Shown one piece after another: positions 1 to 58,411 of a DNA stretch of 58,411 nucleotides; position 1 is the first letter of the stretch, and every line of letters starts with the position of its first letter. Both the position numbers and the translations under genes were made by a program. Origin of the DNA: Candidatus Solincola daggyaiensis (GTDB taxonomy: Bacteria > Actinomycetota > Geothermincolia > Geothermincolales > RBG-13-55-18). The DNA lies in the NCBI GenBank assembly GCA_015711825.1, contig JACVJD010000004.1, forward strand, positions 1 to 58,411, in the 5' to 3' direction. Under the pieces are notes generated by a model. The model was not told where the DNA came from, did no database searches, and worked only from the letters and a program-made list of their open reading frames with translations.

Positions 1-57
1 CCTGCCGCGGTCTGGGCATCGAGCGCATCTCGTCCCGGGTGTCCGTACGCTGAGGCT

Positions 58-1143
58 TCACTCCTTCACCACCCGCAGCTTGGAGACGTCGACCTCGTTG
101 CCCTTGCTCACCGTTTTGTAGTACCACTTGCCCGTCTTGATGTCGTACCACAGGGACCAGTTGCTCTTGGAGGTGAGCACCTTCTCGTTGCCCTTAAGGT
201 CCACCACCACCAGGCTGTAGCCTTTCTCCGGGGTGACCTTGACCCTGCTGCCGGCGGGGGTGTAGATGATGTTGTCCACGGGTTTCTTCCAGAACTCGGG
301 GTCCAGCCCGATGTCGGTGTAGGCGTAATCGCCCCAGCTCCTGGGATAGCGCTTGTTCTTCTCGTAGTACTGCTTGATGAGGTCCACCATGCCGATGGTT
401 ATCTCGCCGAAGCCGTCCCCCAGGGGCGTCTTCTTCTCGGATGCCGCCTTGCCCAGCACGTGGCTCCAGGCCACCTTGCGCGGCTGGTCGTGCCGGAACC
501 TGGTGCCGTCCGAGCGCGTGCCCACCTGGTTGTCGGTGAGGCAGGTCACGGAGAGGCCGTCGGTGACGTAGTCGTACTTCCCGGCCACCTCGCCCACCCC
601 CCTGCCGTTGGAGGGGCAGTCGAAGGGGCCGTGTCCTTTCCCCCCCTCCTCCGCCAGCATCGCCGTGGGCAGGCCGGGGAGGGTGCAATAGGGGTTGAAG
701 GGGACCCCGCCGCGGGCCTCGAAGTACTCGGCCAGGGAGCGGCCGGTGTCTCCGGCTATGTTTCCGTCCAGGTCGATATAGGCCTCGCCGCCGCCGGGAA
801 GGCAGCCGTCGTCCAGCAGCGACTCGTCGGGGTGGTCGGCCCTCCATCGCATGATGGCGTACTCCACGGACCTCTCGTTGTGCAGGCAGACGCTCCGCTC
901 GGCCACGTCCCTCACCGAGACGTAAACGGGAAGCGCCAGGGCAGCGAGTATGCCGATGAGCAGGATGACGATGGTTATCTCGATCAAGGTGAAGCCGGGA
1001 GAGAACCCCTTCTCGCGCGCCGTTACGGACACGCCGGCGCGAGGATTTCCCGGTCCCCGCGCGTCCGCCCGGAGAGCCCGGCCCTTAAGCGCGGCCTGGC
1101 GGGAACTAGGCGACTGCGCCGCTCTTTTATCCCCTGCCTTCAT
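58..1143 (-). CDS. Prepilin-type N-terminal cleavage/methylation domain protein (pilin/pseudopilin-like) with large C-terminal extension
   Basis: Class III signal G|FTLIEITIVILLIGILAALALPVY. ATG at 1143 lies just after the stop of the upstream gene with a GAGGT RBS. Exact start uncertain. Confidence 0.8.
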   Translation of the reverse strand: MKAGDKRAAQSPSSRQAALKGRALRADARGPGNPRAGVSVTAREKGFSPGFTLIEITIVILLIGILAALALPVYVSVRDVAERSVCLHNERSVEYAIMRWRADHPDESLLDDGCLPGGGEAYIDLDGNIAGDTGRSLAEYFEARGGVPFNPYCTLPGLPTAMLAEEGGKGHGPFDCPSNGRGVGEVAGKYDYVTDGLSVTCLTDNQVGTRSDGTRFRHDQPRKVAWSHVLGKAASEKKTPLGDGFGEITIGMVDLIKQYYEKNKRYPRSWGDYAYTDIGLDPEFWKKPVDNIIYTPAGSRVKVTPEKGYSLVVVDLKGNEKVLTSKSNWSLWYDIKTGKWYYKTVSKGNEVDVSKLRVVKE

Positions 1144-1147
1144 GACC

Positions 1148-1786
1148 TCACCCCCCCTTCGCCACACCCGAGGCCGTTCCCCCATCGCGCACGGGCACGG
1201 AGGCGTCGCTGCTTCTGATGGACTCCGACCCATGGGCCTGGGGATTGGGGCAAGACAGCTCGAAGCCCGTCCCCGTCACCACGTAAACGTAGGGCGCCCC
1301 CGTTGCCGGACAAGCCGGCTCCACCTCCAGGTAGCCGCCCAGAGCATCCAGGGAGGAAGGGTAATTCCCGTGCTCCTCGCGGTAGGCGCGCAGGGCCAGG
1401 CGCACTTCCTGCATGTCGGCTATGCATTCGTCGCCGCTCCAGGTCTCCTGCTCCTGCGGAGATCCCTGGGCCGGAGCGGCGTTGAGGGCGAAGTGCTTAT
1501 AGAGGATGAACCCCACCGCTCCCGCGATAAGCAAGGAAGTCGCCACCGCCACCGCCAGGAACCCGCGCGAGCCCACCCTTCTTTTTCCAGCCCCCGCGTC
1601 TTCGCGCTCGGCCTTGGCCTCGGTCTCCCTGCCCCGGAACTCCGCCAGCTGCCTGTCCACGGCGCAGTCGTAACAGTAGGCCGCCCCTTCCTCGACCAGC
1701 TCCACGCATTCGTCACACAACGGCTTTCCGCAGCCCGCACAGGCGCGGCCCGCTTCGCGATCCGCATGGTTGCCGCACCTCGCCAC
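1148..1786 (-). CDS. B-box-like zinc finger membrane protein with pseudopilin-like C-terminal domain
   Basis: N-terminal CxxH..CxxC..CxxC..CxxC, one TM (FLAVAVATSLLIAGAVGFILY), then ALRAYREEHGNYPSSLDAL...CPATGAPYVY resembling a GspG globular region. Confidence 0.7.
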   Translation of the reverse strand: MARCGNHADREAGRACAGCGKPLCDECVELVEEGAAYCYDCAVDRQLAEFRGRETEAKAEREDAGAGKRRVGSRGFLAVAVATSLLIAGAVGFILYKHFALNAAPAQGSPQEQETWSGDECIADMQEVRLALRAYREEHGNYPSSLDALGGYLEVEPACPATGAPYVYVVTGTGFELSCPNPQAHGSESIRSSDASVPVRDGGTASGVAKGG

Positions 1787-1804
1787 CTTGCATCACCCCC
1801 TGCG

Positions 1805-3490
1805 TCATCGCGGGATGGCGCGGGCTACCTCCTCCGCCGAGGTCATCCCCTGCGCCACCTTCTTGACGGCGTTGCGCCACATGGTATCCATGCCCTCCTC
1901 CACCGCGCGGGACCTCACCTCCCTGGGATTGACCTGCGTGGTGGTGAGGGTCTTGATGCCCTCGCTCATGGGCATGACCTCGAAAACGCCGATACGGCCC
2001 TTATACCCCGTGTTGTTGCAGTACTTGCAACCCACGGGGCGGTAGAGGATGCCGCCGTCGGCGTCCTTTATCCCAAGCTGCTCCATCACCTCGGGGGAGG
2101 GAGTGTAGGCCTCCTTGCAGCGGGGGCACAGCTTTCTCACCAGCCTCTGGGCGATGATCGTCTTGACCACCTCCCGCACGTAGTAGGGCTCGATGCCCAT
2201 ATCCACCAGCCTGGGCACCGTCTCCGGCGCCCCGGTGGTGTGCAGGGTGCTCAGCAGGAGGTGCCCGGTGAGGGCGGCCTGCACCGATATGTGGGCGGTC
2301 TCCTTGTCCCTTATCTCCCCCACCAGGATGATGTCGGGGTCCTGGCGCAGCACCGACCTCAGGATGGTCGCGAAGTCGAGCCCGATCTTGTGGTTGACCG
2401 GTATCTGGTTCACCATCCCCAGGCGGTATTCCACCGGGTCCTCGATGGTGATTATCTTCCGGCTCACGTCGGAAAGCTCGTTGAGCACCGCGTAGAGGGT
2501 GGTGGTCTTGCCGCTTCCCGTGGGGCCGGTGACCAGGATGAAGCCGTGGGGCTCCTCCAGGGCCCTGAGCAGCTTACGCATGTCCGCGTCCTCCAGCCCC
2601 AGGTCCGCGAGGCTCACCCTCGCCTTGGACTGGTCCAGTATCCTGATGATCACCGCCTCCCCGTAGATGGTGGGGGCGGTGGCGACGCGGAAGTCCACGT
2701 CCTTGCCGCCGTACTTCACGAAGAAACGGCCGTCCTGGGGCAGGCGCCGCTCCGCGATGTTCAGCTCCGCGAGCACCTTCACCCGCGAGACCAGGGCGTT
2801 GAGCACCTCCACGGGCAGGATGCGGGCCTCCATGAGCACGCCGTCGATGCGGTATCTCACCCGCACCAGGTTCTCCTGCGGCTCGATGTGGATATCGCTG
2901 GCGCCCTCCTTGATGGCGCGGGTGAGGAGGAGGTTGACCAGCTTGACCACCGGCCCCTCGTCCACCCTCACCTCGTCCAGAGACTCGGGCGCGTAGCGGT
3001 CCACAAACTCCAGGTGGTCCTCGTCCCAATCCATGAGCTCGCTCTCCAGGCCGCCATGCTTGAAGAAGTAGTCGATGGCCTCGAGGATGTCCTCCTCATC
3101 GCTGAGGATAGGCTCCAGGGTGTATCCAGAGGCGAAGGCCAGCATGTCCAGTGAGGCGGTGTCGAAGGGGCAGCTCACCGCCACGGTGAGGATGTCGCCG
3201 ATGAGGGTGACGGGTATGGCCACCAGGTTCCTGGCCACGTTGGCGGGGATGAGCTTGACCGCCTCGGGGTCGATGAGATCCACGGAGAGCTTCACGTAGG
3301 GTATTTCCACATGGTTCGATATGAACTCCTTGAGCTGCTCGCGGGTGGTGAACCCCTCCTTTATCAGGACATCCTTGAGCCGCTGCCCGGTGGTCTTCTG
3401 CAGCTTGAGGGCTATTTCCAGCTGCTCCTGGGTGATCATGCCCTTCTCCACCAGGACGCTTCCCAGCCCGCCGTCCACGTTTCCGGTCAT
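1805..3490 (-). CDS. GspE/PilB family type II/IV secretion ATPase
   Basis: N-terminal MshEN-like LGSVLVEKGMIT, ASDIHIEP, Walker A GPTGSGKTTT, RQDPDIILVGEIRD, LSTLHT and a Cys4 zinc motif. Confidence 0.95.
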   Translation of the reverse strand: MTGNVDGGLGSVLVEKGMITQEQLEIALKLQKTTGQRLKDVLIKEGFTTREQLKEFISNHVEIPYVKLSVDLIDPEAVKLIPANVARNLVAIPVTLIGDILTVAVSCPFDTASLDMLAFASGYTLEPILSDEEDILEAIDYFFKHGGLESELMDWDEDHLEFVDRYAPESLDEVRVDEGPVVKLVNLLLTRAIKEGASDIHIEPQENLVRVRYRIDGVLMEARILPVEVLNALVSRVKVLAELNIAERRLPQDGRFFVKYGGKDVDFRVATAPTIYGEAVIIRILDQSKARVSLADLGLEDADMRKLLRALEEPHGFILVTGPTGSGKTTTLYAVLNELSDVSRKIITIEDPVEYRLGMVNQIPVNHKIGLDFATILRSVLRQDPDIILVGEIRDKETAHISVQAALTGHLLLSTLHTTGAPETVPRLVDMGIEPYYVREVVKTIIAQRLVRKLCPRCKEAYTPSPEVMEQLGIKDADGGILYRPVGCKYCNNTGYKGRIGVFEVMPMSEGIKTLTTTQVNPREVRSRAVEEGMDTMWRNAVKKVAQGMTSAEEVARAIPR

Positions 3491-3532
3491 GCTTCACCAC
3501 CTCGCCTGCCGCTCGCCGCCGCCCCCCGCGCG

Positions 3533-3940
3533 CTAGCCTTCCTTTCCGCGCGCCGTCAGGCTGGCCTCTCCCGCCAGCTCCTCCACCTTGCGCATGAACT
3601 CCTCGCGCTCCTCCGGCCTCGCCGGCTTGGGAAGGTAGAGGTCGGCTCCCGCCTCCATAGCCACCCGGTGGTAGTTCTGTTTCATGTAGATGGCGCTGGT
3701 CATCACCACCGGCGTGCGCTCCTCGTCCTCCAGCTCGCGGATGTTCTCCACCAGCTTGAAGCCGTTCATCTTGGGTATGAGGCAGTCCGTGACCACCACG
3801 TCGGGCTTGTCGGCAAGGAACCTTCGCAACGCCTGCTCGCCGTCCCGGGCGACGATGACCTCGTGGCCCCTGGCCTCGAGGGCGTCCTTGGTCACCTGCA
3901 GGATGAGCTCCGAGTCCTCGACCAGAAGAATGCGGGCCAT
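3533..3940 (-). CDS. Single-domain response regulator receiver (CheY-like)
   Basis: ILLVEDS, VVVTDCLIPKMNG (phospho-Asp), YLPKP. No output domain. Confidence 0.9.
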   Translation of the reverse strand: MARILLVEDSELILQVTKDALEARGHEVIVARDGEQALRRFLADKPDVVVTDCLIPKMNGFKLVENIRELEDEERTPVVMTSAIYMKQNYHRVAMEAGADLYLPKPARPEEREEFMRKVEELAGEASLTARGKEG

Positions 3941-4143
3941 CTTCCCTCACCCCTCTTCCGCGCTTTTTCGCCTTTGCGCATGCCTGCGTCTCCTCACGCA
4001 TCCTGTTCGCGTTGCGGTGATATAGGCTCCGGCGGAGGCTTGCCGCCGCGTCCCCCTGCGAGGCCGCTCCCATATCTTTCCGGCTGAACCGCGACGGAGT
4101 AAACGCTTACACTCTCGATATCGTTCGCGTTTACCGAAGGTTA

Positions 4144-4183
4144 ATAGCCCGAGCGGGTGATTGAAATCACCCGCTCGGGCTAT
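4144..4183. terminator. Perfect 18-bp inverted repeat, probable terminator of the minus-strand operon
   Basis: ATAGCCCGAGCGGGTGAT-TGAA-ATCACCCGCTCGGGCTAT, about 130 nt downstream of the stop at 4312. U-tract weak. Confidence 0.55.
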
Positions 4184-4311
4184 AGCCGCGCCGGACCGCC
4201 GCGCAGAGGTCGCCGCCGCGACCGCGTATGGGGCATCAGGCGCGGTTTCGGCGGCGTGGTGGGCCCGCGGGGGCCCCGCGCCGGCGCCGAAACCGCGCCC
4301 TGGGGACCGCC

Positions 4312-4506
4312 TCAGGCGTAATAGCGGCCCGGCAGGTAGGGCACCTGTTTGAGGAGGTGCAGGATGAATCTTTTCCTGGACTCGTCCAGCCGGGTGAACT
4401 GGAGGGCGAGCAGGGCCGCGAGGCAGGCCAGGATCAAGAGTGCCGCCTTCCTCCCCCTTCCTTTTCCGCCTCCACTCAGGTCATCGGCGTTCTCTTTCTT
4501 AAGCAT
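4312..4506 (-). CDS. Small single-TM membrane protein (64 aa), paralog of 12469..12618
   Basis: GGGAGGGAG RBS before ATG 4506. Basic N-terminus, hydrophobic AALLILACLAALLAL, C-terminus RFILHLLKQVPYLPGRYYA. Confidence 0.75.
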   Translation of the reverse strand: MLKKENADDLSGGGKGRGRKAALLILACLAALLALQFTRLDESRKRFILHLLKQVPYLPGRYYA

Positions 4507-4669
4507 GTCTCCCTCCCGGGTTCCCAAAACTCCATATGCTACCTTTTGCCGCACAAGTCAAGCGCCATTCATGGGTATTCCTTCCAGGAAAGAAGGACCG
4601 GCGCTCTCACACCGTACTCACGCCATCACCTTCTTGGTGCCGCGTTGAAGCCACCGGCCACCATCGCGC

Positions 4670-6166
4670 TCACTCGTATTTCTCGATGAGCTTGGAGGCG
4701 ATATACCCGGAGGCCACCGCCGAGGGCACTCCCCCGCCGGGGTGGGTGGAGGCCCCGGTGAGGTAAAGGCCCCGGATGGTCTTGGACCTGGCCGCGGGGC
4801 GGAACACCGCCTGGGCGGGAAGGTCCATCTGCAGGCCGTAGATGGCCCCGCCGGGCGAGAGCAGCCGACGCTCGAAATCCAGCGGGGTCGAAACCTCCAG
4901 CACCTTCACGTGGTCCTTAAGCCCGGGGATGGCCTTCTCGGAGAGGCCCTCGATCATGCGCTCCGCCACGCGCTGTTTCTCGCGGTCCCAATCGGTGCCC
5001 GAGAGCTTGTAGGGCCCCATGCCCATGATATTGAGGACGTGGCAGCCCTCCGGGGCCATGGAGGGGTCGGACTCCGTGGGCCAGCAGATGAGGCCGTGCA
5101 CCTGCTCCGGGATCTCCCCGCGCCGGTACTCGTTCCACCAGAAGTCGTTCATCATCTCCAGGGGCCCGATGGTCAGGCTGTGGTGGGCCTCCAGGGGCGG
5201 CCGGTAGTCGAGCCCCACGTAGAGCATGACGCAGGACATGGAGACCTCGTAGCTCTTGATGCCGAAGCGCGCCAGCCAGGGCAGGTGCTCCTCGCCGATC
5301 ATCTCCAGGTAGAGCTTCTTGGCGTTGATATTGGAGACCACCAGGTCGGAGGTGATCTCGCTGCCGTCCGCCAGCCGCACCCCCTGCACCCTGCGGTCGC
5401 GCACCATCACCTTTTCCACCCGCGTGCCGAGGCGCACCTCCATGCCCAGCTTCTCTCCGCAGCGCCGGAAGGCCTGGGGGATCTGGATCATGCCCCCGCG
5501 CGGGTACCAGATGCCCTCGTGCTCGGAGTAGGGGATGAGGGCGATGAACCCGGGTGCCAGCTCCGGCGGCAGGCCGCAGTAAAAGGACTGGAAGGACATG
5601 GTCTGCTGCACCACGTCGTTCTTGAAGTACTTCTTGATCACGTCCTGGTAGCTGGTGACGAAGAGGGGGAGGAACTTGAGCATGCGCGGGTTCTTCAGGC
5701 CCATCTTCACCATGTCCAGCATGTTGTTGCAGGGGTTGGTGAAGAAGGCCTCGATGGTCTGCTTCATCATCTCCGCGAAGTAGTCCGCGAGCTGGTACCA
5801 CTGCTTGCCGTCCTCGGGGGAGATGGACGAGATCACCTCCGCCGTCCCCTCCAGGGAGACGGGGTAATTGACCCGGGACCCGTCCTCGAAGATGTAGCTG
5901 TAGATGGGGTCGCAGGGCATGAGGTCCACTTCCTTCCGGAAGGAGGTGCCCAGGGTCTCGAAGGCCTTCTCTATGGGGTGGATGACCTCCACGATGGAGG
6001 CCCCCACGTCGAAGTGAAAGCCCTCCCTCTCGAAGGTGGAGCAGCATCCCCCCACGCGCTCGCTCTGCTCCAGGACCAGCACCTTGCGCCCCTGCTTGGC
6101 CAGCAGGGAGCCGGCGGAGATGCCTCCGCACCCCGCCCCGATCACGATCACGTCGTAGTCCGCCAT
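4670..6166 (-). CDS. Phytoene dehydrogenase-like (COG1233/CrtI family) FAD oxidoreductase
   Basis: YDVIVIGAGCGG dinucleotide fold, GGCCSTFEREGFHFDVGAS, C-terminal LYLTGASTHPGGGVP. GGAGG RBS before ATG 6166. Confidence 0.9.
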   Translation of the reverse strand: MADYDVIVIGAGCGGISAGSLLAKQGRKVLVLEQSERVGGCCSTFEREGFHFDVGASIVEVIHPIEKAFETLGTSFRKEVDLMPCDPIYSYIFEDGSRVNYPVSLEGTAEVISSISPEDGKQWYQLADYFAEMMKQTIEAFFTNPCNNMLDMVKMGLKNPRMLKFLPLFVTSYQDVIKKYFKNDVVQQTMSFQSFYCGLPPELAPGFIALIPYSEHEGIWYPRGGMIQIPQAFRRCGEKLGMEVRLGTRVEKVMVRDRRVQGVRLADGSEITSDLVVSNINAKKLYLEMIGEEHLPWLARFGIKSYEVSMSCVMLYVGLDYRPPLEAHHSLTIGPLEMMNDFWWNEYRRGEIPEQVHGLICWPTESDPSMAPEGCHVLNIMGMGPYKLSGTDWDREKQRVAERMIEGLSEKAIPGLKDHVKVLEVSTPLDFERRLLSPGGAIYGLQMDLPAQAVFRPAARSKTIRGLYLTGASTHPGGGVPSAVASGYIASKLIEKYE

Positions 6167-6409
6167 TGCTCGACCTCCCGTTCCTCCCATGCGGTATCTT
6201 CGTTCACCGGTAAAAGGTCATCCCTCATCCCTGCGCAAGGGATAGAGGGGCCCATGGCCTTACGAAGTCCCGCCCTCCCGGCGTTCCCTTCATCTCCATC
6301 CATGCCCCCTCCCCGGTTGCGGAGGGGCCGCGCCCTGACCCTCCCGCGGCCGCCGCTCCCGCCCGCTTTCCGGTTGCGCGCTTTCCGCCTCGCCACAGAA
6401 GCCTGCGCC

Positions 6410-8023
6410 TCAAAGCGCCGCCTTCTTCATGCGCAGCGTCTCGTAGTCGAAACGGCGCATGCAGATGTTGTTGGGGTCGTAGATCATCTTCATGTCCCGG
6501 TAGGTGTCCACGTAGGTCCCCGCCTGGGGGAAGATGAAGCCGATGAGGTCGTGCAGGGGCCCCGCTCCCTCCACCAGCGCCCACACCCCGAAGCATATCC
6601 CGGAGCCGTTGCGGAAGGAGGCGGCCATGGCCGCCAGGGTCCCGGAGATGGTGCGCAGGCTGTCCTCGGGATTGGACTGGTCGATGAAGATGTCGAACTC
6701 GATGAAGCCCAGCCTCCCCATGTCGTAGGGCTGGAAATAGGTGGCGATGAGGTCGGCGGAGATGACGTTGTCGTCCGTCCCCACCTGCTGGGTCATGGCC
6801 CGCATCATGTCGCTGTTGATCTTCACCAGGTTGTCCAGGTGATCGAGGCCGAAGCCCACGAAGAAGGAGCCTTTCACCCGCTGCACGCGCACCGACTCGC
6901 GGAAGAATTTGGTAAATTTATCCACACCGAGGATGCGCCCCTCGGAGATGTCCTCCACCACCTCCCAGTCCATGAACTCGAACTCCGGCGCCACCGCCAG
7001 GATGTCCTCCTCGCACACCTTGCACTTGACCTCCGTCTCCTCCTCGGAGTATCCCCCGGTCACCGGCACCACGTAATGCCGCGGGAACATGGGTATGAGC
7101 TTGGAGGACTCGGCGTTGGTCTCGGCGAGGAAGATGCCCATGTAGGTGTTCTGGAAATAGGCGTTCTCGATGACGATGTTGCGCTGGCTGATGGCCTTGA
7201 GGGCGGGCGCGATGTGGTCCCAGCTCTCGGAATCGCTGATGGGCACGGTGAGCTTGACGTGATCGGGGTTAGGGTAAAGGCGCAGGGTCATCTCGGTGAT
7301 GATGCCCATGGTGCCCATGGAGCCGCGGATAAAGGCGCGCACGTCCGGGCCGGGACCGGGCATGTGCGCGGGGTCGGCCCCGTACGCCCTCGGCCCTCCC
7401 ACCATCACCTGACCCTCGGGGAGCACGATCTTGTAGCCGATGATGTGGTCCAGCCCCACCCCGTACTTGTTGGCCAGGGTGGAGATGTTGCCCATCATGA
7501 TGTTGGAGACCACCGAGGCGTTGGCGGAGGTGGAGGGGTTGATGAGGCGCAGCCCGCGCTTGAGGGTCTCCGTCTGCAGCTGGGCGAAGGTCACCCCGGG
7601 GCCGATGGTGCAGAACATGTTCTCCTCGTCGATCTCGAGGATCTCGTCCATGCGGCGCATGTCGCAGAGGAGTCCGCCGTAGGGCGGTATGGTCATGCCC
7701 AGGGTGTTAAGGCCCGTCCCGTAGGGGGTGACGTCTATGAGATATTTGTTGGCGATCTTCATTATCGCCACCACGTCCTCCGTGGAGCCGGGCAGGGCCA
7801 CGATATGGGGGTGGTTCATGGGCACCACGGACTGGTCTCGCGCGTAGGCCACGGTGATGTTGATGTCGTCGGAGACCCACTCCTCGCCCAGCGCCTCCTG
7901 GAGCTCGCGGTAGGCCTTCTCCAGGTTCTCGGGCAGGTTGTGGGTGCCGTCGATCTCGTGCTTCACCGGCACCTTGATGATCTTGCGCTCCCGCAGGTCC
8001 TTCTGAAGGTCCTTTCCCTTCAC
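6410..8023 (-). CDS. FAD-binding oxidoreductase (FAD_binding_4; GlcD/VAO-like)
   Basis: PHIVALPGSTEDV, PYGTG, IGPGVTF, GSMGTMGIITEMT, C-terminal YDPNNI. GTG start after AAGGAGGT. Confidence 0.85.
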   Translation of the reverse strand: MKGKDLQKDLRERKIIKVPVKHEIDGTHNLPENLEKAYRELQEALGEEWVSDDINITVAYARDQSVVPMNHPHIVALPGSTEDVVAIMKIANKYLIDVTPYGTGLNTLGMTIPPYGGLLCDMRRMDEILEIDEENMFCTIGPGVTFAQLQTETLKRGLRLINPSTSANASVVSNIMMGNISTLANKYGVGLDHIIGYKIVLPEGQVMVGGPRAYGADPAHMPGPGPDVRAFIRGSMGTMGIITEMTLRLYPNPDHVKLTVPISDSESWDHIAPALKAISQRNIVIENAYFQNTYMGIFLAETNAESSKLIPMFPRHYVVPVTGGYSEEETEVKCKVCEEDILAVAPEFEFMDWEVVEDISEGRILGVDKFTKFFRESVRVQRVKGSFFVGFGLDHLDNLVKINSDMMRAMTQQVGTDDNVISADLIATYFQPYDMGRLGFIEFDIFIDQSNPEDSLRTISGTLAAMAASFRNGSGICFGVWALVEGAGPLHDLIGFIFPQAGTYVDTYRDMKMIYDPNNICMRRFDYETLRMKKAAL

Positions 8024-8190
8024 CTCCACCACCTCCTTACGGTATCGGGGATCTGCCCTTCGCGATGCTGATCGCCCACGCCGCAAGCGGGGGTTCGTCT
8101 TTGAGAGCTGCTCCCAGTCACCGATCCCTTAACGCCGGGGCAAAGAAGACGGGCGCCGGGGAGCGTCGGCCTTGCATCCAGGAGTTTCAT

Positions 8191-9390
8191 TCAAACCACC
8201 TCCCCCAGGCCGTTAGCCAGCGCCTCGAAGATGTCATAGACAGGCAGATCCCCCGCGGCGGCGAAATGGTCCTCGCAGTGGGGGCAGGCGGTGACGACGG
8301 CCTCGGCGCCCACCTCCCGCGCCTCCTCCAAGCGTTCCGCCGCCGTCCAGGCCGCCAGGTCGGGCTTGGCGGCTCGCACCCCTCCTCCGGCGCCGCAGCA
8401 CCAGGAGTTCTCGCGCTTGCGCTGGAACTCCAGCAGCTCCAGCCCCGGCACCGCCGCCAGCAGCCTGCGCGGCTGCTCGTATATCTCGCACCAGCGTCCC
8501 AGCATGCAGGGATCGTGGTAGGCGGCCTTGAGGGAGCTTTCCCCCTCGAAGCGCAGGGCCTTCTTCCTGAGCGCCCTGGAGAGGAGCTCCGTAGGATGTA
8601 CCACCTCCAGGTCCATGACCCGCCCGTACTCGTCCCGCAGGACCTGCAGGCAGTGGGGGCAGGCGGCGATGACGCGCTTGGCCCCGGTGGAGCGGAAGAG
8701 CTCGATGTTCTCGAGGGCATGCTCCTCGAAGCCGTCGCGATCCCCCAGAGCGAGGTTGAAGCTGCGGCAGCAGGGCTCCGCGTCGCCCAGCACCCCCACC
8801 TCCAGGCCCGCCGCCTTGAGCACCCGCACCATGGCGGCGAGCCTCTTGCGCATGGGTTCGCCGGCGGCGTAGGCGCATCCCACGAAGAGCAGGTTCTCGG
8901 CCTTTTCCCTGCCCAGGTCCTTCACCTCCAGGTCCTTCACCGCCTCTCCCTTGAAGCCCTTTTCCAGGCCGAAGGGGTTGTCCTCGGCGGCGGTGGAATC
9001 GAGCATGGCGCGGTGTCCCTCCAGGGGGCCCCATCCCTCCTCCACCGCCTTCTCCCGCATGAGCTGGATGATGCGCGTGGTGTGCAGTCCCTTGAGGGGA
9101 AAGCACATCTCCTGGCAGAGTCCGCAGAGGTTGCAGGAATAGATTATCTCCGCCGTCTTGGGGGTAGGCTCGAACTCCAGGTTGGTGAGGGCGCGGGCGA
9201 TCTCCATCATGCCGGCGGCGTAGTAGGACTCGAAGCGGTAACGGGTGCCGCAAGGACAGTTGTAGGAGAAGCGCGCGCTCTCGAACACCTGCACGTTCAT
9301 GGACTGGCACATCTTGCACTTTCCGCACACCCAGTAGTCGTCGCGGTAATCGGTGAGCTTCTCCCTTTTCCTGGTCAGTCCCCTCTCCAT
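8191..9390 (-). CDS. Fe-S oxidoreductase with CCG domains (GlcF/HdrD-like)
   Basis: CGKCKMC and CNLCGLCQEMC ferredoxin motifs; FVGC, EPCC, ACPHC, YHDPC, CCGAGGG, TACPHC. Confidence 0.9.
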   Translation of the reverse strand: MERGLTRKREKLTDYRDDYWVCGKCKMCQSMNVQVFESARFSYNCPCGTRYRFESYYAAGMMEIARALTNLEFEPTPKTAEIIYSCNLCGLCQEMCFPLKGLHTTRIIQLMREKAVEEGWGPLEGHRAMLDSTAAEDNPFGLEKGFKGEAVKDLEVKDLGREKAENLLFVGCAYAAGEPMRKRLAAMVRVLKAAGLEVGVLGDAEPCCRSFNLALGDRDGFEEHALENIELFRSTGAKRVIAACPHCLQVLRDEYGRVMDLEVVHPTELLSRALRKKALRFEGESSLKAAYHDPCMLGRWCEIYEQPRRLLAAVPGLELLEFQRKRENSWCCGAGGGVRAAKPDLAAWTAAERLEEAREVGAEAVVTACPHCEDHFAAAGDLPVYDIFEALANGLGEVV

Positions 9391-9393
9391 GGC

Positions 9394-10764
9394 CTACACC
9401 CCCTCCATGAGCTGACCGGGGTTGAGCAAACCCTTGGGGTCCATCACCCGCTTGAGGTTCCTGATGAGACGGATGTTCTCGGGGTCCATGCGGGAATAGA
9501 CCAGCTCCGCCACCTCGCCGCGGGGCCGGTTGACGTGCGCTCCCCGGTCGAGGACGGAGCGGTAGGCCCGCAGCCAGGCCTCGCGCGCCCCGCCGTCCCC
9601 CTCCTGGTGGTGGATATCCGTCTCGCAGTAGAAGGCGGCGCCGTAATAGGAGGGTATGGCCACCCGCCCCAGGGGATACCCGCCCGCCGCCTCCTCCACC
9701 GCCGCGAAGAGCGCCGCCGCCTTGCCGGCGAAGGTGAAATAGTCCACCGTGGTGAGGTCGCCGCGGTAATAGGCGCGCTGCGAGAGGTACCACGGCCACT
9801 CGAACTTCTCCTCCATGCGGCGCGCCAGCTCCCCGTCCCCCACCTTTCCGCCGCAGGAAAGGGCCATCTCCCGCGTCTGCCGGTCCCAGATCTCCACCAG
9901 GGAGGGATGGTTGTCGAAACCGAAGACCACGCTCCATGCCGGCAGCTCGCCCGCCAGGGAGTCCGCCTCCTCCGCGCTGCCGCTGAGGAGCACGGAGAGG
10001 TAGCGCCGGTCGGCCGCCACGCACTCGAAGACCTGGTCGTGGCGGGAGGCCAGCCGCGCCGCCTTTATCGCCTGCTCCGCGTCCTCGAAGGCGTAAGCGG
10101 TGACCCGCCTTTCCTCCCAGCGCTTATAGATCCACGCCTTCATGGCGTAGGGCATGCCGAAGATGTCTTCGCTGGCATGGAATAAATTGGAATACATGGG
10201 CCCGAGGTCCTCGCGGAACTCCGAGTGCCCGTCGGGGGTATACTGGTCGGTGCCGCTCATCCACAGGCGCCCGTCGGCCAGGATGGCGTGGAAGGTGGTG
10301 AACTGGTAGGGGCGGGTGGCCCCGTTGGCCAGGATGACGTCGCGGTCGATGTAGGAGCGCACGATGGAGGAGGAGGTCGCCGCGGCGGGCATGAGTATCC
10401 TGAGGCCGCGGGCGTCCAGCTCGCGCTTCAGCTCCTCGAAGGTGACGCCGTATTCCACGAAGGCCAGCAGGTTGGCCTCGTCTATGCGCACGATGCGGTC
10501 GATGCCCCTGAGGTCCACCAGCACCCCCCCGGACTCCGCCACCCCGGGGTCCACGAAACCGCGGCGGTGGGTGAAGATGGGGATGTCGTTTTCGTAGGCG
10601 CAGGAGGCGATGTCCGCCAGCTCCAGATTGTCGCGCGGCAGCGCCAAAGCCAGGTCCAGCCGCGGTGGGGGTTGCCTGAAATACGGCTTGAGGGCCTCCG
10701 CTCCCTCCCGGATCACTCCCTTTCCCACTGCATCCTTGAGCTTCTCGCCGGTCCTGACGCTCAT
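9394..10764 (-). CDS. FAD-binding oxidoreductase (GlcD/GlcE-like)
   Basis: GGVLVDLRGIDRIVRID, VEYGVTF, C-terminal LKRVMDPKGLLNPG. Strong RBS. Confidence 0.85.
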   Translation of the reverse strand: MSVRTGEKLKDAVGKGVIREGAEALKPYFRQPPPRLDLALALPRDNLELADIASCAYENDIPIFTHRRGFVDPGVAESGGVLVDLRGIDRIVRIDEANLLAFVEYGVTFEELKRELDARGLRILMPAAATSSSIVRSYIDRDVILANGATRPYQFTTFHAILADGRLWMSGTDQYTPDGHSEFREDLGPMYSNLFHASEDIFGMPYAMKAWIYKRWEERRVTAYAFEDAEQAIKAARLASRHDQVFECVAADRRYLSVLLSGSAEEADSLAGELPAWSVVFGFDNHPSLVEIWDRQTREMALSCGGKVGDGELARRMEEKFEWPWYLSQRAYYRGDLTTVDYFTFAGKAAALFAAVEEAAGGYPLGRVAIPSYYGAAFYCETDIHHQEGDGGAREAWLRAYRSVLDRGAHVNRPRGEVAELVYSRMDPENIRLIRNLKRVMDPKGLLNPGQLMEGV

Positions 10765-10855
10765 CCTTCCACCTCCCCTATCTCCAGGGCGCTCCCCTGT
10801 CGCCCTGCCGCTTCACGCTCCTTCTCGAACCCGGGTCTCCGCGCCCCGGGGTGTC

Positions 10856-12298
10856 CTAATCCCCATGCCCATTTCCCCGGCACGGCGCCTCGGCGCCTCG
10901 CCTTCCCGCCCTCGCCCGCCGCAAGCCGTAGCCGGCCAGGGCCCAGGCGGCGTCCACGCACCTCTCCACCGAGTCGTAAACCGGCACCCCCATGCCCTCC
11001 AGGGCGCTGCACCAGCGCCTGCGGTCCACCTCCGAGGCCCCTAGGAAACAGGCCAGCAGCGGCTTCTCCGGGTGTTGCTCCTTGACCTCGCAGAGCAGGG
11101 CCGCGGCGTCGAACTCCGATTCCGGCACCAGGGTGAACACCGCCATGAGCATGTGCATGTTTCTTTCCTCCGCGAAGGCGCGCAGGATGACGCGGTAGGC
11201 GTCCTCCACCGACCCCTGCAGGGTCGCGGCCCAGATGTCCATGGGGTTCAGCAGCCGCGCCCAGCCCGGCAATCCCTCCCCAGCCCTGCGCGCGGCCTGC
11301 GGCGAAGGCGCGGGCAGGCACAGCCCGCGGCGCTGGCAGGCGTCGGCCACCAGCACCGTGCCCGCCCCGGTGATGGAGACCACGCCCAGGTTGGGCCCCG
11401 CCGGCACCGGGCAATACGAAAGGGCCTTGGCCGCGTCGAAGAGGCCGTCGATACCGTCCACCGCGACGACCCCGGCCTGGGCCAGCGCCCCCCGCAGCAC
11501 CGCCTCCTCGCCGGCCATGGAGCCGGTGTGGCTGGCGGCCATCCTCCCGCCCAGCTCGCTGCGACCCCCTTTGAGCATCAGCACCGGCTTGCCCTCGGTG
11601 ACGCGCCGCGCCAGCTCCAGGAAATCCCTCCCTCTGTGCAGCCCCTCGGTATAGATGCATATGACCTTGGTGGCTTCGTCTTCCCCCAGGTATTCCAGCA
11701 TGTCCACCTCGTCCACGTCCGCCTTGTTGCCCAGGCAGGCGACCTTGGAGACGCCGAAGCGCTGGGTGGACGCTATCCAGCGCGCGAACCCCCCGGCGAA
11801 GAGCCCCGTCTGGGCGATGATGGAGATGTCGCCCTCTTGCAAGGGATCCAGGGTCATGAGGGAGGTGACGAATCCGGAGGAGGTGGAGATGGTGCCCACG
11901 CTGTTCGGCCCCATCATACGCACGCCGCGCTCCCGCGCCGCGTCCGCGAGCTGCTTTTGCATGGCCGCCCCCTCGGCTCCCGCGTCGGAATATCCCGCCG
12001 CGCACACGATGACCTTCCTCACTCCCGCGTCGGCGCAGTCGGCGACGAAGTCGAGCATGAGCTCCCTCGGCAGCACCCCCACCGCCACCTCCACCGGCTC
12101 GCCGATGTCGCGCAGGGAGGGAAAGGCGGGGACGCCCATGATCTCCCCCGCCCGGGGGTGGATGGCGTATATACGGCCTCGGTAGCCGAAGCGCAGGAGG
12201 TTGGACAGGGTGATGTTTCCCAGCTTCATGGAGGAGCCGGAAGCCCCCGCCACCGCCACACTGGAGGGGTTGAAGAAAGCTTCCATGGTGTGAGCCAA
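10856..12298 (-). CDS. ADP-forming acyl-CoA synthetase alpha-type subunit (CoA-binding protein)
   Basis: FFNPSSVAVAGAS, GPNSVG, LGNKADVDE, AASHTGSMAG phospho-His loop, NPMD. No ATP-grasp domain. Confidence 0.88.
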   Translation of the reverse strand: MAHTMEAFFNPSSVAVAGASGSSMKLGNITLSNLLRFGYRGRIYAIHPRAGEIMGVPAFPSLRDIGEPVEVAVGVLPRELMLDFVADCADAGVRKVIVCAAGYSDAGAEGAAMQKQLADAARERGVRMMGPNSVGTISTSSGFVTSLMTLDPLQEGDISIIAQTGLFAGGFARWIASTQRFGVSKVACLGNKADVDEVDMLEYLGEDEATKVICIYTEGLHRGRDFLELARRVTEGKPVLMLKGGRSELGGRMAASHTGSMAGEEAVLRGALAQAGVVAVDGIDGLFDAAKALSYCPVPAGPNLGVVSITGAGTVLVADACQRRGLCLPAPSPQAARRAGEGLPGWARLLNPMDIWAATLQGSVEDAYRVILRAFAEERNMHMLMAVFTLVPESEFDAAALLCEVKEQHPEKPLLACFLGASEVDRRRWCSALEGMGVPVYDSVERCVDAAWALAGYGLRRARAGRRGAEAPCRGNGHGD

Positions 12299-12468
12299 GC
12301 CTTACCCCCTGTCGCAACACGGTCATGGTCCCATCGGGCGGCCATGACCCGTCCCGCCTCGACCTCTGCGAAAGCGCCGCCCTTCACCCGCGCCGAGGCT
12401 TCCCGTTTACCTCTCCGACCCCCGCATGGGCGCCTGCCCCTCGGCCACGGCGCCCCTTCCCGCTTCGC

Positions 12469-12618
12469 CTATACGAAATAACGGAAGGGCATCTTGGGAA
12501 GCTGGGTGAGCAGGAGCTTGGCGTAGCGCCAGTCCGAGGGCTCGGTGGAAACGGCCAGCCAGGCAACCAAACCTCCCGCGGCGCCCAGCGTGATCATCGC
12601 TTTGGTTCTTCTTTTCAT
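12469..12618 (-). CDS. Small single-TM membrane protein (49 aa), not in the ORF track
   Basis: Read by hand: GGGAGGCGAGG-ATG, MKRRTKAMITLGAAGGLVAWLAVSTEPSDWRYAKLLLTQLPKMPFRYFV*. C-terminus aligns with the 4312..4506 protein. Confidence 0.75.
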   Translation of the reverse strand: MKRRTKAMITLGAAGGLVAWLAVSTEPSDWRYAKLLLTQLPKMPFRYFV

Positions 12619-12912
12619 CCTCGCCTCCCGTCACTCCAGGCCCTTCTGCAAAGCCGTTCTTGTCTTACCGCTTGGATGCGACCCGCAAGCGCCCGCCACC
12701 TCTCCCGCTCGCACCACCCCTTATTCCGGACCATGGTGGCGGCGAGCCCTTGCCCGCATCCGCCGCCAACCCGGCCGCCGGCCGCATCCAGGCCATCCCT
12801 CAGACGCCCCCCGGGCCTCGACCAACCTCACATGCGTTCCCGCCCGGCAAGACCTCCGCTCGGATCCGCCATTGACCACCGGGGCAGGCCGCGTCGTTCT
12901 CCTCCCTTGCCC

Positions 12913-14430
12913 CTAGGCGTTGTCCTTCACCACCAGCCCACCGGTGATGATCCCCCCCGCGACCACCGCCGGCACCCCTCCTCCGGGATGGGTGGAAGCC
13001 CCTGCGAGGTAAAGGTTCTTAATGCACTTGGAGCGGTTGGCGGGGCGGAACACCGCCATATGGCTGAGGTCGGTCTGGATGCCGTAAACGGCGCCGCCCG
13101 GGTGCAGGAGCATGCGCTCGAGGTCCTTGGGCGTGGCCATATCCCGGTACACCACGTGCTTGGAAAGATCTGGTATGATATAGCGTTCGATGGTGGCTAT
13201 GGCCTCGTCTATGTACCTCTCCTTGTAGCGGTCCCAGTCGTTGCCCGCCAGGTTGTAGGGGGCGAGTCCCATGTGGGTGAGCACGTGCTTGCCGGGCGGG
13301 GCCAGCGAGGGGTCGATCTTGGAGGCCCAGGAGATAAGCCCCATCACCTCCACGCGCCCGTCCTTTACGTACAGTTTCCCCTTGAGGTAATAGTCGCTCC
13401 AGTAGTCGTTCATGATCCTGGGGTCGGTTAAGGTGAGGGTGTGATGGGCGTTGAGGGGCGGCTCGTAATCTATGCCCAGGTAGATCATGGGACAGGGCAT
13501 GGAGAGCACCAGGGATCTCACGCCTCTCCACACATGCCAGGGGATATGCTCCCTGCCGATCATGTCCTCATAGAGCTTCTTGGCGTTGATCGCCCCCACC
13601 ACGTTGCGGGCGGTTATCTGCGTGCCGTCCCAGAGCTCCACGCCGACGGCCCTGCGCCCCTCCACCATCACCCGCACCACGCGAGCGTCGAAACGCGTCT
13701 CGCCGCCAAGGTCTTCGAAGGCCTGCCGGATGCCGGCGGGGATGCGTATCATCCCCCCCTCGGGGTAGTAGATGCCCTCGTGCTCCAGGAGCCCCACGAT
13801 GGCGTAGAGGCCGGCGCACATGTCCGGCGGCAGGCCGGCGTAGAAGGACTGGAAGGCCATGGAAGCCAGCACGTCGGCGTTCTTGAAATATCTGGCAACG
13901 ATCTTCTGGTGCGTGGTGACGAACATGGGAAGCACCGAGACCATCTGGGGGTACTTGGCGATCAGCCTGACGGTGTCCATGAAACCCAGGGACGGCGCGT
14001 AGAAGAAGTTGTCCACCAGCCCCTTTATCTTCGGGGTGTAGTCCTCGGCGAACTTCAGGAACGCCTTGGCGTCCTCGGGCGAGAACTCCGCGATCACCCG
14101 CGCCGTGTCCTCCACCGAGGTGGGGTAGGCAAAGCGCACCCCTCTGGTGTTGTCGCAATAATCGTATATGGGGTCCACGGGGATGAGGGGGATGTATCTC
14201 TCCCTCGGCATCTCCAGGCGTTTGAAGAGCTCGTCGAAGGCGCGCGTCACCTCCACCACGCTGGCCCCCACGTCGAAGTGGAACCCCTCCGCCTCGTAGG
14301 TGGAACAGCATCCTCCGATGCGGTTTGACTGTTCCAGCACCAGGGTCTTCATCCCCGCCTTCTGGCACAGCGCCGCCGCCGAAAGCCCGCCGATACCCCC
14401 GCCTATCACCACCACGTCGTAATCGGGCAT
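12913..14430 (-). CDS. Phytoene dehydrogenase-like (COG1233/CrtI family) FAD oxidoreductase
   Basis: YDVVVIGGGIGG, GGCCSTYEAEGFHFDVGAS, LYLAGASTHPGGGVP. Confidence 0.9.
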   Translation of the reverse strand: MPDYDVVVIGGGIGGLSAAALCQKAGMKTLVLEQSNRIGGCCSTYEAEGFHFDVGASVVEVTRAFDELFKRLEMPRERYIPLIPVDPIYDYCDNTRGVRFAYPTSVEDTARVIAEFSPEDAKAFLKFAEDYTPKIKGLVDNFFYAPSLGFMDTVRLIAKYPQMVSVLPMFVTTHQKIVARYFKNADVLASMAFQSFYAGLPPDMCAGLYAIVGLLEHEGIYYPEGGMIRIPAGIRQAFEDLGGETRFDARVVRVMVEGRRAVGVELWDGTQITARNVVGAINAKKLYEDMIGREHIPWHVWRGVRSLVLSMPCPMIYLGIDYEPPLNAHHTLTLTDPRIMNDYWSDYYLKGKLYVKDGRVEVMGLISWASKIDPSLAPPGKHVLTHMGLAPYNLAGNDWDRYKERYIDEAIATIERYIIPDLSKHVVYRDMATPKDLERMLLHPGGAVYGIQTDLSHMAVFRPANRSKCIKNLYLAGASTHPGGGVPAVVAGGIITGGLVVKDNA

Positions 14431-14475
14431 GACGCATTCCCCCTATACGGCTAGCGATACTGACTTAAGGATATT

Positions 14476-14504
14476 ATATTACTATCTATTTTTACGGTTT
14501 TCAA
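14476..14504 (-). promoter_or_regulatory. Sigma70-type promoter for the COG1233 operon
   Basis: Minus strand TTGAAA-17 nt-TAATAT (overlapping TATAAT) in an AT-rich island about 45 nt upstream of ATG 14430. Confidence 0.6.
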
Positions 14505-14864
14505 CCTCAGCCGCGGGGCGGGAATATGAGGGCTTTGCCGATGGTCCCCGGTTTCGCGCCACCCGCCATGGGCTCACAGCATGCGTAGCGAGATCGGCGC
14601 AAGCTACATGGTTGCGGCCGCATGGCGATGCGGCCTCCATCTCCGCCCATGGAGGGCCGATGCGTCCGCCAGGGCGAGGAGGCACGGACTGGGGGCAAGC
14701 CGGGACTCCCCGCGCATCATCGGCATAAGCGCTCCCCCTGGCGACTTAAAGCATGTTCCCATGCGTTCTCGGTGCAGCGTCGTCTTCACGCAATCGCTCC
14801 CTTCCCCGCTTCCAGCCCATCCAGGAAGCCGCGAAAACCGCTCGGCGGCTCAAAGCCTACGGTT

Positions 14865-16070
14865 TCAGCGCAGGAACTGGATGACGACCTCCGCTCCCGC
14901 CTCCAGGCGCCCCACCTCTTCGGGAAGCACGGCCAGGGCGTTGCCGAGGACCATGGACTTGAGGATGCCGCTGCCCTGGGGCCCGGTGGGGCGAACGTGA
15001 TAGCGACCGTCCCGCCACTCCGCCACCACGCGGATGAACTCCGTCCTGCCCGCCTTCCTCCCCAGAGGGGCGTCGAGGATCGCGGTGGCCTGGGGCCGGA
15101 AGATGTCGCGGCGGCCCATCATCTTGAGGATGGCGGGACGGACGAACTGCTCGAAGGAGACCATCACCGAGACGGGGTTCCCCGGCAGACCGAAGAGCGG
15201 CTTGCCGCGGACGTGCCCGAAGGCCTGGGGCTTGCCGGGACGCATGGCCACCTTCCAGAAGTTCATCTCCCCCACCTTGCCCAGCACGTCCTTCACCATA
15301 TCGTAATCTCCCACCGACACGCCGCCGCTGGTCACGAAGAGGTCCACCTTCTCCAGGTTGTCGAGGATGGTCCTCTCCAGCAGGTCGGCGTCGTCGCGCA
15401 CCACCCCCAGGCGCAAGGGCTGCGCCCCCGCCTCGTGCACCATGCCGAAAACGGTGTAGCTGTTGGAGTCGCGGATCTTGCCCGGCGCCAGCTCTTCCTC
15501 TACCCCCACCAGCTCGTCCCCGGTGGAGATGATCCCCACCACGGCGCGGCGGAAACAGCGGGGCCGCGCGTAGCCGAGGCTGGCAAGCATTCCCAGCTCG
15601 GCGGGGCCTATGGCCGTCCCCGCCGCCATCACCGTCTCGCCGCTCTTCACGTCCTCCCCGGCGCGGCGCAGGTTGGCGCCTTTCTCCACCGCTTCCAGGA
15701 TAAGCACCCGTCCCCCCTCGCCGCGGGTAAGCTCCACCGGCACCACGGCGTCACAGCCCTCGGGCACGGGCGCGCCGGTCATGATGCGCAGGGCCTGCCC
15801 GGCTCGCAGCGCCACCTCTGGGGCGTGCCCCGCCGCCAGGTCTCCGAGCACTTCCAGCTCCGCGGGGCTTCCCTCGCGGGCTCCGGCCACGTCCTCCGAC
15901 CTCACCGCGTAGCCGTCCATGGCCGAGTTGTCGAAGGGGGGAATGTCTTCGCGCGCCACCGCGTCCTCCGCCAGGGTCATCCCCAGCGCCTCCAGTAGCG
16001 GCGTCTCCGCCGCCTCCAGCACGCTTACCGCGCTCAGCACCTTCTCCCTCGCCTCTTCCACGCTCAGCAT
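14865..16070 (-). CDS. moeA: Molybdopterin molybdo/tungstotransferase
   Basis: PPFDNSAMDGYAV, RIMTGAPVP, STGDEL, TSGGVSVGDYD, MRPGKP, GLPGNPVS. Confidence 0.95.
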   Translation of the reverse strand: MLSVEEAREKVLSAVSVLEAAETPLLEALGMTLAEDAVAREDIPPFDNSAMDGYAVRSEDVAGAREGSPAELEVLGDLAAGHAPEVALRAGQALRIMTGAPVPEGCDAVVPVELTRGEGGRVLILEAVEKGANLRRAGEDVKSGETVMAAGTAIGPAELGMLASLGYARPRCFRRAVVGIISTGDELVGVEEELAPGKIRDSNSYTVFGMVHEAGAQPLRLGVVRDDADLLERTILDNLEKVDLFVTSGGVSVGDYDMVKDVLGKVGEMNFWKVAMRPGKPQAFGHVRGKPLFGLPGNPVSVMVSFEQFVRPAILKMMGRRDIFRPQATAILDAPLGRKAGRTEFIRVVAEWRDGRYHVRPTGPQGSGILKSMVLGNALAVLPEEVGRLEAGAEVVIQFLR

Positions 16071-16103
16071 CCCGGTCGACCTCCAGTCCCTTCCGCCTTC
16101 TTT

Positions 16104-16922
16104 TCACCGCGCCGGGGGCCTCCAGGGGCCCGCCTCCAGCCGTCCCTGCCCCGCCTCAGAAAGCAGGTAGGAGATGAACTCCAGCGCGCCGCCCACGTCG
16201 GTATCCGGATAAACGAGGGAGCTCACCACCATGGCGTGGAAGGCGTCCTCCAGCGCCTCTCCTCCCTCCAACACCATCTCCAGGCCAAGCTCCCCGGCCA
16301 GTCTCTCGTAGGTGTCGCGCCCCGTGAGGGTATAAGCTCCCCTCGAGGCCGCCAGCCTCAAGGCATCCTCCGCGCCCTCGAGGCACTCTATAAGCCAGTC
16401 GCCGCGTTCCTCCACGCCCGCCAGGCTCCAGAGCCCGGCCGCCTTGATGGCCGCCCCCGAGCCGTCCACCCGCAGCACGAAGGGCTCCTTCGCCTCCGCG
16501 ATACGCTTCAGCGCGCTCGCTATGTCCTCCGCCTCCCGCGCTCCCGCGGGATCGCCGGCCGGACCCGCCAGCAGGTATTCGCCCCGCATGATCTCCTGGC
16601 GGTCGGTCACATATCCCGCCCTCTCCAGGCTCTCCTCGTCGCTTGGGACATGGGTGAGGATGAGGTCGCACTCGCCATGCCGCGCCATGTCGCACACCCG
16701 GTCGTCGCTGTTCGTGGCCACCTCCACCCGGCGTCCGCTCTCCCGCTGGAAATCCCGCGCCCATGCCTCAAGCACCCCGCTGCCCTCCAGATCTGCGGTG
16801 GCGGCAAGCAGCAAGGGGGGACGTTCCTCCCCTCCGCAACCCGGGGCCGCGCAGAGCATAAGGGCGAAGGCCGGGGCGCCCGTAAGGGCCCACATCATAC
16901 GCCTAGAAAAAATCCTCGCCAT
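16104..16922 (-). CDS. Divergent TupA-like substrate-binding lipoprotein
   Basis: Lipobox-like APGC. Colinear with TupA (GECDLILTH, GPAGDPA, RVDGSG, AYTL) but TTTS replaced by ATAD. Start uncertain. Confidence 0.75.
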   Translation of the reverse strand: MARIFSRRMMWALTGAPAFALMLCAAPGCGGEERPPLLLAATADLEGSGVLEAWARDFQRESGRRVEVATNSDDRVCDMARHGECDLILTHVPSDEESLERAGYVTDRQEIMRGEYLLAGPAGDPAGAREAEDIASALKRIAEAKEPFVLRVDGSGAAIKAAGLWSLAGVEERGDWLIECLEGAEDALRLAASRGAYTLTGRDTYERLAGELGLEMVLEGGEALEDAFHAMVVSSLVYPDTDVGGALEFISYLLSEAGQGRLEAGPWRPPAR

Positions 16923-17023
16923 CACGGGGAACATTCTACACCAGGCGGGAAAGGGAAGGTGAGCGGGCGCCCCACCTTCACCGCTCAAGGGTCGGGAGCG
17001 TCCCGTCCATGCGCGCCCCACGG

Positions 17024-18118
17024 CTACGTGGAAAAGGGCATGACGTGGATGGCGGTGGCCTTGACCGCCGCCGTGATCACCGCCCCCGCATCGATACCCA
17101 TCTCCTCCCTGGAGTCGCGGGTGATATATGCCACCAGGGGAAAGCCGCAATCCAACCCCACCTTCACCAAAGCCCCCTGCGCCCTCACCTCCGTGACCTG
17201 GGCGCGCAAGCGGTTGCGCACCGAGCCCGCCTCCATCTCGCCGGGCAGCAAGGCGACCTCCTCGGGATGGATGAGCACCTTGACCCTCGATCCCGGCGGC
17301 AGCTCGCACAAGGCCTCCATCTCCACGCCCGCGACCTCCAGGCGCGCGACGCCTTCCCGGCTTTCCGCCACCTTCCCCTCCAGCAGGTTCTCCGCGCCGA
17401 GGAACTCCGCCACCACGTCCGCGGCCGGTTTGGCGAAGACCTCGCCCGGGGTGCCCGTCTGCAGCAGGCGGCCGTCGATGAGCACCGCCAGGCGGTCGGC
17501 GATCTCCAGCACCTCGTGGTAGTCGTGGGAGACGTAGAGGGCGGTCACCCCCATCTCCCTCACCAGGCCCGAGATATACGCCAACATGTCCTTGCGGGAG
17601 GGGGCGTCGAGGGAGACCAGGGGCTCGTCCAGGAGCAGCAGGCGCGGCCTGAGCACCATGGCGCGGGCCAGGGCCGTCTTCTGTGCCTCGCCGCCGGAGA
17701 GGGTGGCGGCGGCGCGGTCCGCGAACCGCGACAGGTCCATCCTGACGAGCATCTCGTCCGCCATCCTTCTGCGCTCTTCTTTTTTGACCCCACGCGCCTT
17801 GAGCCCGTATTCCACGTTCGCCCGCACGCTGCGCTTGAAGAGCAGGGGCTCCTGGAAGATCATGGCCATCTGCCGGGACAGCCCCCTCCTCTCCCCGCGG
17901 CCCATGCTCGAGAGGCGCGAGCCGTCCCAGAAGGAGATATCCCCGCTGGAAGGTCTTTCCAGCAGATTGATGATGCGCAGCAGGGTGCTTTTGCCCGAAC
18001 CGTTGGGGCCCACCACCGCCAGGATCTCGCCCTCCATCACCTCCAGGCTCTCGACGTCGAGCACTTTGCGCCCCTGGTAGAAATGGCGCAGGCCCGCGAC
18101 GGAGAGGAAGGCGCTCAA
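17024..18118 (-). CDS. tupC: Tungstate ABC transporter ATP-binding protein with TOBE domain
   Basis: GPNGSGKST, LSGGE, LLLDEP, C-terminal TOBE. TTG start overlaps the tupB stop (TTGA). Confidence 0.85.
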   Translation of the reverse strand: MSAFLSVAGLRHFYQGRKVLDVESLEVMEGEILAVVGPNGSGKSTLLRIINLLERPSSGDISFWDGSRLSSMGRGERRGLSRQMAMIFQEPLLFKRSVRANVEYGLKARGVKKEERRRMADEMLVRMDLSRFADRAAATLSGGEAQKTALARAMVLRPRLLLLDEPLVSLDAPSRKDMLAYISGLVREMGVTALYVSHDYHEVLEIADRLAVLIDGRLLQTGTPGEVFAKPAADVVAEFLGAENLLEGKVAESREGVARLEVAGVEMEALCELPPGSRVKVLIHPEEVALLPGEMEAGSVRNRLRAQVTEVRAQGALVKVGLDCGFPLVAYITRDSREEMGIDAGAVITAAVKATAIHVMPFST

Positions 18119-18894
18119 GCCGCGGCCCCCCCGCGGCGCCGGGAGAAGAGGTGGCGGGCGACCCTGGCCGGGTGGCTCAGCAACGTCCCCTGCTGGATCA
18201 GAGTCATCACCCACACCAGCAGCAAGGTCATGCCCAGGAGGATGATGCCCAGGGCGATGGCCTGCTCGCTGTTGCCCTTGCTCACCTCGAGGACGGTGGC
18301 GGTGGTCAGGGTCCTGGTGTAAGGCTCCCCGTTGACCAGGAGGTTGCCCCCCACCATCATCGCCGCGCCCACCTCGGAGATGATCCCGCCGAAACCGGCG
18401 ATGACCGCGGCGAGCAGGGAGAGGCGGCTCTCCCGCAGCAGGGTCAGTACCGATCCCGCCTCGCTCGCCCCCAATGACCTGGCCTGCATGCGCAGCTTGG
18501 GGTCCACGTTCTGCAACGCGGCCATGGTGATGCCGGCGATGAGGGGCATGGCCAGGACGATCTCGGCCAGGATGATGGCCCTGGGAGTGTATAGCCAGCC
18601 CAGAAAGCCCAGAGGGCCCCTGCGTTTAAGGAACATGTACACGAAGAGCCCCACCACCACCGGGGGGAGGCCCATGCCCGCGTTGACCAGGGTCACCAGT
18701 AACTTCCTCCCCCGGAAACGGTAAACGGCGAGGGCCGCCCCGAGCGGTATGCCCATGAGCATGCCCGCCGCGGTGGCGATGGCGCAGACGTAGAGCGTGA
18801 ACAGGGTGATCTTCATCACGTAGGGGTCCAGGCGGACGATGAGCTTCAGCGCCTGCACCAAGCCGTTCCAGATATCTCCCAAGCCTTTCCACAC
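18115..18894 (-). CDS. tupB: Tungstate ABC transporter permease
   Basis: MGLPPVVVGL, GPLG, SEVGAAMMVGGN, TRTLTTA. Confidence 0.92.
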   Translation of the reverse strand: MWKGLGDIWNGLVQALKLIVRLDPYVMKITLFTLYVCAIATAAGMLMGIPLGAALAVYRFRGRKLLVTLVNAGMGLPPVVVGLFVYMFLKRRGPLGFLGWLYTPRAIILAEIVLAMPLIAGITMAALQNVDPKLRMQARSLGASEAGSVLTLLRESRLSLLAAVIAGFGGIISEVGAAMMVGGNLLVNGEPYTRTLTTATVLEVSKGNSEQAIALGIILLGMTLLLVWVMTLIQQGTLLSHPARVARHLFSRRRGGAAA

Positions 18895-19052
18895 CTCCTT
18901 ACGCGGCGATGACGGCCGAAAACCCGTTCCCGGCGCTCAAACGGCGCCCTTTCCGTGAGACCGCCCCCCGTCCTTACGCTCCCTCTCCCTGGAGGACGCC
19001 GCCCCGCCATCGATCCCACCGCCCTTTCAAGGGAGAAACCGGCCCCTTGAAC

Positions 19053-19892
19053 CTAGAGGGCGTCGGGATAGAACAAAGGCTCTCCGTATTCATCCACTCC
19101 GTAACCCTTGAGGAATTCCTGCGCTTCCCTGGAGACGCAAAAGGCGTTGAAGGCCCGGGCGCCCTCGATCTCCACTTGCGGCCATTTCTCCGGGTTGACG
19201 TTCATGACGTGGTAATCATTGAGTAGGCTCGGGTCGCCCTCGCAGAGTATCTCCAAATCCAGCTCGTCTTTCATGCCGAGGTACGTGCCGCGGTCGCTCA
19301 AGGTGTAGGCCGCCTTCTCGGAAGCGATGCGCAAGGTGTCTCCCATTCCCTTGCCGCTCTCCATGTACCAGGCGCCAGAGGGGTCAAGGCCGGCGGCTTT
19401 CCAGATGCTCTTCTCCTTGACATGCGTCCCGGACCCGTCCGCCCGCGACACGAAACTCGACTGCGAAGCGGCGATGGCGGCGAACGCGTCCCTGGCCGAG
19501 GCGGCTTCCCTCACCTTGGCCGGGTCCGCGGCGGGCCCGACGATCACGAAGTCGTTATGCATCACTGCGTTTCGCTCTACGGCGTAACCCTCGGCCACCA
19601 TCTCCTCCTCGTCGGCGGGGCTGTGCACCAGCATGACGTCGCACTCCCCCATGCGCCCCATGCGCATAGCCTCGCCGCTGCCCGCGGCGATGACCTTCAC
19701 GGAGTAGGGGTTGTCCTTCTCGAACATGGGGATCAACTCGTCAAGGAGGCCCGAGTCCTGGGTGCTGGTGGTGGTGGCCAGGATGAGCACGCTCCTGTCC
19801 GCCTTTTTCCCGCCGCAGCCGCACGCCAGGGACGCCACGGACAGCGCCGCCAGGAAGCCCACCCATATCGCCGGGGGTCTTTTCACCTCCAT
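19053..19892 (-). CDS. tupA: Tungstate ABC transporter substrate-binding lipoprotein
   Basis: Lipobox LACGC, tungstate-signature ATTTSTQDSGLL, MHNDF, SRADGSGTH, YTLSDRGTY. Confidence 0.93.
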   Translation of the reverse strand: MEVKRPPAIWVGFLAALSVASLACGCGGKKADRSVLILATTTSTQDSGLLDELIPMFEKDNPYSVKVIAAGSGEAMRMGRMGECDVMLVHSPADEEEMVAEGYAVERNAVMHNDFVIVGPAADPAKVREAASARDAFAAIAASQSSFVSRADGSGTHVKEKSIWKAAGLDPSGAWYMESGKGMGDTLRIASEKAAYTLSDRGTYLGMKDELDLEILCEGDPSLLNDYHVMNVNPEKWPQVEIEGARAFNAFCVSREAQEFLKGYGVDEYGEPLFYPDAL

Positions 19893-20280
19893 CGTGTTTC
19901 CCTTCCTCGTTCCATGTCCTTGCCGATCACCGGCGGAAGGCGCCTGCCGCCGCGCGCGCAAGGCCGGGCCGGTCCCGCGCGCGCCGCTAAGTAAGCTTCC
20001 GAGAGCTGCAATCGAACACCGTCGCCTTTTTGCAAATCTACCTGCACGGAAGATACGGGGGTTCCCCCGCCCCGCCGGTTCGTTTCCCTGGCCCTGCGGC
20101 CTCGGGGACGGAGCTCGCCGCCGCGCAAGCGCACCGCGTTCGTAACCTCGGAATCCAAGCCGCGGCCCCGGAACCGCCGAGCGCAGCGCCCCGTCAGCTC
20201 TCTTCAAGCGCCCCTTTCATACTCCTCTTTCGTGCCCTTCGCCTGCGCTATGCCGTGCCGCACGTCTTCGCGGTTTACTC

Positions 20281-21102
20281 CTAGAAGCAGCCCAGGGAAC
20301 AGGCCACGATCTTCACGCCCAGGGCGTTGGCCGCCTTGCCCACCTCCAGGGTGGGGACCCCCAGCTCCTCGGCCAGCTTGAGGGCTACGGCGCAGGGGAT
20401 GCGTCCTTCCTCCGCCTTGGCCTTCACCGCCTCCAGGACCTTCTCCTCCACATCAGCGGACATGTGTTCACCTCCCAGTCTTGCCGCCGCGCGCGAGAGG
20501 ACCATCTCCCAGGCCCTCTCCCTTCCCAGCTCGCAGACCGCGACCAGCTTGGCGCGCGGGTTCAGCTCCTTTATCCTCCTCTCCAGCTCCAGCATCTCCC
20601 GGCCCGGCACGGCGCCTTCCCCGTTTATGACCACGGCGTGCGCCTTCCCGACGGCGCCGTAGGCCGATTCCTTGAAGCCCGCGAAGGTGGGCCCCATGAT
20701 GAACACGGCGTAGTCGGGCTCCAGGTGTGAGAGGACGCTGTTTCCCTCCACCACCACCACCGGTGCGTGCAGGCGCGAGAAGGCCTCCCGCAGGTCCGCC
20801 GCCAGCCCCTCCCGGGTGGAGCGCACCCAGAGCACGGGGCGCGCCCCCGCCGCCAGCAGGCGCGAGGTGTCCGTGGGAGGTGAGGAGGCCGGGTCCGTCT
20901 CCTCCAGGATGGCCTCTCCCGGCGGGCGTTGGGAGTGGATGGAGACCTTCATGCCCGCGCAGGCGCGGCAACGGCGGACCAGGTACGCGGCCAGGGAGCT
21001 CTTGCCGATATCCTTGTTGGCCCCGGAGATGGTGATGATGCGGGGCCTCTCGCGTCCCGAAAAAAGCCCGTCCGGAGAGGACGGGCGCGCATCGCTTCGC
21101 AT
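20281..21102 (-). CDS. MobB-like P-loop protein fused to a small C-terminal CxLGCF domain
   Basis: ITISGANKDIGKSS, TDTSRLLAAGA, VVEGNS. Last 60 aa run MSADVEE...RIPCAVA...CSLGCF. RBS is the 3' end of the riboswitch. Confidence 0.75.
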   Translation of the reverse strand: MRSDARPSSPDGLFSGRERPRIITISGANKDIGKSSLAAYLVRRCRACAGMKVSIHSQRPPGEAILEETDPASSPPTDTSRLLAAGARPVLWVRSTREGLAADLREAFSRLHAPVVVVEGNSVLSHLEPDYAVFIMGPTFAGFKESAYGAVGKAHAVVINGEGAVPGREMLELERRIKELNPRAKLVAVCELGRERAWEMVLSRAAARLGGEHMSADVEEKVLEAVKAKAEEGRIPCAVALKLAEELGVPTLEVGKAANALGVKIVACSLGCF

Positions 21103-21106
21103 ATGC

Positions 21107-21203
21107 CTCTCCTTTCCAAACACGGGAGGCGCAGGCGTTTCCATCTGCACCCTATCGGCCCGGCCCCCATAGCCGTCGCCTTAGGGAGCCGGGCTCGGAG
21201 AGC
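21107..21203 (-). ncRNA. Moco/Tuco riboswitch (P3-less variant)
   Basis: Minus strand CUCUCCGA-GCCCGGCUC-CCUAAG..UAUGG-GGGCCGGGC-CGAUAGGGU-GCAGAUG GAAA CGCCUGC-GCCUCCCG..GGAAAGGAGAG. Matches the Moco motif with an 11-nt tetraloop receptor, overlaps the RBS and precedes tup/moeA genes. Confidence 0.9.
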
Positions 21204-21398
21204 TCCTATATCAGGCTCTTCAAGCGAGGGTATTATAACGTGGAGAGCGCCGCGGCTTCAACGCCCTGTCCGGATCCGGCCGCCGCGCCGTGAAGGAGGG
21301 GGATGCCCGCTCCCTTTGATCTCGAAAAAAGCCGCCTGGGGAGCGGCGGGAGGTCTTCGGTAAGCCTGGGCACGAAAGCTCCCGCGCCCGACACCGGC

Positions 21399-22973
21399 CT
21401 AGGTGGCTTGCTTTTCCGCCCGGGGAGCGGTGAAGAAAAAGGCAGCTCCCCCGCCTGGCTCCGACTCCGCCCAGACCCTCCCTCCCCAGCCCTCCACCGC
21501 CCTCTTCACCGTGGAGAGGCCGATCCCCAGCCCGGCCGATCCCGCCTTCGCGGAGCGCGTGAAGGGTTGAAAGATCTCGTTGTGCAGGTCGGGGTCGATG
21601 CCGTCGCCGTTGTCGCGCACGAAGATGACGGCGTCCTCTCCCTGCCGTAAGGAACCGATCTCGACACGCAGCCGCCGCCCTTGCGTGGCGTACTTGAGCG
21701 CGTTTTCCAGCAGATTGGAAAAGACCCGGCGCAGCTTCAGGGGGTCCACCATCACGCGGGGGAGCTCTTCCTCCACTACCACCTCCGCCTCCCTCTTCTC
21801 CAGGGCCTTCAGGCGCTCGCTCAGAACCTCGTCCAGCACCTGGCGGGGATCCACCGCCGCTATCTCGCCCCCCGGTTTTCCCGCCTGCGCGTATTCGAGC
21901 AGGGAGGCCGTGAGGTCGTCCATGCGCCTGGCGGCGGAGATGATGTTGTCGAGGTACATCTCCCTTTCCTCCTCGCTCACCTCTCCGGCCCTTAGGAGCT
22001 GGGCATATCCCTCGATGAGGGAGAGGGGGGTGCGCAGGTCATGGGAGACGGTGGTGGCGAAGGCGTCCAGCTCGCGCACGCTGGCGCGCAGGCGCTCCTC
22101 CATCTCCACCCGCTCCGTGACGTCGCGGGAATTGATGATGATCCCGCGCACCGAGGGGTCTCCGAGCAGGTTGGTGAGGATGGCGTGGTGGTGATGGTAA
22201 GTGCCGTCGGCGTGCCGGAAGCGCCTCACTCCATGGTAAGGGACACCGGGGTTTTCGAGTATGATCTCGAAATCCCGGCGCGAATCCTCCACGTCGTCGG
22301 GGTGTATGTAATCCAGGATGCAGCGCCCGTAGGTCTCGACGCCGTGCCCGGTGATGAGGGCGGTGGCGCGGCTTCCCCAGCGGAAGTTGAGGTTCTCGTC
22401 GAGGATGGTGATCATGTCCGCGGCGTTGCGGATGAGGGAGCGGTAATACCTTTCGCTGGAGCGGAGGGCTTCCTCCTTCTCCTTGAGCTCGCTGATGTCC
22501 CAGGCGACCATGAGCAAGCCCCCCACCACCGGGTTCTCCAGCAGGTTCATCCCCAGGACGTCCATGGCGCGCCAGCTCCCGTCGGCGTGGCGGTAACGGA
22601 ACTCGCTCCTCGGCCCCGGCTCGCGGGAGCCCATGCAGCGGCGGAAATATTCCAGGGCCCTCTCCCGGTCCTCCTCGTGTATGAACTCGATGGCGCGCCT
22701 GCCGGCAAATTCTTCCAAAGAATAACCCGCCACCCTTTTCAGGGACGGGCTGGCGCTCTTGATGACCCCGTTTTCGTCCAGGAGTATGCTGACCTCCGGC
22801 GAGTACTCGAGCACGAAGTAATATGCCTCCAGGCCCCGCCTCAGGGCCTCCCGCGTAGCCGCAAGCTCCTTTTCCGCCCCCTCCAGCTCGGCCACGCGGG
22901 CGCGCAGGCGCGCCGTCTCCCGCAGGAGTCCCTCTTCGCCCCGGCCCTCTTCGTCCCTGGCGTGCTTATCCAT
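21399..22973 (-). CDS. Cytoplasmic PAS-PAS sensor histidine kinase
   Basis: Two PAS/PAC domains, H-box VSHDLRTPL, NLLENALKY, DNGDGI, GLGIGL. Confidence 0.92.
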   Translation of the reverse strand: MDKHARDEEGRGEEGLLRETARLRARVAELEGAEKELAATREALRRGLEAYYFVLEYSPEVSILLDENGVIKSASPSLKRVAGYSLEEFAGRRAIEFIHEEDRERALEYFRRCMGSREPGPRSEFRYRHADGSWRAMDVLGMNLLENPVVGGLLMVAWDISELKEKEEALRSSERYYRSLIRNAADMITILDENLNFRWGSRATALITGHGVETYGRCILDYIHPDDVEDSRRDFEIILENPGVPYHGVRRFRHADGTYHHHHAILTNLLGDPSVRGIIINSRDVTERVEMEERLRASVRELDAFATTVSHDLRTPLSLIEGYAQLLRAGEVSEEEREMYLDNIISAARRMDDLTASLLEYAQAGKPGGEIAAVDPRQVLDEVLSERLKALEKREAEVVVEEELPRVMVDPLKLRRVFSNLLENALKYATQGRRLRVEIGSLRQGEDAVIFVRDNGDGIDPDLHNEIFQPFTRSAKAGSAGLGIGLSTVKRAVEGWGGRVWAESEPGGGAAFFFTAPRAEKQAT

Positions 22974-23224
22974 GAGCCCGATAAAGCCTCCCGTGTTCGC
23001 CCCGTCATCCCCAATTCTACACCCGCCGCCATCCCCCGTAACAAGACCCCTTGAGCCCGTGCCCTTAAAAGGGGGAAGCGGATAAAGCCGCGTGATGCGA
23101 ACACGGGTCGCCGGCTTCGCGCCTTTATGCCGGCATGCCCGCCGAGACGACGAGAGAGCCTTCTTTCGCCTTTGGGGTGGCGCAAAGGGGACGGGCCTTC
23201 GCGGTGAAAAAACCGCGCCGCATC

Positions 23225-25579
23225 TCAAAGGCGGTGGAGGGTGCGGGAGATGATCTCGTCCTTAGCGGCGTCCGGCAGGTCGTCGAAATAAGCGCAGTAC
23301 CCCGCCACGCGCACCACCAGCCCCGGGTACTTGCCGGGATTGCGGCGGGCGTCGAGCAGGAGCCCGGGATCGATGACGTTGAGCTGAAGCTGCATGCCGC
23401 CTCGCTCGAAGTACCCTCTCAGCAGGGCGGCGAGGTTCGCCGTCCCCGCCTCGCCTTCGAGGTTGCCGGGGTAGAGGCTGAGGTTCACCGCGCACCCGTT
23501 GGGCATGAGCCTGGGATCCACCGCGGTGACGGAGTTCAGCAGGGCCGTGGGGCCCAGGCGGTCACGGCCGTTGGCGGGACTGAGACTGGCGGCCAGAGGC
23601 TCCCCGGCCTTGCGACCGCTGGGAAGGGCTCCCGTGCCGCGCCCGAAGGCCACGTGACAGGTGACGGAGTAGAATCCCGGCACGTAGGGACCGCCCCGCG
23701 TGTTGCGGTGGCGCGCCAGGGCATGGTGGAACAGATCTACGACCAAGGCGGCATAGCGGTCGGCCCGCGGGTCGTCGTTGCCGAACTTGGGGGCGTTGAG
23801 GAGCTCCGCCCGCAGGCGCTCGTGCCCCGCGAAGTCCACCCGTAAAGCCTCCACTACCTCGTCCAGGGAATATCTTCCTCCCTCGAAGACCACCTGCTCC
23901 AGGGCGGCGAGGGAATCGGCGACGTCCGCCACCCCCACCCCCTGCACGCCGCTGGAGTTATGCCTCGCTCCCCCCTCCGTCAAATCCTTCCCGGACTCCA
24001 GGCAACCCTCCACCAGCATGGAGGAGAAGGGAGTGGGGTGATACTCGCGGTTGCCGACCTCCACCACCCGGAAGTCCGCCACCATCCTGTCCACCATGTG
24101 CTCTACCTGGCGGCGGAAGGCGTCCATCACTTCGTCCATACCGCGCAAAGCCTCGGCGGGAGGCGTCTCCGCTCCCACGCGGCGCCTGCCTCCGAAACGC
24201 CTGCCCCGATTGAGGGCCAGCTCCAGGCACAGCGGCAGGTTGAAGAGACCGGCGTCGGTGGAAAGGAAGCTGCTGCCGGGGAGGGCCAGTTCCACGCACC
24301 CCACCACCGCGTAATCGCGCGCCTCCTCCAGCCCATAGCCGTGGTGCACCAAGGAGGCCACCGCCGCCTCGTCCCCGAAAACGGCGGGCACGCCGTTGCT
24401 CCTGCGCGCCACCTCCGCCACCCGCAACAGGTATTCCTCGGGGGACCCCGAATGCACCCTGGCCTGGTAGTTGGGATCGCGCAGCCCCGCCTCCTCCATG
24501 ACCTCGAGAAAGAGATAGGTGAGATCGTTTACGGCGTCGTTCCCCTCGCGGTCCGTGCCTCCCACCACGGCCGCCTGCACCACCAGGTATCCCCCGTGGT
24601 ACCGGCTGATCCTCTGCGAGAGGAGAAAGACGTGCTCCACCGCCTTGGCGGTGAAGGAGAGGAGCAGGTCCTTGGCCTCCTCCCTGGTAAGGCGCCCCTC
24701 TTCCAGGTCCTTCCGGTAATAGGGATAGAGGAACTGATCCACGCGCCCGAAGGACACCGCCGAGTTGAGGCTCTCCAGGTTCACCGCCAGGTGGGTGAGC
24801 CAAAGGGATTGCAGCGCCTCGTGGAGGGTCTCCGCCGGGCCCGCGGGCACCTTGCGGCAGATGCGGGCGATCTCCTTCAGCTCCCCCGCGCGGCCCGCGT
24901 CCCGCTCCAGCTCCGCCATTCTTTCCGCCTCGGAGGACAGGCGTACCGCGAAGTCCACCAGGCCCTCGCAGGCGATGCGCGCCGCCTCGTAAAGGGGGCC
25001 CTCCTTCCCTTTCATCTCCTCCAGGAAGCCCCGCACCCCCAGGCGGATCATCTTCTCGTATCCGGGGAGGAAGTGTCCTATGCCGCCCGCCTCGTTGATG
25101 AGGTAATAGACCGGGTTGAGCTGCTCCCCGACATAGCGCAGGAGATGCCGCCGGTCCTTGAAGGCGCGGTAGTTCATGTTGCGCGTAAGCCAGTAGGGGA
25201 TCACCTCCGCCAACAGGCGCATCCTGTCCCTCCACGAGATGCGCAGGGGCGTGGTCTTGCGGCGGTCGATCCACAACAGGTCCTCGCTCATGAACACCCC
25301 CGCCAGCTCCGGCTGCATGAGGGCGGAGATGCGCCGCGAGCCCACATTGCCCACCATCAACTCGTGCGGGTAGATGCGCACGGACTTGTGGTGGAGAAGA
25401 TAGCGCAACGCCTTGGCCTTGCGCACCATCACGTGGTCGGAAGGGTCATCGTGATGCTTGTGGAACTCCGTGACCAGCAACGCCCTTTCGGGGCACAGGT
25501 ACACGGGAGTGGAGAGCAGCTCCTGCTTGAGGAGGCGAAAACGCTCGCTCCGCTGAATACCGGTTGAGACATTCTCCAT
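23225..25579 (-). CDS. Glycyl radical enzyme (PFL2/dehydratase-lyase type), substrate unknown
   Basis: Cys loop VVGCVE, Gly loop LVVRVAGY, SFGRVDQFLYPYY, PKFGND. Confidence 0.93.
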   Translation of the reverse strand: MENVSTGIQRSERFRLLKQELLSTPVYLCPERALLVTEFHKHHDDPSDHVMVRKAKALRYLLHHKSVRIYPHELMVGNVGSRRISALMQPELAGVFMSEDLLWIDRRKTTPLRISWRDRMRLLAEVIPYWLTRNMNYRAFKDRRHLLRYVGEQLNPVYYLINEAGGIGHFLPGYEKMIRLGVRGFLEEMKGKEGPLYEAARIACEGLVDFAVRLSSEAERMAELERDAGRAGELKEIARICRKVPAGPAETLHEALQSLWLTHLAVNLESLNSAVSFGRVDQFLYPYYRKDLEEGRLTREEAKDLLLSFTAKAVEHVFLLSQRISRYHGGYLVVQAAVVGGTDREGNDAVNDLTYLFLEVMEEAGLRDPNYQARVHSGSPEEYLLRVAEVARRSNGVPAVFGDEAAVASLVHHGYGLEEARDYAVVGCVELALPGSSFLSTDAGLFNLPLCLELALNRGRRFGGRRRVGAETPPAEALRGMDEVMDAFRRQVEHMVDRMVADFRVVEVGNREYHPTPFSSMLVEGCLESGKDLTEGGARHNSSGVQGVGVADVADSLAALEQVVFEGGRYSLDEVVEALRVDFAGHERLRAELLNAPKFGNDDPRADRYAALVVDLFHHALARHRNTRGGPYVPGFYSVTCHVAFGRGTGALPSGRKAGEPLAASLSPANGRDRLGPTALLNSVTAVDPRLMPNGCAVNLSLYPGNLEGEAGTANLAALLRGYFERGGMQLQLNVIDPGLLLDARRNPGKYPGLVVRVAGYCAYFDDLPDAAKDEIISRTLHRL

Positions 25580-25724
25580 CTTCCCCACCTCGCTGCGGAG
25601 ATTATATCACGCCGCCTGCCGTTTCTCCGCCCGCTCACGGCGGCGGCGCCCTCGCCTTAAGGCGCGTGTGCGGCGGGTCGATTAAATAACACGGCGAACT
25701 TTCAGCGAAGCGAGCGGGAGAGAG

Positions 25725-27929
25725 ATGGGGAACGAGGCGTCGCGCATACGGAGGCTGCTGGAAGAGTCCTCCAGGAGACTCCTGAAAAAGTCCGCTTTGT
25801 CGGCCATCACCATCCCCGTCCTGGTGCTGGCCCTCTTCTCCTTGACCGTTTTCCGCTTTTCCGCCCGCCAGTACCTGGTATTCCTGCTGGCCCTCGTGGC
25901 GGTGGTGGTGCCTCTGGTCATCGTCTTCGCCATAACCTACATATCGCGGCAACGCCGCCTCATGGCGCGCCTGGAGGCTTGGTACGAGCGGAGCAGGGAC
26001 CCCGACGACCCCGGTGACCGCGCCCTGGCCACGCGTCTGCAGAGGCTTATCGACGGCTCCAGCGACCAGCACGGCCTCATGGTCGCCGCGGGCATCTTTC
26101 TCAGCATAACCCTCAGCGTGCTGCTCTTCGGGCGCTATGCCGACTTCACCCCCTATACTTCCGTTGCCTACGTCTCCCTCGGCGCCCTCCTCGCCCTCAC
26201 GGATTATTTCGTCACCCTTTTCGTGTCCCACCGCGAGATGCGACCCGTGCTGCAGGCCTTCCTCTCCGACTGCCGCGGCTTCGGCTTCCATACCGCCTCG
26301 GGCATCGGGAGGCGCCTGGGCATATTCGCCATGACCATCCTCCTGCTGGCCCTGGGCATCACCTGGATCGCCTCCTCCTACATCTCCAGCGACTTGCTCA
26401 AGGAGGAACTGGAGCGGCGGGGGAGAGACAACGTCCTCCTGCTCGCGGAGCGGCTCGCGGACCTGGGCGGGGAAGGGACGCTGCGTGACCGCGGCGGGGA
26501 GGAAGCGGCGGGGCTTGCCATGGGCGAGCATGAGATGCTGGTGGTCTACGACGGCGGCGGGAAAGCTGTGGCGGAGTTCTCGCGCGGGGAGGTGGACGGC
26601 GGCGCGTGGGAGGAGCTGGCGACGGGGGCCGCCGAGGCCGAATCGGGGGCCGTGAGCCGCATCCGGCAACACGGAAGGCGGGAATACCTGGTCAGCGCCG
26701 CTCCCCTCGCCGGCGGGGACGGCGGCTTTCTGGTCAGGGTATCGGCCGTCGACACCTCCTTCCGGGCCCTGGGCAGGCTCACCCCCACCATGCTGCTGCT
26801 GCTGCTCCTGGGCACAGGCGTGGCCGCTTTCCTCACCGCGCTCATGACCCGCAACCTCGCCGACCCCATCCGCCGCCTGGTGCGCACCTGCCGCGTGGTG
26901 GGCACCGGCGACCTGACGGCGGAGGTGCCGGTGGATTCCCTGGACGACATGGGAGAGCTTGCCAGTTCATACGGGGAGATGCTGCGGTCGCTGCGCCGTA
27001 TCAGCAGCGAGCTGCGCGAGACCTCCGGGGAGGTGAGCGAAGGGGCGGTGAGCATCGTGGCCGTGTCCGAGCAGATCATGGCGGCCATCGAGGAACTCAA
27101 CGCCCTGGTGCAGGACCTCTCCGCGCAGATAGAGCATGAGGTAAACCAGATCAAGAAGGTGGAGGAGGTGATGCTCGGCGTGGCCGAGACCATCTCCATG
27201 GCCCATGCCGAGGCCAGCCGGAGTTTCGAGATCGGCCGTAAGGCCGAGACGGCGGTGCGGGAGGGGAGGGAGCACGCGCGCGACGCGGTGGAGAAGATCG
27301 CCGATTTCAAGGGCGTCCTGGACGAGTCCATGGAAGCGGTGCTCTCCCTGGGGGAGAGCTCCCGCAAGATCGGCACCATCGTGGATATCATCACCCGCAT
27401 CGCCGACCAGACCAACCTCCTGGCCCTCAACGCCGCCATCGAGGCGGCGAGGGTCCCGGAACACGGCAAGGGTTTCGCGGTGGTCGCGGACGAGGTGAAG
27501 AAGCTGGCCCAGGAGGCCGCGGCATCGGCGCAGCGGATCCACGACCTGGTGAGGGCGATACAGGGCGACGTGGAGAGGGCCCGGGGACTGATGGAGAAGG
27601 GGACCATGGGCATGTACGTGGGCATGGAAACGGTGGAGCGCACCGACCAGTCCCTGGCGGTCATATCCGAGATCGTGGGCGAGATGGCCGGCATGGCCAA
27701 CGCCATCGCGGAGGCTTCCTCGCGGGAGCTGGCCGAAAGCGAGAGGCTGGCCGATTCGCTGCGCGCCATGAAGGAACAGGTGGAGGCGACGGCGGGGGCC
27801 TACGAGGAGATCGGGGCCTCGTCCGAGGAACAGACCGCCGCCACCAGCGAGCTGACCGGCACCGCGGAGCGCCTTGCCCGCATCGCCGAGAGGCTACAGG
27901 AGATGGTGGCGCACTTCAAGATCTCTTGA
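25725..27929 (+). CDS. Methyl-accepting chemotaxis protein (multi-TM, HAMP, MA domain)
   Basis: [37 protein letters not shown], several N-terminal TM helices. Confidence 0.93.
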
Positions 27930-28125
27930 GCCCGGGTGAGGCGGCGGGGACGGCGAGGGTGTAACCGCATTCCATCTCCTTCCATTTCCAAACCTTCCAT
28001 TTCCAAACCGGCAGGTTCAACCGCGAAGGAGAGGGGAAAAGGCGATCGGACACGCCGCATGAATTCTTTCCACTCCCCTGTCGCCATGCGGGCTATGCGG
28101 GATGGAGCGGAGCCTCGCGCGGGAG

Positions 28126-29181
28126 TCAGGCCGCGGTGAGGGTCATCTTCGCCACCGCCGTCTCGGCCCAGTCGTAATCCCCCAGCTCCAGTTCCTTGCC
28201 GGTCAGCATCTCCACCATGCCCCAGATCCTTCCGGCCATCAGCGGCCCGTAGAAGGGGTTGAGGAGGCGAAGGGCGAATCCCTCTCCTTCTTTTTCCATC
28301 CCGACGGGAAGCCCCCACCCGAAGAGGGCCATGCGGAAAGCCTCCTCCTGGAACGATGCGCCGTCCTTCAGGGCGGCATAGTACTCGCGGGCGTGATCCC
28401 GCGCGATCTCCGCCAGCATGCGCTCCACGTCCTCGCCCAGCTCCTCCACCAGCACCTTCATCACCGCCGCCAGGCCGCGCGTGTTGTCGAAGACGAACCT
28501 CCGTCCGGAGCGCCTCTCGGTGATGAGGGATTCCTCCACCCTCCAGTCCAAGGCCCGAGAGAGCTCGCGGGGAGCGGAGCAACGCGGACAGGGCTGGTAT
28601 GCAGCGTCTCCTTCCTGCGAGAGCGACGGGGCCTCCTCGACCTCGGATTCGATGCGCCGCTCCAGCTCCTCATCGCCCTCTCGCGGAACGATAAGCACCC
28701 GGCACCGCTTCTCGTCGCCCTCATAATCCACTTCGCCCCTGACGCCCATCACCGCCTCGTAAACCCCCGCCGCCTGCCCGAGGGCCATGGGCAGGTTGTA
28801 CGCGCTCTCCATGTCCAGGACGACGCCGCCATCCTCGCGGATATCCAGTATGGTCACCTTGCCGAAACCGGGAACGGCGTAGTTGGCGGCCATCATGCGC
28901 ATGAAATCCCCCGCCTCCGGGACGGCGGAACCGGACTCCTTCATCTTTCCTATCAACCCCCGCGCGTAATGCGCGGAGTCCTTACGCTTTCCCTCCGTCA
29001 CCAGGCGCGAGACGTCGTACCCCATGCGCGCCGAAAGCGAGGCTACAAGGTGCCCCAGCTCCCCGCTATCTATGAACATGCCGCGAAGGTCGGGTTCGTA
29101 CCTGCTCATAATGGTCCCGTTCCGCTTCCACTCGTTGGCCTTGCCCACTCCCCTGGGAAGCCCGCAGTCATCGCAGTACAT
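28126..29181 (-). CDS. Hypothetical protein with two CxxC-initiated V4R-like repeats
   Basis: GGAGGAGG RBS. Halves CDDCGLPR..W..R.MFID and CPRCSAPR..W..RRFVFD align; GFG/GWG and NLPMALG/YGPLMAG motifs. Confidence 0.75.
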   Translation of the reverse strand: MYCDDCGLPRGVGKANEWKRNGTIMSRYEPDLRGMFIDSGELGHLVASLSARMGYDVSRLVTEGKRKDSAHYARGLIGKMKESGSAVPEAGDFMRMMAANYAVPGFGKVTILDIREDGGVVLDMESAYNLPMALGQAAGVYEAVMGVRGEVDYEGDEKRCRVLIVPREGDEELERRIESEVEEAPSLSQEGDAAYQPCPRCSAPRELSRALDWRVEESLITERRSGRRFVFDNTRGLAAVMKVLVEELGEDVERMLAEIARDHAREYYAALKDGASFQEEAFRMALFGWGLPVGMEKEGEGFALRLLNPFYGPLMAGRIWGMVEMLTGKELELGDYDWAETAVAKMTLTAA

Positions 29182-29336
29182 GCGCGATCCTCCTCCCTGC
29201 CTTCATGCGCGTAGCCGCTTGCCCGCCGACTCTCCACCCTTTTGCGCCGTCGCATCGGGCTTCCGCTCCATGGCCTTGCCCACTCCCCTGGGAAGCCCGC
29301 AGTCATCGCAGTACATGCGCGATCCTCCTCCTTGCC
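29136..29336. repeat. 66-bp direct repeat duplicating the RBS and first 15 codons of the 28126..29181 gene
   Basis: 29136..29201 versus 29271..29336, one mismatch, offset 135 nt. Confidence 0.9.
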
Positions 29337-29704
29337 GTATCTCGCCCACCGCAGTATCGCGACGGGCTTTCGCGACTTCGCTCTCCTCGGCGACCTTCCC
29401 GCCCCGCCAGGCCCCTTTGCGGAATCGATCCCTCCACGCAACCCTTACGTTTAAAGGTTTTCTCGCAACAAAACGCCGCGCTCGAGATGGTTTATTTCGC
29501 CCGGGCAACCGTGCCCAGCCTCGGAAACCGGCCCCTCCCGGCCCCGCCAGGGATTCCACGTTGTCCCACCCCGTTCACGGACTCAAAAGCCCGGAAAATG
29601 CATGCTTTGTCGTCTCATTATCGGCACTAAACCTCGGTATATTTAGCTTAAAGCGCGCTTGCCGGTTTACCGCGGTTAAGCCTCGACGCCCCGCCGAGCG
29701 CGTT

Positions 29705-31138
29705 TCAGGCCGCCATGGGCGGGCGACGCCCGGCCCAGGGACGCGCCTCCTCCAGCTGCGCCGCCAGGCGGAAGAGGGTGGCCTCATCACCAAACTTGGC
29801 CACGAACTGCACCCCTACCGGCAGCCCGTCCTCGTTCCAGTAGAGGGGAACGCTCATGGCGGGCTGGCCGGTGACGTTGCATATGGGGGTGAAGGGCACG
29901 AACCCCGCCGCGCGCACGATACCGTACAAGGGGTTGTCGGGGGGAGACTCGAAGGTGCCCAGGGGGACGGGGGGCTCGGCCAGGGTGGGGGTAAGCCAGA
30001 GATCGTAGGCCTCCGCCTGCTTCGCAAGACCGCGCGTTATCCCCTGCAGGCCCGTAACCGCCGTGAGGTAGGCGGAAGCGGAGATGCCGCGGCCCATCTC
30101 TACCAGGGCCCAGGTCAGGGGCTCGAACTCCTCGGGAGCGAGAGGCTTTCCCGCCATCATGGCCAGGCCGTCCGCGGTCCAGGCCTGCGCGGAAGCCCAG
30201 AGGTTCATGAACATGGGCGTGAGCGCCTCCACGTCCACCTCCAGCGCCCTCTCCTCCACCTCATGCCCCAATTCCGCGCATAGCGCCGCCGCCTCCTCCA
30301 CCGCCTTCACGCAATCCGGGTGCACCTCGCCCCCTCCACGGGCGTCAGCCGTGAAGGCGATGCGCAGCCTTCCCGGGTCCGCCCCCACCTCCTCGATGAA
30401 AGGGCGGGGCGGCGGTGGCGCCCAGTAGGGGTCCCCGAGATCGGGCCCGGAGGTGGCGTCCAGGAGCGCGGCGCTGTCCCGCACCGAGCGGGTCACGGCG
30501 TGCTCCACTATCAACCCGCTCACGATGTCGCCATAGACCGGGCCCAGAGGATTGCGCGCCCGGGTGGGCTTGAGCCCGAACACGCCGCAGCAAGAGGCGG
30601 GGATGCGGATGGAGCCGCCCCCGTCGTTGGCGTGGCCCATGGGCACCATGCCCACGGCCACCGCCGCCGCCGAACCGCCGCTCGAACCCCCCGGCGTCCT
30701 GCCCTCATGCCAGGGGTTTCGGGTGGGCCCGAAGAGATGGGGCTCGGTGGTGGGGAGGATGCCGAACTCCGGGCAGTTGGTCTTACCGATGATGATCAAG
30801 CCCGCTTTCCGCAGCCTCACCACCAGTTCGCTGTCGTAGTCGGGCACGTAGTCGCGCAGGAAAGCGGAGCCGAAGGTCATGCGCACTCCCTTGCGGGCCG
30901 CGATGAGGTCCTTGAGGAGGAACGGCACGCCCTTGAAGGGGCCGTCCGGTATGTCCCCGGAAGCCTCCGCCATGGCCTGGTCGAACATGGGAGTGACCAC
31001 CGCGTTGAGCCGAGGGTTCAAGGCCTCGACACGCTTTATGGCCGCCTCCACCAGCTCCACGGGCTTGACCTCGCCCTTCCTCACCAGTTCCGCCTGCGCC
31101 GTCGCGTCGAGAAAAGCGAGCTCTTCCGCTCCTGCCAT
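29705..31138 (-). CDS. Amidase signature family protein
   Basis: [38 protein letters not shown]. Confidence 0.95.
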
Positions 31139-31422
31139 CGCCGCCACCCCCTCCTCTCGCTGCCGCGAGCCGCGCGCCAGCGCGGCTCCCATATTCCATC
31201 CGTAGCCTCAATTGATATTTTACGCCCCTTGAGGGGCGATGTGGCATATAATCTTGTCTATGTGGTCGGAGGCGTTGGCGTTCCGATCGGGTCCTTCTCG
31301 CATTCTTCCGGCCTACGGAGGCGGGTCGTGCATGGTGAGAGTGCGCCGCGATTGCGTGATGGGGTCCCACAAGAAGGCGCCGATCAAAGCGGGCATACCC
31401 GCGCGGATCATGGAGGTGATTT

Positions 31423-32550
31423 ATGTATTGTCCGGAATGCGGGAAGGATATCGGGCCGGACAGCCGGTTTTGCCCCTTCTGCGGCAAAGCGCTGAGCGCG
31501 GAGGGCGAGCCTGCGGCGACGGGAACAGGGGGAGGAGCGCAGTCGCCTGCGACGCCGCCTGCGGCGCCCCCACCGCCATTTCCCGCCCAGGATGCCGCCG
31601 CGCCCCCGCCAACCGCATCTCAACCGCCATCGGAGGTTTACGCTCCTACCGCGCCACAGACATATACCTCACCGGGCGCGGTGCCGCCGACCCCGGCCGG
31701 GCCCACCGCGCAGCCGGCCGCATACGACACGCCAGGGAAAAAATCCCCCCTCCCATGGATCCTGGGCATACTGGGGGCGGCGGTGGTGGCCGCAGCGGTC
31801 TTAGTCCTGGTCTTCGTGGTCTTCAAGGGTGACGGTGGCAAGACGGACACCAAGGCCATGGAGCGCCCGGTGCTGGATTTCTTCGAGTCCCTGGAGAAGA
31901 AGGACGCCAAGATGCTCGTGGGCGTCATGGAGCCGGATTTCGTGAAGGAGTTCAAGGATCTGCTGGGCAAGGGTTTGGTCGAATTCCTGGATGAGTATTT
32001 CCTGGCCCAGGCCCCCGATGACCTGCATTTCGATATCCGCAAGATGAAGACGGAGGTGCAGGGAGAGGGTCGGGCCAGCGTCAAGATCATCGAAGGCACC
32101 ATGACCTACACGGACGAATACGGCGACAGGGTCAGCGAGGAGGCCTCCGACGCGGATATGGATTCCTACGAGGTGGTGAAGGTGGGGGGTAAATGGTACC
32201 TCTCCGAGGACACCCTTATCGAGATGGGTTTCGACTTCAGCGAGCTCGAGGACATGGACATGGGTGAACTGGACCTCGACTCGGATCTGGAAGGGGGCTT
32301 GCTGGATCAGGGAGGGGGACTGGTGGATCTCCCGGTGGACAACGAAGACGAGGTGATCGCCCTCGTCTTCGAGCAACCCGGCGTCCTGGAGTGGTACGCG
32401 AGCTCCCAGTACACCGCCTACCGCATAACCGACGAGAACGGAAGCTGGATCGCCTATCTCTACGAAGAGGCGCCCGACGGCACCGAGATCCCCTTCGGGT
32501 CGTACGCGGTGGACAAGGCCACGGGCGAGGTCTACGAAGTCGTGTATTAG
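31423..32550 (+). CDS. Zinc-ribbon, Pro-rich, single-TM membrane protein
   Basis: MYCPECG...FCPFCG, Pro/Ala linker, TM WILGILGAAVVAAAVLVLVFVVF, acidic external domains. GGAGGTG RBS. Confidence 0.85.
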   Translation: MYCPECGKDIGPDSRFCPFCGKALSAEGEPAATGTGGGAQSPATPPAAPPPPFPAQDAAAPPPTASQPPSEVYAPTAPQTYTSPGAVPPTPAGPTAQPAAYDTPGKKSPLPWILGILGAAVVAAAVLVLVFVVFKGDGGKTDTKAMERPVLDFFESLEKKDAKMLVGVMEPDFVKEFKDLLGKGLVEFLDEYFLAQAPDDLHFDIRKMKTEVQGEGRASVKIIEGTMTYTDEYGDRVSEEASDADMDSYEVVKVGGKWYLSEDTLIEMGFDFSELEDMDMGELDLDSDLEGGLLDQGGGLVDLPVDNEDEVIALVFEQPGVLEWYASSQYTAYRITDENGSWIAYLYEEAPDGTEIPFGSYAVDKATGEVYEVVY

Positions 32551-32574
32551 CGGCTGGACCCCGCGTGGCCTCAT

Positions 32575-32700
32575 AAGCGGTGCGCCGTCGTCAGGCCGTT
32601 TCCTCCTCTCGGGTCCGGTTTCGCGGACAAGAAGAGGCGTCTCTCAAGAGGATGCGTTTTCCTTATGAAGCGGTGCGCCGTCGTCAGGCCGTTTCCTCCT
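32575..32700. repeat. 33-bp direct repeat duplicating the stop region of the sigma factor gene
   Basis: AAGCGGTGCGCCGTCGTCAGGCCGTTTCCTCCT at 32575..32607 and 32668..32700. Confidence 0.9.
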
Positions 32701-33487
32701 GCAGCGCGCATTTTTCCTGCAACATCCCCACCGCCTCGCGGATGAGGCGAGAGACGTGCATCTGGGAAATCCCCAGCTCCTTCGCGATGCGCGTCTGGGT
32801 CCAGTTGTTCCTCAAGCGCAGGTGGAGCACCCTGCGGTGCCGCGGGGGCAGGGCGGCCATGGCCGTGTCTATGACCAGCTCCCTTTCCACCTCCTCGAAG
32901 GCGGGGTCATGGGAGCCGATGAACATGCCGAGGGGCGCGTCCTCCTGTCCATCGCCGTGGGATCCGTCGAGGGAAAACACGGAGGTGTTGGCGCTCGCCG
33001 CCAGGACCTCGATGATCTCCTCTTCTCCCACCTCCATGCGCCGCGCCAGCGTCGCGACGTCGGGCTCCCGCCCCTCTTCCTCCAGGTACCTGCGCGACTC
33101 GGCGTTGATGCGGTGCCGTAGGTCGCGCAGGGGCCTGGGCAGGCGGATGATCTCCAGGTGGTCCCGGTAGTGCTTCCTAAGCTCCCCCTCGATGGTGGGA
33201 TAGGCGAAGGTGATGAAGGACACCCCGCGCGCGGGGTCAAAGCGCCTCATGGCCTTCATCAAGCCCAGGGCCGCGAGCTGGTAGGCGTCCTCGTAGGGGA
33301 GCCGGTCCGACTGGTACTTATGGGCGAAGCGGTGCAGAAGGTCCTGGTAGCGGCGGAAGAGCTCGCTTACCGCCTCCTGGTCGTCATCCTCGCTTATGCG
33401 CCTGAAAAGGTCCGCCTCTATGTCGCTCAATCCCTTCAATTTCATCTCCAGGTGAACCTCCCCGTCTAGTCCTTTCTTTCGCGCCAC
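32684..33487 (-). CDS. SigB/SigF/SigG-family RNA polymerase sigma factor
   Basis: GLMKAMRRFDPARG, FAYPTIEGELRKHYRD, TQTRIAKELGISQMHVSRL. Start may be ATG 33445. Confidence 0.92.
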   Translation of the reverse strand: MARKKGLDGEVHLEMKLKGLSDIEADLFRRISEDDDQEAVSELFRRYQDLLHRFAHKYQSDRLPYEDAYQLAALGLMKAMRRFDPARGVSFITFAYPTIEGELRKHYRDHLEIIRLPRPLRDLRHRINAESRRYLEEEGREPDVATLARRMEVGEEEIIEVLAASANTSVFSLDGSHGDGQEDAPLGMFIGSHDPAFEEVERELVIDTAMAALPPRHRRVLHLRLRNNWTQTRIAKELGISQMHVSRLIREAVGMLQEKCALQEETA

Positions 33488-33613
33488 TTCTTTCGCGCCA
33501 CTCCGTTCTATTCCCTATCCCCCTCATGCCGCCTCGTCGCCGCTCTACCTCTCTCGCCGAGGCGACATGCCGTTGTGGGTGCGCTTACCGTGCCTCCCGC
33601 CGCCGGGAGCGGA

Positions 33614-34078
33614 TCAATGCGGACCCCCGCCTCCGCGCGGAGGCAAACCGCTCACGTATCTCCCGCCCCCCGCCACGGCCCGGACGGCCTCCACCACCTC
33701 CGCGGCCGCGTCCTCCTTCGCCACGTACCCCGACGCCCCACGCGCCAGGGCCTCGTCGGCGTACTCGGCGGCTGAGTACATGGAAAGTATTACCACACGG
33801 GTGCCCGGCCTCAGTTTCCCGATCGTCTCGAGCAGATCCAGGCCGCAACAATCGGGAAGGGTGATGTCGAGCAACACCACGTCCCAATGGCGTTCACGTA
33901 ACCTCCGCACCGTCTCCTCGCCGCTGGCCGCTTCACCCGCCACCGCCATGTCGGGCTCGCCCTCCATCAAAAGCCTCAGTCCCTGCCTTACCATGTGATG
34001 ATCGTCAACCACCAGGACCTCGATCCTCCTCGCCTCCCTTTCCTCTTCCTCTTCCTCTTCCGGGCCGTTTCCCGCCAT
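33614..34078 (-). CDS. NarL-type receiver domain without HTH
   Basis: VLVVDDHHMVRQGL, LLDITLP, GYVAK. Ends just after AVAGGGRYVS. Confidence 0.85.
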   Translation of the reverse strand: MAGNGPEEEEEEEREARRIEVLVVDDHHMVRQGLRLLMEGEPDMAVAGEAASGEETVRRLRERHWDVVLLDITLPDCCGLDLLETIGKLRPGTRVVILSMYSAAEYADEALARGASGYVAKEDAAAEVVEAVRAVAGGGRYVSGLPPRGGGGPH

Positions 34079-34187
34079 GAGCGCCCCTTTACATGCACCG
34101 CGCACGCCGCCGAGGTAAGCCGCTCCCTCGCGAAACCGACTCCCTACCAGACCCGGGGGAGCGGAGGGACCCGCTCGACGGGGCGCC

Positions 34188-34385
34188 TCAGCGTAGAATC
34201 CGGCGGGGGAAATGCGCCTCTTTCCTGGTCTCCCTGATGCCGGCGGGATCGAAGCGCAGGCGCCCGGAGCGTCCGCAACGCGGGCAGAACATCGCTGCCC
34301 TCGCGATTCGCGTGCCGCACAGGGGGCATGCCTCTCCCGGATCGGAAAGAAGCGAGCCCGGCTCCCGTTTCGTCAAACGCATCAT
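34188..34385 (-). CDS. Small zinc-ribbon protein
   Basis: CPLCG-x8-FCPRCG, purine-rich RBS, co-oriented with neighbours. Confidence 0.55.
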   Translation of the reverse strand: MMRLTKREPGSLLSDPGEACPLCGTRIARAAMFCPRCGRSGRLRFDPAGIRETRKEAHFPRRILR

Positions 34386-34494
34386 CCGCCCTCTCTCGCG
34401 GGTCCCCAAGTTACCACCTCAACGCTAAGGGAGCGCTCCTCGCGGAGGTATCGGAGACGTTCGCGGCCGGAGATAGGAATAACGCCCTTTACGT

Positions 34495-34512
34495 CGTAGG
34501 GTTTTTCCCACA
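34495..34512. promoter_or_regulatory. Imperfect palindrome, candidate NarL/GacA-type operator
   Basis: CGTAGG-GTTTTT-CCCACA has the same geometry as the GacA box TGTAAG-N6-CTTACA. Confidence 0.35.
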
Positions 34513-34523
34513 AATACGCGCAC

Positions 34524-34708
34524 GGGATCCGGGGGGCCGCACGGCCCGCGGAGAGAGGGTGAAAACGGCGTGCGCAAGGGGCATGCGGAGAGGGTTGAGA
34601 TCGTCGGGGATGGGGTAAGGTCTTTCTCTTCTGCTCTCGCGCGCCGACGGGATCCCCACCGATCCGCGCCTGGGATCCGGGGGGCCGCACGGCCCGCGGA
34701 GAGAGGGT
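34524..34708. repeat. 37-bp direct repeat abutting the response regulator stop codon
   Basis: GGGATCCGGGGGGCCGCACGGCCCGCGGAGAGAGGGT at 34524..34560 and 34672..34708. Confidence 0.9.
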
Positions 34709-35340
34709 TATGTTATGAGGCCGTTCTTAAGCGCGTAATAGGTCAGCTCGGCGTTGCTCTCCATGCCCATCTTCTCCAGCACGCGCGCGCGGTAAGTGCT
34801 TACCGTCTTCACGCTCAGACACAGCTCCTGCGCGATGTCCTTGAGCCGCTTGCCCTCCGCCAGCATGCGCATGACCTGGAACTCGCGGTCCGAGAGGCGT
34901 TCGTGGGGCGCCCCCGAGTAGTCGTCCTCGATGAGCTCCGCCAGCCTCTCCGCCAGGGAGGGGCTGACGTATTTCCCTCCTCCCGCCACCTTCTTCACCG
35001 CGTTGACCAGTTCCTCGGCGGCGCTCTCCTTGCTGACGAAACCGGCCGCCCCCGCCTTGAGCACCCGCGGCGCGTACTGGTCCTCGGGATGCATGGAGAG
35101 GATGAGCACCGGCAGGTCAGGCCGCATGGCCCTGATGTCCTTGAGGACTTCCAGGCCGCTGCGGTCGGGCAGGGAGATGTCCAGCACCACCACGTCCCAG
35201 GCGGAGTCGTCGAGCAGGCTCAAGAGCTCCGCCGCGGTGTCCGTTTCCCCTACCTCCCGGATCTCCGGATCCTCGGCCAGGATCATGGTCAAGCCCTTCC
35301 TGACCACCGGGTGGTCATCTACCACCAGGACCCTGATCAC
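34708..35340 (-). CDS. NarL/LuxR-family (UvrY/GacA-like) response regulator
   Basis: IRVLVVDDHPVVRKGL, LSDREFQV, LCLSVKTVSTYRARVLEKM. Confidence 0.93.
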   Translation of the reverse strand: MIRVLVVDDHPVVRKGLTMILAEDPEIREVGETDTAAELLSLLDDSAWDVVVLDISLPDRSGLEVLKDIRAMRPDLPVLILSMHPEDQYAPRVLKAGAAGFVSKESAAEELVNAVKKVAGGGKYVSPSLAERLAELIEDDYSGAPHERLSDREFQVMRMLAEGKRLKDIAQELCLSVKTVSTYRARVLEKMGMESNAELTYYALKNGLIT

Positions 35341-35430
35341 GCTCCCCCCCTTTCGCTCCGACCGTCTCCGCGCCGCATTTACCCCTTTTCGCCTCTCGAT
35401 CATGGCCGAGGCGCCCTGCGCGGTATTCCG

Positions 35431-38400
35431 TCACGGCTCCCCCCCGCTTCCCGACCCCGCCGCCTGCGCGCCAGCCGCCCTATCCAGCGGCACCCTCACC
35501 GACATGACCGTCCCCTCTCCGGGAGCTCCCGTTATCCTTACCTCGCCCCCGAAGAAATGGGCGCGCTCACGCATGCCGAGGATGCCCAGAGAAGCGGGAT
35601 CGAGGGCTTCGGCCTCGCTTATCCCCCGGCCGTCGTCCCTCACCTCCATCTCCAGCCAGCCGTCGCCGCCGCTCAGGCGCAACTCCACCCTGCGCGCCTC
35701 CGCGTGCCTCGCCACGTTGGTAAGCGCTTCCTGGGCGATGCGGAAAAAGGCGGTGGAGAGGTCCTTGTCGATGCGGCGCCTGGCGTCTTCGTCAAGCTCA
35801 GAACGGAAACGGTATTCCACCCCGGACATCTCCCCGAACCTCTTCAACTGCCACTCCAGGGCCGCCTCCAGGCCGAGGTCGTCCAGGATTCCCGGTCGCA
35901 GGGATGCCGCTATCTCGCGCACCGCCTTTATCGCGGAATCGACCACCTCCGTCATGCCCTCCACTTGCCCCAACAAATCGGGGCGCTCGGCGAGCTTCTT
36001 GGCCAGAAGGGACAGGTTTATCTTCAGCCCCGTCAAGGCCTGGCCCAGGGTGTCGTGCACCTCGCGGGATATGTGGCGGCGCTCCTCCTCGCGGATGGAC
36101 TCCAGGCGGGCGGTGAGGGCGCGCAGCCTCTGCATGGTGACCCGCAGCTCCTCCTGGCGGAGCCTGCGCTCGCCGACCTCCTTCTCAAGCCTGCGGTTGA
36201 CCCGCTCGAGTTCCCGCGTGCGCTCCCTGACCATATCCTCCAGGTTTTTCCTATACTTGTCCAGCTCGGCTTCCGACCACATGCGCAGCACCGCCATGGC
36301 GTAGAGGTCGGCCAGCCTTCCCAGGACCTCCAGGTCCCTGGGACCGTAATCGCGCTCGGCATTGGCCACCGCCACCTGTCCCACCAGCGCCCCTCCCAGG
36401 AGGGCGGGCACGGAGAGAAAGCGCCTGATGGGGATATGCCCCTCCGGCACCCCCGTGGAGCGCGGGTCGCTCTCGGGATGGTTGGTGAGCAGGGCCTGCC
36501 GGTTTTTCAACACCCACCCCCATAAGCCCTTGAACTCCTTGAAGACGATGGCCTTTTCCTGCATGGAGCATTCTCCCCACACCTCCCTGGTGAGGGTGGG
36601 CGAGACCAGGTAACCGGTATCGCTGTCTATATATCCCACGTAGCCGTGGGCGCTGCCGGTGAGCCGCTTGGCGTTTTCCAGCACCACCTGCGAGACGTCC
36701 TCGATGGAGGCCTGGGCCAGCAACGCCCCAGCGAGCTCGGCCATGGAGCGGTTGACCTCCGACTCCCAAGCCAGCGCCTCCTCCGTGCGCACACGCCTGG
36801 TCACGTCCCTGACCACGCTGCCCACCATCAGCCCCTCGCGGGAGCGGATGGGAAAGGTCACCGCCTGCACGATGCGCTTATCGCCCGCGGGGGTCTGCAA
36901 CTCGCGCTCGCTGGTCTCCCCGAACCAGGTCTCGTACCCCCTGCGCAGCGACTCCAGGGCGGCGGATTTCATCTCCTCGTATGCCTCGGGCGTCCTGCGC
37001 TCCGGCAAGGCGAGACGGTATTGAACGTCCCAGAGGAATCGCCCCATGGTCTCCTCCCCGGCCAAGCCCATGATGTCCTCCATGGCGCTGTTCCACTCCA
37101 CGATCCTTCCCTCGCCGTCCACCAGCACGATGCCGTCCGCCGACTGCTCGATCACGCTGCGGAACTTCTCCTCGCTCTCCCTGAGAGCGTCCTCGATGCG
37201 CACGCGCTCCGAGATGTCCTGGACGACGTGCACCCCGAACTCGAGCTCGCCGCGCTCATCGAAGACGGGGGAGAGGGAGATCCAGAGGTGCTTCCCCAAC
37301 TTGGGCTCGTAGACCTCCTTGCGCGCCCCGCAACCGGCCCGCAGCGACTCCTCGCACACGCAGAAATCAGGCGGGGCGTCGGTGCCGTGGATGAGCTCGA
37401 AGCAGCTATGCCCGGTGTAGTCTGCGTGCTCTCCCAGGAGTTCGCAGAGGGCGGCGTTGTGCTGGACGATGCGGTACTCGCTGTCGATGACCAGCATGGC
37501 GTCCCCGATGGCGTCGAAGGAGCGCTGCCACCTCTCCTTGGCCGACCTCTCCGCATCCAGGATCGCTTTCTGCTCCGTGACCTCTTTCTCCCTGAAGACC
37601 GCCAGGGCTTCTTCGCCCCGCTCCACGGGCAACGGTCGCGCCTCCTGCTCATACCACCTCTCCCCGCGCCGCAGCTCCCGCCCCGCCGGCGAGCCGGCGG
37701 CGAGCGCCTGCTCGAGCAGCGTCAGCGCGGCCTTTCCCTCCTCCCCGGCCAGGGCATCTCCCAGCCCGATTCCCCGCAGCTCCTCCGCGTCCCTTCCCAG
37801 GCGGCGCGAGGCCGCCTGGTTGGCGGCGAGCACCCTTCCATGGGCGTCGCAGAGCAGCAGGATTTCGTCGCTGGCGTCAAGGATGGCCCTCTCGCGGCGT
37901 TCACGGTCCTTCAACCTGCGGAAGAGCAGCTCGTAAGGCTCCTCGAGACCCGTATCCACTATGGCCCGGTAGAGCAAGTAGAAGGAAACGATCTTCAGGA
38001 AATGACCCAGGAGGTTGGGGAGGGCGTAGGGGTCCTGGTAGAGGGTAAAGGAGAGCTCGGAGGCGATGGCCACGGCGATGGAGGCAAGGATGAGCCGCAT
38101 CACCCTGGTGTTCATCTCCCCTCTCCTGGCGTAGAGAAAGGCCATGGCCCCCGCCATCATGGCGCAGATGACGTACTCGCTCACCTTCTTGAAGGGGGTC
38201 AGCCCGGAACCCTCCATGAAGCAGGCTGGAAATATATCCCATAGGAAGACGCTCGCCAGCGCCAGGGCGGAAACCGCCGCGTAAACCGCCATGTCCAGGT
38301 AGATCCGAAGCGCGCGCGCCAGGAAGAGCGGCGCCAGAAGCAGGGAGAACGCCTCCAGGTAACGGGCGATCACCCATAACTGGGTGGCGAGGTTCGCGCC

Positions 38401-38709
38401 GTTCCCGTCGAAGACGCCCATGCCCGAGTAGGCCAGCATATGCAGGAGGTCGATCGCCCCCACGAAGAGGTAAGCCACCCCCAGGAAGGCGAGGAAGCCG
38501 TTGTCCGCGGAGCGCCGGGTGTGCCAGGCGAGGATGAAAACGGAGAAGGCCACCAGCGAGCTGAAGACCTCGGCGGCGGCGTGGAAGAGGAGATAGTTGC
38601 GGCGGCTCACGAGATAAAGCGCCGCGAACACCGCCAGGCCCGCCGCCACCCGCCAGGTGGCGTCAAGCCACCCCCTCCCGGTACTTCTTCCGGCGCTTTC
38701 ATCTCCCAT
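35431..38709 (-). CDS. MASE3-PAS-PAS-PAS-GAF HisKA_3 sensor kinase
   Basis: N-terminal multi-TM NYLLFH..E/DLLHMLAYSGMG (MASE3-like), three PAS, GAF, EERRHISREVHDTLGQ, QEALTNVARHA, LGILGMRERA. Confidence 0.93.
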   Translation of the reverse strand: MGDESAGRSTGRGWLDATWRVAAGLAVFAALYLVSRRNYLLFHAAAEVFSSLVAFSVFILAWHTRRSADNGFLAFLGVAYLFVGAIDLLHMLAYSGMGVFDGNGANLATQLWVIARYLEAFSLLLAPLFLARALRIYLDMAVYAAVSALALASVFLWDIFPACFMEGSGLTPFKKVSEYVICAMMAGAMAFLYARRGEMNTRVMRLILASIAVAIASELSFTLYQDPYALPNLLGHFLKIVSFYLLYRAIVDTGLEEPYELLFRRLKDRERRERAILDASDEILLLCDAHGRVLAANQAASRRLGRDAEELRGIGLGDALAGEEGKAALTLLEQALAAGSPAGRELRRGERWYEQEARPLPVERGEEALAVFREKEVTEQKAILDAERSAKERWQRSFDAIGDAMLVIDSEYRIVQHNAALCELLGEHADYTGHSCFELIHGTDAPPDFCVCEESLRAGCGARKEVYEPKLGKHLWISLSPVFDERGELEFGVHVVQDISERVRIEDALRESEEKFRSVIEQSADGIVLVDGEGRIVEWNSAMEDIMGLAGEETMGRFLWDVQYRLALPERRTPEAYEEMKSAALESLRRGYETWFGETSERELQTPAGDKRIVQAVTFPIRSREGLMVGSVVRDVTRRVRTEEALAWESEVNRSMAELAGALLAQASIEDVSQVVLENAKRLTGSAHGYVGYIDSDTGYLVSPTLTREVWGECSMQEKAIVFKEFKGLWGWVLKNRQALLTNHPESDPRSTGVPEGHIPIRRFLSVPALLGGALVGQVAVANAERDYGPRDLEVLGRLADLYAMAVLRMWSEAELDKYRKNLEDMVRERTRELERVNRRLEKEVGERRLRQEELRVTMQRLRALTARLESIREEERRHISREVHDTLGQALTGLKINLSLLAKKLAERPDLLGQVEGMTEVVDSAIKAVREIAASLRPGILDDLGLEAALEWQLKRFGEMSGVEYRFRSELDEDARRRIDKDLSTAFFRIAQEALTNVARHAEARRVELRLSGGDGWLEMEVRDDGRGISEAEALDPASLGILGMRERAHFFGGEVRITGAPGEGTVMSVRVPLDRAAGAQAAGSGSGGEP

Positions 38710-38874
38710 ATGCTCATACCTCAGGCGGCCGGTCTTTCACGCCCGGAATCGCAGTCATCATCCGATATAGTCTCGCCGCCAGCTGCACGGCGCCTCCACC
38801 ATGGGTGCAGGCATGCGGGCGATCATGTCAATAGGTGGCCGTTGACAAAAACGTGTCTCTTGCACAAAGTGTAT

Positions 38875-39071
38875 GCCGGGCCGGAGCGCTGAGCAAGGCG
38901 AATGAGAGATCGCCGGGGGCGCCGGATCCTTGCCCACAACACAAGGCATCACCCCGCGCCCGCAAACCCTTCGGAAAAGCGTGGCCATGCACGTCGCGGT
39001 ACGCCCTTGAGAGGGTAAGGAAAGCCGAGCCTTCCGCCTATTCGGGGTCCGGGGCCGCCACGCGTGCCGGC
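38875..39071 (+). ncRNA. Candidate ~195-nt structured ncRNA
   Basis: Preceded by TTGACA-17-CAAAGT (38842..38870) with no credible plus-strand ORF. 5' and 3' ends are complementary. Confidence 0.3.
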
Positions 39072-39102
39072 GATATTCCATTATCTGGCCAGAGGTTTCG
39101 GT

Positions 39103-41787
39103 TCACGGGGATGGCCCTTGATCAGGCACGAAGCCGACCACGTCGTGTCCCCCGTCCCACCCTGAGCCGTAACGGAAGTACATGGGTCGCTCGGCCACCA
39201 CGCTTCCCCCGCTCACCACCGCCAAGCGCGTCGAAAGCTGGTAGCCCTCCCCGGCGTGCTCGTTGACCAGGACGGTCACCCTGCTGCGCCCCGGCACCCT
39301 CACTTCGCGCGCCGGCAGTTCGCCTTCCTCCTGGGTGTAATAACGCACCTCCACCACGGCCTCATCTTCACTCGGGTTCTGGAGACACAGCCATTGCTGG
39401 AAAGACCCACCGGTGTACCCTTCGGCGAAGAGCCACTCGCCGCCGGGCGAGGTCGCCCCGATCACGCAGTGGCCACCCGCAGCACGAAGGTCAGCGCAGG
39501 AGTAATCGAAATACATGGGGCGCTCGGCAAGAAATGCGTCTTCCGAGGCGAGCCTGACCGAGAAATCCTTTTCCCATCCTATTTCGTCGGGGACGAAAAC
39601 GGTGCGGCGGAAACCGCCCCCCACCTCGTACTCACGGCTTACCGGCTCCCCCTGCCCCACCCCGAGCTGGTAGTCCGCGGTCACGGTGATGGGGTGATCG
39701 CCGGGGTTCTGGAGGGTGATCCAGGCCTCGAAACCACGCCTGGTGGTCCCCTCCGCGAAATAATAGGCGTCGGCCAGAGCGGTGGCCCCTGGCACGCAGT
39801 GGCCTCCCTCCCAGCCATGATCTTCCCTGCCGGCGTAACGGAAATACATGGGGCGCTCCGCGACCAACTCCTGGGTGGACTCCACCAGCAGCGAGGCCTG
39901 GTATCCTCTCCCCAGGAGGTCGTTTACCTTGAAGGTCCGCCGCGACCTCGCCGGGACCTCGTGACCGCTTTTCACCACTTCACCCGCCTCCTGGGTCTGG
40001 AAACGGAAGCTCACCTGCGCCGGGGCGTCGCCGGGGTTGAGCAGGCAGACCCACTCGTCGAACCCATCGCCGGTGTAGCCCTCCGCGAAGTACCAGAAGG
40101 TCGAGGGCTCCGGCGCCCCCACGGCGTCGTGGCCGCCCTTCCACTTCCCCATGTAATCGAAATACATGGGGCGCTCCGCCAGCACCCGCCCGTCGCTCTC
40201 GACCTTTATGGACACATCGCGCCCGGCGCCCGCTTCCTCGTTCACGTTCAGGGTGGTCCTGGAGCTGGCGTCCAGTAGGTAATCCCTGGTAAACGGCGCC
40301 GTGCCGTCGGCGTAGAGGTAGGTGACCTGGGCGACGGCCCCGGCGCCGTCCCGGTTGAGAAGGCACAGCCATTCCGCGAAACCCTCTCCCGTGTAACCCT
40401 CGGCGAAATAGCAGGAGGATTCCACGCTCGGCAGTGGGACCACGAAGTTCACCCCGTTGGAAGTCCCGCCGGGGGTGTTCACCGTCAACCAGCCCGACAA
40501 GGCGCCATCCGGGACCTCGCATATGACGCGGCTGGAATTCCATTCCAGATACACGCCGGCAGCGACTCCGGAAAAGGACACATATGACGAGCCCCGCTGG
40601 TCTCCGAACCCGCTACCGGTTATGGTAACCTGCGTTCCCGGAGCCCCGGACATCGGGCTCACGGAAGCGATGTGGGGAGTCCCCGTTCCCCCGCTCCTGA
40701 AGCGGTTGTAGGCTAGGTTGAGGAGGGGCACGAACTCCGCGGTGGCTTTACGGTTGCCCACGTAGTTGGGATGGTCGTCGTCGCTGGGGTAGGCGAGGGT
40801 GTTGCCGCCGTCGTCCGTCTTGTGCTGGACGGCGCCGTTGATCCAGCGATGGTGGTTGCCGCTCTCCCAGCCGAGATCGCTGGCATAGGCGCTGCCGCCG
40901 TTGCTGGTGAGGACGTTGTAGAAATCGAAGACGAAGACGTTGTTGTACGGATACCCGTCGAGCCAGTCGTTCACCAGCCAGTCGTTGAAGGCGCGGGCGT
41001 TGGCGGCGTAGGTCCCGTCTATCAGGGGAGGGGCGGTCACGGCCACGAAGAGCTTGTCCTGCCTGGTCTTGAAATACTCCAGGAGGTCGATATAGATGCC
41101 CTTGGCGTTAGCCACCGTCAGGGGCCCTGAATTCCCCTTGAGCGGGTTGGACGAGATGGGGGGCACGGGTTCGCCGGGGCTCCCCTCCAGGGCGGAGTTG
41201 GGAAAACAGGATTTGAACATGACGATCTCGTTCTCGCCCCCGGGGTCGTCGGCCAGGCGGGAGTAATAGCAGTTCTGCCCGCTTTCCGCGTAGAGGGCGG
41301 CGGTGTAGGCAGGGCTGGACGGCCCCCTGAACCAGGACCACCAGTGCCCTATGTCCGTGCTGCTCCCGATCTCGTCCGGGCCCCACCCGTAGTTGGTGTC
41401 GCTCACGAAGTAGGTGTTGTCGCGCAGGGCCTTCCCGAGGCCGCCGTTATCGTCGTTCAGCCAGTTCTCACCGCAGGAATGGTGGACGAAAACGAGCTTG
41501 ACCGGGTTAGCGGGAGGGGTGGGATCAAGTGATGCTACGGACATGTCAAGCGCATCAAGGGCTGAAAGCCGCGCGCCGGGCGCGGCGTCGCGCGCCGCGG
41601 CTGCCGCCCCCGCTGCGGGCAAAGAAGTGTCGACGCGGGGGAGAGCCGCTATCCCTGCAAGCGTGCCCGCCTTCGCCTCTGTCCACCCCGGCGCTGCCGC
41701 GGGAGCGGCCGAAGCCGCGATGACCAGGGCCACCAGGGCAATTGCAACAGTCGGTAGCGGGACGCGGTATCGATGAAATCGACACAT
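39103..41787 (-). CDS. Secreted protein: putative hydrolase-like N-domain, IPT/TIG domain, four YFAEG/AERPMYF repeats (DUF5719-like)
   Basis: Signal peptide; HHSCGENW...DDHP; IASVSPMSGAPGTQVTITGSGFG; four FAEG and four AERPMYF motifs. Confidence 0.85.
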   Translation of the reverse strand: MCRFHRYRVPLPTVAIALVALVIAASAAPAAAPGWTEAKAGTLAGIAALPRVDTSLPAAGAAAAARDAAPGARLSALDALDMSVASLDPTPPANPVKLVFVHHSCGENWLNDDNGGLGKALRDNTYFVSDTNYGWGPDEIGSSTDIGHWWSWFRGPSSPAYTAALYAESGQNCYYSRLADDPGGENEIVMFKSCFPNSALEGSPGEPVPPISSNPLKGNSGPLTVANAKGIYIDLLEYFKTRQDKLFVAVTAPPLIDGTYAANARAFNDWLVNDWLDGYPYNNVFVFDFYNVLTSNGGSAYASDLGWESGNHHRWINGAVQHKTDDGGNTLAYPSDDDHPNYVGNRKATAEFVPLLNLAYNRFRSGGTGTPHIASVSPMSGAPGTQVTITGSGFGDQRGSSYVSFSGVAAGVYLEWNSSRVICEVPDGALSGWLTVNTPGGTSNGVNFVVPLPSVESSCYFAEGYTGEGFAEWLCLLNRDGAGAVAQVTYLYADGTAPFTRDYLLDASSRTTLNVNEEAGAGRDVSIKVESDGRVLAERPMYFDYMGKWKGGHDAVGAPEPSTFWYFAEGYTGDGFDEWVCLLNPGDAPAQVSFRFQTQEAGEVVKSGHEVPARSRRTFKVNDLLGRGYQASLLVESTQELVAERPMYFRYAGREDHGWEGGHCVPGATALADAYYFAEGTTRRGFEAWITLQNPGDHPITVTADYQLGVGQGEPVSREYEVGGGFRRTVFVPDEIGWEKDFSVRLASEDAFLAERPMYFDYSCADLRAAGGHCVIGATSPGGEWLFAEGYTGGSFQQWLCLQNPSEDEAVVEVRYYTQEEGELPAREVRVPGRSRVTVLVNEHAGEGYQLSTRLAVVSGGSVVAERPMYFRYGSGWDGGHDVVGFVPDQGPSP

Positions 41788-42267
41788 CGTTCTCACCTCT
41801 CTCTGCCGGCCGCCATCGCGACCGAGGCGGCCGCCGTGACGGCATGCAAAGCCCGGGACGGCGAACGGCAGCGAATCTCCACCAGATGCGCCCATCCTCG
41901 CTTTCAACACGAGATGGGAAAGCCTCCCGCCACCGCTTCAGGCACGGCCTCGTGGGAACACCTTCCACATCCCCATAATAATATTCGGCTTTTCCTTTCC
42001 CGGCCGCAACCATCTGATGTTCGCCCCAGAGAATCGGCATCGCCCTAAGGTTCAAGGCTAAGATGAAGGTCCCGCTATGGATGGAGAAAAACTACTTGTG
42101 GTAAGGAAAAGGGCTCGTTTATAAAGAAAGAGGAGGGGCGGCAGCATCAGTCATACACCTTCACGAGGCTACGTTCGTTACCTTCGCCCAAAGGCGATCC
42201 CCCAGGCACGGCCATGCCGGGCGTGCGCGTGAGGAAAAGGCGTTTCGTAAAGCGACAGGAGGGAAGC

Positions 42268-43941
42268 ATGGAAGAGAGGCCCTGGCACAAGTCATACGCG
42301 CCCGGGGTGCCGTGGAGCATCGAATACCAGCGGCTTACGGTCTCCGAGGGACTGGCGCGCTCCGCCCGCGACTTCCCGGACCGGACCGCCCTGAACTACA
42401 TGGGCGCGAAAATCTCCTACCGCAAGCTGGACGAGCTGGTGAACCGCTTCGCCCGCGCCCTTTCGGATCTCGGCATAGGCAAAGGCGACAAGGTGGCCAC
42501 CATCATGCCCAACATCCCGCAGATGATCGTCGCCAACATGGCCGCCTTCCGCATCGGAGCGGTGGTGGTGCTCAACAACCCCCTCTACACCGAGCGGGAA
42601 CTGCAATACCAGCTCGACGACTCCGACGCCAGGATAGCCGTGACCCTCACCCTGCTGGTGCCGCGCATCGAGAAGATCATGGCCGAGACCAAGCTGGAGA
42701 AGGTGGTGGGCTGCCAGATCAACACCCACCTCTCCTTCCCCAAGAAGCAGCTCTTCCCCTACGTGCGCAAGGCCATGTACAGAAAGATCGAGCCCACCGA
42801 CAAGGTGCTGCGCTACGAGGACCTGATCAGGAAATACCCCGGGGACCCGCTGGAGGACCAAGGGGAATGGGAGGAGCTCTCCACCATCATCTACACCGGG
42901 GGCACCACCGGAAAGAGCAAGGGCGTGATGCTCAGCCACAAGAACATCAGCGTCAACGTGCAGCAGTTCGCGGCCTGGTTCCCGGACCTGGAACGCGGAA
43001 AATACTCCCTGGTGGGCACCTTCCCCGTCTTCCACGCCGCCGGCTTCACCGCCTGCCAGAACTTCTTCTGCTGGCAGGCATGGGAGCACTGCATGATCCC
43101 CCGCCCGGAGCCCAAGGCGGTGATCGAGATCCTCAAGCGCGACCGCCCGGATTTCCTGCCCGGCGTGCCCACCATTTTCGTGGGCCTGCTGGCGGAGCCG
43201 GAGTTCCGGCGCATGGACCTCTCCTTCATCAAGGGCTTCTTCTCCGGCGCCGCCCCCCTCGCCGCCGACACCATCCGCGACCTCAAGGAGCTCACCGGGG
43301 CCACCATCCTCGAGGTCTACGGGCAGACGGAGACCGCCCCCGTGGCCACCGTCACCCCCTGGGGAGGGGAGATCAAGCCCGGCACGGTGGGCATCCCGGT
43401 ACCGGACACGGACATAAGGATCGTGGACCTGGACACGGGGGAGCGGGAGCTGCCCCTGGGGGAGGCGGGCGAGATCGTCATCTCCGGCCCCCAGTGCATG
43501 ATGGGTTATTACAAGAAGCCGGAGGAGACCGCCCAGGCGCTGCGCGACGGCTGGGTGTACACCGGGGATATAGGTTTCTTCGACGAAGACGGATATCTCT
43601 CGGTGGTGGACCGCAAAAAGGACATGGTAATCGCGGGAGGCTACAACATCTACCCGGTGGAGATCGACAACGTGCTCTTCGACCACCCCAAGATACTGGA
43701 GGCCTGCGCGGTGGGGGTGCCGGACCCCTATCGCGGAGAGACCGTCAAGGCCTTCATCGTGGTCAAGGAGGGGGAGTCCTTGAGCGAGGAGGAGGTCATC
43801 TCCTACTGCAAGGAGAACCTCGCTCCCTACAAGGTCCCCACCCACATAGAGTTCGTGGAGGAGCTTCCCAAGAGCGTGGTGGGGAAGATCCTCCGCCGCG
43901 AGCTGCGCGACCGCGAGCTGAAAAAGCGGCAGGGCGATTGA
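42268..43941 (+). CDS. Long-chain fatty acid--CoA ligase (FadD-like)
   Basis: YTGGTTGKSKG, YGQTET, TGDIG, DRKKDM, LPKSVVGKILRR. Confidence 0.95.
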   Translation: MEERPWHKSYAPGVPWSIEYQRLTVSEGLARSARDFPDRTALNYMGAKISYRKLDELVNRFARALSDLGIGKGDKVATIMPNIPQMIVANMAAFRIGAVVVLNNPLYTERELQYQLDDSDARIAVTLTLLVPRIEKIMAETKLEKVVGCQINTHLSFPKKQLFPYVRKAMYRKIEPTDKVLRYEDLIRKYPGDPLEDQGEWEELSTIIYTGGTTGKSKGVMLSHKNISVNVQQFAAWFPDLERGKYSLVGTFPVFHAAGFTACQNFFCWQAWEHCMIPRPEPKAVIEILKRDRPDFLPGVPTIFVGLLAEPEFRRMDLSFIKGFFSGAAPLAADTIRDLKELTGATILEVYGQTETAPVATVTPWGGEIKPGTVGIPVPDTDIRIVDLDTGERELPLGEAGEIVISGPQCMMGYYKKPEETAQALRDGWVYTGDIGFFDEDGYLSVVDRKKDMVIAGGYNIYPVEIDNVLFDHPKILEACAVGVPDPYRGETVKAFIVVKEGESLSEEEVISYCKENLAPYKVPTHIEFVEELPKSVVGKILRRELRDRELKKRQGD

Positions 43942-44082
43942 CGGGCGCGAGGGCGAGGGTTGCAGCTGGATGATGGAGGCTGAACAAACCCGGGCTGTTC
44001 GATGGTCCGGCGGGCGCGTGGCAACCGAGCCGGCATTGACGCCTGCCACGGGAGATGTAGCGACGCTCAGAGTCGGAGGCGG

Positions 44083-44199
44083 TCAGTCGCCGGGTATATA
44101 CCCCAGGACGTCGCGGCCGCCGTCCCAGCCGGGTCCGTAGGCGAAACACATGGGGCGTTCGGCCGCGATCCCGCCGTCGCTTTCTTCTTTTTTGGACAC
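44083..44199 (-). pseudogene. Remnant of the C-terminal AERPMYF repeat of a surface protein
   Basis: Hand translation VSKKEESDGGIAAERPMCFAYGPGWDGGRDVLGYIPGD* versus SGGSVVAERPMYFRYGSGWDGGHDVVGFVPD in 39103..41787. Confidence 0.7.
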
Positions 44200-44715
44200 C
44201 TCCCGACCTGCTCCCGCCTCGCGGCCGATGGGGTCCGGTCCCCAGCCGTAACCTCCACTTTTCCCTTTGGCCGGCCTTCATGTTATTCTTTCGGCACGCG
44301 CGCCCTAAAGGAATAACGGCGGAAGGACGAGGGGGCGAGGCGTATTTACGTTTTGTATGGGCCGCGAACCGGGGTTCTATTGGTGCGCCGGTACTCCTCA
44401 GGCCGACACACCCTTAGACCGATGGTTTACTGCCGAGGAAGGAGTAAGATAATCCGAGCACCGGCGTGCCCGGATCCAATCCATATCGCGCTCCATATCG
44501 ATATGGCCAGGCAGATCCGGCAAGCCTCCTCGTGATACGCGAACCGTCATCCCTTCTCCTTCTCGCATATTTCCCACATGGGGCCATGTGTTTTCGCGTG
44601 CTCGCTCTCCAGGGCGACCGGGTTTACACCTTCTCGAACGGGGGGAGATAATTCAACAAGGGCTGTCTTCGTGCCACGACGGCAATAGATAAAACGAAGG
44701 GGGCAGGGGCTGCGC

Positions 44716-47700
44716 ATGGAGAAAAAGGGCGGCGCCATCACCAGACATGGAAGCGCCTGGAAATGGATCGCGGCTTACCTGGCCGCGGCGGCGGTGCTGG
44801 CCGCGGCCGGCACGCTCTTCGCCCTCTACCTGCGTTCCGACGTCAGGCGGCGCGCCCAGGAGGAGATCTCCGCCGTGGCGGACCTCAAGGCGGAGCAGAT
44901 CGGCAACTGGGTGGAAGAGCGCCTGGCGGACGCCGGGACCGCCGCGGAGAGCCCCTTCTTCTCGCGGGAGGCGGCAAGATATCTGGCCGCTCCCGATGAC
45001 CTTGAGCTCAAGGTAAACCTTCTCTCCTGGATGCAGTCGCGGATGGAGAATTACGGCTACGTCTCCTCCTTCCTCCTCGACGCGGAGGGGAACGCGGCGC
45101 TCTCCCTCAACCCCCGCGGCGACCCGGTGGGGGAATACGCGCGGGGGCTCGCCCTGGAGTGCATGGCCAAGGGGGCGCCCTCCATTTCGGACCTCCACCG
45201 CGGAGAGGGAAACGAGGAGATCCATATCGACTTAGTGGTGCCGGTAGCGGCAACCCCGAACGCCGCCCCGGCGGGAGCGCTGCTCCTGCGCATCGACCAC
45301 CACGACTTCCTCTACCCCTTCATCCAGTCCTGGCCCACCCCCAGCGAGACGGCGGAGACCCTGCTGGTGCGGCGAGAGGGGGACGAGGTGGTCTTCCTCA
45401 ACGAGCTGCGCCACCGCAGCGGGACGGCCCTCCAGCTCCGCCTTCCCCTGGGCGAGGAGGACCTTCCGGCGGCGCGGGCGGCGCTTGGAGAGGAGGGCGC
45501 CATGGAGGGGGTGGACTACCGCGGCGTGGAGGTGCTCGCCGCCACTCGCTCCGTGCCCGGAACCGGCTGGCGCCTGGTGGCCAAGGTGGACGCGTCCGAG
45601 GTCTATTCCCCCACCACCCTGCGCGTATCGCTGGCCGTGGCCCTCACCCTCATCGTGGTGCTCGCCTTAGGCTTCGCCTTCGCCCTCGCCTGGACGCGCC
45701 GCCAGGCCGAGCTCTACCGGCGGCAGTGCCGGCTGGAGTCCGAGCGCGCCGCCCTGGCCCGCCACTACGAGTACCTCACCCGCTACGCCAACGACATCAT
45801 CATCCTCATGGACACGGACTGGAGGATCGCGGAGGTCAACCAGCGCGCCGTCCAGGCCTACGGGTATTCGCGCGAGGAGCTCATCGGCATGCCCGCCGCT
45901 AACCTGCGCTCGCCGGCGGAACGCCCGCGCTTCGCGCAGACCGTGCGCGACCTCGACCTCTCCAACGGCACCATCATCGAGACCGAGCACATGCGCAAGG
46001 ACGGCACCGTCTTCCCGGTGGAGATCAGCGCGCGCATAATCGAGGTGGACGGCGACCGTTTCTACCAGGGCATCATACGCGACATCAGCGAGCGCAGGCG
46101 CATGGAGGCGGAGCTGCGCGCCTCGGAGGAGAAGTACCGCCTGCTCTTCCGGCACGCCCCCATAGGCGTTTTCCAATACGACCTCAACCTGGTGATCACC
46201 GACTGCAACGACCGCTTCGTGGAGATCCTGCGATCCTCGCGGGAGCGCCTGGTGGGGCTGGACATGAACAGGCTGCGCGACCGCAGCGTGCTGCCGGCCA
46301 TCCGCGCCGCCCTGGAGGGGATCGAGGGGCTCTACGAGGGACCGTACGCCGCCACCACCAGCGAGGCCCATGTATTCGTTTCCTTGCGCACCACCCCGCT
46401 GAGGGACGCCGGCGGCGCCATCATCGGGGGCGTGGGCATCGTGGAGGACATCACCGAGCGCAAACGTATCAGGGAGGAGCTGGCGGAAAGGGAGCTTTTC
46501 CTGCGGCGGCTCACCGACAACATGCTGGACCTCATCAGCCAGATCGACGTGGACGGGAACTTCGTTTACCTAAGCCCCTCCAACCAGAGGGTGCTGGGCT
46601 ACCGAGAGGGCGAGCTGCTGGGCAGCAACGTCATGGAGCTGGTGCACCCCGAGGACCTCCCGGCGGTGGCGGAGACATACGCCAGGTCCAACCGCGAGCT
46701 GGCGCCGGGCAAGGTCGAGTTCCGGGCCAAAAAGGCCGACGGCACCTATATCTGGGTGGAATCGGTGGGGAACCCCCTTTTCGACGAGGAGGGCAAGCTC
46801 ATAGGGGCCATCTTCGTCACCCGCGACATCGGCGAGCGCAAGCGGGCGGAGCGGCGCCTGGAGAGGCTGACCCACTGCTTCCTGGGGCTGGGGTCCGACC
46901 CCCTGGAGAACATCATCCGTATCGTGGACACCGGAAAAGAGATCCTCGAGGCCGGCGGCGCGCACTACACCCGCCTTGCCCAGGGAAGATTCCAGATCTA
47001 CCACACCGCCAGGGACAGCGCGGGGTTCGAGCCGCTGGACGAGGAGCATCACCTTGTCTGCCGCGAGATGATCGCCGCGAACCGCGAGCAGCCCGTCTCC
47101 GTCGAGGACCTCGGCGCCCTGGATTACGTGGGCTTCCTCCCCGAGGTGGCAAAAGAGAGGTTCGCCTCCTACTTCGCCTATCCCGTCAGGGCCCACGGCA
47201 GGACGGTGGGAGTCCTGGGCTTGCTGCGCCGCGAGAAAGGCGAGGCCGGCGGCGAGGAGCGCGATCTGGCGGGGACGCTGGCCCGGGCCATCGCGGTGGA
47301 GGAGGAGCGCCTGGCCCACGAGGAGGAGCTGCGGGACTTCGTGGACATCGCCTCCCACGAGCTGCGCCACCCCATGACCGTCATCAAGGGTTACGCCTCC
47401 ACCCTGCTTTCCCACCACCACCGCATGGACGAGGAGACGAGGCGCGAGGTGCTCATGGATATAGAACGAGGCGTGGACCGGCTGGAAAGGCTGGTTTACC
47501 AGCTACTGGACACCGCGCGCATCGACCGTGATAAGCTGGCGCTCAACCTGGTGGAGAGCGACCTGGTGGCGACCCTGGAGGAAGTGGTGCGGGAGACACG
47601 CAAGCGCGATCCCTTGGTGCCGATAGCGTTTCGCGTTCACAAGCGTCCCAAGACCGTAAGGGCCGACCCCGAACGCATCGCGCAGGTACTGGTGATCCTG

Positions 47701-47997
47701 CTGGAAAACGCGGTCAACTATTCCCCCGGGCTGACCGGGGTCGAGGTGGAGGTGGCCGGCAAGGACGAGGGCGGCATGACGGTGTCGGTCCTCGACCGCG
47801 GACTGGGAGTGCCGGAGGAGGAGCGGCAGAGGATATTCGAGCGCTTCTACCAGGTCGGTGACGCCACCCACCACTCCGCGGAGGGAATCGGGCTCGGCCT
47901 GTACATCGCAAGGGAGATCGTCAAGGGTCACGGCGGCCACATCTGGCACGAGCCCCGCGAGGGCGGCGGCTCCATCTTCCGCTTCACCCTTCCCTGA
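44716..47997 (+). CDS. Cache-PAS-PAS-PAS-GAF sensor histidine kinase
   Basis: Two TMs around a Cache-like domain (DYRGVEVLAA..GWRLVAKVD), three PAS, ASHELRHPMT, GIGLGL. Confidence 0.93.
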   Translation: MEKKGGAITRHGSAWKWIAAYLAAAAVLAAAGTLFALYLRSDVRRRAQEEISAVADLKAEQIGNWVEERLADAGTAAESPFFSREAARYLAAPDDLELKVNLLSWMQSRMENYGYVSSFLLDAEGNAALSLNPRGDPVGEYARGLALECMAKGAPSISDLHRGEGNEEIHIDLVVPVAATPNAAPAGALLLRIDHHDFLYPFIQSWPTPSETAETLLVRREGDEVVFLNELRHRSGTALQLRLPLGEEDLPAARAALGEEGAMEGVDYRGVEVLAATRSVPGTGWRLVAKVDASEVYSPTTLRVSLAVALTLIVVLALGFAFALAWTRRQAELYRRQCRLESERAALARHYEYLTRYANDIIILMDTDWRIAEVNQRAVQAYGYSREELIGMPAANLRSPAERPRFAQTVRDLDLSNGTIIETEHMRKDGTVFPVEISARIIEVDGDRFYQGIIRDISERRRMEAELRASEEKYRLLFRHAPIGVFQYDLNLVITDCNDRFVEILRSSRERLVGLDMNRLRDRSVLPAIRAALEGIEGLYEGPYAATTSEAHVFVSLRTTPLRDAGGAIIGGVGIVEDITERKRIREELAERELFLRRLTDNMLDLISQIDVDGNFVYLSPSNQRVLGYREGELLGSNVMELVHPEDLPAVAETYARSNRELAPGKVEFRAKKADGTYIWVESVGNPLFDEEGKLIGAIFVTRDIGERKRAERRLERLTHCFLGLGSDPLENIIRIVDTGKEILEAGGAHYTRLAQGRFQIYHTARDSAGFEPLDEEHHLVCREMIAANREQPVSVEDLGALDYVGFLPEVAKERFASYFAYPVRAHGRTVGVLGLLRREKGEAGGEERDLAGTLARAIAVEEERLAHEEELRDFVDIASHELRHPMTVIKGYASTLLSHHHRMDEETRREVLMDIERGVDRLERLVYQLLDTARIDRDKLALNLVESDLVATLEEVVRETRKRDPLVPIAFRVHKRPKTVRADPERIAQVLVILLENAVNYSPGLTGVEVEVAGKDEGGMTVSVLDRGLGVPEEERQRIFERFYQVGDATHHSAEGIGLGLYIAREIVKGHGGHIWHEPREGGGSIFRFTLP

Positions 47998-48114
47998 GGT
48001 GAGGGGTTTCCCCCGCCTCGCACCCATGGCGCGACCAAGATCTCCACGACCTCTTTTCGATACATCCATGTCGCGCAAACCCGCATGCCGAACCGTTCCG
48101 CCGTCCTCCCATAC

Positions 48115-49758
48115 TCAAGAGAGCACGGCGCCGCGGGCGGCTGAGCCCACCATCCTTACGTACCGGCGCATGAACCCCGCCGGCACCTCCCGCTCCGCGG
48201 GCCGGTGTTGCGCCAGGCGTGAGGAGATCTCCTCCTCGCTGAGCCTGACTTCCAGCCGGCGACCGGGAATGTCGATGCTTATCTCGTCCCCGTCGCGCAG
48301 CGCCGCGATGGGCCCTCCGGCGGCGGCCTCGGGCGAAACGTGCCCGATGCACGGACCCGAGGTGGCGCCCGAGAACCTGCCGTCGGTGATGAGGGCCACG
48401 CGGGTGAAACCGTGCAGCTCCAGCCCCATGGTCACCGCCAGCGTCTCCGGCATGCCCGGCCCACCCTTCGGTCCCTCGTTGCGGATGACCACCACCTCCC
48501 CCTCCCTCAGCGTCCCCTCGCGCAGGGCTGAGAGGCAGTCGGCCTCCGCCTCGAAGACCCGCGCCGGTCCCGAAAAGCGCAGCATCTCCGGGAGCACCGC
48601 CGACTGCTTGACCACCGCCCCCTCCGGCGCCAGGTTGCCGAAGAGCGCCACCGTGCCCCCTTGGGGGAAGAACGGGTTATCCCGCGTGCGTATGACCTCG
48701 CCGTCGCGGACCTCGGCCGCCTCCACCACCTCCGCGACGCTCTGCCCCATGACGTTCAACGCCTCCAGATGCAGGTCGTCGGCGAGCGTTTTCATCACCG
48801 CCGGCACGCCCCCGGCCCGGTAGAGGTCCTGGATACCGTGGGGTCCGTTGGGGGCGATGGAACACAGGGTGGGTATGCGCGGGTTGAAATCGTTGAAGCG
48901 CGAGAGGGGCAGTTCAAACCCCAGCTCGTGCGCGATGGCCGGGAGATGCAGGGCGGAGTTGGTGGAACCCCCTATGGCCAGGTCCACCATGAGGGCGTTC
49001 TCCACCGCCTTCTCGGTCAGCACCGCGCGCGCGCCGAGGCCCTCCTCGACCATCTCCACCACCCGCATGCCCGCGCGGCGGGCGAAGAGGAGCTTCTCGG
49101 AGAAGTAGGCGGGAACGTTGGCGGAGCCGGGTATGGTCAGTCCCATGGCCTCCGCCAGGCACTGGAAGGTGTTGGCGGTGCCCATGAGCTCGCATGATCC
49201 ACAGGTGGCGCAGGTGGCCGTGGCCAGCTTGTCCAGCAAGTCGGGGTAGTCCTTGTGGAAGATGCTGCCCGTGCTGCGCGGCGAGAACCTTATCTGAAAG
49301 GCCCCGGGGCCCCCGGTGAGCATGATCGCCGGCAGGTCAAGCCGCGCGGCCGCCATGATCATGCCCGGGATGATCTTGTCGCAGGAGGCGACCATGACCA
49401 TACCGTCGAAGAGCATGCTGCGGGCGTAGGTCTCCACCGTGTCCGCGATGAGCTCCCGCTGGGGAAGCACGAACCTCATGCCCTCGTTCCCCTCCGTGAA
49501 GCCGTCGCAGGGAGCCGGCACGTTGAACTCGAAGGGTATGCCTCCGGCGGCGTGCACTCCCTCCTTGACGCGCTCCGCCAGCGCGCGCAGATGCATGTGA
49601 CCGGGGTTCATATCCGTATGGGAGTTCGCGACGGCGATGATGGGTTTTCGCTTCAACTCCTCTATGTCCATGCCCAAACCCTGCATGATGGCGAGACGCG
49701 CGATGCTCACCGGGAAATCCCTCTCGTCGAAGATGGGGCCGCTCTTGGGTTTGGTCAT
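48115..49758 (-). CDS. ilvD: Dihydroxy-acid dehydratase (IlvD/Edd family)
   Basis: NPGHMHL, PCDG, SCDKIIPG, GSCELMGTANT, GGSTN, GPKGGPGMPE, TDGRFSGA, GHVSPEA. Substrate may not be the BCAA intermediate. Confidence 0.88.
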   Translation of the reverse strand: MTKPKSGPIFDERDFPVSIARLAIMQGLGMDIEELKRKPIIAVANSHTDMNPGHMHLRALAERVKEGVHAAGGIPFEFNVPAPCDGFTEGNEGMRFVLPQRELIADTVETYARSMLFDGMVMVASCDKIIPGMIMAAARLDLPAIMLTGGPGAFQIRFSPRSTGSIFHKDYPDLLDKLATATCATCGSCELMGTANTFQCLAEAMGLTIPGSANVPAYFSEKLLFARRAGMRVVEMVEEGLGARAVLTEKAVENALMVDLAIGGSTNSALHLPAIAHELGFELPLSRFNDFNPRIPTLCSIAPNGPHGIQDLYRAGGVPAVMKTLADDLHLEALNVMGQSVAEVVEAAEVRDGEVIRTRDNPFFPQGGTVALFGNLAPEGAVVKQSAVLPEMLRFSGPARVFEAEADCLSALREGTLREGEVVVIRNEGPKGGPGMPETLAVTMGLELHGFTRVALITDGRFSGATSGPCIGHVSPEAAAGGPIAALRDGDEISIDIPGRRLEVRLSEEEISSRLAQHRPAEREVPAGFMRRYVRMVGSAARGAVLS

Positions 49759-49905
49759 GGTATTACCCCCCTCGGTGTCCGGCGTCGCGACGGTTTATCG
49801 CGACGCCACCTACTTACCTTGTTTTGGCATATTCTTCGCCCTGCCAGTCGTCTCCCAGCTTGCCGTCCGGAGACGACCAAGTCCGACTAGACAATGATAG
49901 CAAAG

Positions 49906-50245
49906 GTATGCGCGCCGGGCCCCGTCCTCGCCATCGCTCGCCTTCGGCTCGCTTCCGTCTCGGCCACGGCGCCCTGCACCGTGCCGCCGCCCTCCGAAAG
50001 CCTCGCGCGAGCGTATGCGTGCCAGGCCCCGTCCTCGCCATCGCTCGCCTTCGGCTCGCTTCCGTCTCGGCCACGGCGCCCTGCACCGTGCCGCCGCCCT
50101 CCGAAAGCCTCGCGCGAGCGTATGCGTGCCAGGCCCCGTCCTCGCCATCGCTCGCCTTCGGCTCGCTTCCGTCTCGGCCACGGCGCTGGACACTGCCACG
50201 CCTCCCTACGGTCGGCGTGGTCGCTTTCGCGATGCAATCTTCCGT
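49906..50245. repeat. Intergenic array A: three copies of a structured core, 107-bp period
   Basis: Cores GTATGCG(T/C)GCC(A/G)GGCCCCGTCCTCGCC...CCGTCTCGGCCACGGCG start at 49906, 50013, 50120. Confidence 0.95.
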
Positions 50246-50256
50246 GACGTTGTATG

Positions 50257-51753
50257 TTATTCGTGGCGGTTTATGAGGTCGGAGGCGATGATGCCGGAGG
50301 CGACCACCGACGGAATACCTCCTCCCGGATGGGTGGAGGCTCCCGCGAGGTACAGGCCTCTTATGCTCTTCGACTTCGCCGCCGGCCTGAACACCGCCGA
50401 GGACGATATATCCATGTCCAGTCCCAGGATAGCGCCTTCGGGGGTGAGCAGCCGACGCTCGTAATCCCTCGGGGTCAACACGTCCATCACCTCCACGTGA
50501 TCCGCCAGCCCGGGGATAGCCCGTTCGCTCAACATCTCTATCTGTTTTTCGCCGTATGCCTTCTTGTCGCGGTCCCAATCCAGCTCGCTGAGATGATAAG
50601 GTCCGGACAGCACGATGTTGAGCACATGGCGCCCTTGCGGGGCCATGCTTTCGTCCGAGAAGGTGGGAAAACAAACCAGGGCATAGGGTTCCCGGGGCAG
50701 CAGGCCCCTCGGCATGTCCTCGAACCAGTAGCGGTTGGTCTCCTCCATGGATACGGTGACGATATTGTGGTGGGCCTCCAGAGGCGGCCGGTAGTCCAGC
50801 CCCACGTTGATCATGGGAGCCGAGGCGGAGAGCCGATAGCTTTTGATCCCCTGCCTGGCGAGCCGGGGAAGATGCCCTTCTCCGATCATCTGCAGGTAAA
50901 GCGTTTTGGCGTTGATGTCGGAGACCACCACCGGGGCGCCGATCTCGGTGCCGTCGGCCAGGGCCACGCCCTGCACCCTGCGGCCGCTCACCATCACCTT
51001 CTCCACCCGTCGCCTCAGCGCGATCTCCATACCGAACCTCTCTCCACACCGTCGCAGAGCTTCCGGCAAGGCGATCATGCCGCCCCTGGGAAAGAAGACG
51101 CCCTCGTGCTCGGCGTAAGAGAGAAAGGCGAAGATCCCCGGGGCCAGGGCGGGGGGCTGACCGCAGAACTTCCCCGGGTAAGAGAGGGAATCCAGCACCC
51201 GCTCGTCCTTGAAATACCCCCGCATCACCTCCTCGAAGGAGCGGTTGAAGAGGGGGAGGAACTTGAGCAGGCGGGGGTTCTTCAGCATCACCTTTGCCAT
51301 GTCCGCCATGCCGTTCATGGGGCTGAGGAAGAACCCCTCCACGGCAGTGCGCATGAAATCGCCCACGTAGCGGGCGTACTCCAGCCATGCCTTGCCGTCC
51401 TGGGGTGAGATGCGGGAGATGATCTCGGCTTTCGCCTCTATGGAGGAAGGGTAGGTGATGCGCGAGCCGTCCTGAAGGATGATGCCGTAAACGGGGTCGC
51501 AGGGCTCCAGCTCGACCTCCTCGCCAAAGCCGGTGCCCAGCCTCTCGAAGGCGATCTCGAAGGGGCGCAATATCTCGAGGATGGTGGCGCCCACGTCGAA
51601 ACGGTAGCCCTTTCGTTCGTAGGTCGAACAGCAACCCCCTATGCTTCCTCCCTGCTCCAGCACCAGCGTCCTGCGACCTTGTTTCGCCAACAGCGCCCCC
51701 GCAGTCAACCCGCCGAGACCCGCCCCGATGACGATAACGTCGTAATCCGGCAT
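50257..51753 (-). CDS. Phytoene dehydrogenase-like (COG1233/CrtI family) FAD oxidoreductase
   Basis: YDVIVIGAGLGG, GGCCSTYERKGYRFDVGA, LYLAGASTHPGGGIP. Confidence 0.9.
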   Translation of the reverse strand: MPDYDVIVIGAGLGGLTAGALLAKQGRRTLVLEQGGSIGGCCSTYERKGYRFDVGATILEILRPFEIAFERLGTGFGEEVELEPCDPVYGIILQDGSRITYPSSIEAKAEIISRISPQDGKAWLEYARYVGDFMRTAVEGFFLSPMNGMADMAKVMLKNPRLLKFLPLFNRSFEEVMRGYFKDERVLDSLSYPGKFCGQPPALAPGIFAFLSYAEHEGVFFPRGGMIALPEALRRCGERFGMEIALRRRVEKVMVSGRRVQGVALADGTEIGAPVVVSDINAKTLYLQMIGEGHLPRLARQGIKSYRLSASAPMINVGLDYRPPLEAHHNIVTVSMEETNRYWFEDMPRGLLPREPYALVCFPTFSDESMAPQGRHVLNIVLSGPYHLSELDWDRDKKAYGEKQIEMLSERAIPGLADHVEVMDVLTPRDYERRLLTPEGAILGLDMDISSSAVFRPAAKSKSIRGLYLAGASTHPGGGIPSVVASGIIASDLINRHE

Positions 51754-52060
51754 CTCCGCACCTCCCCCTGCTTCTTTGTCCCTCCCCCTGCGATAAGACC
51801 GGGGCCTTCCCATGTGCGCTCTTCAGCGGCTCGAAGGATCGCGCCTCGCCTTCGCATTCCCCTTATCGGCTCCCGAGATACCCGTTACCTCAGGAAAAGA
51901 CGCACCCCTGCAGGCAAAGTCCTTTCGTCCAAGGGGACCGGACAGCGGGCCACGCACAGCCCACGGCGCGGCCCGCCGGCGATCCCTGGTCGCCCCTCCC
52001 GGCTAAAAGAAGCGATCCGGGTCCACGTCCCAATGTCGATTATCCCCATCGGCGATCACG

Positions 52061-52378
52061 GTATGCGTGCCAGGCCCCGTCCTCGCCTCTGCTCGTTTCA
52101 CTCGCTTCCGTCTCGGCCACGCCTCTTGCGCATCGTCCGCGCCCCTGGTATGCGGGGGTATGCGTGCCAGGCCCCGTCCTCGCCTCTGCTCGTTTCACTC
52201 GCTTCCGTCTCGGCCACGCCTCTTGCGCATCGTCCGCGCCCCTGGTATGCGGGGGTATGCGTGCCAGGCCCCGTCCTCGCCTCTGCTCGTTTCACTCGCT
52301 TCCGTCTCGGCCACGGCGCTGGACACTGCCACGCCTCCCTGCGGTCGGCGTGGTCGCTTTCGCGATGCAATCTTCCGT
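52061..52378. repeat. Intergenic array B: three copies of the same core, 97-bp period
   Basis: Cores start at 52061, 52158, 52255. Terminal tail nearly identical to that of array A. Confidence 0.95.
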
Positions 52379-52385
52379 TGGGTGA

Positions 52386-53351
52386 TCAATAGCTGCTGGG
52401 CTCTTGGGAGATCCCCAGCATCTCCCGCGCCTGCTGCGGGGTGGCCACCTCGCGGTTGAGCTCATGCGCGATGCGCACCATCCTGGCCACCAGCTCGGCG
52501 TTGTTCTTGAGTTTCCTTCCCCTTGAATAATACAGGTTGTCCTCCATGCCCACGCGCACATGCCCGCCCAGCAACACCGACATCACGGTCATGGGGAGCT
52601 GATACGGGCCCACCCCGATGGCGAAGAAGATGGACTGGGGAGGCAGCTCGTCGATGAGCGAGAGCAGGTTCTTGGGCGTGGGGAAGGATGAGGTCTGGAA
52701 GCCCATGACGAACTGGATGTCGTAGGGCGGGTCGATGAGCCCCTGCATGATGAGGTCCTGCACCACCCAGTACATGCCCGGATGGTAGAGCTCCATCTCC
52801 GGCTTGATGCCCTTCTCCTTCATGGTCTTGGCGTAGAGGCTGATGTCGGCGTAGGAATTGGGGATGCAGCGGTCATAGACCATGGCTGGGCGCGGGCTGG
52901 GCAGGGGCTCCGCCCTCTCGCGCAGGGGCACCTTGAGCACGAAGGGCCCCAGGTTGAGGGAGCACAGCTCCGGGTTGGCGTAGATGCTCGCCATGCGCTG
53001 CTCGGTGGTCAGCTCCGGTCCACCCCCGGTGGTGTTGTTGATGATGATGTCCGGGCACTTGTCGCGGATCATGGCGTTGATGCGCAGGTAATCCTCGGGG
53101 TTGCTGGAGGTCATCCACCACACCTCGGGGTTGCGCGCGTGCACGTGCACGATGCTCGCGCCCGCCTTGTAGGCCTCGTAGGTCTGTTCCGCCTGCTCCT
53201 CCGGCGTCTCGGGAAGGTTCTCGTTGGCCTCCTTCCCCTCCACGCCCCCCGTGATGGCCACGGAGATGATGAGCGGCGGGAGCCCCTTCCTAGTCCGGCT
53301 CATCCACTCGTACGGGTTTCGGTAGTCCCACATGTAGTCATCCGGGTTCAT
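52386..53351 (-). CDS. Beta-keto acid cleavage enzyme (BKACE/Kce, DUF849) family
   Basis: IISVAITG, AGASIVHVHAR, NNTTGG, KPEMELY, GGHVRVGMEDN, ATPQQAREML. Confidence 0.93.
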   Translation of the reverse strand: MNPDDYMWDYRNPYEWMSRTRKGLPPLIISVAITGGVEGKEANENLPETPEEQAEQTYEAYKAGASIVHVHARNPEVWWMTSSNPEDYLRINAMIRDKCPDIIINNTTGGGPELTTEQRMASIYANPELCSLNLGPFVLKVPLRERAEPLPSPRPAMVYDRCIPNSYADISLYAKTMKEKGIKPEMELYHPGMYWVVQDLIMQGLIDPPYDIQFVMGFQTSSFPTPKNLLSLIDELPPQSIFFAIGVGPYQLPMTVMSVLLGGHVRVGMEDNLYYSRGRKLKNNAELVARMVRIAHELNREVATPQQAREMLGISQEPSSY

Positions 53352-53400
53352 CGCCTGCCTCCTTTTCCTCGCTCAATCCTTCCCGTTAACGCACCCCCAA

Positions 53401-53768
53401 GCGTGCCGGGCCCCGTCCTCGCCTCTGCTCGTTTCACTCACTCCGTCTCGGCCACGGCGACCGGCATACGCCGCCCCGCGGGATGGCTACCTCGCGCCTT
53501 CGTATGCGTGCCAGGCCCCGTCCTCGCCTCTGCTCGTTTCACTCACTCCGTCTCGGCCACGGCGACTGGCACCGTGCCGCCGCCCTCCGGGCGTCGTCAT
53601 CGCTTTCGCGATACGCGGCTGTCCCGGCCTTTTCCCTCGCGCCTTCGTATGCGTGCCAGGCCCCGTCCTCGCCTCTGCTCGTTTCACTCACTCCGTCTCG
53701 GCCACGGCGACTGGCACCGTGCCGCCGCCCTCCGGGCGTCGTCATCGCTTTCGCGATACATTCTTCCG
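53401..53768. repeat. Intergenic array C: three copies of the same core, unequal spacing
   Basis: Cores start at 53401, 53502, 53647. Confidence 0.95.
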
Positions 53769-53773
53769 AAACG

Positions 53774-56419
53774 TCAGATTTTTATGCGGAGGTTGGTGAG
53801 GGGGAAGCTCATGCAGGGGTGGATGAAGCCCGCCTTCTCGTCCACCCAGCGCTTGAGCACCCGCTCGGGCACGAAGACCTCGCCCTCCAGCAGCCTGGTG
53901 CGGCAGACGGTGCACTCCCCGGAGCGGCATATCGCCTCCACCACCAAACCCGCCCGCTCCAGGGAGTTCATCAGGGGCTCCCCGGAGCGCGCCTGGAAGG
54001 TCTTGCCGGTGCGCTCCTCCACCACCTCGAAGACCGCGTCCGGGTCGGACCCCGGCCAGCCCGGCTCGGCGGTGATGTCCTGGGGCGGGCCGTAGGCCTC
54101 GCGGCGTATCCTCCGCTTCGGCACCCCCAGGGAGAGCAAGGCCTTTTCGCACAGCAGGTACATCTGGGCGGGCCCGCAGAGGTAGAAGGTCTTTCCCTCC
54201 ACCTCCCCCACCAGGCGCGAGATCATCTCCGCGTCCAGCAGCCCGCACAGCCCCGACCAACCCTGGGGGGGCTCGGAGATGACGTAGTCCACCTTGAGCC
54301 CGGGCACCTTGCCCTCCAGCCCCTTCATCTCCTCGCCGAAGATGATGTCGCCGGGATCCCTGCTGCCGTAGATGAGGTGTATCTTCAATTCCGTGCCCTT
54401 TTCGGCCGCCTCGCGGATAATGGAGGCGAAGGGGGTTATCCCCGACCCGCCCGCCAGAAAGACCAGGTCGTCGGTGTCCATGGCGGGCTCATGGAAGAAG
54501 CTTCCAAAGGGGCTGGTGGACTCGAAGCGGTCGCCCGGCTTCACCTCGTCCAGGAGGTAATTGGACACGAACCCGCCCGCGGTGCGGCGCACGGTGATGT
54601 CCCAGTAATCGGTTCCGGGCGGAGAGGAGATGGAATACGGGCGCGAGGTGAGCACCCCTCCCACCCGGCAGAAGAGGTTGACGTACTGGCCGGCGCGGAA
54701 CCAGGGCAGCTCCCCTTGCGCCGCCGTCATGCGCAGGGTCTTGGCGGTGGGGGTCTCCTCGACGACCTCCGCCACCTCCAGCTGCACCCGGTCTGGATGC
54801 AGGCCGGCCAGGGCCCGCTCCACGCGCGTGACGGGGCTGTCGGGGAGCTCCCTGCCCTCCACCTGCTTCTCCATCTCCTTCTGCAGTTTCTCCAAGGCGC
54901 CGGGCTTCGGCCCCCCCGCCTCCATGTCCTCCAGCACCTTGCGGGAGGTGAGGAAGCCGGAATACATGGAGGGCTCGTAGCCACCCCCGATGTTCACCCA
55001 CGCCCCCGAGAAGTAGAGGCCCTCTATGGGGCCCTGGGCGGGCATGCGCACCAGGCCGGTGCCGGCGAAGGTCTCGTCGAAGCCGATGATGCTCCCCCCT
55101 ACGTTGCGGGAATACCTGATGTTGGTGAGCGGGGTGGCGACCTCGATGACCTCGATGTGGTCACGTATGCCGTGAGCGACGTTCTCCGCCAGGTCCAGCA
55201 CCCTCTCCGCCGCCCTCTCCTTGGCCTCCGCGTACTGGGACGGCGGCAGTTTCATCCAGGGCTCGGCGAAGGCGATGTAGGTGCACACCAGGGAGGAGGT
55301 CCCCGGAGGCGAGAACTCCGGGTCCACGGTGTTGTACGCGGTCACCGCGATGTCCGAGGGCAACAGGGTCTCCCCTTTCTTGACCCTCATCCAGTTGCCG
55401 TCCACGTCGTAGCCGTCGCTGTAGAAGGTCTCGTGGTGGCCGAGGCCGAGGTCGCGGTAGTCACAGTCCACTCCCAGGTAAAGGTTGACGGTGGAGGCGC
55501 CGCCCGTCCAGGCGCCCAGGCGCTTGAGGTACCACTCCGGGACCTTCTCCCGCCCGATGAGCTCCAGGCAGGCCACGTAGGGGTTGGCGTTGCTCACCAC
55601 CACGGGGCAGAGGACCTCCGTGCCGTCCTGGGCCACCACGCCCCTGACTTTCCCCTCCTCCACCAGGATGCGCGCGGCGCCGTTGCGCACCCATACCTCG
55701 CCGCCCATGTCCTCGATGGAATCCATGAAGGCCTGGGAGAGGGCCTGGCTCTTGCCCTTCACGTGCCAGGGACCGAAGCGCAGGTAGCTCACCGTGCCCA
55801 GGGCGTAGGTGAGGAAGGAGAGCGCGGAAGGGTTGTTGCAGTAGTACCCGCAGAGGACGTTGAACACCGTGCAGGCGCGCTCGTCCTTGATGAACTGATC
55901 CATGACCTCCTTGAGGCTCTTGCCGAAATACTTGATGAGGTTGGGAAATTCCTCCTGGTGCTCCATGACCATCTTGGTGCCCACGCGGTTGGCGCGTAAG
56001 GCCTCCTCGGCGTACTTGAACATCAGCTCGGTGAAATCCCGGATCCCGTCCGCGTCCGCCGGGAAGTATTCCGCCAGGGCGGCGATGAAAGCGTCCTTGC
56101 CGATGGGCACCACCACGTCCACGTCCGGGAGCACGCAACGGTAGAACTCGGGGATGGGCAAAAACTCCACCCGCCTGGCCACGTCCACCTCGTTGAGCAG
56201 CCTCCACAGCGGGCCGGGGTTCTTCTCGTCCCCCAGCCCCGAGAGCTCGTGCAGGGAGATCTCGAACTCGAAGCGCCCGCGCACGAAGGAGGATGCGTAA
56301 CCTCCCGGCACGTAGTGGCGCTCCAGGACGAGGACCTTTTTCCCCGCCTTGGCCAGGAAGGCCGCCGAGGACAGGCCCCCCAGGCCGGCCCCGACCACAA
56401 CCGCGTCGTAATCCTTCAT
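53774..56419 (-). CDS. COG1233 oxidoreductase fused to an FNR-type reductase and a 2Fe-2S ferredoxin
   Basis: YDAVVVGAGLGG..PGGYASSFVRGRFEFE..GLYFSGAW; then RPYSISS, AGGSGITP, YLCGP; C-terminal CRSGECTVC...PC. Confidence 0.9.
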   Translation of the reverse strand: MKDYDAVVVGAGLGGLSSAAFLAKAGKKVLVLERHYVPGGYASSFVRGRFEFEISLHELSGLGDEKNPGPLWRLLNEVDVARRVEFLPIPEFYRCVLPDVDVVVPIGKDAFIAALAEYFPADADGIRDFTELMFKYAEEALRANRVGTKMVMEHQEEFPNLIKYFGKSLKEVMDQFIKDERACTVFNVLCGYYCNNPSALSFLTYALGTVSYLRFGPWHVKGKSQALSQAFMDSIEDMGGEVWVRNGAARILVEEGKVRGVVAQDGTEVLCPVVVSNANPYVACLELIGREKVPEWYLKRLGAWTGGASTVNLYLGVDCDYRDLGLGHHETFYSDGYDVDGNWMRVKKGETLLPSDIAVTAYNTVDPEFSPPGTSSLVCTYIAFAEPWMKLPPSQYAEAKERAAERVLDLAENVAHGIRDHIEVIEVATPLTNIRYSRNVGGSIIGFDETFAGTGLVRMPAQGPIEGLYFSGAWVNIGGGYEPSMYSGFLTSRKVLEDMEAGGPKPGALEKLQKEMEKQVEGRELPDSPVTRVERALAGLHPDRVQLEVAEVVEETPTAKTLRMTAAQGELPWFRAGQYVNLFCRVGGVLTSRPYSISSPPGTDYWDITVRRTAGGFVSNYLLDEVKPGDRFESTSPFGSFFHEPAMDTDDLVFLAGGSGITPFASIIREAAEKGTELKIHLIYGSRDPGDIIFGEEMKGLEGKVPGLKVDYVISEPPQGWSGLCGLLDAEMISRLVGEVEGKTFYLCGPAQMYLLCEKALLSLGVPKRRIRREAYGPPQDITAEPGWPGSDPDAVFEVVEERTGKTFQARSGEPLMNSLERAGLVVEAICRSGECTVCRTRLLEGEVFVPERVLKRWVDEKAGFIHPCMSFPLTNLRIKI

Positions 56420-56441
56420 CTGTGACCCCTCCCGTTCTCTC

Positions 56442-57413
56442 TCAGGCGGTACGCGAGCTTGCCAGCCGGCCCGCGATCTCCTCCGCCTGCGCGACCATGC
56501 CCTGGATCGCTTCCTTCACCGTCACTATGTCGTGCAGCAGCCCCACGCTCTGGCTGCATGCCAAAACCCCCAGGTCCACCTCGCCCCGCTCCAGCATGCC
56601 GCGGGTGTTGGATCCGGCCACGATGGCAAGTATTTCCTGGAAATCGGCGCCGGCCCTTTCGAGCTCCGCCGCCTTCTCGGCCGCCTGGTTCCTGACCACG
56701 CGGATGGTGTTGTGCACCGAGCCCAACAGGGGCACGGTGTCCTCTTCCCCCGCCGCCAGCAGGCTCTCCTTCACCGCCGCGCTCATGGGGCATTCATGCG
56801 TGAGCAGCAGCCGGGTGCCGATGAGCACCGCCTCCGCCCCCAGGCTGAAAGCCGCCAGCATCCCCCGCCCGTCCGCGATGCCCCCGGCGGCGATCACCGG
56901 TATGTCCAGGACGTCCACCGCCCGCGGCACCAGGGAGAGGGTGGCCACGGACCCGATATGGCCCCCGCCCTCGTACCCGAAGAGGGTCACCGCGTCCGCC
57001 CCCGCCTTCCGGGCGCTCAGGGCATGGCGCACGCTCACGCACTTGTGCATGAGCTTGAGGCCTCCCTCCTTGAGCACGGCCACCAGGTCCTCGGGCGGCC
57101 GGTTGCCGCTGGTCTCCACCGCCGTCACCCCGCCCTCCTCCAGGATCACCTCGGCGTAGAGGCGGTTGTCTATGGGGCGCAGGGCGGGGAAGAGGTTGAG
57201 GTTGACGGCGAAGGGCTTGTCCGTGAGCCCCTTTAACCTGCGCAGGGCGGCGCGGAACTCCTCCTGGGTGGGGAACATGGCCGAGGACATGATCCCCAGC
57301 GCCCCCGCCTCGCACACCGCGGCCGTGAACTCCGGCCCGGTTATCCACTGCATGCAGCCCCCGATCACCGGGTACTCGATCCCCAAAAGCTCCGTTATCC
57401 TCGTCTTGAACAT
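56442..57413 (-). CDS. Nitronate monooxygenase / FabK-like flavin oxidoreductase
   Basis: KTRITELLGIEYPVI, TDKPFAVN, GYEGGGH, PVIAAGGIADGRG, GTR. Confidence 0.9.
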   Translation of the reverse strand: MFKTRITELLGIEYPVIGGCMQWITGPEFTAAVCEAGALGIMSSAMFPTQEEFRAALRRLKGLTDKPFAVNLNLFPALRPIDNRLYAEVILEEGGVTAVETSGNRPPEDLVAVLKEGGLKLMHKCVSVRHALSARKAGADAVTLFGYEGGGHIGSVATLSLVPRAVDVLDIPVIAAGGIADGRGMLAAFSLGAEAVLIGTRLLLTHECPMSAAVKESLLAAGEEDTVPLLGSVHNTIRVVRNQAAEKAAELERAGADFQEILAIVAGSNTRGMLERGEVDLGVLACSQSVGLLHDIVTVKEAIQGMVAQAEEIAGRLASSRTA

Positions 57414-57588
57414 GCCGCCTCCATGACCATCAAACACGACCTAGGCGCCCCTCCTCGCGCCAACGCCGGTTTTTCTCTTCACTGTCTTCACTGCTTCCGT
57501 CCCCGACTCTCGCTTCTCTCCCCGCTTCCCGCCACGGCTCGAGGGCGCGTCCTTCGCGCCGACCGCAAGCCCTCAAGGAAAGCCGCGC

Positions 57589-58411
57589 TCATGCCTGGAA
57601 CTCCTCCTTGAGCACGTGCTTGAGCACCTTACCGCTGGGATTTCTTGGCAGCACGTCCACGAAGAACACCGCCTTGGGCCGTTTGAATCCCGGCAGAGCC
57701 TCGCGACAGAACCCCAGGATCTCCTCCTCCGTCGCCTCCTCCCCCGGCTTGAGCACCAGCGCGGCGTGTATCTTCTCCCCCCACTGCGGGTCGGGAAGCC
57801 CGAACACCGCCGCCTCCGCGACCTTGGGGTGTCCGAGCAGGGCGTCCTCCACCTCCTTGGCGAAGACGTTCTCCCCGCCCGTCTTGATCATGTCCTTGAG
57901 GCGGTCCACGAAGTAGAGGAAGCCTTCCTCGTCCCTGCGCACGATGTCCCCGGTGTGCAGCCAGCCGCCCCGGAAGGTCTTCTCCGTCTCGTCCTCCCGC
58001 TTGTAATAGCCCTTGATCACCGCGGGGCCCTTGAGCAGCAGCTCGCCTATCTCCCCCACCGAGGCCTCCTCGCCCGCCTCGTTGACGATGCGGTAGTCCA
58101 GCAGGGGGTTGACCACGCCGATGGAGTCGGCCTTGCGGAAGGCGTTGTCGGGGTAGAGCACGGTGGCGTTGCCGCCGCTGCACTCGGTCAGGCCGTAGGT
58201 GTAGAAGAGCCGCGCGTTGGGCATGTGCGCAAGCACCGCCCTCTTCAGCTCCTCCGGGAAGGTGGCCGCGGCGGTGGCGAAGACCCGCACCGAGGAGGCG
58301 TCGTAGGCCATGGCCTCGGGCACGCTCATGATCCACCCGAAAAGGAAGGGGGGCACCACGATGCACAGGGTGACCTTCTCCTCCTGCACCGCCCGCATGT
58401 AGGCGACGGGG
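57589..58411 (-). CDS. AMP-binding acyl-CoA synthetase (5' part outside the window)
   Basis: YGLTEC, WLHTGD, DRLKDMIKTGGENV, LPRNPSGKVLK. Confidence 0.92.
   Translation of the reverse strand, partial: PVAYMRAVQEEKVTLCIVVPPFLFGWIMSVPEAMAYDASSVRVFATAAATFPEELKRAVLAHMPNARLFYTYGLTECSGGNATVLYPDNAFRKADSIGVVNPLLDYRIVNEAGEEASVGEIGELLLKGPAVIKGYYKREDETEKTFRGGWLHTGDIVRRDEEGFLYFVDRLKDMIKTGGENVFAKEVEDALLGHPKVAEAAVFGLPDPQWGEKIHAALVLKPGEEATEEEILGFCREALPGFKRPKAVFFVDVLPRNPSGKVLKHVLKEEFQA

Follow-up and report, generated by a model that had tools for sequence, protein, structure and literature searches.

Two short open reading frames (ORFs) of Candidatus Solincola daggyaiensis, pep1 and pep2, each lie beside a COG1233 flavoprotein gene within the window, the stretch of 58,411 nucleotides that was analysed. 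The question raised by this locus is whether the two ORFs are genes and, if so, what such small proteins do beside these enzymes. The near-constant adjacency of their relatives to one clade of CrtI-like flavoproteins in anaerobic bacteria suggests that the peptides are small dedicated subunits. The features concerned are:

4312..4506, minus strand: pep1, 64 aa, a member of peptide cluster 17 (n = 24)
4509..4517, minus strand: Shine-Dalgarno-like GGGAGGGAG of pep1, 2 nt spacer plus 'AC' before the ATG
4670..6166, minus strand: F1, a 498-aa CrtI-family FAD flavoprotein, neighbour of pep1 (163-nt gap)
12469..12618, minus strand: pep2, 49 aa, a member of peptide cluster 6 (n = 11)
12624..12629, minus strand: Shine-Dalgarno-like GGGAGG of pep2, 5 nt before the ATG
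12913..14430, minus strand: F2, a 505-aa CrtI-family FAD flavoprotein, neighbour of pep2 (294-nt gap)
50257..51753, minus strand: F4, a fourth close paralogue (61% to F1), with no adjoining peptide gene in this genome

Both ORFs are present on the minus strand where the sequence-only reading had placed them, with ATG start codons at 4506..4504 (pep1) and 12618..12616 (pep2), and the ribosome-binding sites claimed for them are found as Shine-Dalgarno sites. Pep1 consists of a basic 20-residue N-end, the hydrophobic run AALLILACLAALLALQF and a conserved tail ending in KQVPYLPGRYYA before the stop, and pep2 of MKRRTK, a hydrophobic run and a tail ending in SDWRYAKLLLTQLPKMPFRYFV before the stop. 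In BLASTP, 14 of 46 residues (30%) are identical in a gapless alignment (E 2e-6) that reaches the last residue of both; the sequence-only reading had described a shared terminal motif and identical stop placement.

A profile of pep1 and pep2 was searched against 1.84 billion proteins (cut-off E ≤ 1e-3) and found 59 cluster representatives (clusters at 50% identity), nearly all of 34–125 aa. Since pep1 and pep2 also have conserved relatives of their own (18 and 20 proteins, respectively), their likeness is more than chance. The 104 distinct copies collected are 43–70 aa long (median 50), with an ATG start in 96 and a Shine-Dalgarno-like word in 90. Conservation of the protein extends over two phyla and into lower-GC genomes. 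Codon-level comparison of orthologues gave a median dN/dS of 0.11–0.31 in five subfamilies, with third codon positions differing about twice as often. The window is full of spurious long ORFs in all frames, and the two ORFs might be taken for chance open frames in GC-rich DNA; this explanation is already contradicted by the conservation across phyla and base compositions, the dN/dS values, the fixed stop position and the Shine-Dalgarno sites, and it is almost certainly wrong. Pep1 and pep2 are genuine small proteins, and the earlier claim that they are real and homologous stands.

The family to which they belong, which the sequence-only reading did not recognise, was previously uncatalogued. 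Neither peptide matched a family of Pfam-A or NCBIfam at E ≤ 0.01. When 53 members were compared with Pfam and NCBIfam, no family matched more than three of them, the best E values (0.002–0.007) all belonging to generic membrane-helix matches. A PDB search gave no match, the best being YajC (E 0.023, helix only), and the ESM Atlas gave no look-alike of pep1 at or above 0.9, the best score, 0.82, being below the useful range.

Members of the family begin with a basic N-end that varies, continue with a run of 12–27 uncharged, hydrophobic residues (median 18) and finish with a 24-residue tail, whose register to the stop is fixed, with no indels. Arginine occupies position −4 in all 104 copies, and P(−6), R(−19) and Y(−3) are present in 90%, 87% and 85%, respectively. 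The information per position is 2–4.3 bits in the extramembrane tail and only 1–2 bits in the helix. This concentration of conservation in the tail fits a specific protein contact.

F1 and F2, which are 50% identical, combine an N-terminal FAD Rossmann fold with an Amino_oxidase domain, as do the CrtI-type phytoene desaturases, and score 334.1 and 293.2 bits with the crtI_fam model TIGR02734 (curated cut-off 238). They differ from those desaturases in that no carotenoid-desaturase equivalog model was reached (244 against a required 640 for CrtID, 209 against 580 for CrtD), in the lack of a PF00494 synthase and in the 3–17 crtI-like paralogues per peptide-bearing genome. The phytoene/squalene synthase PF00494 was found neither in the organism's own genome (95% complete) nor in any of 41 genomes of the class, the same search having detected it in 8 of 14 reference genomes. 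As judged by these scores and by gene content, F1 and F2 are not carotenoid desaturases proper (CrtI, CrtD or CrtN), nor are the partner flavoproteins enzymes of carotenoid biosynthesis in these organisms. Uncultured anaerobes abound in CrtI-like flavoproteins, with several copies per genome; 'phytoene desaturase' is a routine mislabel for them even though the genomes studied here have no phytoene-making synthase.

Linkage was assessed in the 104 distinct copies, adjacency being defined as the same strand and no more than 650 nt. A crtI-family gene adjoins 101 of them, upstream only in 46, on both sides in 31 and downstream only in 24; chance adjacency would be approximately 0.4%, as estimated from the about 20 COG1233-like loci in the 3.0 Mb of the window's genome. 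In the species-genome collection, a crtI-family gene ends just upstream in 15 of 16 loci, the sixteenth being cut by a contig end, and in a second phylum 21 of 21 copies lie downstream of such a gene. Among metagenome loci, located with a five-sequence peptide alignment, all 16 further copies lie 14–154 nt upstream of a crtI-family gene on the same strand. The linkage to COG1233 thus goes far beyond chance; 'directly downstream' describes pep1 and pep2 and fails as a rule for the family, in which gene order varies. Homologues occurring independently of COG1233 genes, named beforehand as evidence that would speak against the proposal, amount to only three of the 104 copies, with no crtI-family gene within 5–8 kb.

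The association is confined to part of the flavoprotein family. In the window's genome, all four peptide copies adjoin five of the six paralogues with 35% or more identity to F1, and no peptide was found beside the approximately 14 more distant COG1233-like loci. In the class sample, all 22 peptide-bearing genomes have an F1 match at E ≤ 3.9e-158, and in the 10 genomes without the peptide the best match is no better than 4.9e-114, these genomes being kin and not independent. Flavoproteins outnumber peptides (6 to 4 in this genome, 17 to 5 in genome G159) and F4 has no peptide; hence the peptide is not needed by every member of the clade. Fusions are absent, no flavoprotein-sized protein among the 1.84 billion representatives having matched the profile.

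Within the clade, pairing is paralogue-specific. Upstream of pep1-type genes, 23 of 24 cases show a flavoprotein of the F1 or F4 type, two loci of other genomes having the F4-type combination, and pep2-type genes have an F2-type flavoprotein upstream in 11 of 11. The pep4-type is followed by F3 in all 14 cases. Two different paralogues flank the pep3-type gene at median gaps of 16 and 28 nt: F5 lies upstream in 19 of 24 cases, F6 downstream in 21 of 24. Every subfamily of peptides stays with a flavoprotein paralogue of its own, which indicates that the pairs, numbering 1–5 per genome, were duplicated as units. The peptides are therefore both encoded with a partner and conserved in a partner-specific manner, and a co-duplicating microprotein partner marks one specific CrtI-like clade.

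On the favoured, moderately probable reading, the peptide is a small subunit associated with the membrane and would bind its cognate flavoprotein via the conserved C-terminal tail. Each peptide would be the dedicated partner of the adjoining CrtI-family enzyme, with a short hydrophobic helix in, or on, the cytoplasmic membrane and an aromatic residue plus a cluster of basic ones (..W/Y..L-D-E-S-K/R-K/R-R-F/Y..) marking the interface. The invariant-register tail (..K-Q-x-P-Y/x-L/M-P-x-R-Y-F/Y-[AVI]-COOH) may dock onto the cytoplasmic flavoprotein. Docking would keep a peripheral, lipid-directed enzyme in place at the membrane, or else complete the enzyme's site for a hydrophobic substrate or for quinone. 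That the two proteins bind, how the peptide lies in the membrane and what its tail does are inferred. Against the subunit reading count the three standalone copies, the excess of flavoprotein over peptide copies, the ambiguous topology, a Cys/His-rich N-extension in one subfamily, the charged 20-residue N-end of pep1, the short, marginally insertable helix and the lack of significant amphipathicity in the juxtamembrane segment. If the reading is correct, an enzyme expressed heterologously alone may fail or mislocalise. No specific support was obtained for a role as substrate carrier.

A bolder version, which is speculative and rather unlikely to hold in full, would make the peptides obligate microprotein subunits that define a new class of CrtI-like enzymes from strict anaerobes (Geothermincolia, Desulfobacterota and others), docked at the membrane and often heteromeric. 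Arg-Tyr-Phe at the free C-terminus would act as a hook that enters the flavoprotein at the flavin, the substrate tunnel or the quinone site, and catalysis on a lipophilic substrate would depend on it. For every duplicated enzyme, a private peptide would have evolved.

The peptides had been described as membrane peptides, and this is plausible given the uncharged run; the weaker part of the description is the helix itself, which is short and, for pep1 and pep2, only marginally insertable. On a crude scale, the insertion energy is below 0 kcal/mol in 21 of 104 copies and amounts to 0.56 for pep1 and 1.98 for pep2. The C-flank is richer in Lys and Arg than the N-flank in 75 of 104 copies; since both flanks are basic and the excess is not found in all copies, the topology is ambiguous. 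An amphipathic juxtamembrane helix was considered and rejected, the moment of 0.37 not differing significantly from 0.29 for shuffled sequences.

Marginal hydrophobicity in many copies would suit a transient helper or regulator in place of a stoichiometric anchor: the peptide might assist assembly or the loading of FAD, switch activity on or off, or bridge two paralogues in a heteromer. The excess of flavoprotein copies over peptides and the tight placement of the pep3-type gene between two paralogues agree with this, as does the heteromeric, two-paralogue nature of the characterised catabolic COG1233 enzymes, CtmAB (PMC4109377, main text and table) and the alpha4beta4 delta-24 desaturase (PMC11061730, in the sections considered here). 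Such a role is rather unlikely. Against it, membrane helices are usually built like the family's run of about 18 uniformly uncharged residues, with an aromatic residue and then basic ones behind it, and the Desulfobacterota-type copies are strongly hydrophobic, with median insertion energies of −2.7 to −3.8 kcal/mol on the same crude scale. That the peptide is instead an independent small membrane protein, merely co-transcribed and making no contact with the flavoprotein, would accommodate the standalone copies and the gaps of 163 and 294 nt in the window, which are large enough for separate signals. It is very unlikely indeed, because the two genes remain adjacent where gene order, phylum or the genes around them differ, the peptide's subfamilies follow the flavoprotein paralogues, and a minimal TetR-flavoprotein-peptide unit occurs among housekeeping genes.

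Precursors of peptide-derived cofactors and RiPPs, such as MftA and PqqA, are likewise encoded by very short ORFs beside a redox enzyme, and their C-terminus is conserved and aromatic. By analogy, the peptide might be a ribosomal precursor whose C-terminal Arg-Tyr-Phe/Tyr is oxidised or modified by the flavoprotein to a peptide-derived product or cofactor; its exactly placed, aromatic, invariant-register C-terminus and the extra Cys/His of one subfamily could be read in this way. This is very unlikely: the peptides have a hydrophobic helix, no radical-SAM enzyme, peptidase, cyclase or exporter was present beside the examined pairs, conservation of the whole 24-residue tail over a variable helix and N-part is the reverse of a leader/core pattern, and there are several paralogous pairs per genome. 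CrtI-family enzymes are not known to modify peptides. Small single-helix accessory proteins, such as CydX with cytochrome bd, AcrZ with AcrB, and KdpF, offer a parallel to the favoured subunit reading, and all 104 copies share their format (below about 70 aa, one hydrophobic helix) and most are encoded beside a partner. No sequence relation to these proteins was found in the Pfam, NCBIfam and PDB searches, and the peptides differ in having a soluble-type or peripheral flavoprotein as partner, conservation in an extramembrane tail instead of the helix, and co-duplication with the enzyme into several cognate pairs per genome. With them, a well-supported family joins the few small proteins whose partner is defined.

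The genes between the two pairs form a block at 6410..12298:

10856..12298, minus strand: ADP-forming acyl-CoA synthetase alpha (ACD)
9394..10764, minus strand: GlcE-like FAD_binding_4 protein
8191..9390, minus strand: GlcF/CCG iron-sulfur protein
6410..8086, minus strand: GlcD-like FAD_binding_4 protein

The genes from F2 and pep2 through to F1 and pep1 are probably one operon. Only close relatives preserve this arrangement, with ACD after pep2 in 8 of 11 cluster-6 loci and the GlcD-like gene before F1 orthologues; it was not seen with other peptide subfamilies. Neighbours of the examined pairs include acyl-CoA synthetase, GlcDEF-like proteins, TetR, ECH, ACAD, ADH, SDR, SnoaL and DUF362. The TetR, beta-oxidation-type, acyl-CoA synthetase and GlcDEF-like dehydrogenase genes point to partner enzymes that would transform a lipophilic or CoA-activated compound.

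A sequencing-run search revealed no RNA run carrying the genome, only small shares (0.02–0.06). Contigs of three runs aligned to 4200..14500 derive from relatives that are approximately 90% similar; they extend over the conserved enzyme genes, with no cover (bin 4200–4543) or trivial cover over the peptide genes. Rfam gave nothing in or near the two flavoprotein-peptide gaps. A promoter-like site before F2 (14504..14476, minus strand) and a weak hairpin between F1 and pep1 (4614..4599, minus strand) come from a promoter and terminator scan whose counts were at shuffle level and do not constitute evidence.

We know of no small partner protein described for CrtI, and a literature search found none, nor any paper joining Geothermincolia with 'phytoene desaturase'. 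A paper on an anaerobic-benzene flavoprotein does not mention the family, and a Ca. Solincola genome paper does not mention the peptide or flavoprotein genes. CtmAB and the delta-24 steroid desaturase, an alpha/beta heteromer, resemble the present systems, in the parts of the reports considered, in their adjacent paralogous COG1233 genes and catabolic contexts (anaerobic hydrocarbon or steroid). In that class FMN is covalently bound at the His of G-F-L/R-x-N/S-T/L-H-A (PMC11061730, same sections); F1 and F2 have G-F-H-F-D-V-G-A, with Gly for this His as compared by eye in our own translations, and were not assigned to it. Downstream of ctmB in Castellaniella lie ctmC and ctmD, two orphan hypothetical genes that, according to the main text and table of the report, have no database relatives and are absent from the detected proteome (PMC4109377). 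A kinship of CtmC or CtmD to the peptide family would be a lead to follow.

The database labels of ten divergent representatives are 'hypothetical protein' or none, bar one odd 'LptC'. Current annotations miss half of the family or leave it unnamed, so the peptide profile could improve gene calling.

Two small open reading frames, pep1 and pep2, each follow a gene for a flavoprotein of the CrtI family (COG1233):

4670..6166, minus strand: F1, CrtI-family gene, 498 aa
4312..4506, minus strand: pep1, ORF of 64 codons, 163 nt after F1
between the two pairs, minus strand: four genes, for an ADP-forming acyl-CoA synthetase (ACD) alpha subunit and glycolate oxidase-like GlcE-, GlcF- and GlcD-like proteins
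12913..14430, minus strand: F2, CrtI-family gene, 505 aa
12469..12618, minus strand: pep2, ORF of 49 codons, 294 nt after F2

The four intervening genes lie on the same strand; hence, the layout is F2-pep2-ACD-GlcE'-GlcF'-GlcD'-F1-pep1. F1 and F2 are 50% identical, and both exceed the curated cut-off of the CrtI family model TIGR02734; no equivalog model is reached by either. Just downstream of pep1 are a stand-alone response-regulator receiver (3533..3940, minus strand; Pfam), kept at the same place in 4 of 24 pep1-type loci, and an ORF resembling a GspE/PilB-type secretion ATPase (1805..3490, minus strand), named by eye from its translation, as was a MoeA-like ORF at 14865..16070 (minus strand). 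A molybdenum/tungsten cofactor riboswitch (RF01055) is located at 21094..21212 (minus strand; 88.6 bits against a gathering score of 36).

Both pep1 and pep2 have an ATG start preceded by a Shine-Dalgarno-like word. They align without gaps over 46 residues, to the last residue of both (30% identity, E 2e-6), and close relatives of each come from metagenome-assembled genomes of Actinomycetota, some of them labelled by their source as Candidatus Solincola, which belongs to the class Ca. Geothermincolia as a genus. Comparison of orthologues gave a median dN/dS of 0.11–0.31 in five subfamilies, with the number of differences roughly doubled at third codon positions. The alignment, the conserved relatives and the dN/dS values bear out the sequence-only reading that the two ORFs are real and homologous.

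A profile built from both subfamilies was run against 1.84 billion cluster representatives and returned 59 proteins at E<=1e-3. In 57 of these (34–125 aa) a single matching stretch covers most of the length, and the remaining two, of 173 and 2365 aa, match in several short pieces each and seem to be due to chance. As no match has the size of a flavoprotein, no fused peptide-flavoprotein form was found among the matches from these representatives. Pfam, NCBIfam and the PDB gave weak matches on the hydrophobic helix only, an ESM Atlas search for look-alikes gave nothing useful, and the source databases label the peptides 'hypothetical' or not at all. No sign of this peptide family, or of any small CrtI-family partner, was seen in family libraries or in the literature, the latter by a full-text search that covers main texts only and is blind to sequences. 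Small single-helix partner proteins are already known as a concept; what is new is this family, together with its partner and the pairs that duplicated jointly.

The anatomy of the peptide was derived from 104 distinct copies, which are 43–70 aa long (median 50). A variable, mostly basic N-end (median 7 residues; 20 in pep1) is followed by an uncharged hydrophobic run (median 18 residues), mostly terminated by W, Y or F, and a tail of 20–29 residues, whose last 24 positions before the stop show no length variation. The tail has the pattern L-D/S-E-S-K/R-K/R-R-F/Y-x-x-H-L-x-K-Q-x-P-Y-L/M-P-x-R-Y-F/Y-[AVI]-stop. Counted back from the stop, Arg(-4) is present in all 104 copies, Pro(-6) in 90%, Arg(-19) in 87% and Tyr(-3) in 85%, and the information content is 2–4.3 bits per position in the tail as compared with 1–2 bits in the helix. 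Both flanks of the helix are basic, with more K/R on the C-flank in 75/104 copies. A crude 19-residue estimate of insertion energy was negative in 21 of the 104 copies and under 2 kcal/mol in 52 (0.56 for pep1, 1.98 for pep2); values in the Desulfobacterota subfamilies were clearly negative. An amphipathic segment after the helix was considered and was not significant. One subfamily (L022, L024, L030, L032, L127-L129; P0049, P0054) carries, directly before the helix, an acidic N-extension rich in Cys and His (C-x-H-x(3,4)-C-x-x-C, with additional Cys), a possible metal site; in this subfamily the copies sit upstream of their flavoprotein gene.

The genome of the window (95% complete) contains four peptide copies, two of them on other contigs:

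contig C41, 6861..7001, minus strand: third copy (L004), between the flavoprotein genes F5 and F6
contig C26, 28624..28743, plus strand: fourth, weaker copy, 28 nt upstream of the flavoprotein gene F3

Using tblastn, six loci that match F1 over its full length with an identity of 35% or more, and about 14 more distant COG1233-like loci, were detected in this genome. A peptide gene adjoins five of the six close paralogues, the exception being F4 (50257..51753), and none was found beside the distant loci, one of which lies in the window (54920..56419, minus strand; 28% identity to F1). The space directly downstream of F4, where its paralogues have the peptide gene, is occupied by a tandem repeat (49906..50186; 107-nt unit, 2.6 copies, 98% matches).

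Linkage was further scanned in samples of 401 genomes from each of two phyla and in one motif-restricted metagenome scan. In the own-phylum sample, 22 of the 32 genomes of the class have matches (1–5 copies each), as do 3 of 369 outside it, two of these being partial matches inside long ORFs. The second sample, from the phylum of a Deltaproteobacteria-labelled genome, yielded 15 matching genomes, two again with partial matches inside long ORFs, and its real peptide copies are downstream of a crtI-family gene in 21/21 cases. The same order was found in 15 of 16 loci of a species-genome collection, the 16th being cut by a contig end. In a pooled census, with identical copies removed, a crtI-family gene of the same strand lay within 650 nt of 101 of 104 copies; it was upstream only in 46, downstream only in 24 and on both sides in 31. 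In 16/16 loci of the metagenome scan, the peptide gene is 14–154 nt upstream of an F1-like gene. Hence, the predicted linkage to COG1233 genes holds across genomes, and the position directly downstream of the flavoprotein gene, correct for both window copies, is not the general order. Homologues apart from such genes are limited to three copies of the census, with no crtI-family gene within 5–8 kb. Adjacency by chance would be about 0.4%, by our own arithmetic from ~20 COG1233-like loci in 3.0 Mb.

Peptide types named after the four copies of this genome go with particular flavoprotein types:

pep1 type, 24 copies: F1- or F4-type upstream in 23
pep2 type, 11 copies: F2-type upstream in 11
pep3 type (third copy), 24 copies: F5-type upstream in 19 and F6-type downstream in 21, median gaps 16 and 28 nt
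pep4 type (fourth copy), 14 copies: F3-type downstream in 14, never upstream

A pair of pep2-like and F2-like genes (71% identity to F2) is present in the Deltaproteobacteria-labelled genome too. Within the class sample, whose genomes share kinship and are not independent observations, every one of the 22 peptide-bearing genomes matches F1 at E<=3.9e-158, and the best match in the 10 peptide-less ones is no better than 4.9e-114. Flavoprotein copies outnumber peptide copies, 6 to 4 in the window's genome and 17 to 5 in another (G159). Peptide genes may also be doubled: L017, a close relative with an F1 orthologue 94% identical, has two tandem, nearly identical pep1-type genes (3941..4084 and 4105..4236, plus strand) as compared with one in the window, and L035 likewise has two in tandem. 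In L100, L103 and L104 a second, very divergent gene (...TKPNLRYYL.QTLKD.KY.YYRYHV-stop) follows ~200 nt after the first, giving flavoprotein-peptide-peptide.

The GlcDEF-like/ACD operon occurs only with F1/F2 orthologues. The pep4-F3 pair lies in a neighbourhood of beta-oxidation type, with genes for an enoyl-CoA hydratase, two acyl-CoA dehydrogenases, a Zn-dependent alcohol dehydrogenase, a HAD hydrolase and a TetR regulator, and F5-pep3-F6 has a MerR/TetR regulator and an enolase-superfamily gene beside it. In two Desulfobacterota genomes (L135, L137) a bare TetR-flavoprotein-peptide unit (duplicated in L135) lies among the housekeeping genes for a tadA-like deaminase, dnaX, ybaB and recR; another has a row of three flavoprotein genes, the peptide, a SnoaL-like protein, an SDR and DUF362 proteins. 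Only the flavoprotein-peptide unit recurs throughout, frequently accompanied by a TetR-type regulator.

These data establish the peptide as a conserved microprotein, linked both in gene order and in its evolution to a CrtI-like flavoprotein of its own. From these comparisons we infer binding, orientation and function. Its tail would contact the flavoprotein specifically and its helix would give membrane association, which fits the conservation centred in a fixed-length extramembrane C-terminal tail, the co-duplicated pairs and the lack of fusions among the profile matches. A membrane-associated subunit or anchor, as suggested in the sequence-only reading, is somewhat favoured. A role as helper, bridge or regulator of the flavoprotein is rather unlikely, and that of a substrate precursor quite improbable, as is that of a mere hitch-hiker beside the flavoprotein gene.

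A search for phytoene/squalene synthase (PF00494) detected no copy in the window's genome or in 41 genomes of the class, and gave a match in 8 of the 14 genomes used as controls; hence, desaturation of an endogenous carotenoid or squalene product by these flavoproteins is unlikely. CrtI-type enzymes are membrane-peripheral (also cited in PMC11061730). The nearest biochemical precedents found are two COG1233 enzymes that are heteromers, limonene dehydrogenase CtmAB and delta-24 steroid desaturase (PMC4109377, PMC11061730). Both have a covalent-FMN motif with a His (PMC11061730), whereas F1 and F2, compared by eye, are without that His. In Castellaniella, ctmB is followed by the orphan hypothetical genes ctmC and ctmD, whose products were undetected in the proteome (PMC4109377); a relation to the peptide family is a lead only.

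Follow-up and report, generated by a model that had tools for sequence, protein, structure and literature searches.

Three repeat arrays in consecutive intergenic gaps

The window, that is, the whole stretch of 58,411 nucleotides analysed here (Candidatus Solincola daggyaiensis, GCA_015711825.1 JACVJD010000004.1:1-58411), harbors a run of four minus-strand genes separated by three gaps, each of which contains a tandem array. Tandem Repeats Finder places array A at 49906-50186 (period 107, 2.6 copies, 98% matches), array B at 52060-52315 (period 97, 2.6 copies, 100% matches) and array C at 53490-53759 (period 145, 1.9 copies, 100% matches), and a second repeat search of the window agrees with these arrays. 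The 15-mer GGCCCCGTCCTCGCC has exactly nine exact matches in the window, all on the plus strand, at positions 49918, 50025, 50132, 52073, 52170, 52267, 53409, 53514 and 53659. Allowing up to two mismatches gives 10 matches, compared with a shuffle mean of 1.48, and this number was reached in 0 of 100 shuffles. The exact 15-mer matches and the Tandem Repeats Finder arrays confirm the nine repeat cores in three consecutive intergenic gaps that a first-pass annotation had reported.

The nine cores are unequal. Searches with a model of the family (R1) identify four complete elements, composed of a leader and the helices P0 to P3, whereas the other five consist of the P3 arm and an array-specific linker. 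The genes and units are listed below in transcript order, all on the minus strand.

53774..56419, minus: open reading frame upstream of array C, 881-aa fused flavoprotein (Pfam Amino_oxidase, FAD_binding_6/NAD_binding_1 and Fer2 domains)
53647..53769, minus: array C unit 1, complete element with leader, P0, P1, P2 and P3 (R1, 123.9 bits, model positions 1-125)
53502..53622, minus: array C unit 2, complete element (R1, 104.8 bits)
53404..53466, minus: array C unit 3, P3 arm only, with the GCCGG/CCGGC variant in the P3 closing stem (R1, 55.6 bits, model positions 54-118)
52386..53351, minus: gene between arrays C and B, beta-keto acid cleavage enzyme, BKACE (Pfam PF05853, E 6.7e-88)
52255..52378, minus: array B unit 1, complete element (R1, 137.6 bits)
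52168-52225 and 52071-52128, minus: array B units 2 and 3, P3 arm only (R1, 42.9 bits each, model positions 57-115)
50257..51813, minus: gene between arrays B and A, 518-aa flavin amine-oxidase-family oxidoreductase (Pfam PF01593, PF13450)
50120..50245, minus: array A unit 1, complete element and reference unit (R1, 140.6 bits)
50234-50236 with 50123-50125, minus: P0 of the reference unit
50221-50232, minus: P1 of the reference unit (UCGC-GAAA-GCGA)
50196-50220, minus: P2 of the reference unit
50126-50193, minus: P3 of the reference unit, closing stem 50186-50193 / 50126-50132, with a G.A-rich tip inside
50013-50107 and 49906-50000, minus: array A units 2 and 3, partial, a remnant of the P2 3' half and P3 (R1, 60.3 and 52.1 bits)
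48115..49758, minus: gene downstream of array A, dihydroxy-acid / 6-phosphogluconate dehydratase family (Pfam PF00920, PF24877)

In array C, P1 of unit 1 begins 14 nt past the TGA of the flavoprotein gene, and units 1 and 2 are identical across P1-P3 (100% identity over 125 nt). Units 2 and 3 of array B are set apart by an array-specific linker and follow its 97-nt period with 100% matches, and units 2 and 3 of array A repeat with the 107-nt period at 98% matches. Unit identity reaches 98-100% within arrays and 67-80% between arrays, in line with the earlier description of cores that are homogeneous within an array and different between arrays. The minus-strand strings quoted in that description are present as well, namely the core GCGAGCCGAAGGCGAGC in array A and GCGAGTGAAACGAGC in arrays B and C, and the tail GCCGACCGTAGGGAGGC in array A, its GCA version in B and CGCCCGGAGGGCG in C. 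Likewise, the change from GCCAG/CTGGC to GCCGG/CCGGC is found in the unit at 53409, and 9/9 cores share the minus (coding) strand with the four flanking genes. A CRISPR array, in which unique spacers separate the repeats, was rejected, since the linkers found here between the cores recur within an array at 98-100% identity.

Fold of the complete element

The analysis shows that these cores belong to a longer element of ~100-125 nt, which on the gene strand forms a four-helix junction. A short helix, P0, closes the junction, with frequent wobbles among its inner pairs. P1 is a hairpin that hardly varies, AUCGC-GNAA-GCGAU, and its loop is GNAA in 125/125 distinct copies. P2 is a variable hairpin, and the long P3 is composed of an almost invariant base (GUGCCAG/CUGGCAC), a small bulge and a variable distal helix. 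The helices meet in a closed four-way junction, almost without unpaired junction bases. The near-invariant sequence of P1 and of the P3 base points to a specific binding partner, though none was found.

In the genus of the window, the P3 tip carries an added purine-rich GCGAGC repeat module. The stretch of GNA triloops and tandem G.A pairs, previously taken as the core of the element, is not its conserved heart but a genus-level elaboration of the P3 tip; most family members have a plain hairpin at this position, and the module is limited to some lineages. The P3 tip is U-UCCG-A in 53/125 distinct copies. GNA triloops, counting those closed by C-G only, form the P2 tip in 64/125 and the P3 tip in 29/125 distinct copies. 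Such triloops recur across the family, but the statement that all loops are of this type had omitted a tetraloop hairpin, UCGC-GAAA-GCGA, with which each array begins on its 5' side.

Each unit is bordered by conserved motifs, the leader CGACAG and the trailer GYRUAC-GU, and many units are followed by a leader-like direct repeat. Flank profiles of 94 arrays give the conserved ends CGANAG..UGC and GYRUACGU, which are not inverted copies of each other; neither inverted terminal repeats nor a fixed-length, regular target duplication was found in these profiles. The proposal of a REP/MITE-like interspersed repeat family is supported, although the terminal inverted repeats and fixed-length target duplication of a transposase-dependent MITE were not found.

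Covariation, strand and folding energies

The covariation set comprises 125 distinct copies from named relatives, with 32 pairs and 3862 pair cells. In this set 87.7% of the cells are paired, versus 23-49% with slid partners. Compensatory cells number 269, compared with 95.6 +/- 8.2 in shuffles, and the observed value was reached in 0/500 shuffles; changes on both sides occur in 18/32 pairs. The larger alignment therefore displays clear covariation. Moreover, G.U exceeds A.C by 287 to 80 overall and by 29 to 4 in the distal P3 helix, whereas the excess is absent from P2 (29 G.U vs 37 A.C). Together, the compensatory changes and the G.U excess indicate selection on a folded single strand.

Wobble pairs account for 150/375 cells of the three inner P0 pairs. 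The 5' bases of these three pairs scarcely vary (U, G and C), and the 3' side alternates between two pairing bases (UG 76 and UA 42; GU 57 and GC 51; CG 97 and UG 17).

With RNA parameters, the minimum-energy fold equals the four-helix model in 3/4 units folded (z -2.8, -1.9 and -3.6). The reference unit folds at -54.5 kcal/mol (z -2.79) into exactly the four model helices, and the minimum-energy fold of array B unit 1 matches the model as well. Opposite-strand RNA folds give z of -0.1 to -1.7, and the minus strand is 4-10 kcal/mol more stable than the plus strand. The covariation, the G.U excess and this strand difference bear out the earlier proposal of a selected, strand-specific structure. 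With DNA parameters the window units are not better than shuffles (z -1.3, -1.1 and -1.6), and their minimum-energy DNA structure departs from the four-helix fold; the unit of a relative folds well (z -4.26).

Placement behind genes

In this genome 25 matches (~25 copies) lie on 11 contigs, and all 13 arrays are intergenic. In addition, 13/13 arrays follow a co-oriented gene, with 12-41 nt from the stop codon to the P1 start in the 10 arrays measured. In the relatives, gene context was assigned by a home-made gene caller based on codon usage, for which this genome served as training set and which was checked on five window genes only. There, the upstream gene is co-oriented in 64 of 106 arrays, with its stop no more than 60 nt away in 60/64; 33 have an opposite-strand upstream gene, and 13 lie between divergent genes. 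Between co-directional genes, sense elements outnumber antisense ones by 34 to 9. Among 13 pairs of arrays at most 8 kb apart, three have their members on opposite strands, so orientation is not set by the replication strand alone.

Some copies lie within strings of housekeeping genes, after rplA and between rplL and rpoB, and from this position we infer that they must be transcribed. The rplL copy is situated upstream of a conserved promoter-like TTGACA-N17-ATAATA motif and occupies the stretch that, in three sister-genus genomes, contains a G+C-rich hairpin and then a T run. In this position, and in lying directly behind genes, the element resembles terminator-like repeats, SPRITE for example, and intrinsic terminators. 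It differs from them in that no T run was found in the 3' flank profile, and no minus-strand terminator-like site was found in 47500-57000. Since no T run follows, the element is not a canonical intrinsic terminator; many copies have the next same-strand gene within 11-60 nt, which makes full termination unlikely.

Copies and dynamics across genomes

The element is found in 15/51 genomes of the class, all within one family, and most genomes holding it have 9-65 matches. It is a previously undescribed folded repeat, present in dozens of copies behind gene ends in a group of uncultured Actinomycetota. An Rfam search of window positions 49000-54500 (E up to 1) returned only a chance CRISPR-DR8 match inside a gene, and a search with the canonical unit of a relative (E up to 10) returned two chance lncRNA matches outside the unit.

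Several orthologous sites keep the element across genera, namely those after rplL, after thiolase and after flavoprotein genes. At the same time, orthologous copies have decayed in a sister species, and a genome from a genus that is otherwise rich in the element has 0 copies at 98% completeness. These two observations indicate that single copies are dispensable, which suits a selfish as well as a useful element. Same-site copy numbers across sister species are 3, 2 and a remnant; 3, 0 and a remnant; and 2, at least 2 and a remnant, to be read with the uncertainty of tandem-array copy numbers in draft assemblies, as this genome is a draft bin of 190 contigs, four contig ends of which fall within element copies, and arrays in other bins contain runs of N. 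In 53/129 cases, versus 15.1 expected, the closest relative of a given copy sits at a different locus of its own genome.

A proposed structured RNA element at mRNA 3' ends and its alternatives

With moderate confidence, we favor a new REP/BOX/bcr1-like repeat that is probably co-transcribed and provides an RNA structure at mRNA 3' ends. The element would be transcribed with the preceding gene, and its compact RNA fold would act in cis at the cistron end as a barrier against 3'-to-5' decay. It may additionally serve as a weak, factor-dependent terminator or processing site. In this way the element would define where the upstream message ends and how stable it is, and would uncouple neighbouring cistrons. 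Tandem units would arise from local duplication between the leader-like direct repeats bordering each unit, and the family combines inheritance at fixed sites with spread or homogenisation within genomes. The sense bias, the placement after stop codons, the P0 wobble pairs, the GNAA and UCCG loops and the DNA folds of the window units, which are no better than shuffles, all fit an mRNA role, which the first-pass annotation had kept as a fallback, better than a role as single-stranded DNA.

Second to this, and with a modest chance of being right, is a purely selfish repeat whose fold serves only its own copying or homogenisation through an enzyme acting on RNA or DNA; placement behind stop codons would then reflect target choice and host tolerance. 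The differing copy numbers at the same sites in sister species, the copy-less genome of an element-rich genus and the frequent nearest relatives within a genome are all consistent with such a repeat. The almost invariant P1 and P3 base resemble a recognition site, and units and arrays are bordered by leader-like direct repeats. Yet copies at orthologous sites persist across genera with compensatory changes, the sense bias speaks against such a repeat, and a candidate enzyme, inverted terminal repeats and a regular target duplication were not found.

A new class of functional RNA cut from operon transcripts is a rather unlikely reading. It could be a self-cleaving ribozyme, a stable small RNA with a lineage-specific protein, or a punctuation element that a processing enzyme would recognise as it does a tRNA-like cloverleaf, and arrays would yield several copies. 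The closed four-way junction with hardly any unpaired junction bases, a sequence of P1 and the P3 base that is invariant beyond stability needs, the leader and trailer motifs, the head-to-tail units, and a strongly covarying family that numbers hundreds of copies and has no match in Rfam are all compatible with it. However, the element has few conserved unpaired bases of the small-ribozyme kind, ARAGORN finds 0 tRNA or tRNA-like genes in the window, copies decay or disappear with no replacement, and P3-only partial units persist within arrays.

We consider it unlikely that the element is non-autonomous, folds as minus-strand single-stranded DNA and is moved by an HUH/Y1 enzyme (RAYT or IS200/IS605-type) encoded elsewhere. 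The fold is strand-specific, the C-GNA-G triloops at the P2 and P3 tips, like the GCGAAAGC hairpin, are very stable as DNA mini-hairpins as well, and the relative's unit is stable under DNA parameters. This genome encodes two PF01797 proteins, and head-to-tail arrays with leader-like repeats at both ends could reflect insertion beside a fixed target. The distribution does not support the partnership itself: PF01797 occurs in 32/41 related genomes independently of the element, one genome with 30 copies (G018) lacks it, and G003, G006, G008, G010, G014 and G016 contain PF01797 and no element. The two PF01797 genes of this genome lie on contigs without copies, and the motif pair of the element is absent within ~1.5 kb of both. 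Furthermore, P1 and the P3 base, the hairpins at the two ends, do not resemble each other, all arrays are direct with no inverted doublets, and array pairs within 8 kb include opposite strands. In DNA terms, the P0 inner pairs are largely G.T wobbles, and the window units are no more stable than shuffles.

Finally, it is highly improbable that the GCGAG words, which occur three times per window core at 10-11-nt spacing and as many as five times in a single copy divided between two contig ends, form an array of double-stranded sites for a protein binding one helix face, as the module is lineage-limited, most family members have a plain hairpin instead, and selection acts on a folded single strand.

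Several features sit less easily with the favored reading, namely the incomplete sense bias in the relatives, the lack of a G.U excess in P2, the DNA stability of the C-GNA-G triloops and the GCGAAAGC hairpin, the dispensability of single copies, the missing T run, and the near-invariant P1 and P3 base.

Comparison with known repeats and cassettes

At first sight, the window resembles an integron, with single-strand folds directly behind co-oriented genes in consecutive gaps. Integron attC sites have inverted core sites of the GTTRRRY type and are clustered as a cassette array beside an integrase gene. This assignment was rejected, as the consensus ends CGACAG... and ...GYRUAC contain no inverted core sites, and copies lie on at least 11 contigs behind housekeeping genes, with no single cassette array. 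An IS200/IS605-derived repeat (PATE) was also rejected, as P1 and the P3 base are unrelated in sequence, and a REP/REPIN-RAYT system because no inverted repeat pair joins two units and no link to PF01797 was found.

MIRUs are actinobacterial direct tandem repeats of tens of bases that lie in operon spacers, are oriented like the flanking genes, vary in copy number and contain short reading frames overlapping neighbouring gene ends. As judged from this description, the element appears distinct, with selection on base pairing and periods (97, 107 and 145) indivisible by three.

Among known repeats, REP/BIME, BOX and bcr1 come closest. REPs are often close to stop codons. Like the present element, the REP/BIME sequences of Enterobacteria and Pseudomonas are G+C-rich, structured, high-copy and extragenic, and cluster in 3' untranslated or intercistronic spacers, as described in the review PMC3184786. 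A REP is a single hairpin of ~20-40 nt, often in inverted pairs, whereas the element has four helices, 100-125 nt and direct arrays. According to PMC3184786, REP elements can affect mRNA stability.

The same review (PMC3184786) describes bcr1 of the Bacillus cereus group as an interspersed, transcribed repeat of ~155 bp, with a multi-helix, 'cruciform-like' RNA fold that is maintained by compensatory changes and differs in stability from strain to strain; it has flanking 5-bp direct repeats and a genomic distribution that is non-conserved between strains. A multi-helix fold held by compensatory changes is shared by the element, with double changes in the 18 pairs noted above. Compared with this description, the element differs in having several sites conserved across genera and no regular target duplication, and the hosts belong to different phyla. 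For BOX of Streptococcus pneumoniae, mobility and effects on expression have been reported. The review (PMC3184786) presents BOX as modular, with one module tandemly repeated a variable number of times and a predicted secondary structure. Modules, sequence and host all differ from BOX, whereas the variable repetition of one module has its counterpart here in P3.

Architecture of the element

The window is contig C4 of a draft genome of 3.0 Mb (190 contigs, 63.7% G+C). A 15-mer from the repeat core occurs nine times in it, always on the plus strand and within three gaps among four minus-strand genes, and Tandem Repeats Finder gives array periods of 107, 97 and 145 with 98–100% matches. The nine cores in three consecutive gaps described by the first-pass annotation are thus borne out. 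The minus-strand strings that it quoted are all present, as is the compensatory closing-stem change from GCCAG/CTGGC to GCCGG/CCGGC.

48115-49758, minus strand, dihydroxy-acid dehydratase family gene
49906-50245, minus strand, array A
50257-51813, minus strand, amine-oxidase-family flavoprotein gene
52071-52378, minus strand, array B
52386-53351, minus strand, BKACE enzyme gene
53404-53769, minus strand, array C
53774-56419, minus strand, fused flavoprotein gene (881-aa)

Copies at other loci show that each array opens, in transcript order, with a longer unit. This unit contains a short leader, the hairpin P1 (UCGC-GAAA-GCGA), a second hairpin P2 whose stem sequence varies by locus, and then the core, which forms the long hairpin P3 closed by GUGCCAG/CUGGCAC. 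In the RNAalifold structure of 11 full units, the ends are joined by a short outer helix (P0), which makes the whole a closed four-way junction. Four units in the window are complete, and the other five consist of P3 and an array-specific linker alone.

The consensus of 125 distinct copies reads ncganaG nn UGc A UCGCG-nAA-GCGA [P2] Cg GUGnC cagc GCC [distal P3] GGCC UGGCAC GngUac. P1 and the base of P3 are near-invariant in sequence, while P2 and distal P3 are variable. The P1 loop is GNAA in all 125 copies, and U-UCCG-A is the most frequent P3 tip (53/125). Counting C-G-closed loops only, C-GNA-G triloops, which are stable in DNA as well, are found in P2 of 64 and at the P3 tip of 29 of the 125 copies. 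Most relatives have a plain hairpin as distal P3, typically UGGACA-UUUCCGAA-UGUCCA. The stretch with GCGAGC and tandem G.A is an elaboration of this tip, found in the genus of the window and, in a shorter form, in some other copies; hence the stretch that stood out in the first-pass annotation is not the conserved part of the element. DNA-stable loop motifs such as GNA triloops and G.A tandems, seen in one window, can be lineage-specific decoration of a larger fold.

A second, leader-like motif lies 3' of units and arrays (flank profiles: 5' ...ACG NNN CGANAG NN UGC; 3' GYRUAC GU NN CG). Direct repeats of this kind would make it easier for tandem units to be gained or lost through slippage or unequal exchange; no target duplication was discerned. 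Some bins have the element inside a longer repeat unit (loci L098, 1-460, and L105, minus strand, ~2300-2700), in the linker of which a further conserved module, (CTGGCG)AACCCCATCCGTCTGAGCA, flanks the four-helix part on either side; this module also occurs in the flanks of L057, L066, L076, L087 and L104.

Selection on the fold and on one strand

Covariation was assessed on the 125 distinct copies against a hand-written P0–P3 structure of 32 pairs. Standard pairs fill 87.7% of 3862 cells, versus 23.5–49.1% when the partners are slid by 1–3 columns. In an alignment that was fitted to the covariance model R1 and hence favours the pairs of R1, from which two distal-P3 pairs and the outer P0 pairs are absent, both sides change in 18 of the 32 pairs and 269 cells are compensatory, compared with 95.6 ± 8.2 in shuffles (observed value reached by 0/500). 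The covariation foreseen from the window is therefore present in the larger alignment.

G.U cells outnumber A.C cells by 287 to 80 overall and by 29 to 4 in distal P3; P2 has no such excess (29 G.U, 37 A.C). In the inner three P0 pairs, the 5' bases are U, G and C with few exceptions, and the 3' base alternates between the two that keep the pair (UG 76/UA 42, GU 57/GC 51, CG 97/UG 17). The minimum-energy fold of the minus-strand RNA coincides with the model in three of four units (z −2.79, −1.89, −1.01 and −3.62), and the plus-strand RNAs score −0.30, −0.12, −1.61 and −1.72. The folded strand is therefore the gene strand, as had been proposed, and the fold is shown to be strand-specific and selected.

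Distribution

A profile of the nine cores gives 25 matches on 11 contigs of the source genome, which answers the earlier call for a genome-wide copy count. Four of these matches are at contig ends. Contigs C22, C126 and C189 start, and C113 ends, inside copies, so the element is a cause of assembly breaks. The C113 end and the C189 start are identical in sequence, and C126 and C22 look like halves of one copy, which if joined would hold five GCGAGC words.

The R1 search found the element in 15 of 41 related genomes including the source genome, all of one family, and in none of 17 genomes of other families. By genus, it is present in 2/2 genomes of g1 besides the source genome, 1/1 of g3, 9/10 of g7 and 2/2 of g6, and absent from g2, g4 and g5. 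The g6 genomes have one copy each, and elsewhere a genome has 9–58 matches; the single g7 genome lacking any copy is 98% complete. R2, a second covariance model built on a wider alignment, gave the element in 15 of the 51 genomes covered for the class, with more than 450 matches in all and 13–65 per genome outside g6, and in 0/27 genomes outside the family.

A pattern scan with one genome per species returned at least 115 stretches, of which 100 (L049-L148) were searched with R1 and 15 were left out. The matches listed comprise 106 arrays with 129 units, and every record that contains them is titled uncultured Actinomycetota or Actinobacteria; these records and the related-genome set may partly coincide, so the two samples are not independent. 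Pattern matches in other taxa (L068, L085, L089, L107, L111 and L112) had no covariance-model match in any of the six and were taken as chance.

Placement behind stop codons

Genes of the source genome were called by GC at the third codon position. Since this caller mislabelled shadow frames in lower-GC relatives, a codon-usage likelihood caller trained on the source genome was used for the latter. In the source genome all 13 arrays follow a co-oriented gene, two pairs of identical-sequence contig ends being counted as one array each, and P1 starts 12–41 nt past the stop codon in the 10 arrays measured.

In relatives, the upstream gene is co-oriented in 64 of the 106 arrays, with the stop at most 60 nt away in 60 of those 64, and lies on the opposite strand in 33; these counts come from related genomes, which are not independent samples. 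Both neighbours were called within 600 nt for 77 arrays. Of these, 34 lie sense and nine antisense between co-directional genes; the neighbours are convergent for 21 and divergent for 13. Given these antisense, convergent and divergent cases, the sense bias is strong, not absolute. Of 13 array pairs no more than 8 kb apart, three have their arrays on opposite strands; therefore replication strand alone does not set the orientation.

The preceding genes are ordinary and diverse, including flavoproteins, BKACE, ArgJ, amidohydrolase, thiolase, acyl-CoA dehydrogenase, nitroreductase and ribosomal proteins L1 and L7/L12. In relatives, 186 flanking proteins fall into 129 clusters, with no transposase-like recurrent neighbour among them. 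The larger clusters are orthologues of housekeeping enzymes, so the same sites bear the element in several species; thiolase precedes it at five loci and L7/L12 at four. The element thus resides inside strings of housekeeping genes, just behind their stop codons.

A scan of the minus strand of the window for promoters and terminators found no site within the arrays. The ~250 non-coding nucleotides that separate array B from the beginning of the flavoprotein gene (51814-52059) show no promoter-like, terminator-like or Rfam match. A perfect hairpin, GGCGTCGCGA-CGGTTTA-TCGCGACGCC (plus strand, 49779-49805), is located immediately upstream of the dehydratase gene's ribosome-binding region, within the 148-nt stretch separating this gene from array A. 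A CRISPR-DR8 match from Rfam inside the BKACE gene (52511-52547, plus strand; 20.4 bits, E 0.88, gathering score 39) was taken as chance.

The rplL–rpoB gap and sister-species sites

The element occurs in the rplL–rpoB gap at 6 of 22 loci searched (genera g1 and g7; one is cut at a contig end), beginning ~25–30 nt past the rplL stop in the four complete gaps inspected. Downstream of it, a conserved promoter-like motif (TTGACA, 17 nt, ATAATA) and a leader precede rpoB in 17/17 stretches, which suggests that in this family rpoB is served by a promoter of its own and by a conserved 5' leader. The leader reads GTGTTTTGCGTAT ... GGAAAAGGAGTGAGG (L186, L187-L203). In the same stretch, three genomes of genus g5, in which the element is absent, show a G+C-rich hairpin with a T run behind it.

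Sister species differ in unit number at shared sites. Three units follow the 881-aa gene in the source genome, two in G002 and decayed remnants in G001. Behind BKACE there are three in the source genome, none in G002 and a remnant in G001, and behind rplL two in the source genome, a remnant in G002 and at least two in G001. The flanks of the G002 BKACE gap no longer align, so insertion borders or a target duplication are not readable there, and its rplL–rpoB gap holds the decayed remnant rather than an empty site.

Compared by P2 and distal P3, the nearest copy is at another locus of the same genome for 53 of 129 units, versus 15.1 expected at random, and in another genome for 76. Hence inheritance in place and spread or homogenisation within genomes have both shaped the family.

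RNA, DNA and possible function

The indirect evidence leans to an RNA rather than a DNA form. The dependence of P0 largely on wobble pairs, the GNAA loops of P1, the U-UCCG-A tips of P3 and the gene-following orientation were counted toward RNA. With DNA parameters, which may under-rate GNA and G.A motifs, window units fold no better than shuffles (z −1.34, −1.12 and −1.56) and have their energy minimum in a structure other than the four-helix fold; a relative's plainer unit folds well (z −4.26).

The element would be part of the transcript of the upstream gene, where its compact RNA fold may protect or define the 3' end of the message; alternatively, it may act as a weak terminator or processing site. 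We give about even weight to this reading. It is the role ascribed to REP sequences, for which an effect on mRNA stability is mentioned in PMC3184786, and a 3'-end function for the present element is what we infer. If true, it would be a second, independent case in which repeats have been recruited to shape the 3' ends of mRNA, here in a Gram-positive lineage of high G+C and at a site where relatives use ordinary terminators.

A purely selfish repeat is rather unlikely. A processed functional RNA or ribozyme is more doubtful still. On that reading the element would be a new class of structured RNA, a closed four-way junction with invariant P1 and P3-base helices that is recognised by a lineage-specific protein or processing enzyme or cleaves itself. 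Operon transcripts would then be cut unit by unit, as in a bacterial 'punctuation' system, and the arrays would release several stable ~100-nt RNAs. Rfam searches with the window region and a relative's canonical unit returned nothing relevant, and ARAGORN found no tRNA or tmRNA in the window.

Slightly less probable again is the first-pass annotation's proposal of a single-stranded DNA element moved by an HUH enzyme. Genes with the Y1/HUH transposase domain PF01797 are present in 32 of 41 related genomes, whether or not the lineage has the element: G018 combines 30 copies with no such gene, and G003, G006, G008, G010, G014 and G016 carry the gene but lack the element. In the source genome the two PF01797 genes are on contigs without copies, with no P1 or 3' P3-base motif within ~1.5 kb. 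The proposed HUH/RAYT partnership finds no support in these data. The two end hairpins differ from each other and the arrays are direct, not inverted. The defining features of REP/REPIN–RAYT and IS200/IS605-derived elements were looked for and not found, which lowers the case that the element is a REP, not the case that it works like one. No credible autonomous parent, with half-elements flanking a gene, was found by loose regex patterns in the source genome (64% G+C), nor a master gene in g6, because its two single copies sit at unrelated loci. An array bound as duplex DNA, set against a fold selected on one strand, is scarcely credible.

The Rfam and literature searches gave no match to an already described element, although supplementary repeat lists for these genome bins may hold it. 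It is a new family among structured interspersed repeats of the REP/BIME, BOX and bcr1 kind, distinguished by the closed four-way junction, the invariant P1 and P3-base helices and fixed sites kept across genera. The invariant helices predict a binding partner, which is worth seeking. With hundreds of copies and strong covariation, this well-supported structured family comes from a barely studied branch of uncultured Actinomycetota; no library model exists for it, and the covariance models built here could annotate these genomes.

Other repeats and genes at the same sites

Genus g7 has a different, MITE-like element with long inverted repeats, the ends of which read GGGGTCAGGTCTTGTTTTTTGC ... 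GCAAAAAACAAGACCTGACCCC (L180, 8216-8422; L182, 1582-1951; L195 and L196, rpoB upstream regions). In the gap behind the 881-aa gene it takes the place that array C has in the window. The ~1-kb rplL–rpoB gap of G007 (L201) contains a complex repeat around CGGCGGCCGGGCCGCCGGGTAACGGTCTCGCTCGC, and repeats of roughly 45–50 nt around GGAAGAACATGTACCACCCGCG lie upstream of rpoB in G008 (L196); these tandem repeats occupy the gap where a genome has at most one copy of the element. In the relatives G015 (contig C13, L180), G004 (C38, L181) and G002 (C7, L178), two to four tandem paralogues of a 499-aa amine-oxidase-family flavoprotein adjoin an 882-aa gene, several of them followed by the element or its remnants, and the BKACE gene is absent from the flavoprotein cluster in G015 and G012.
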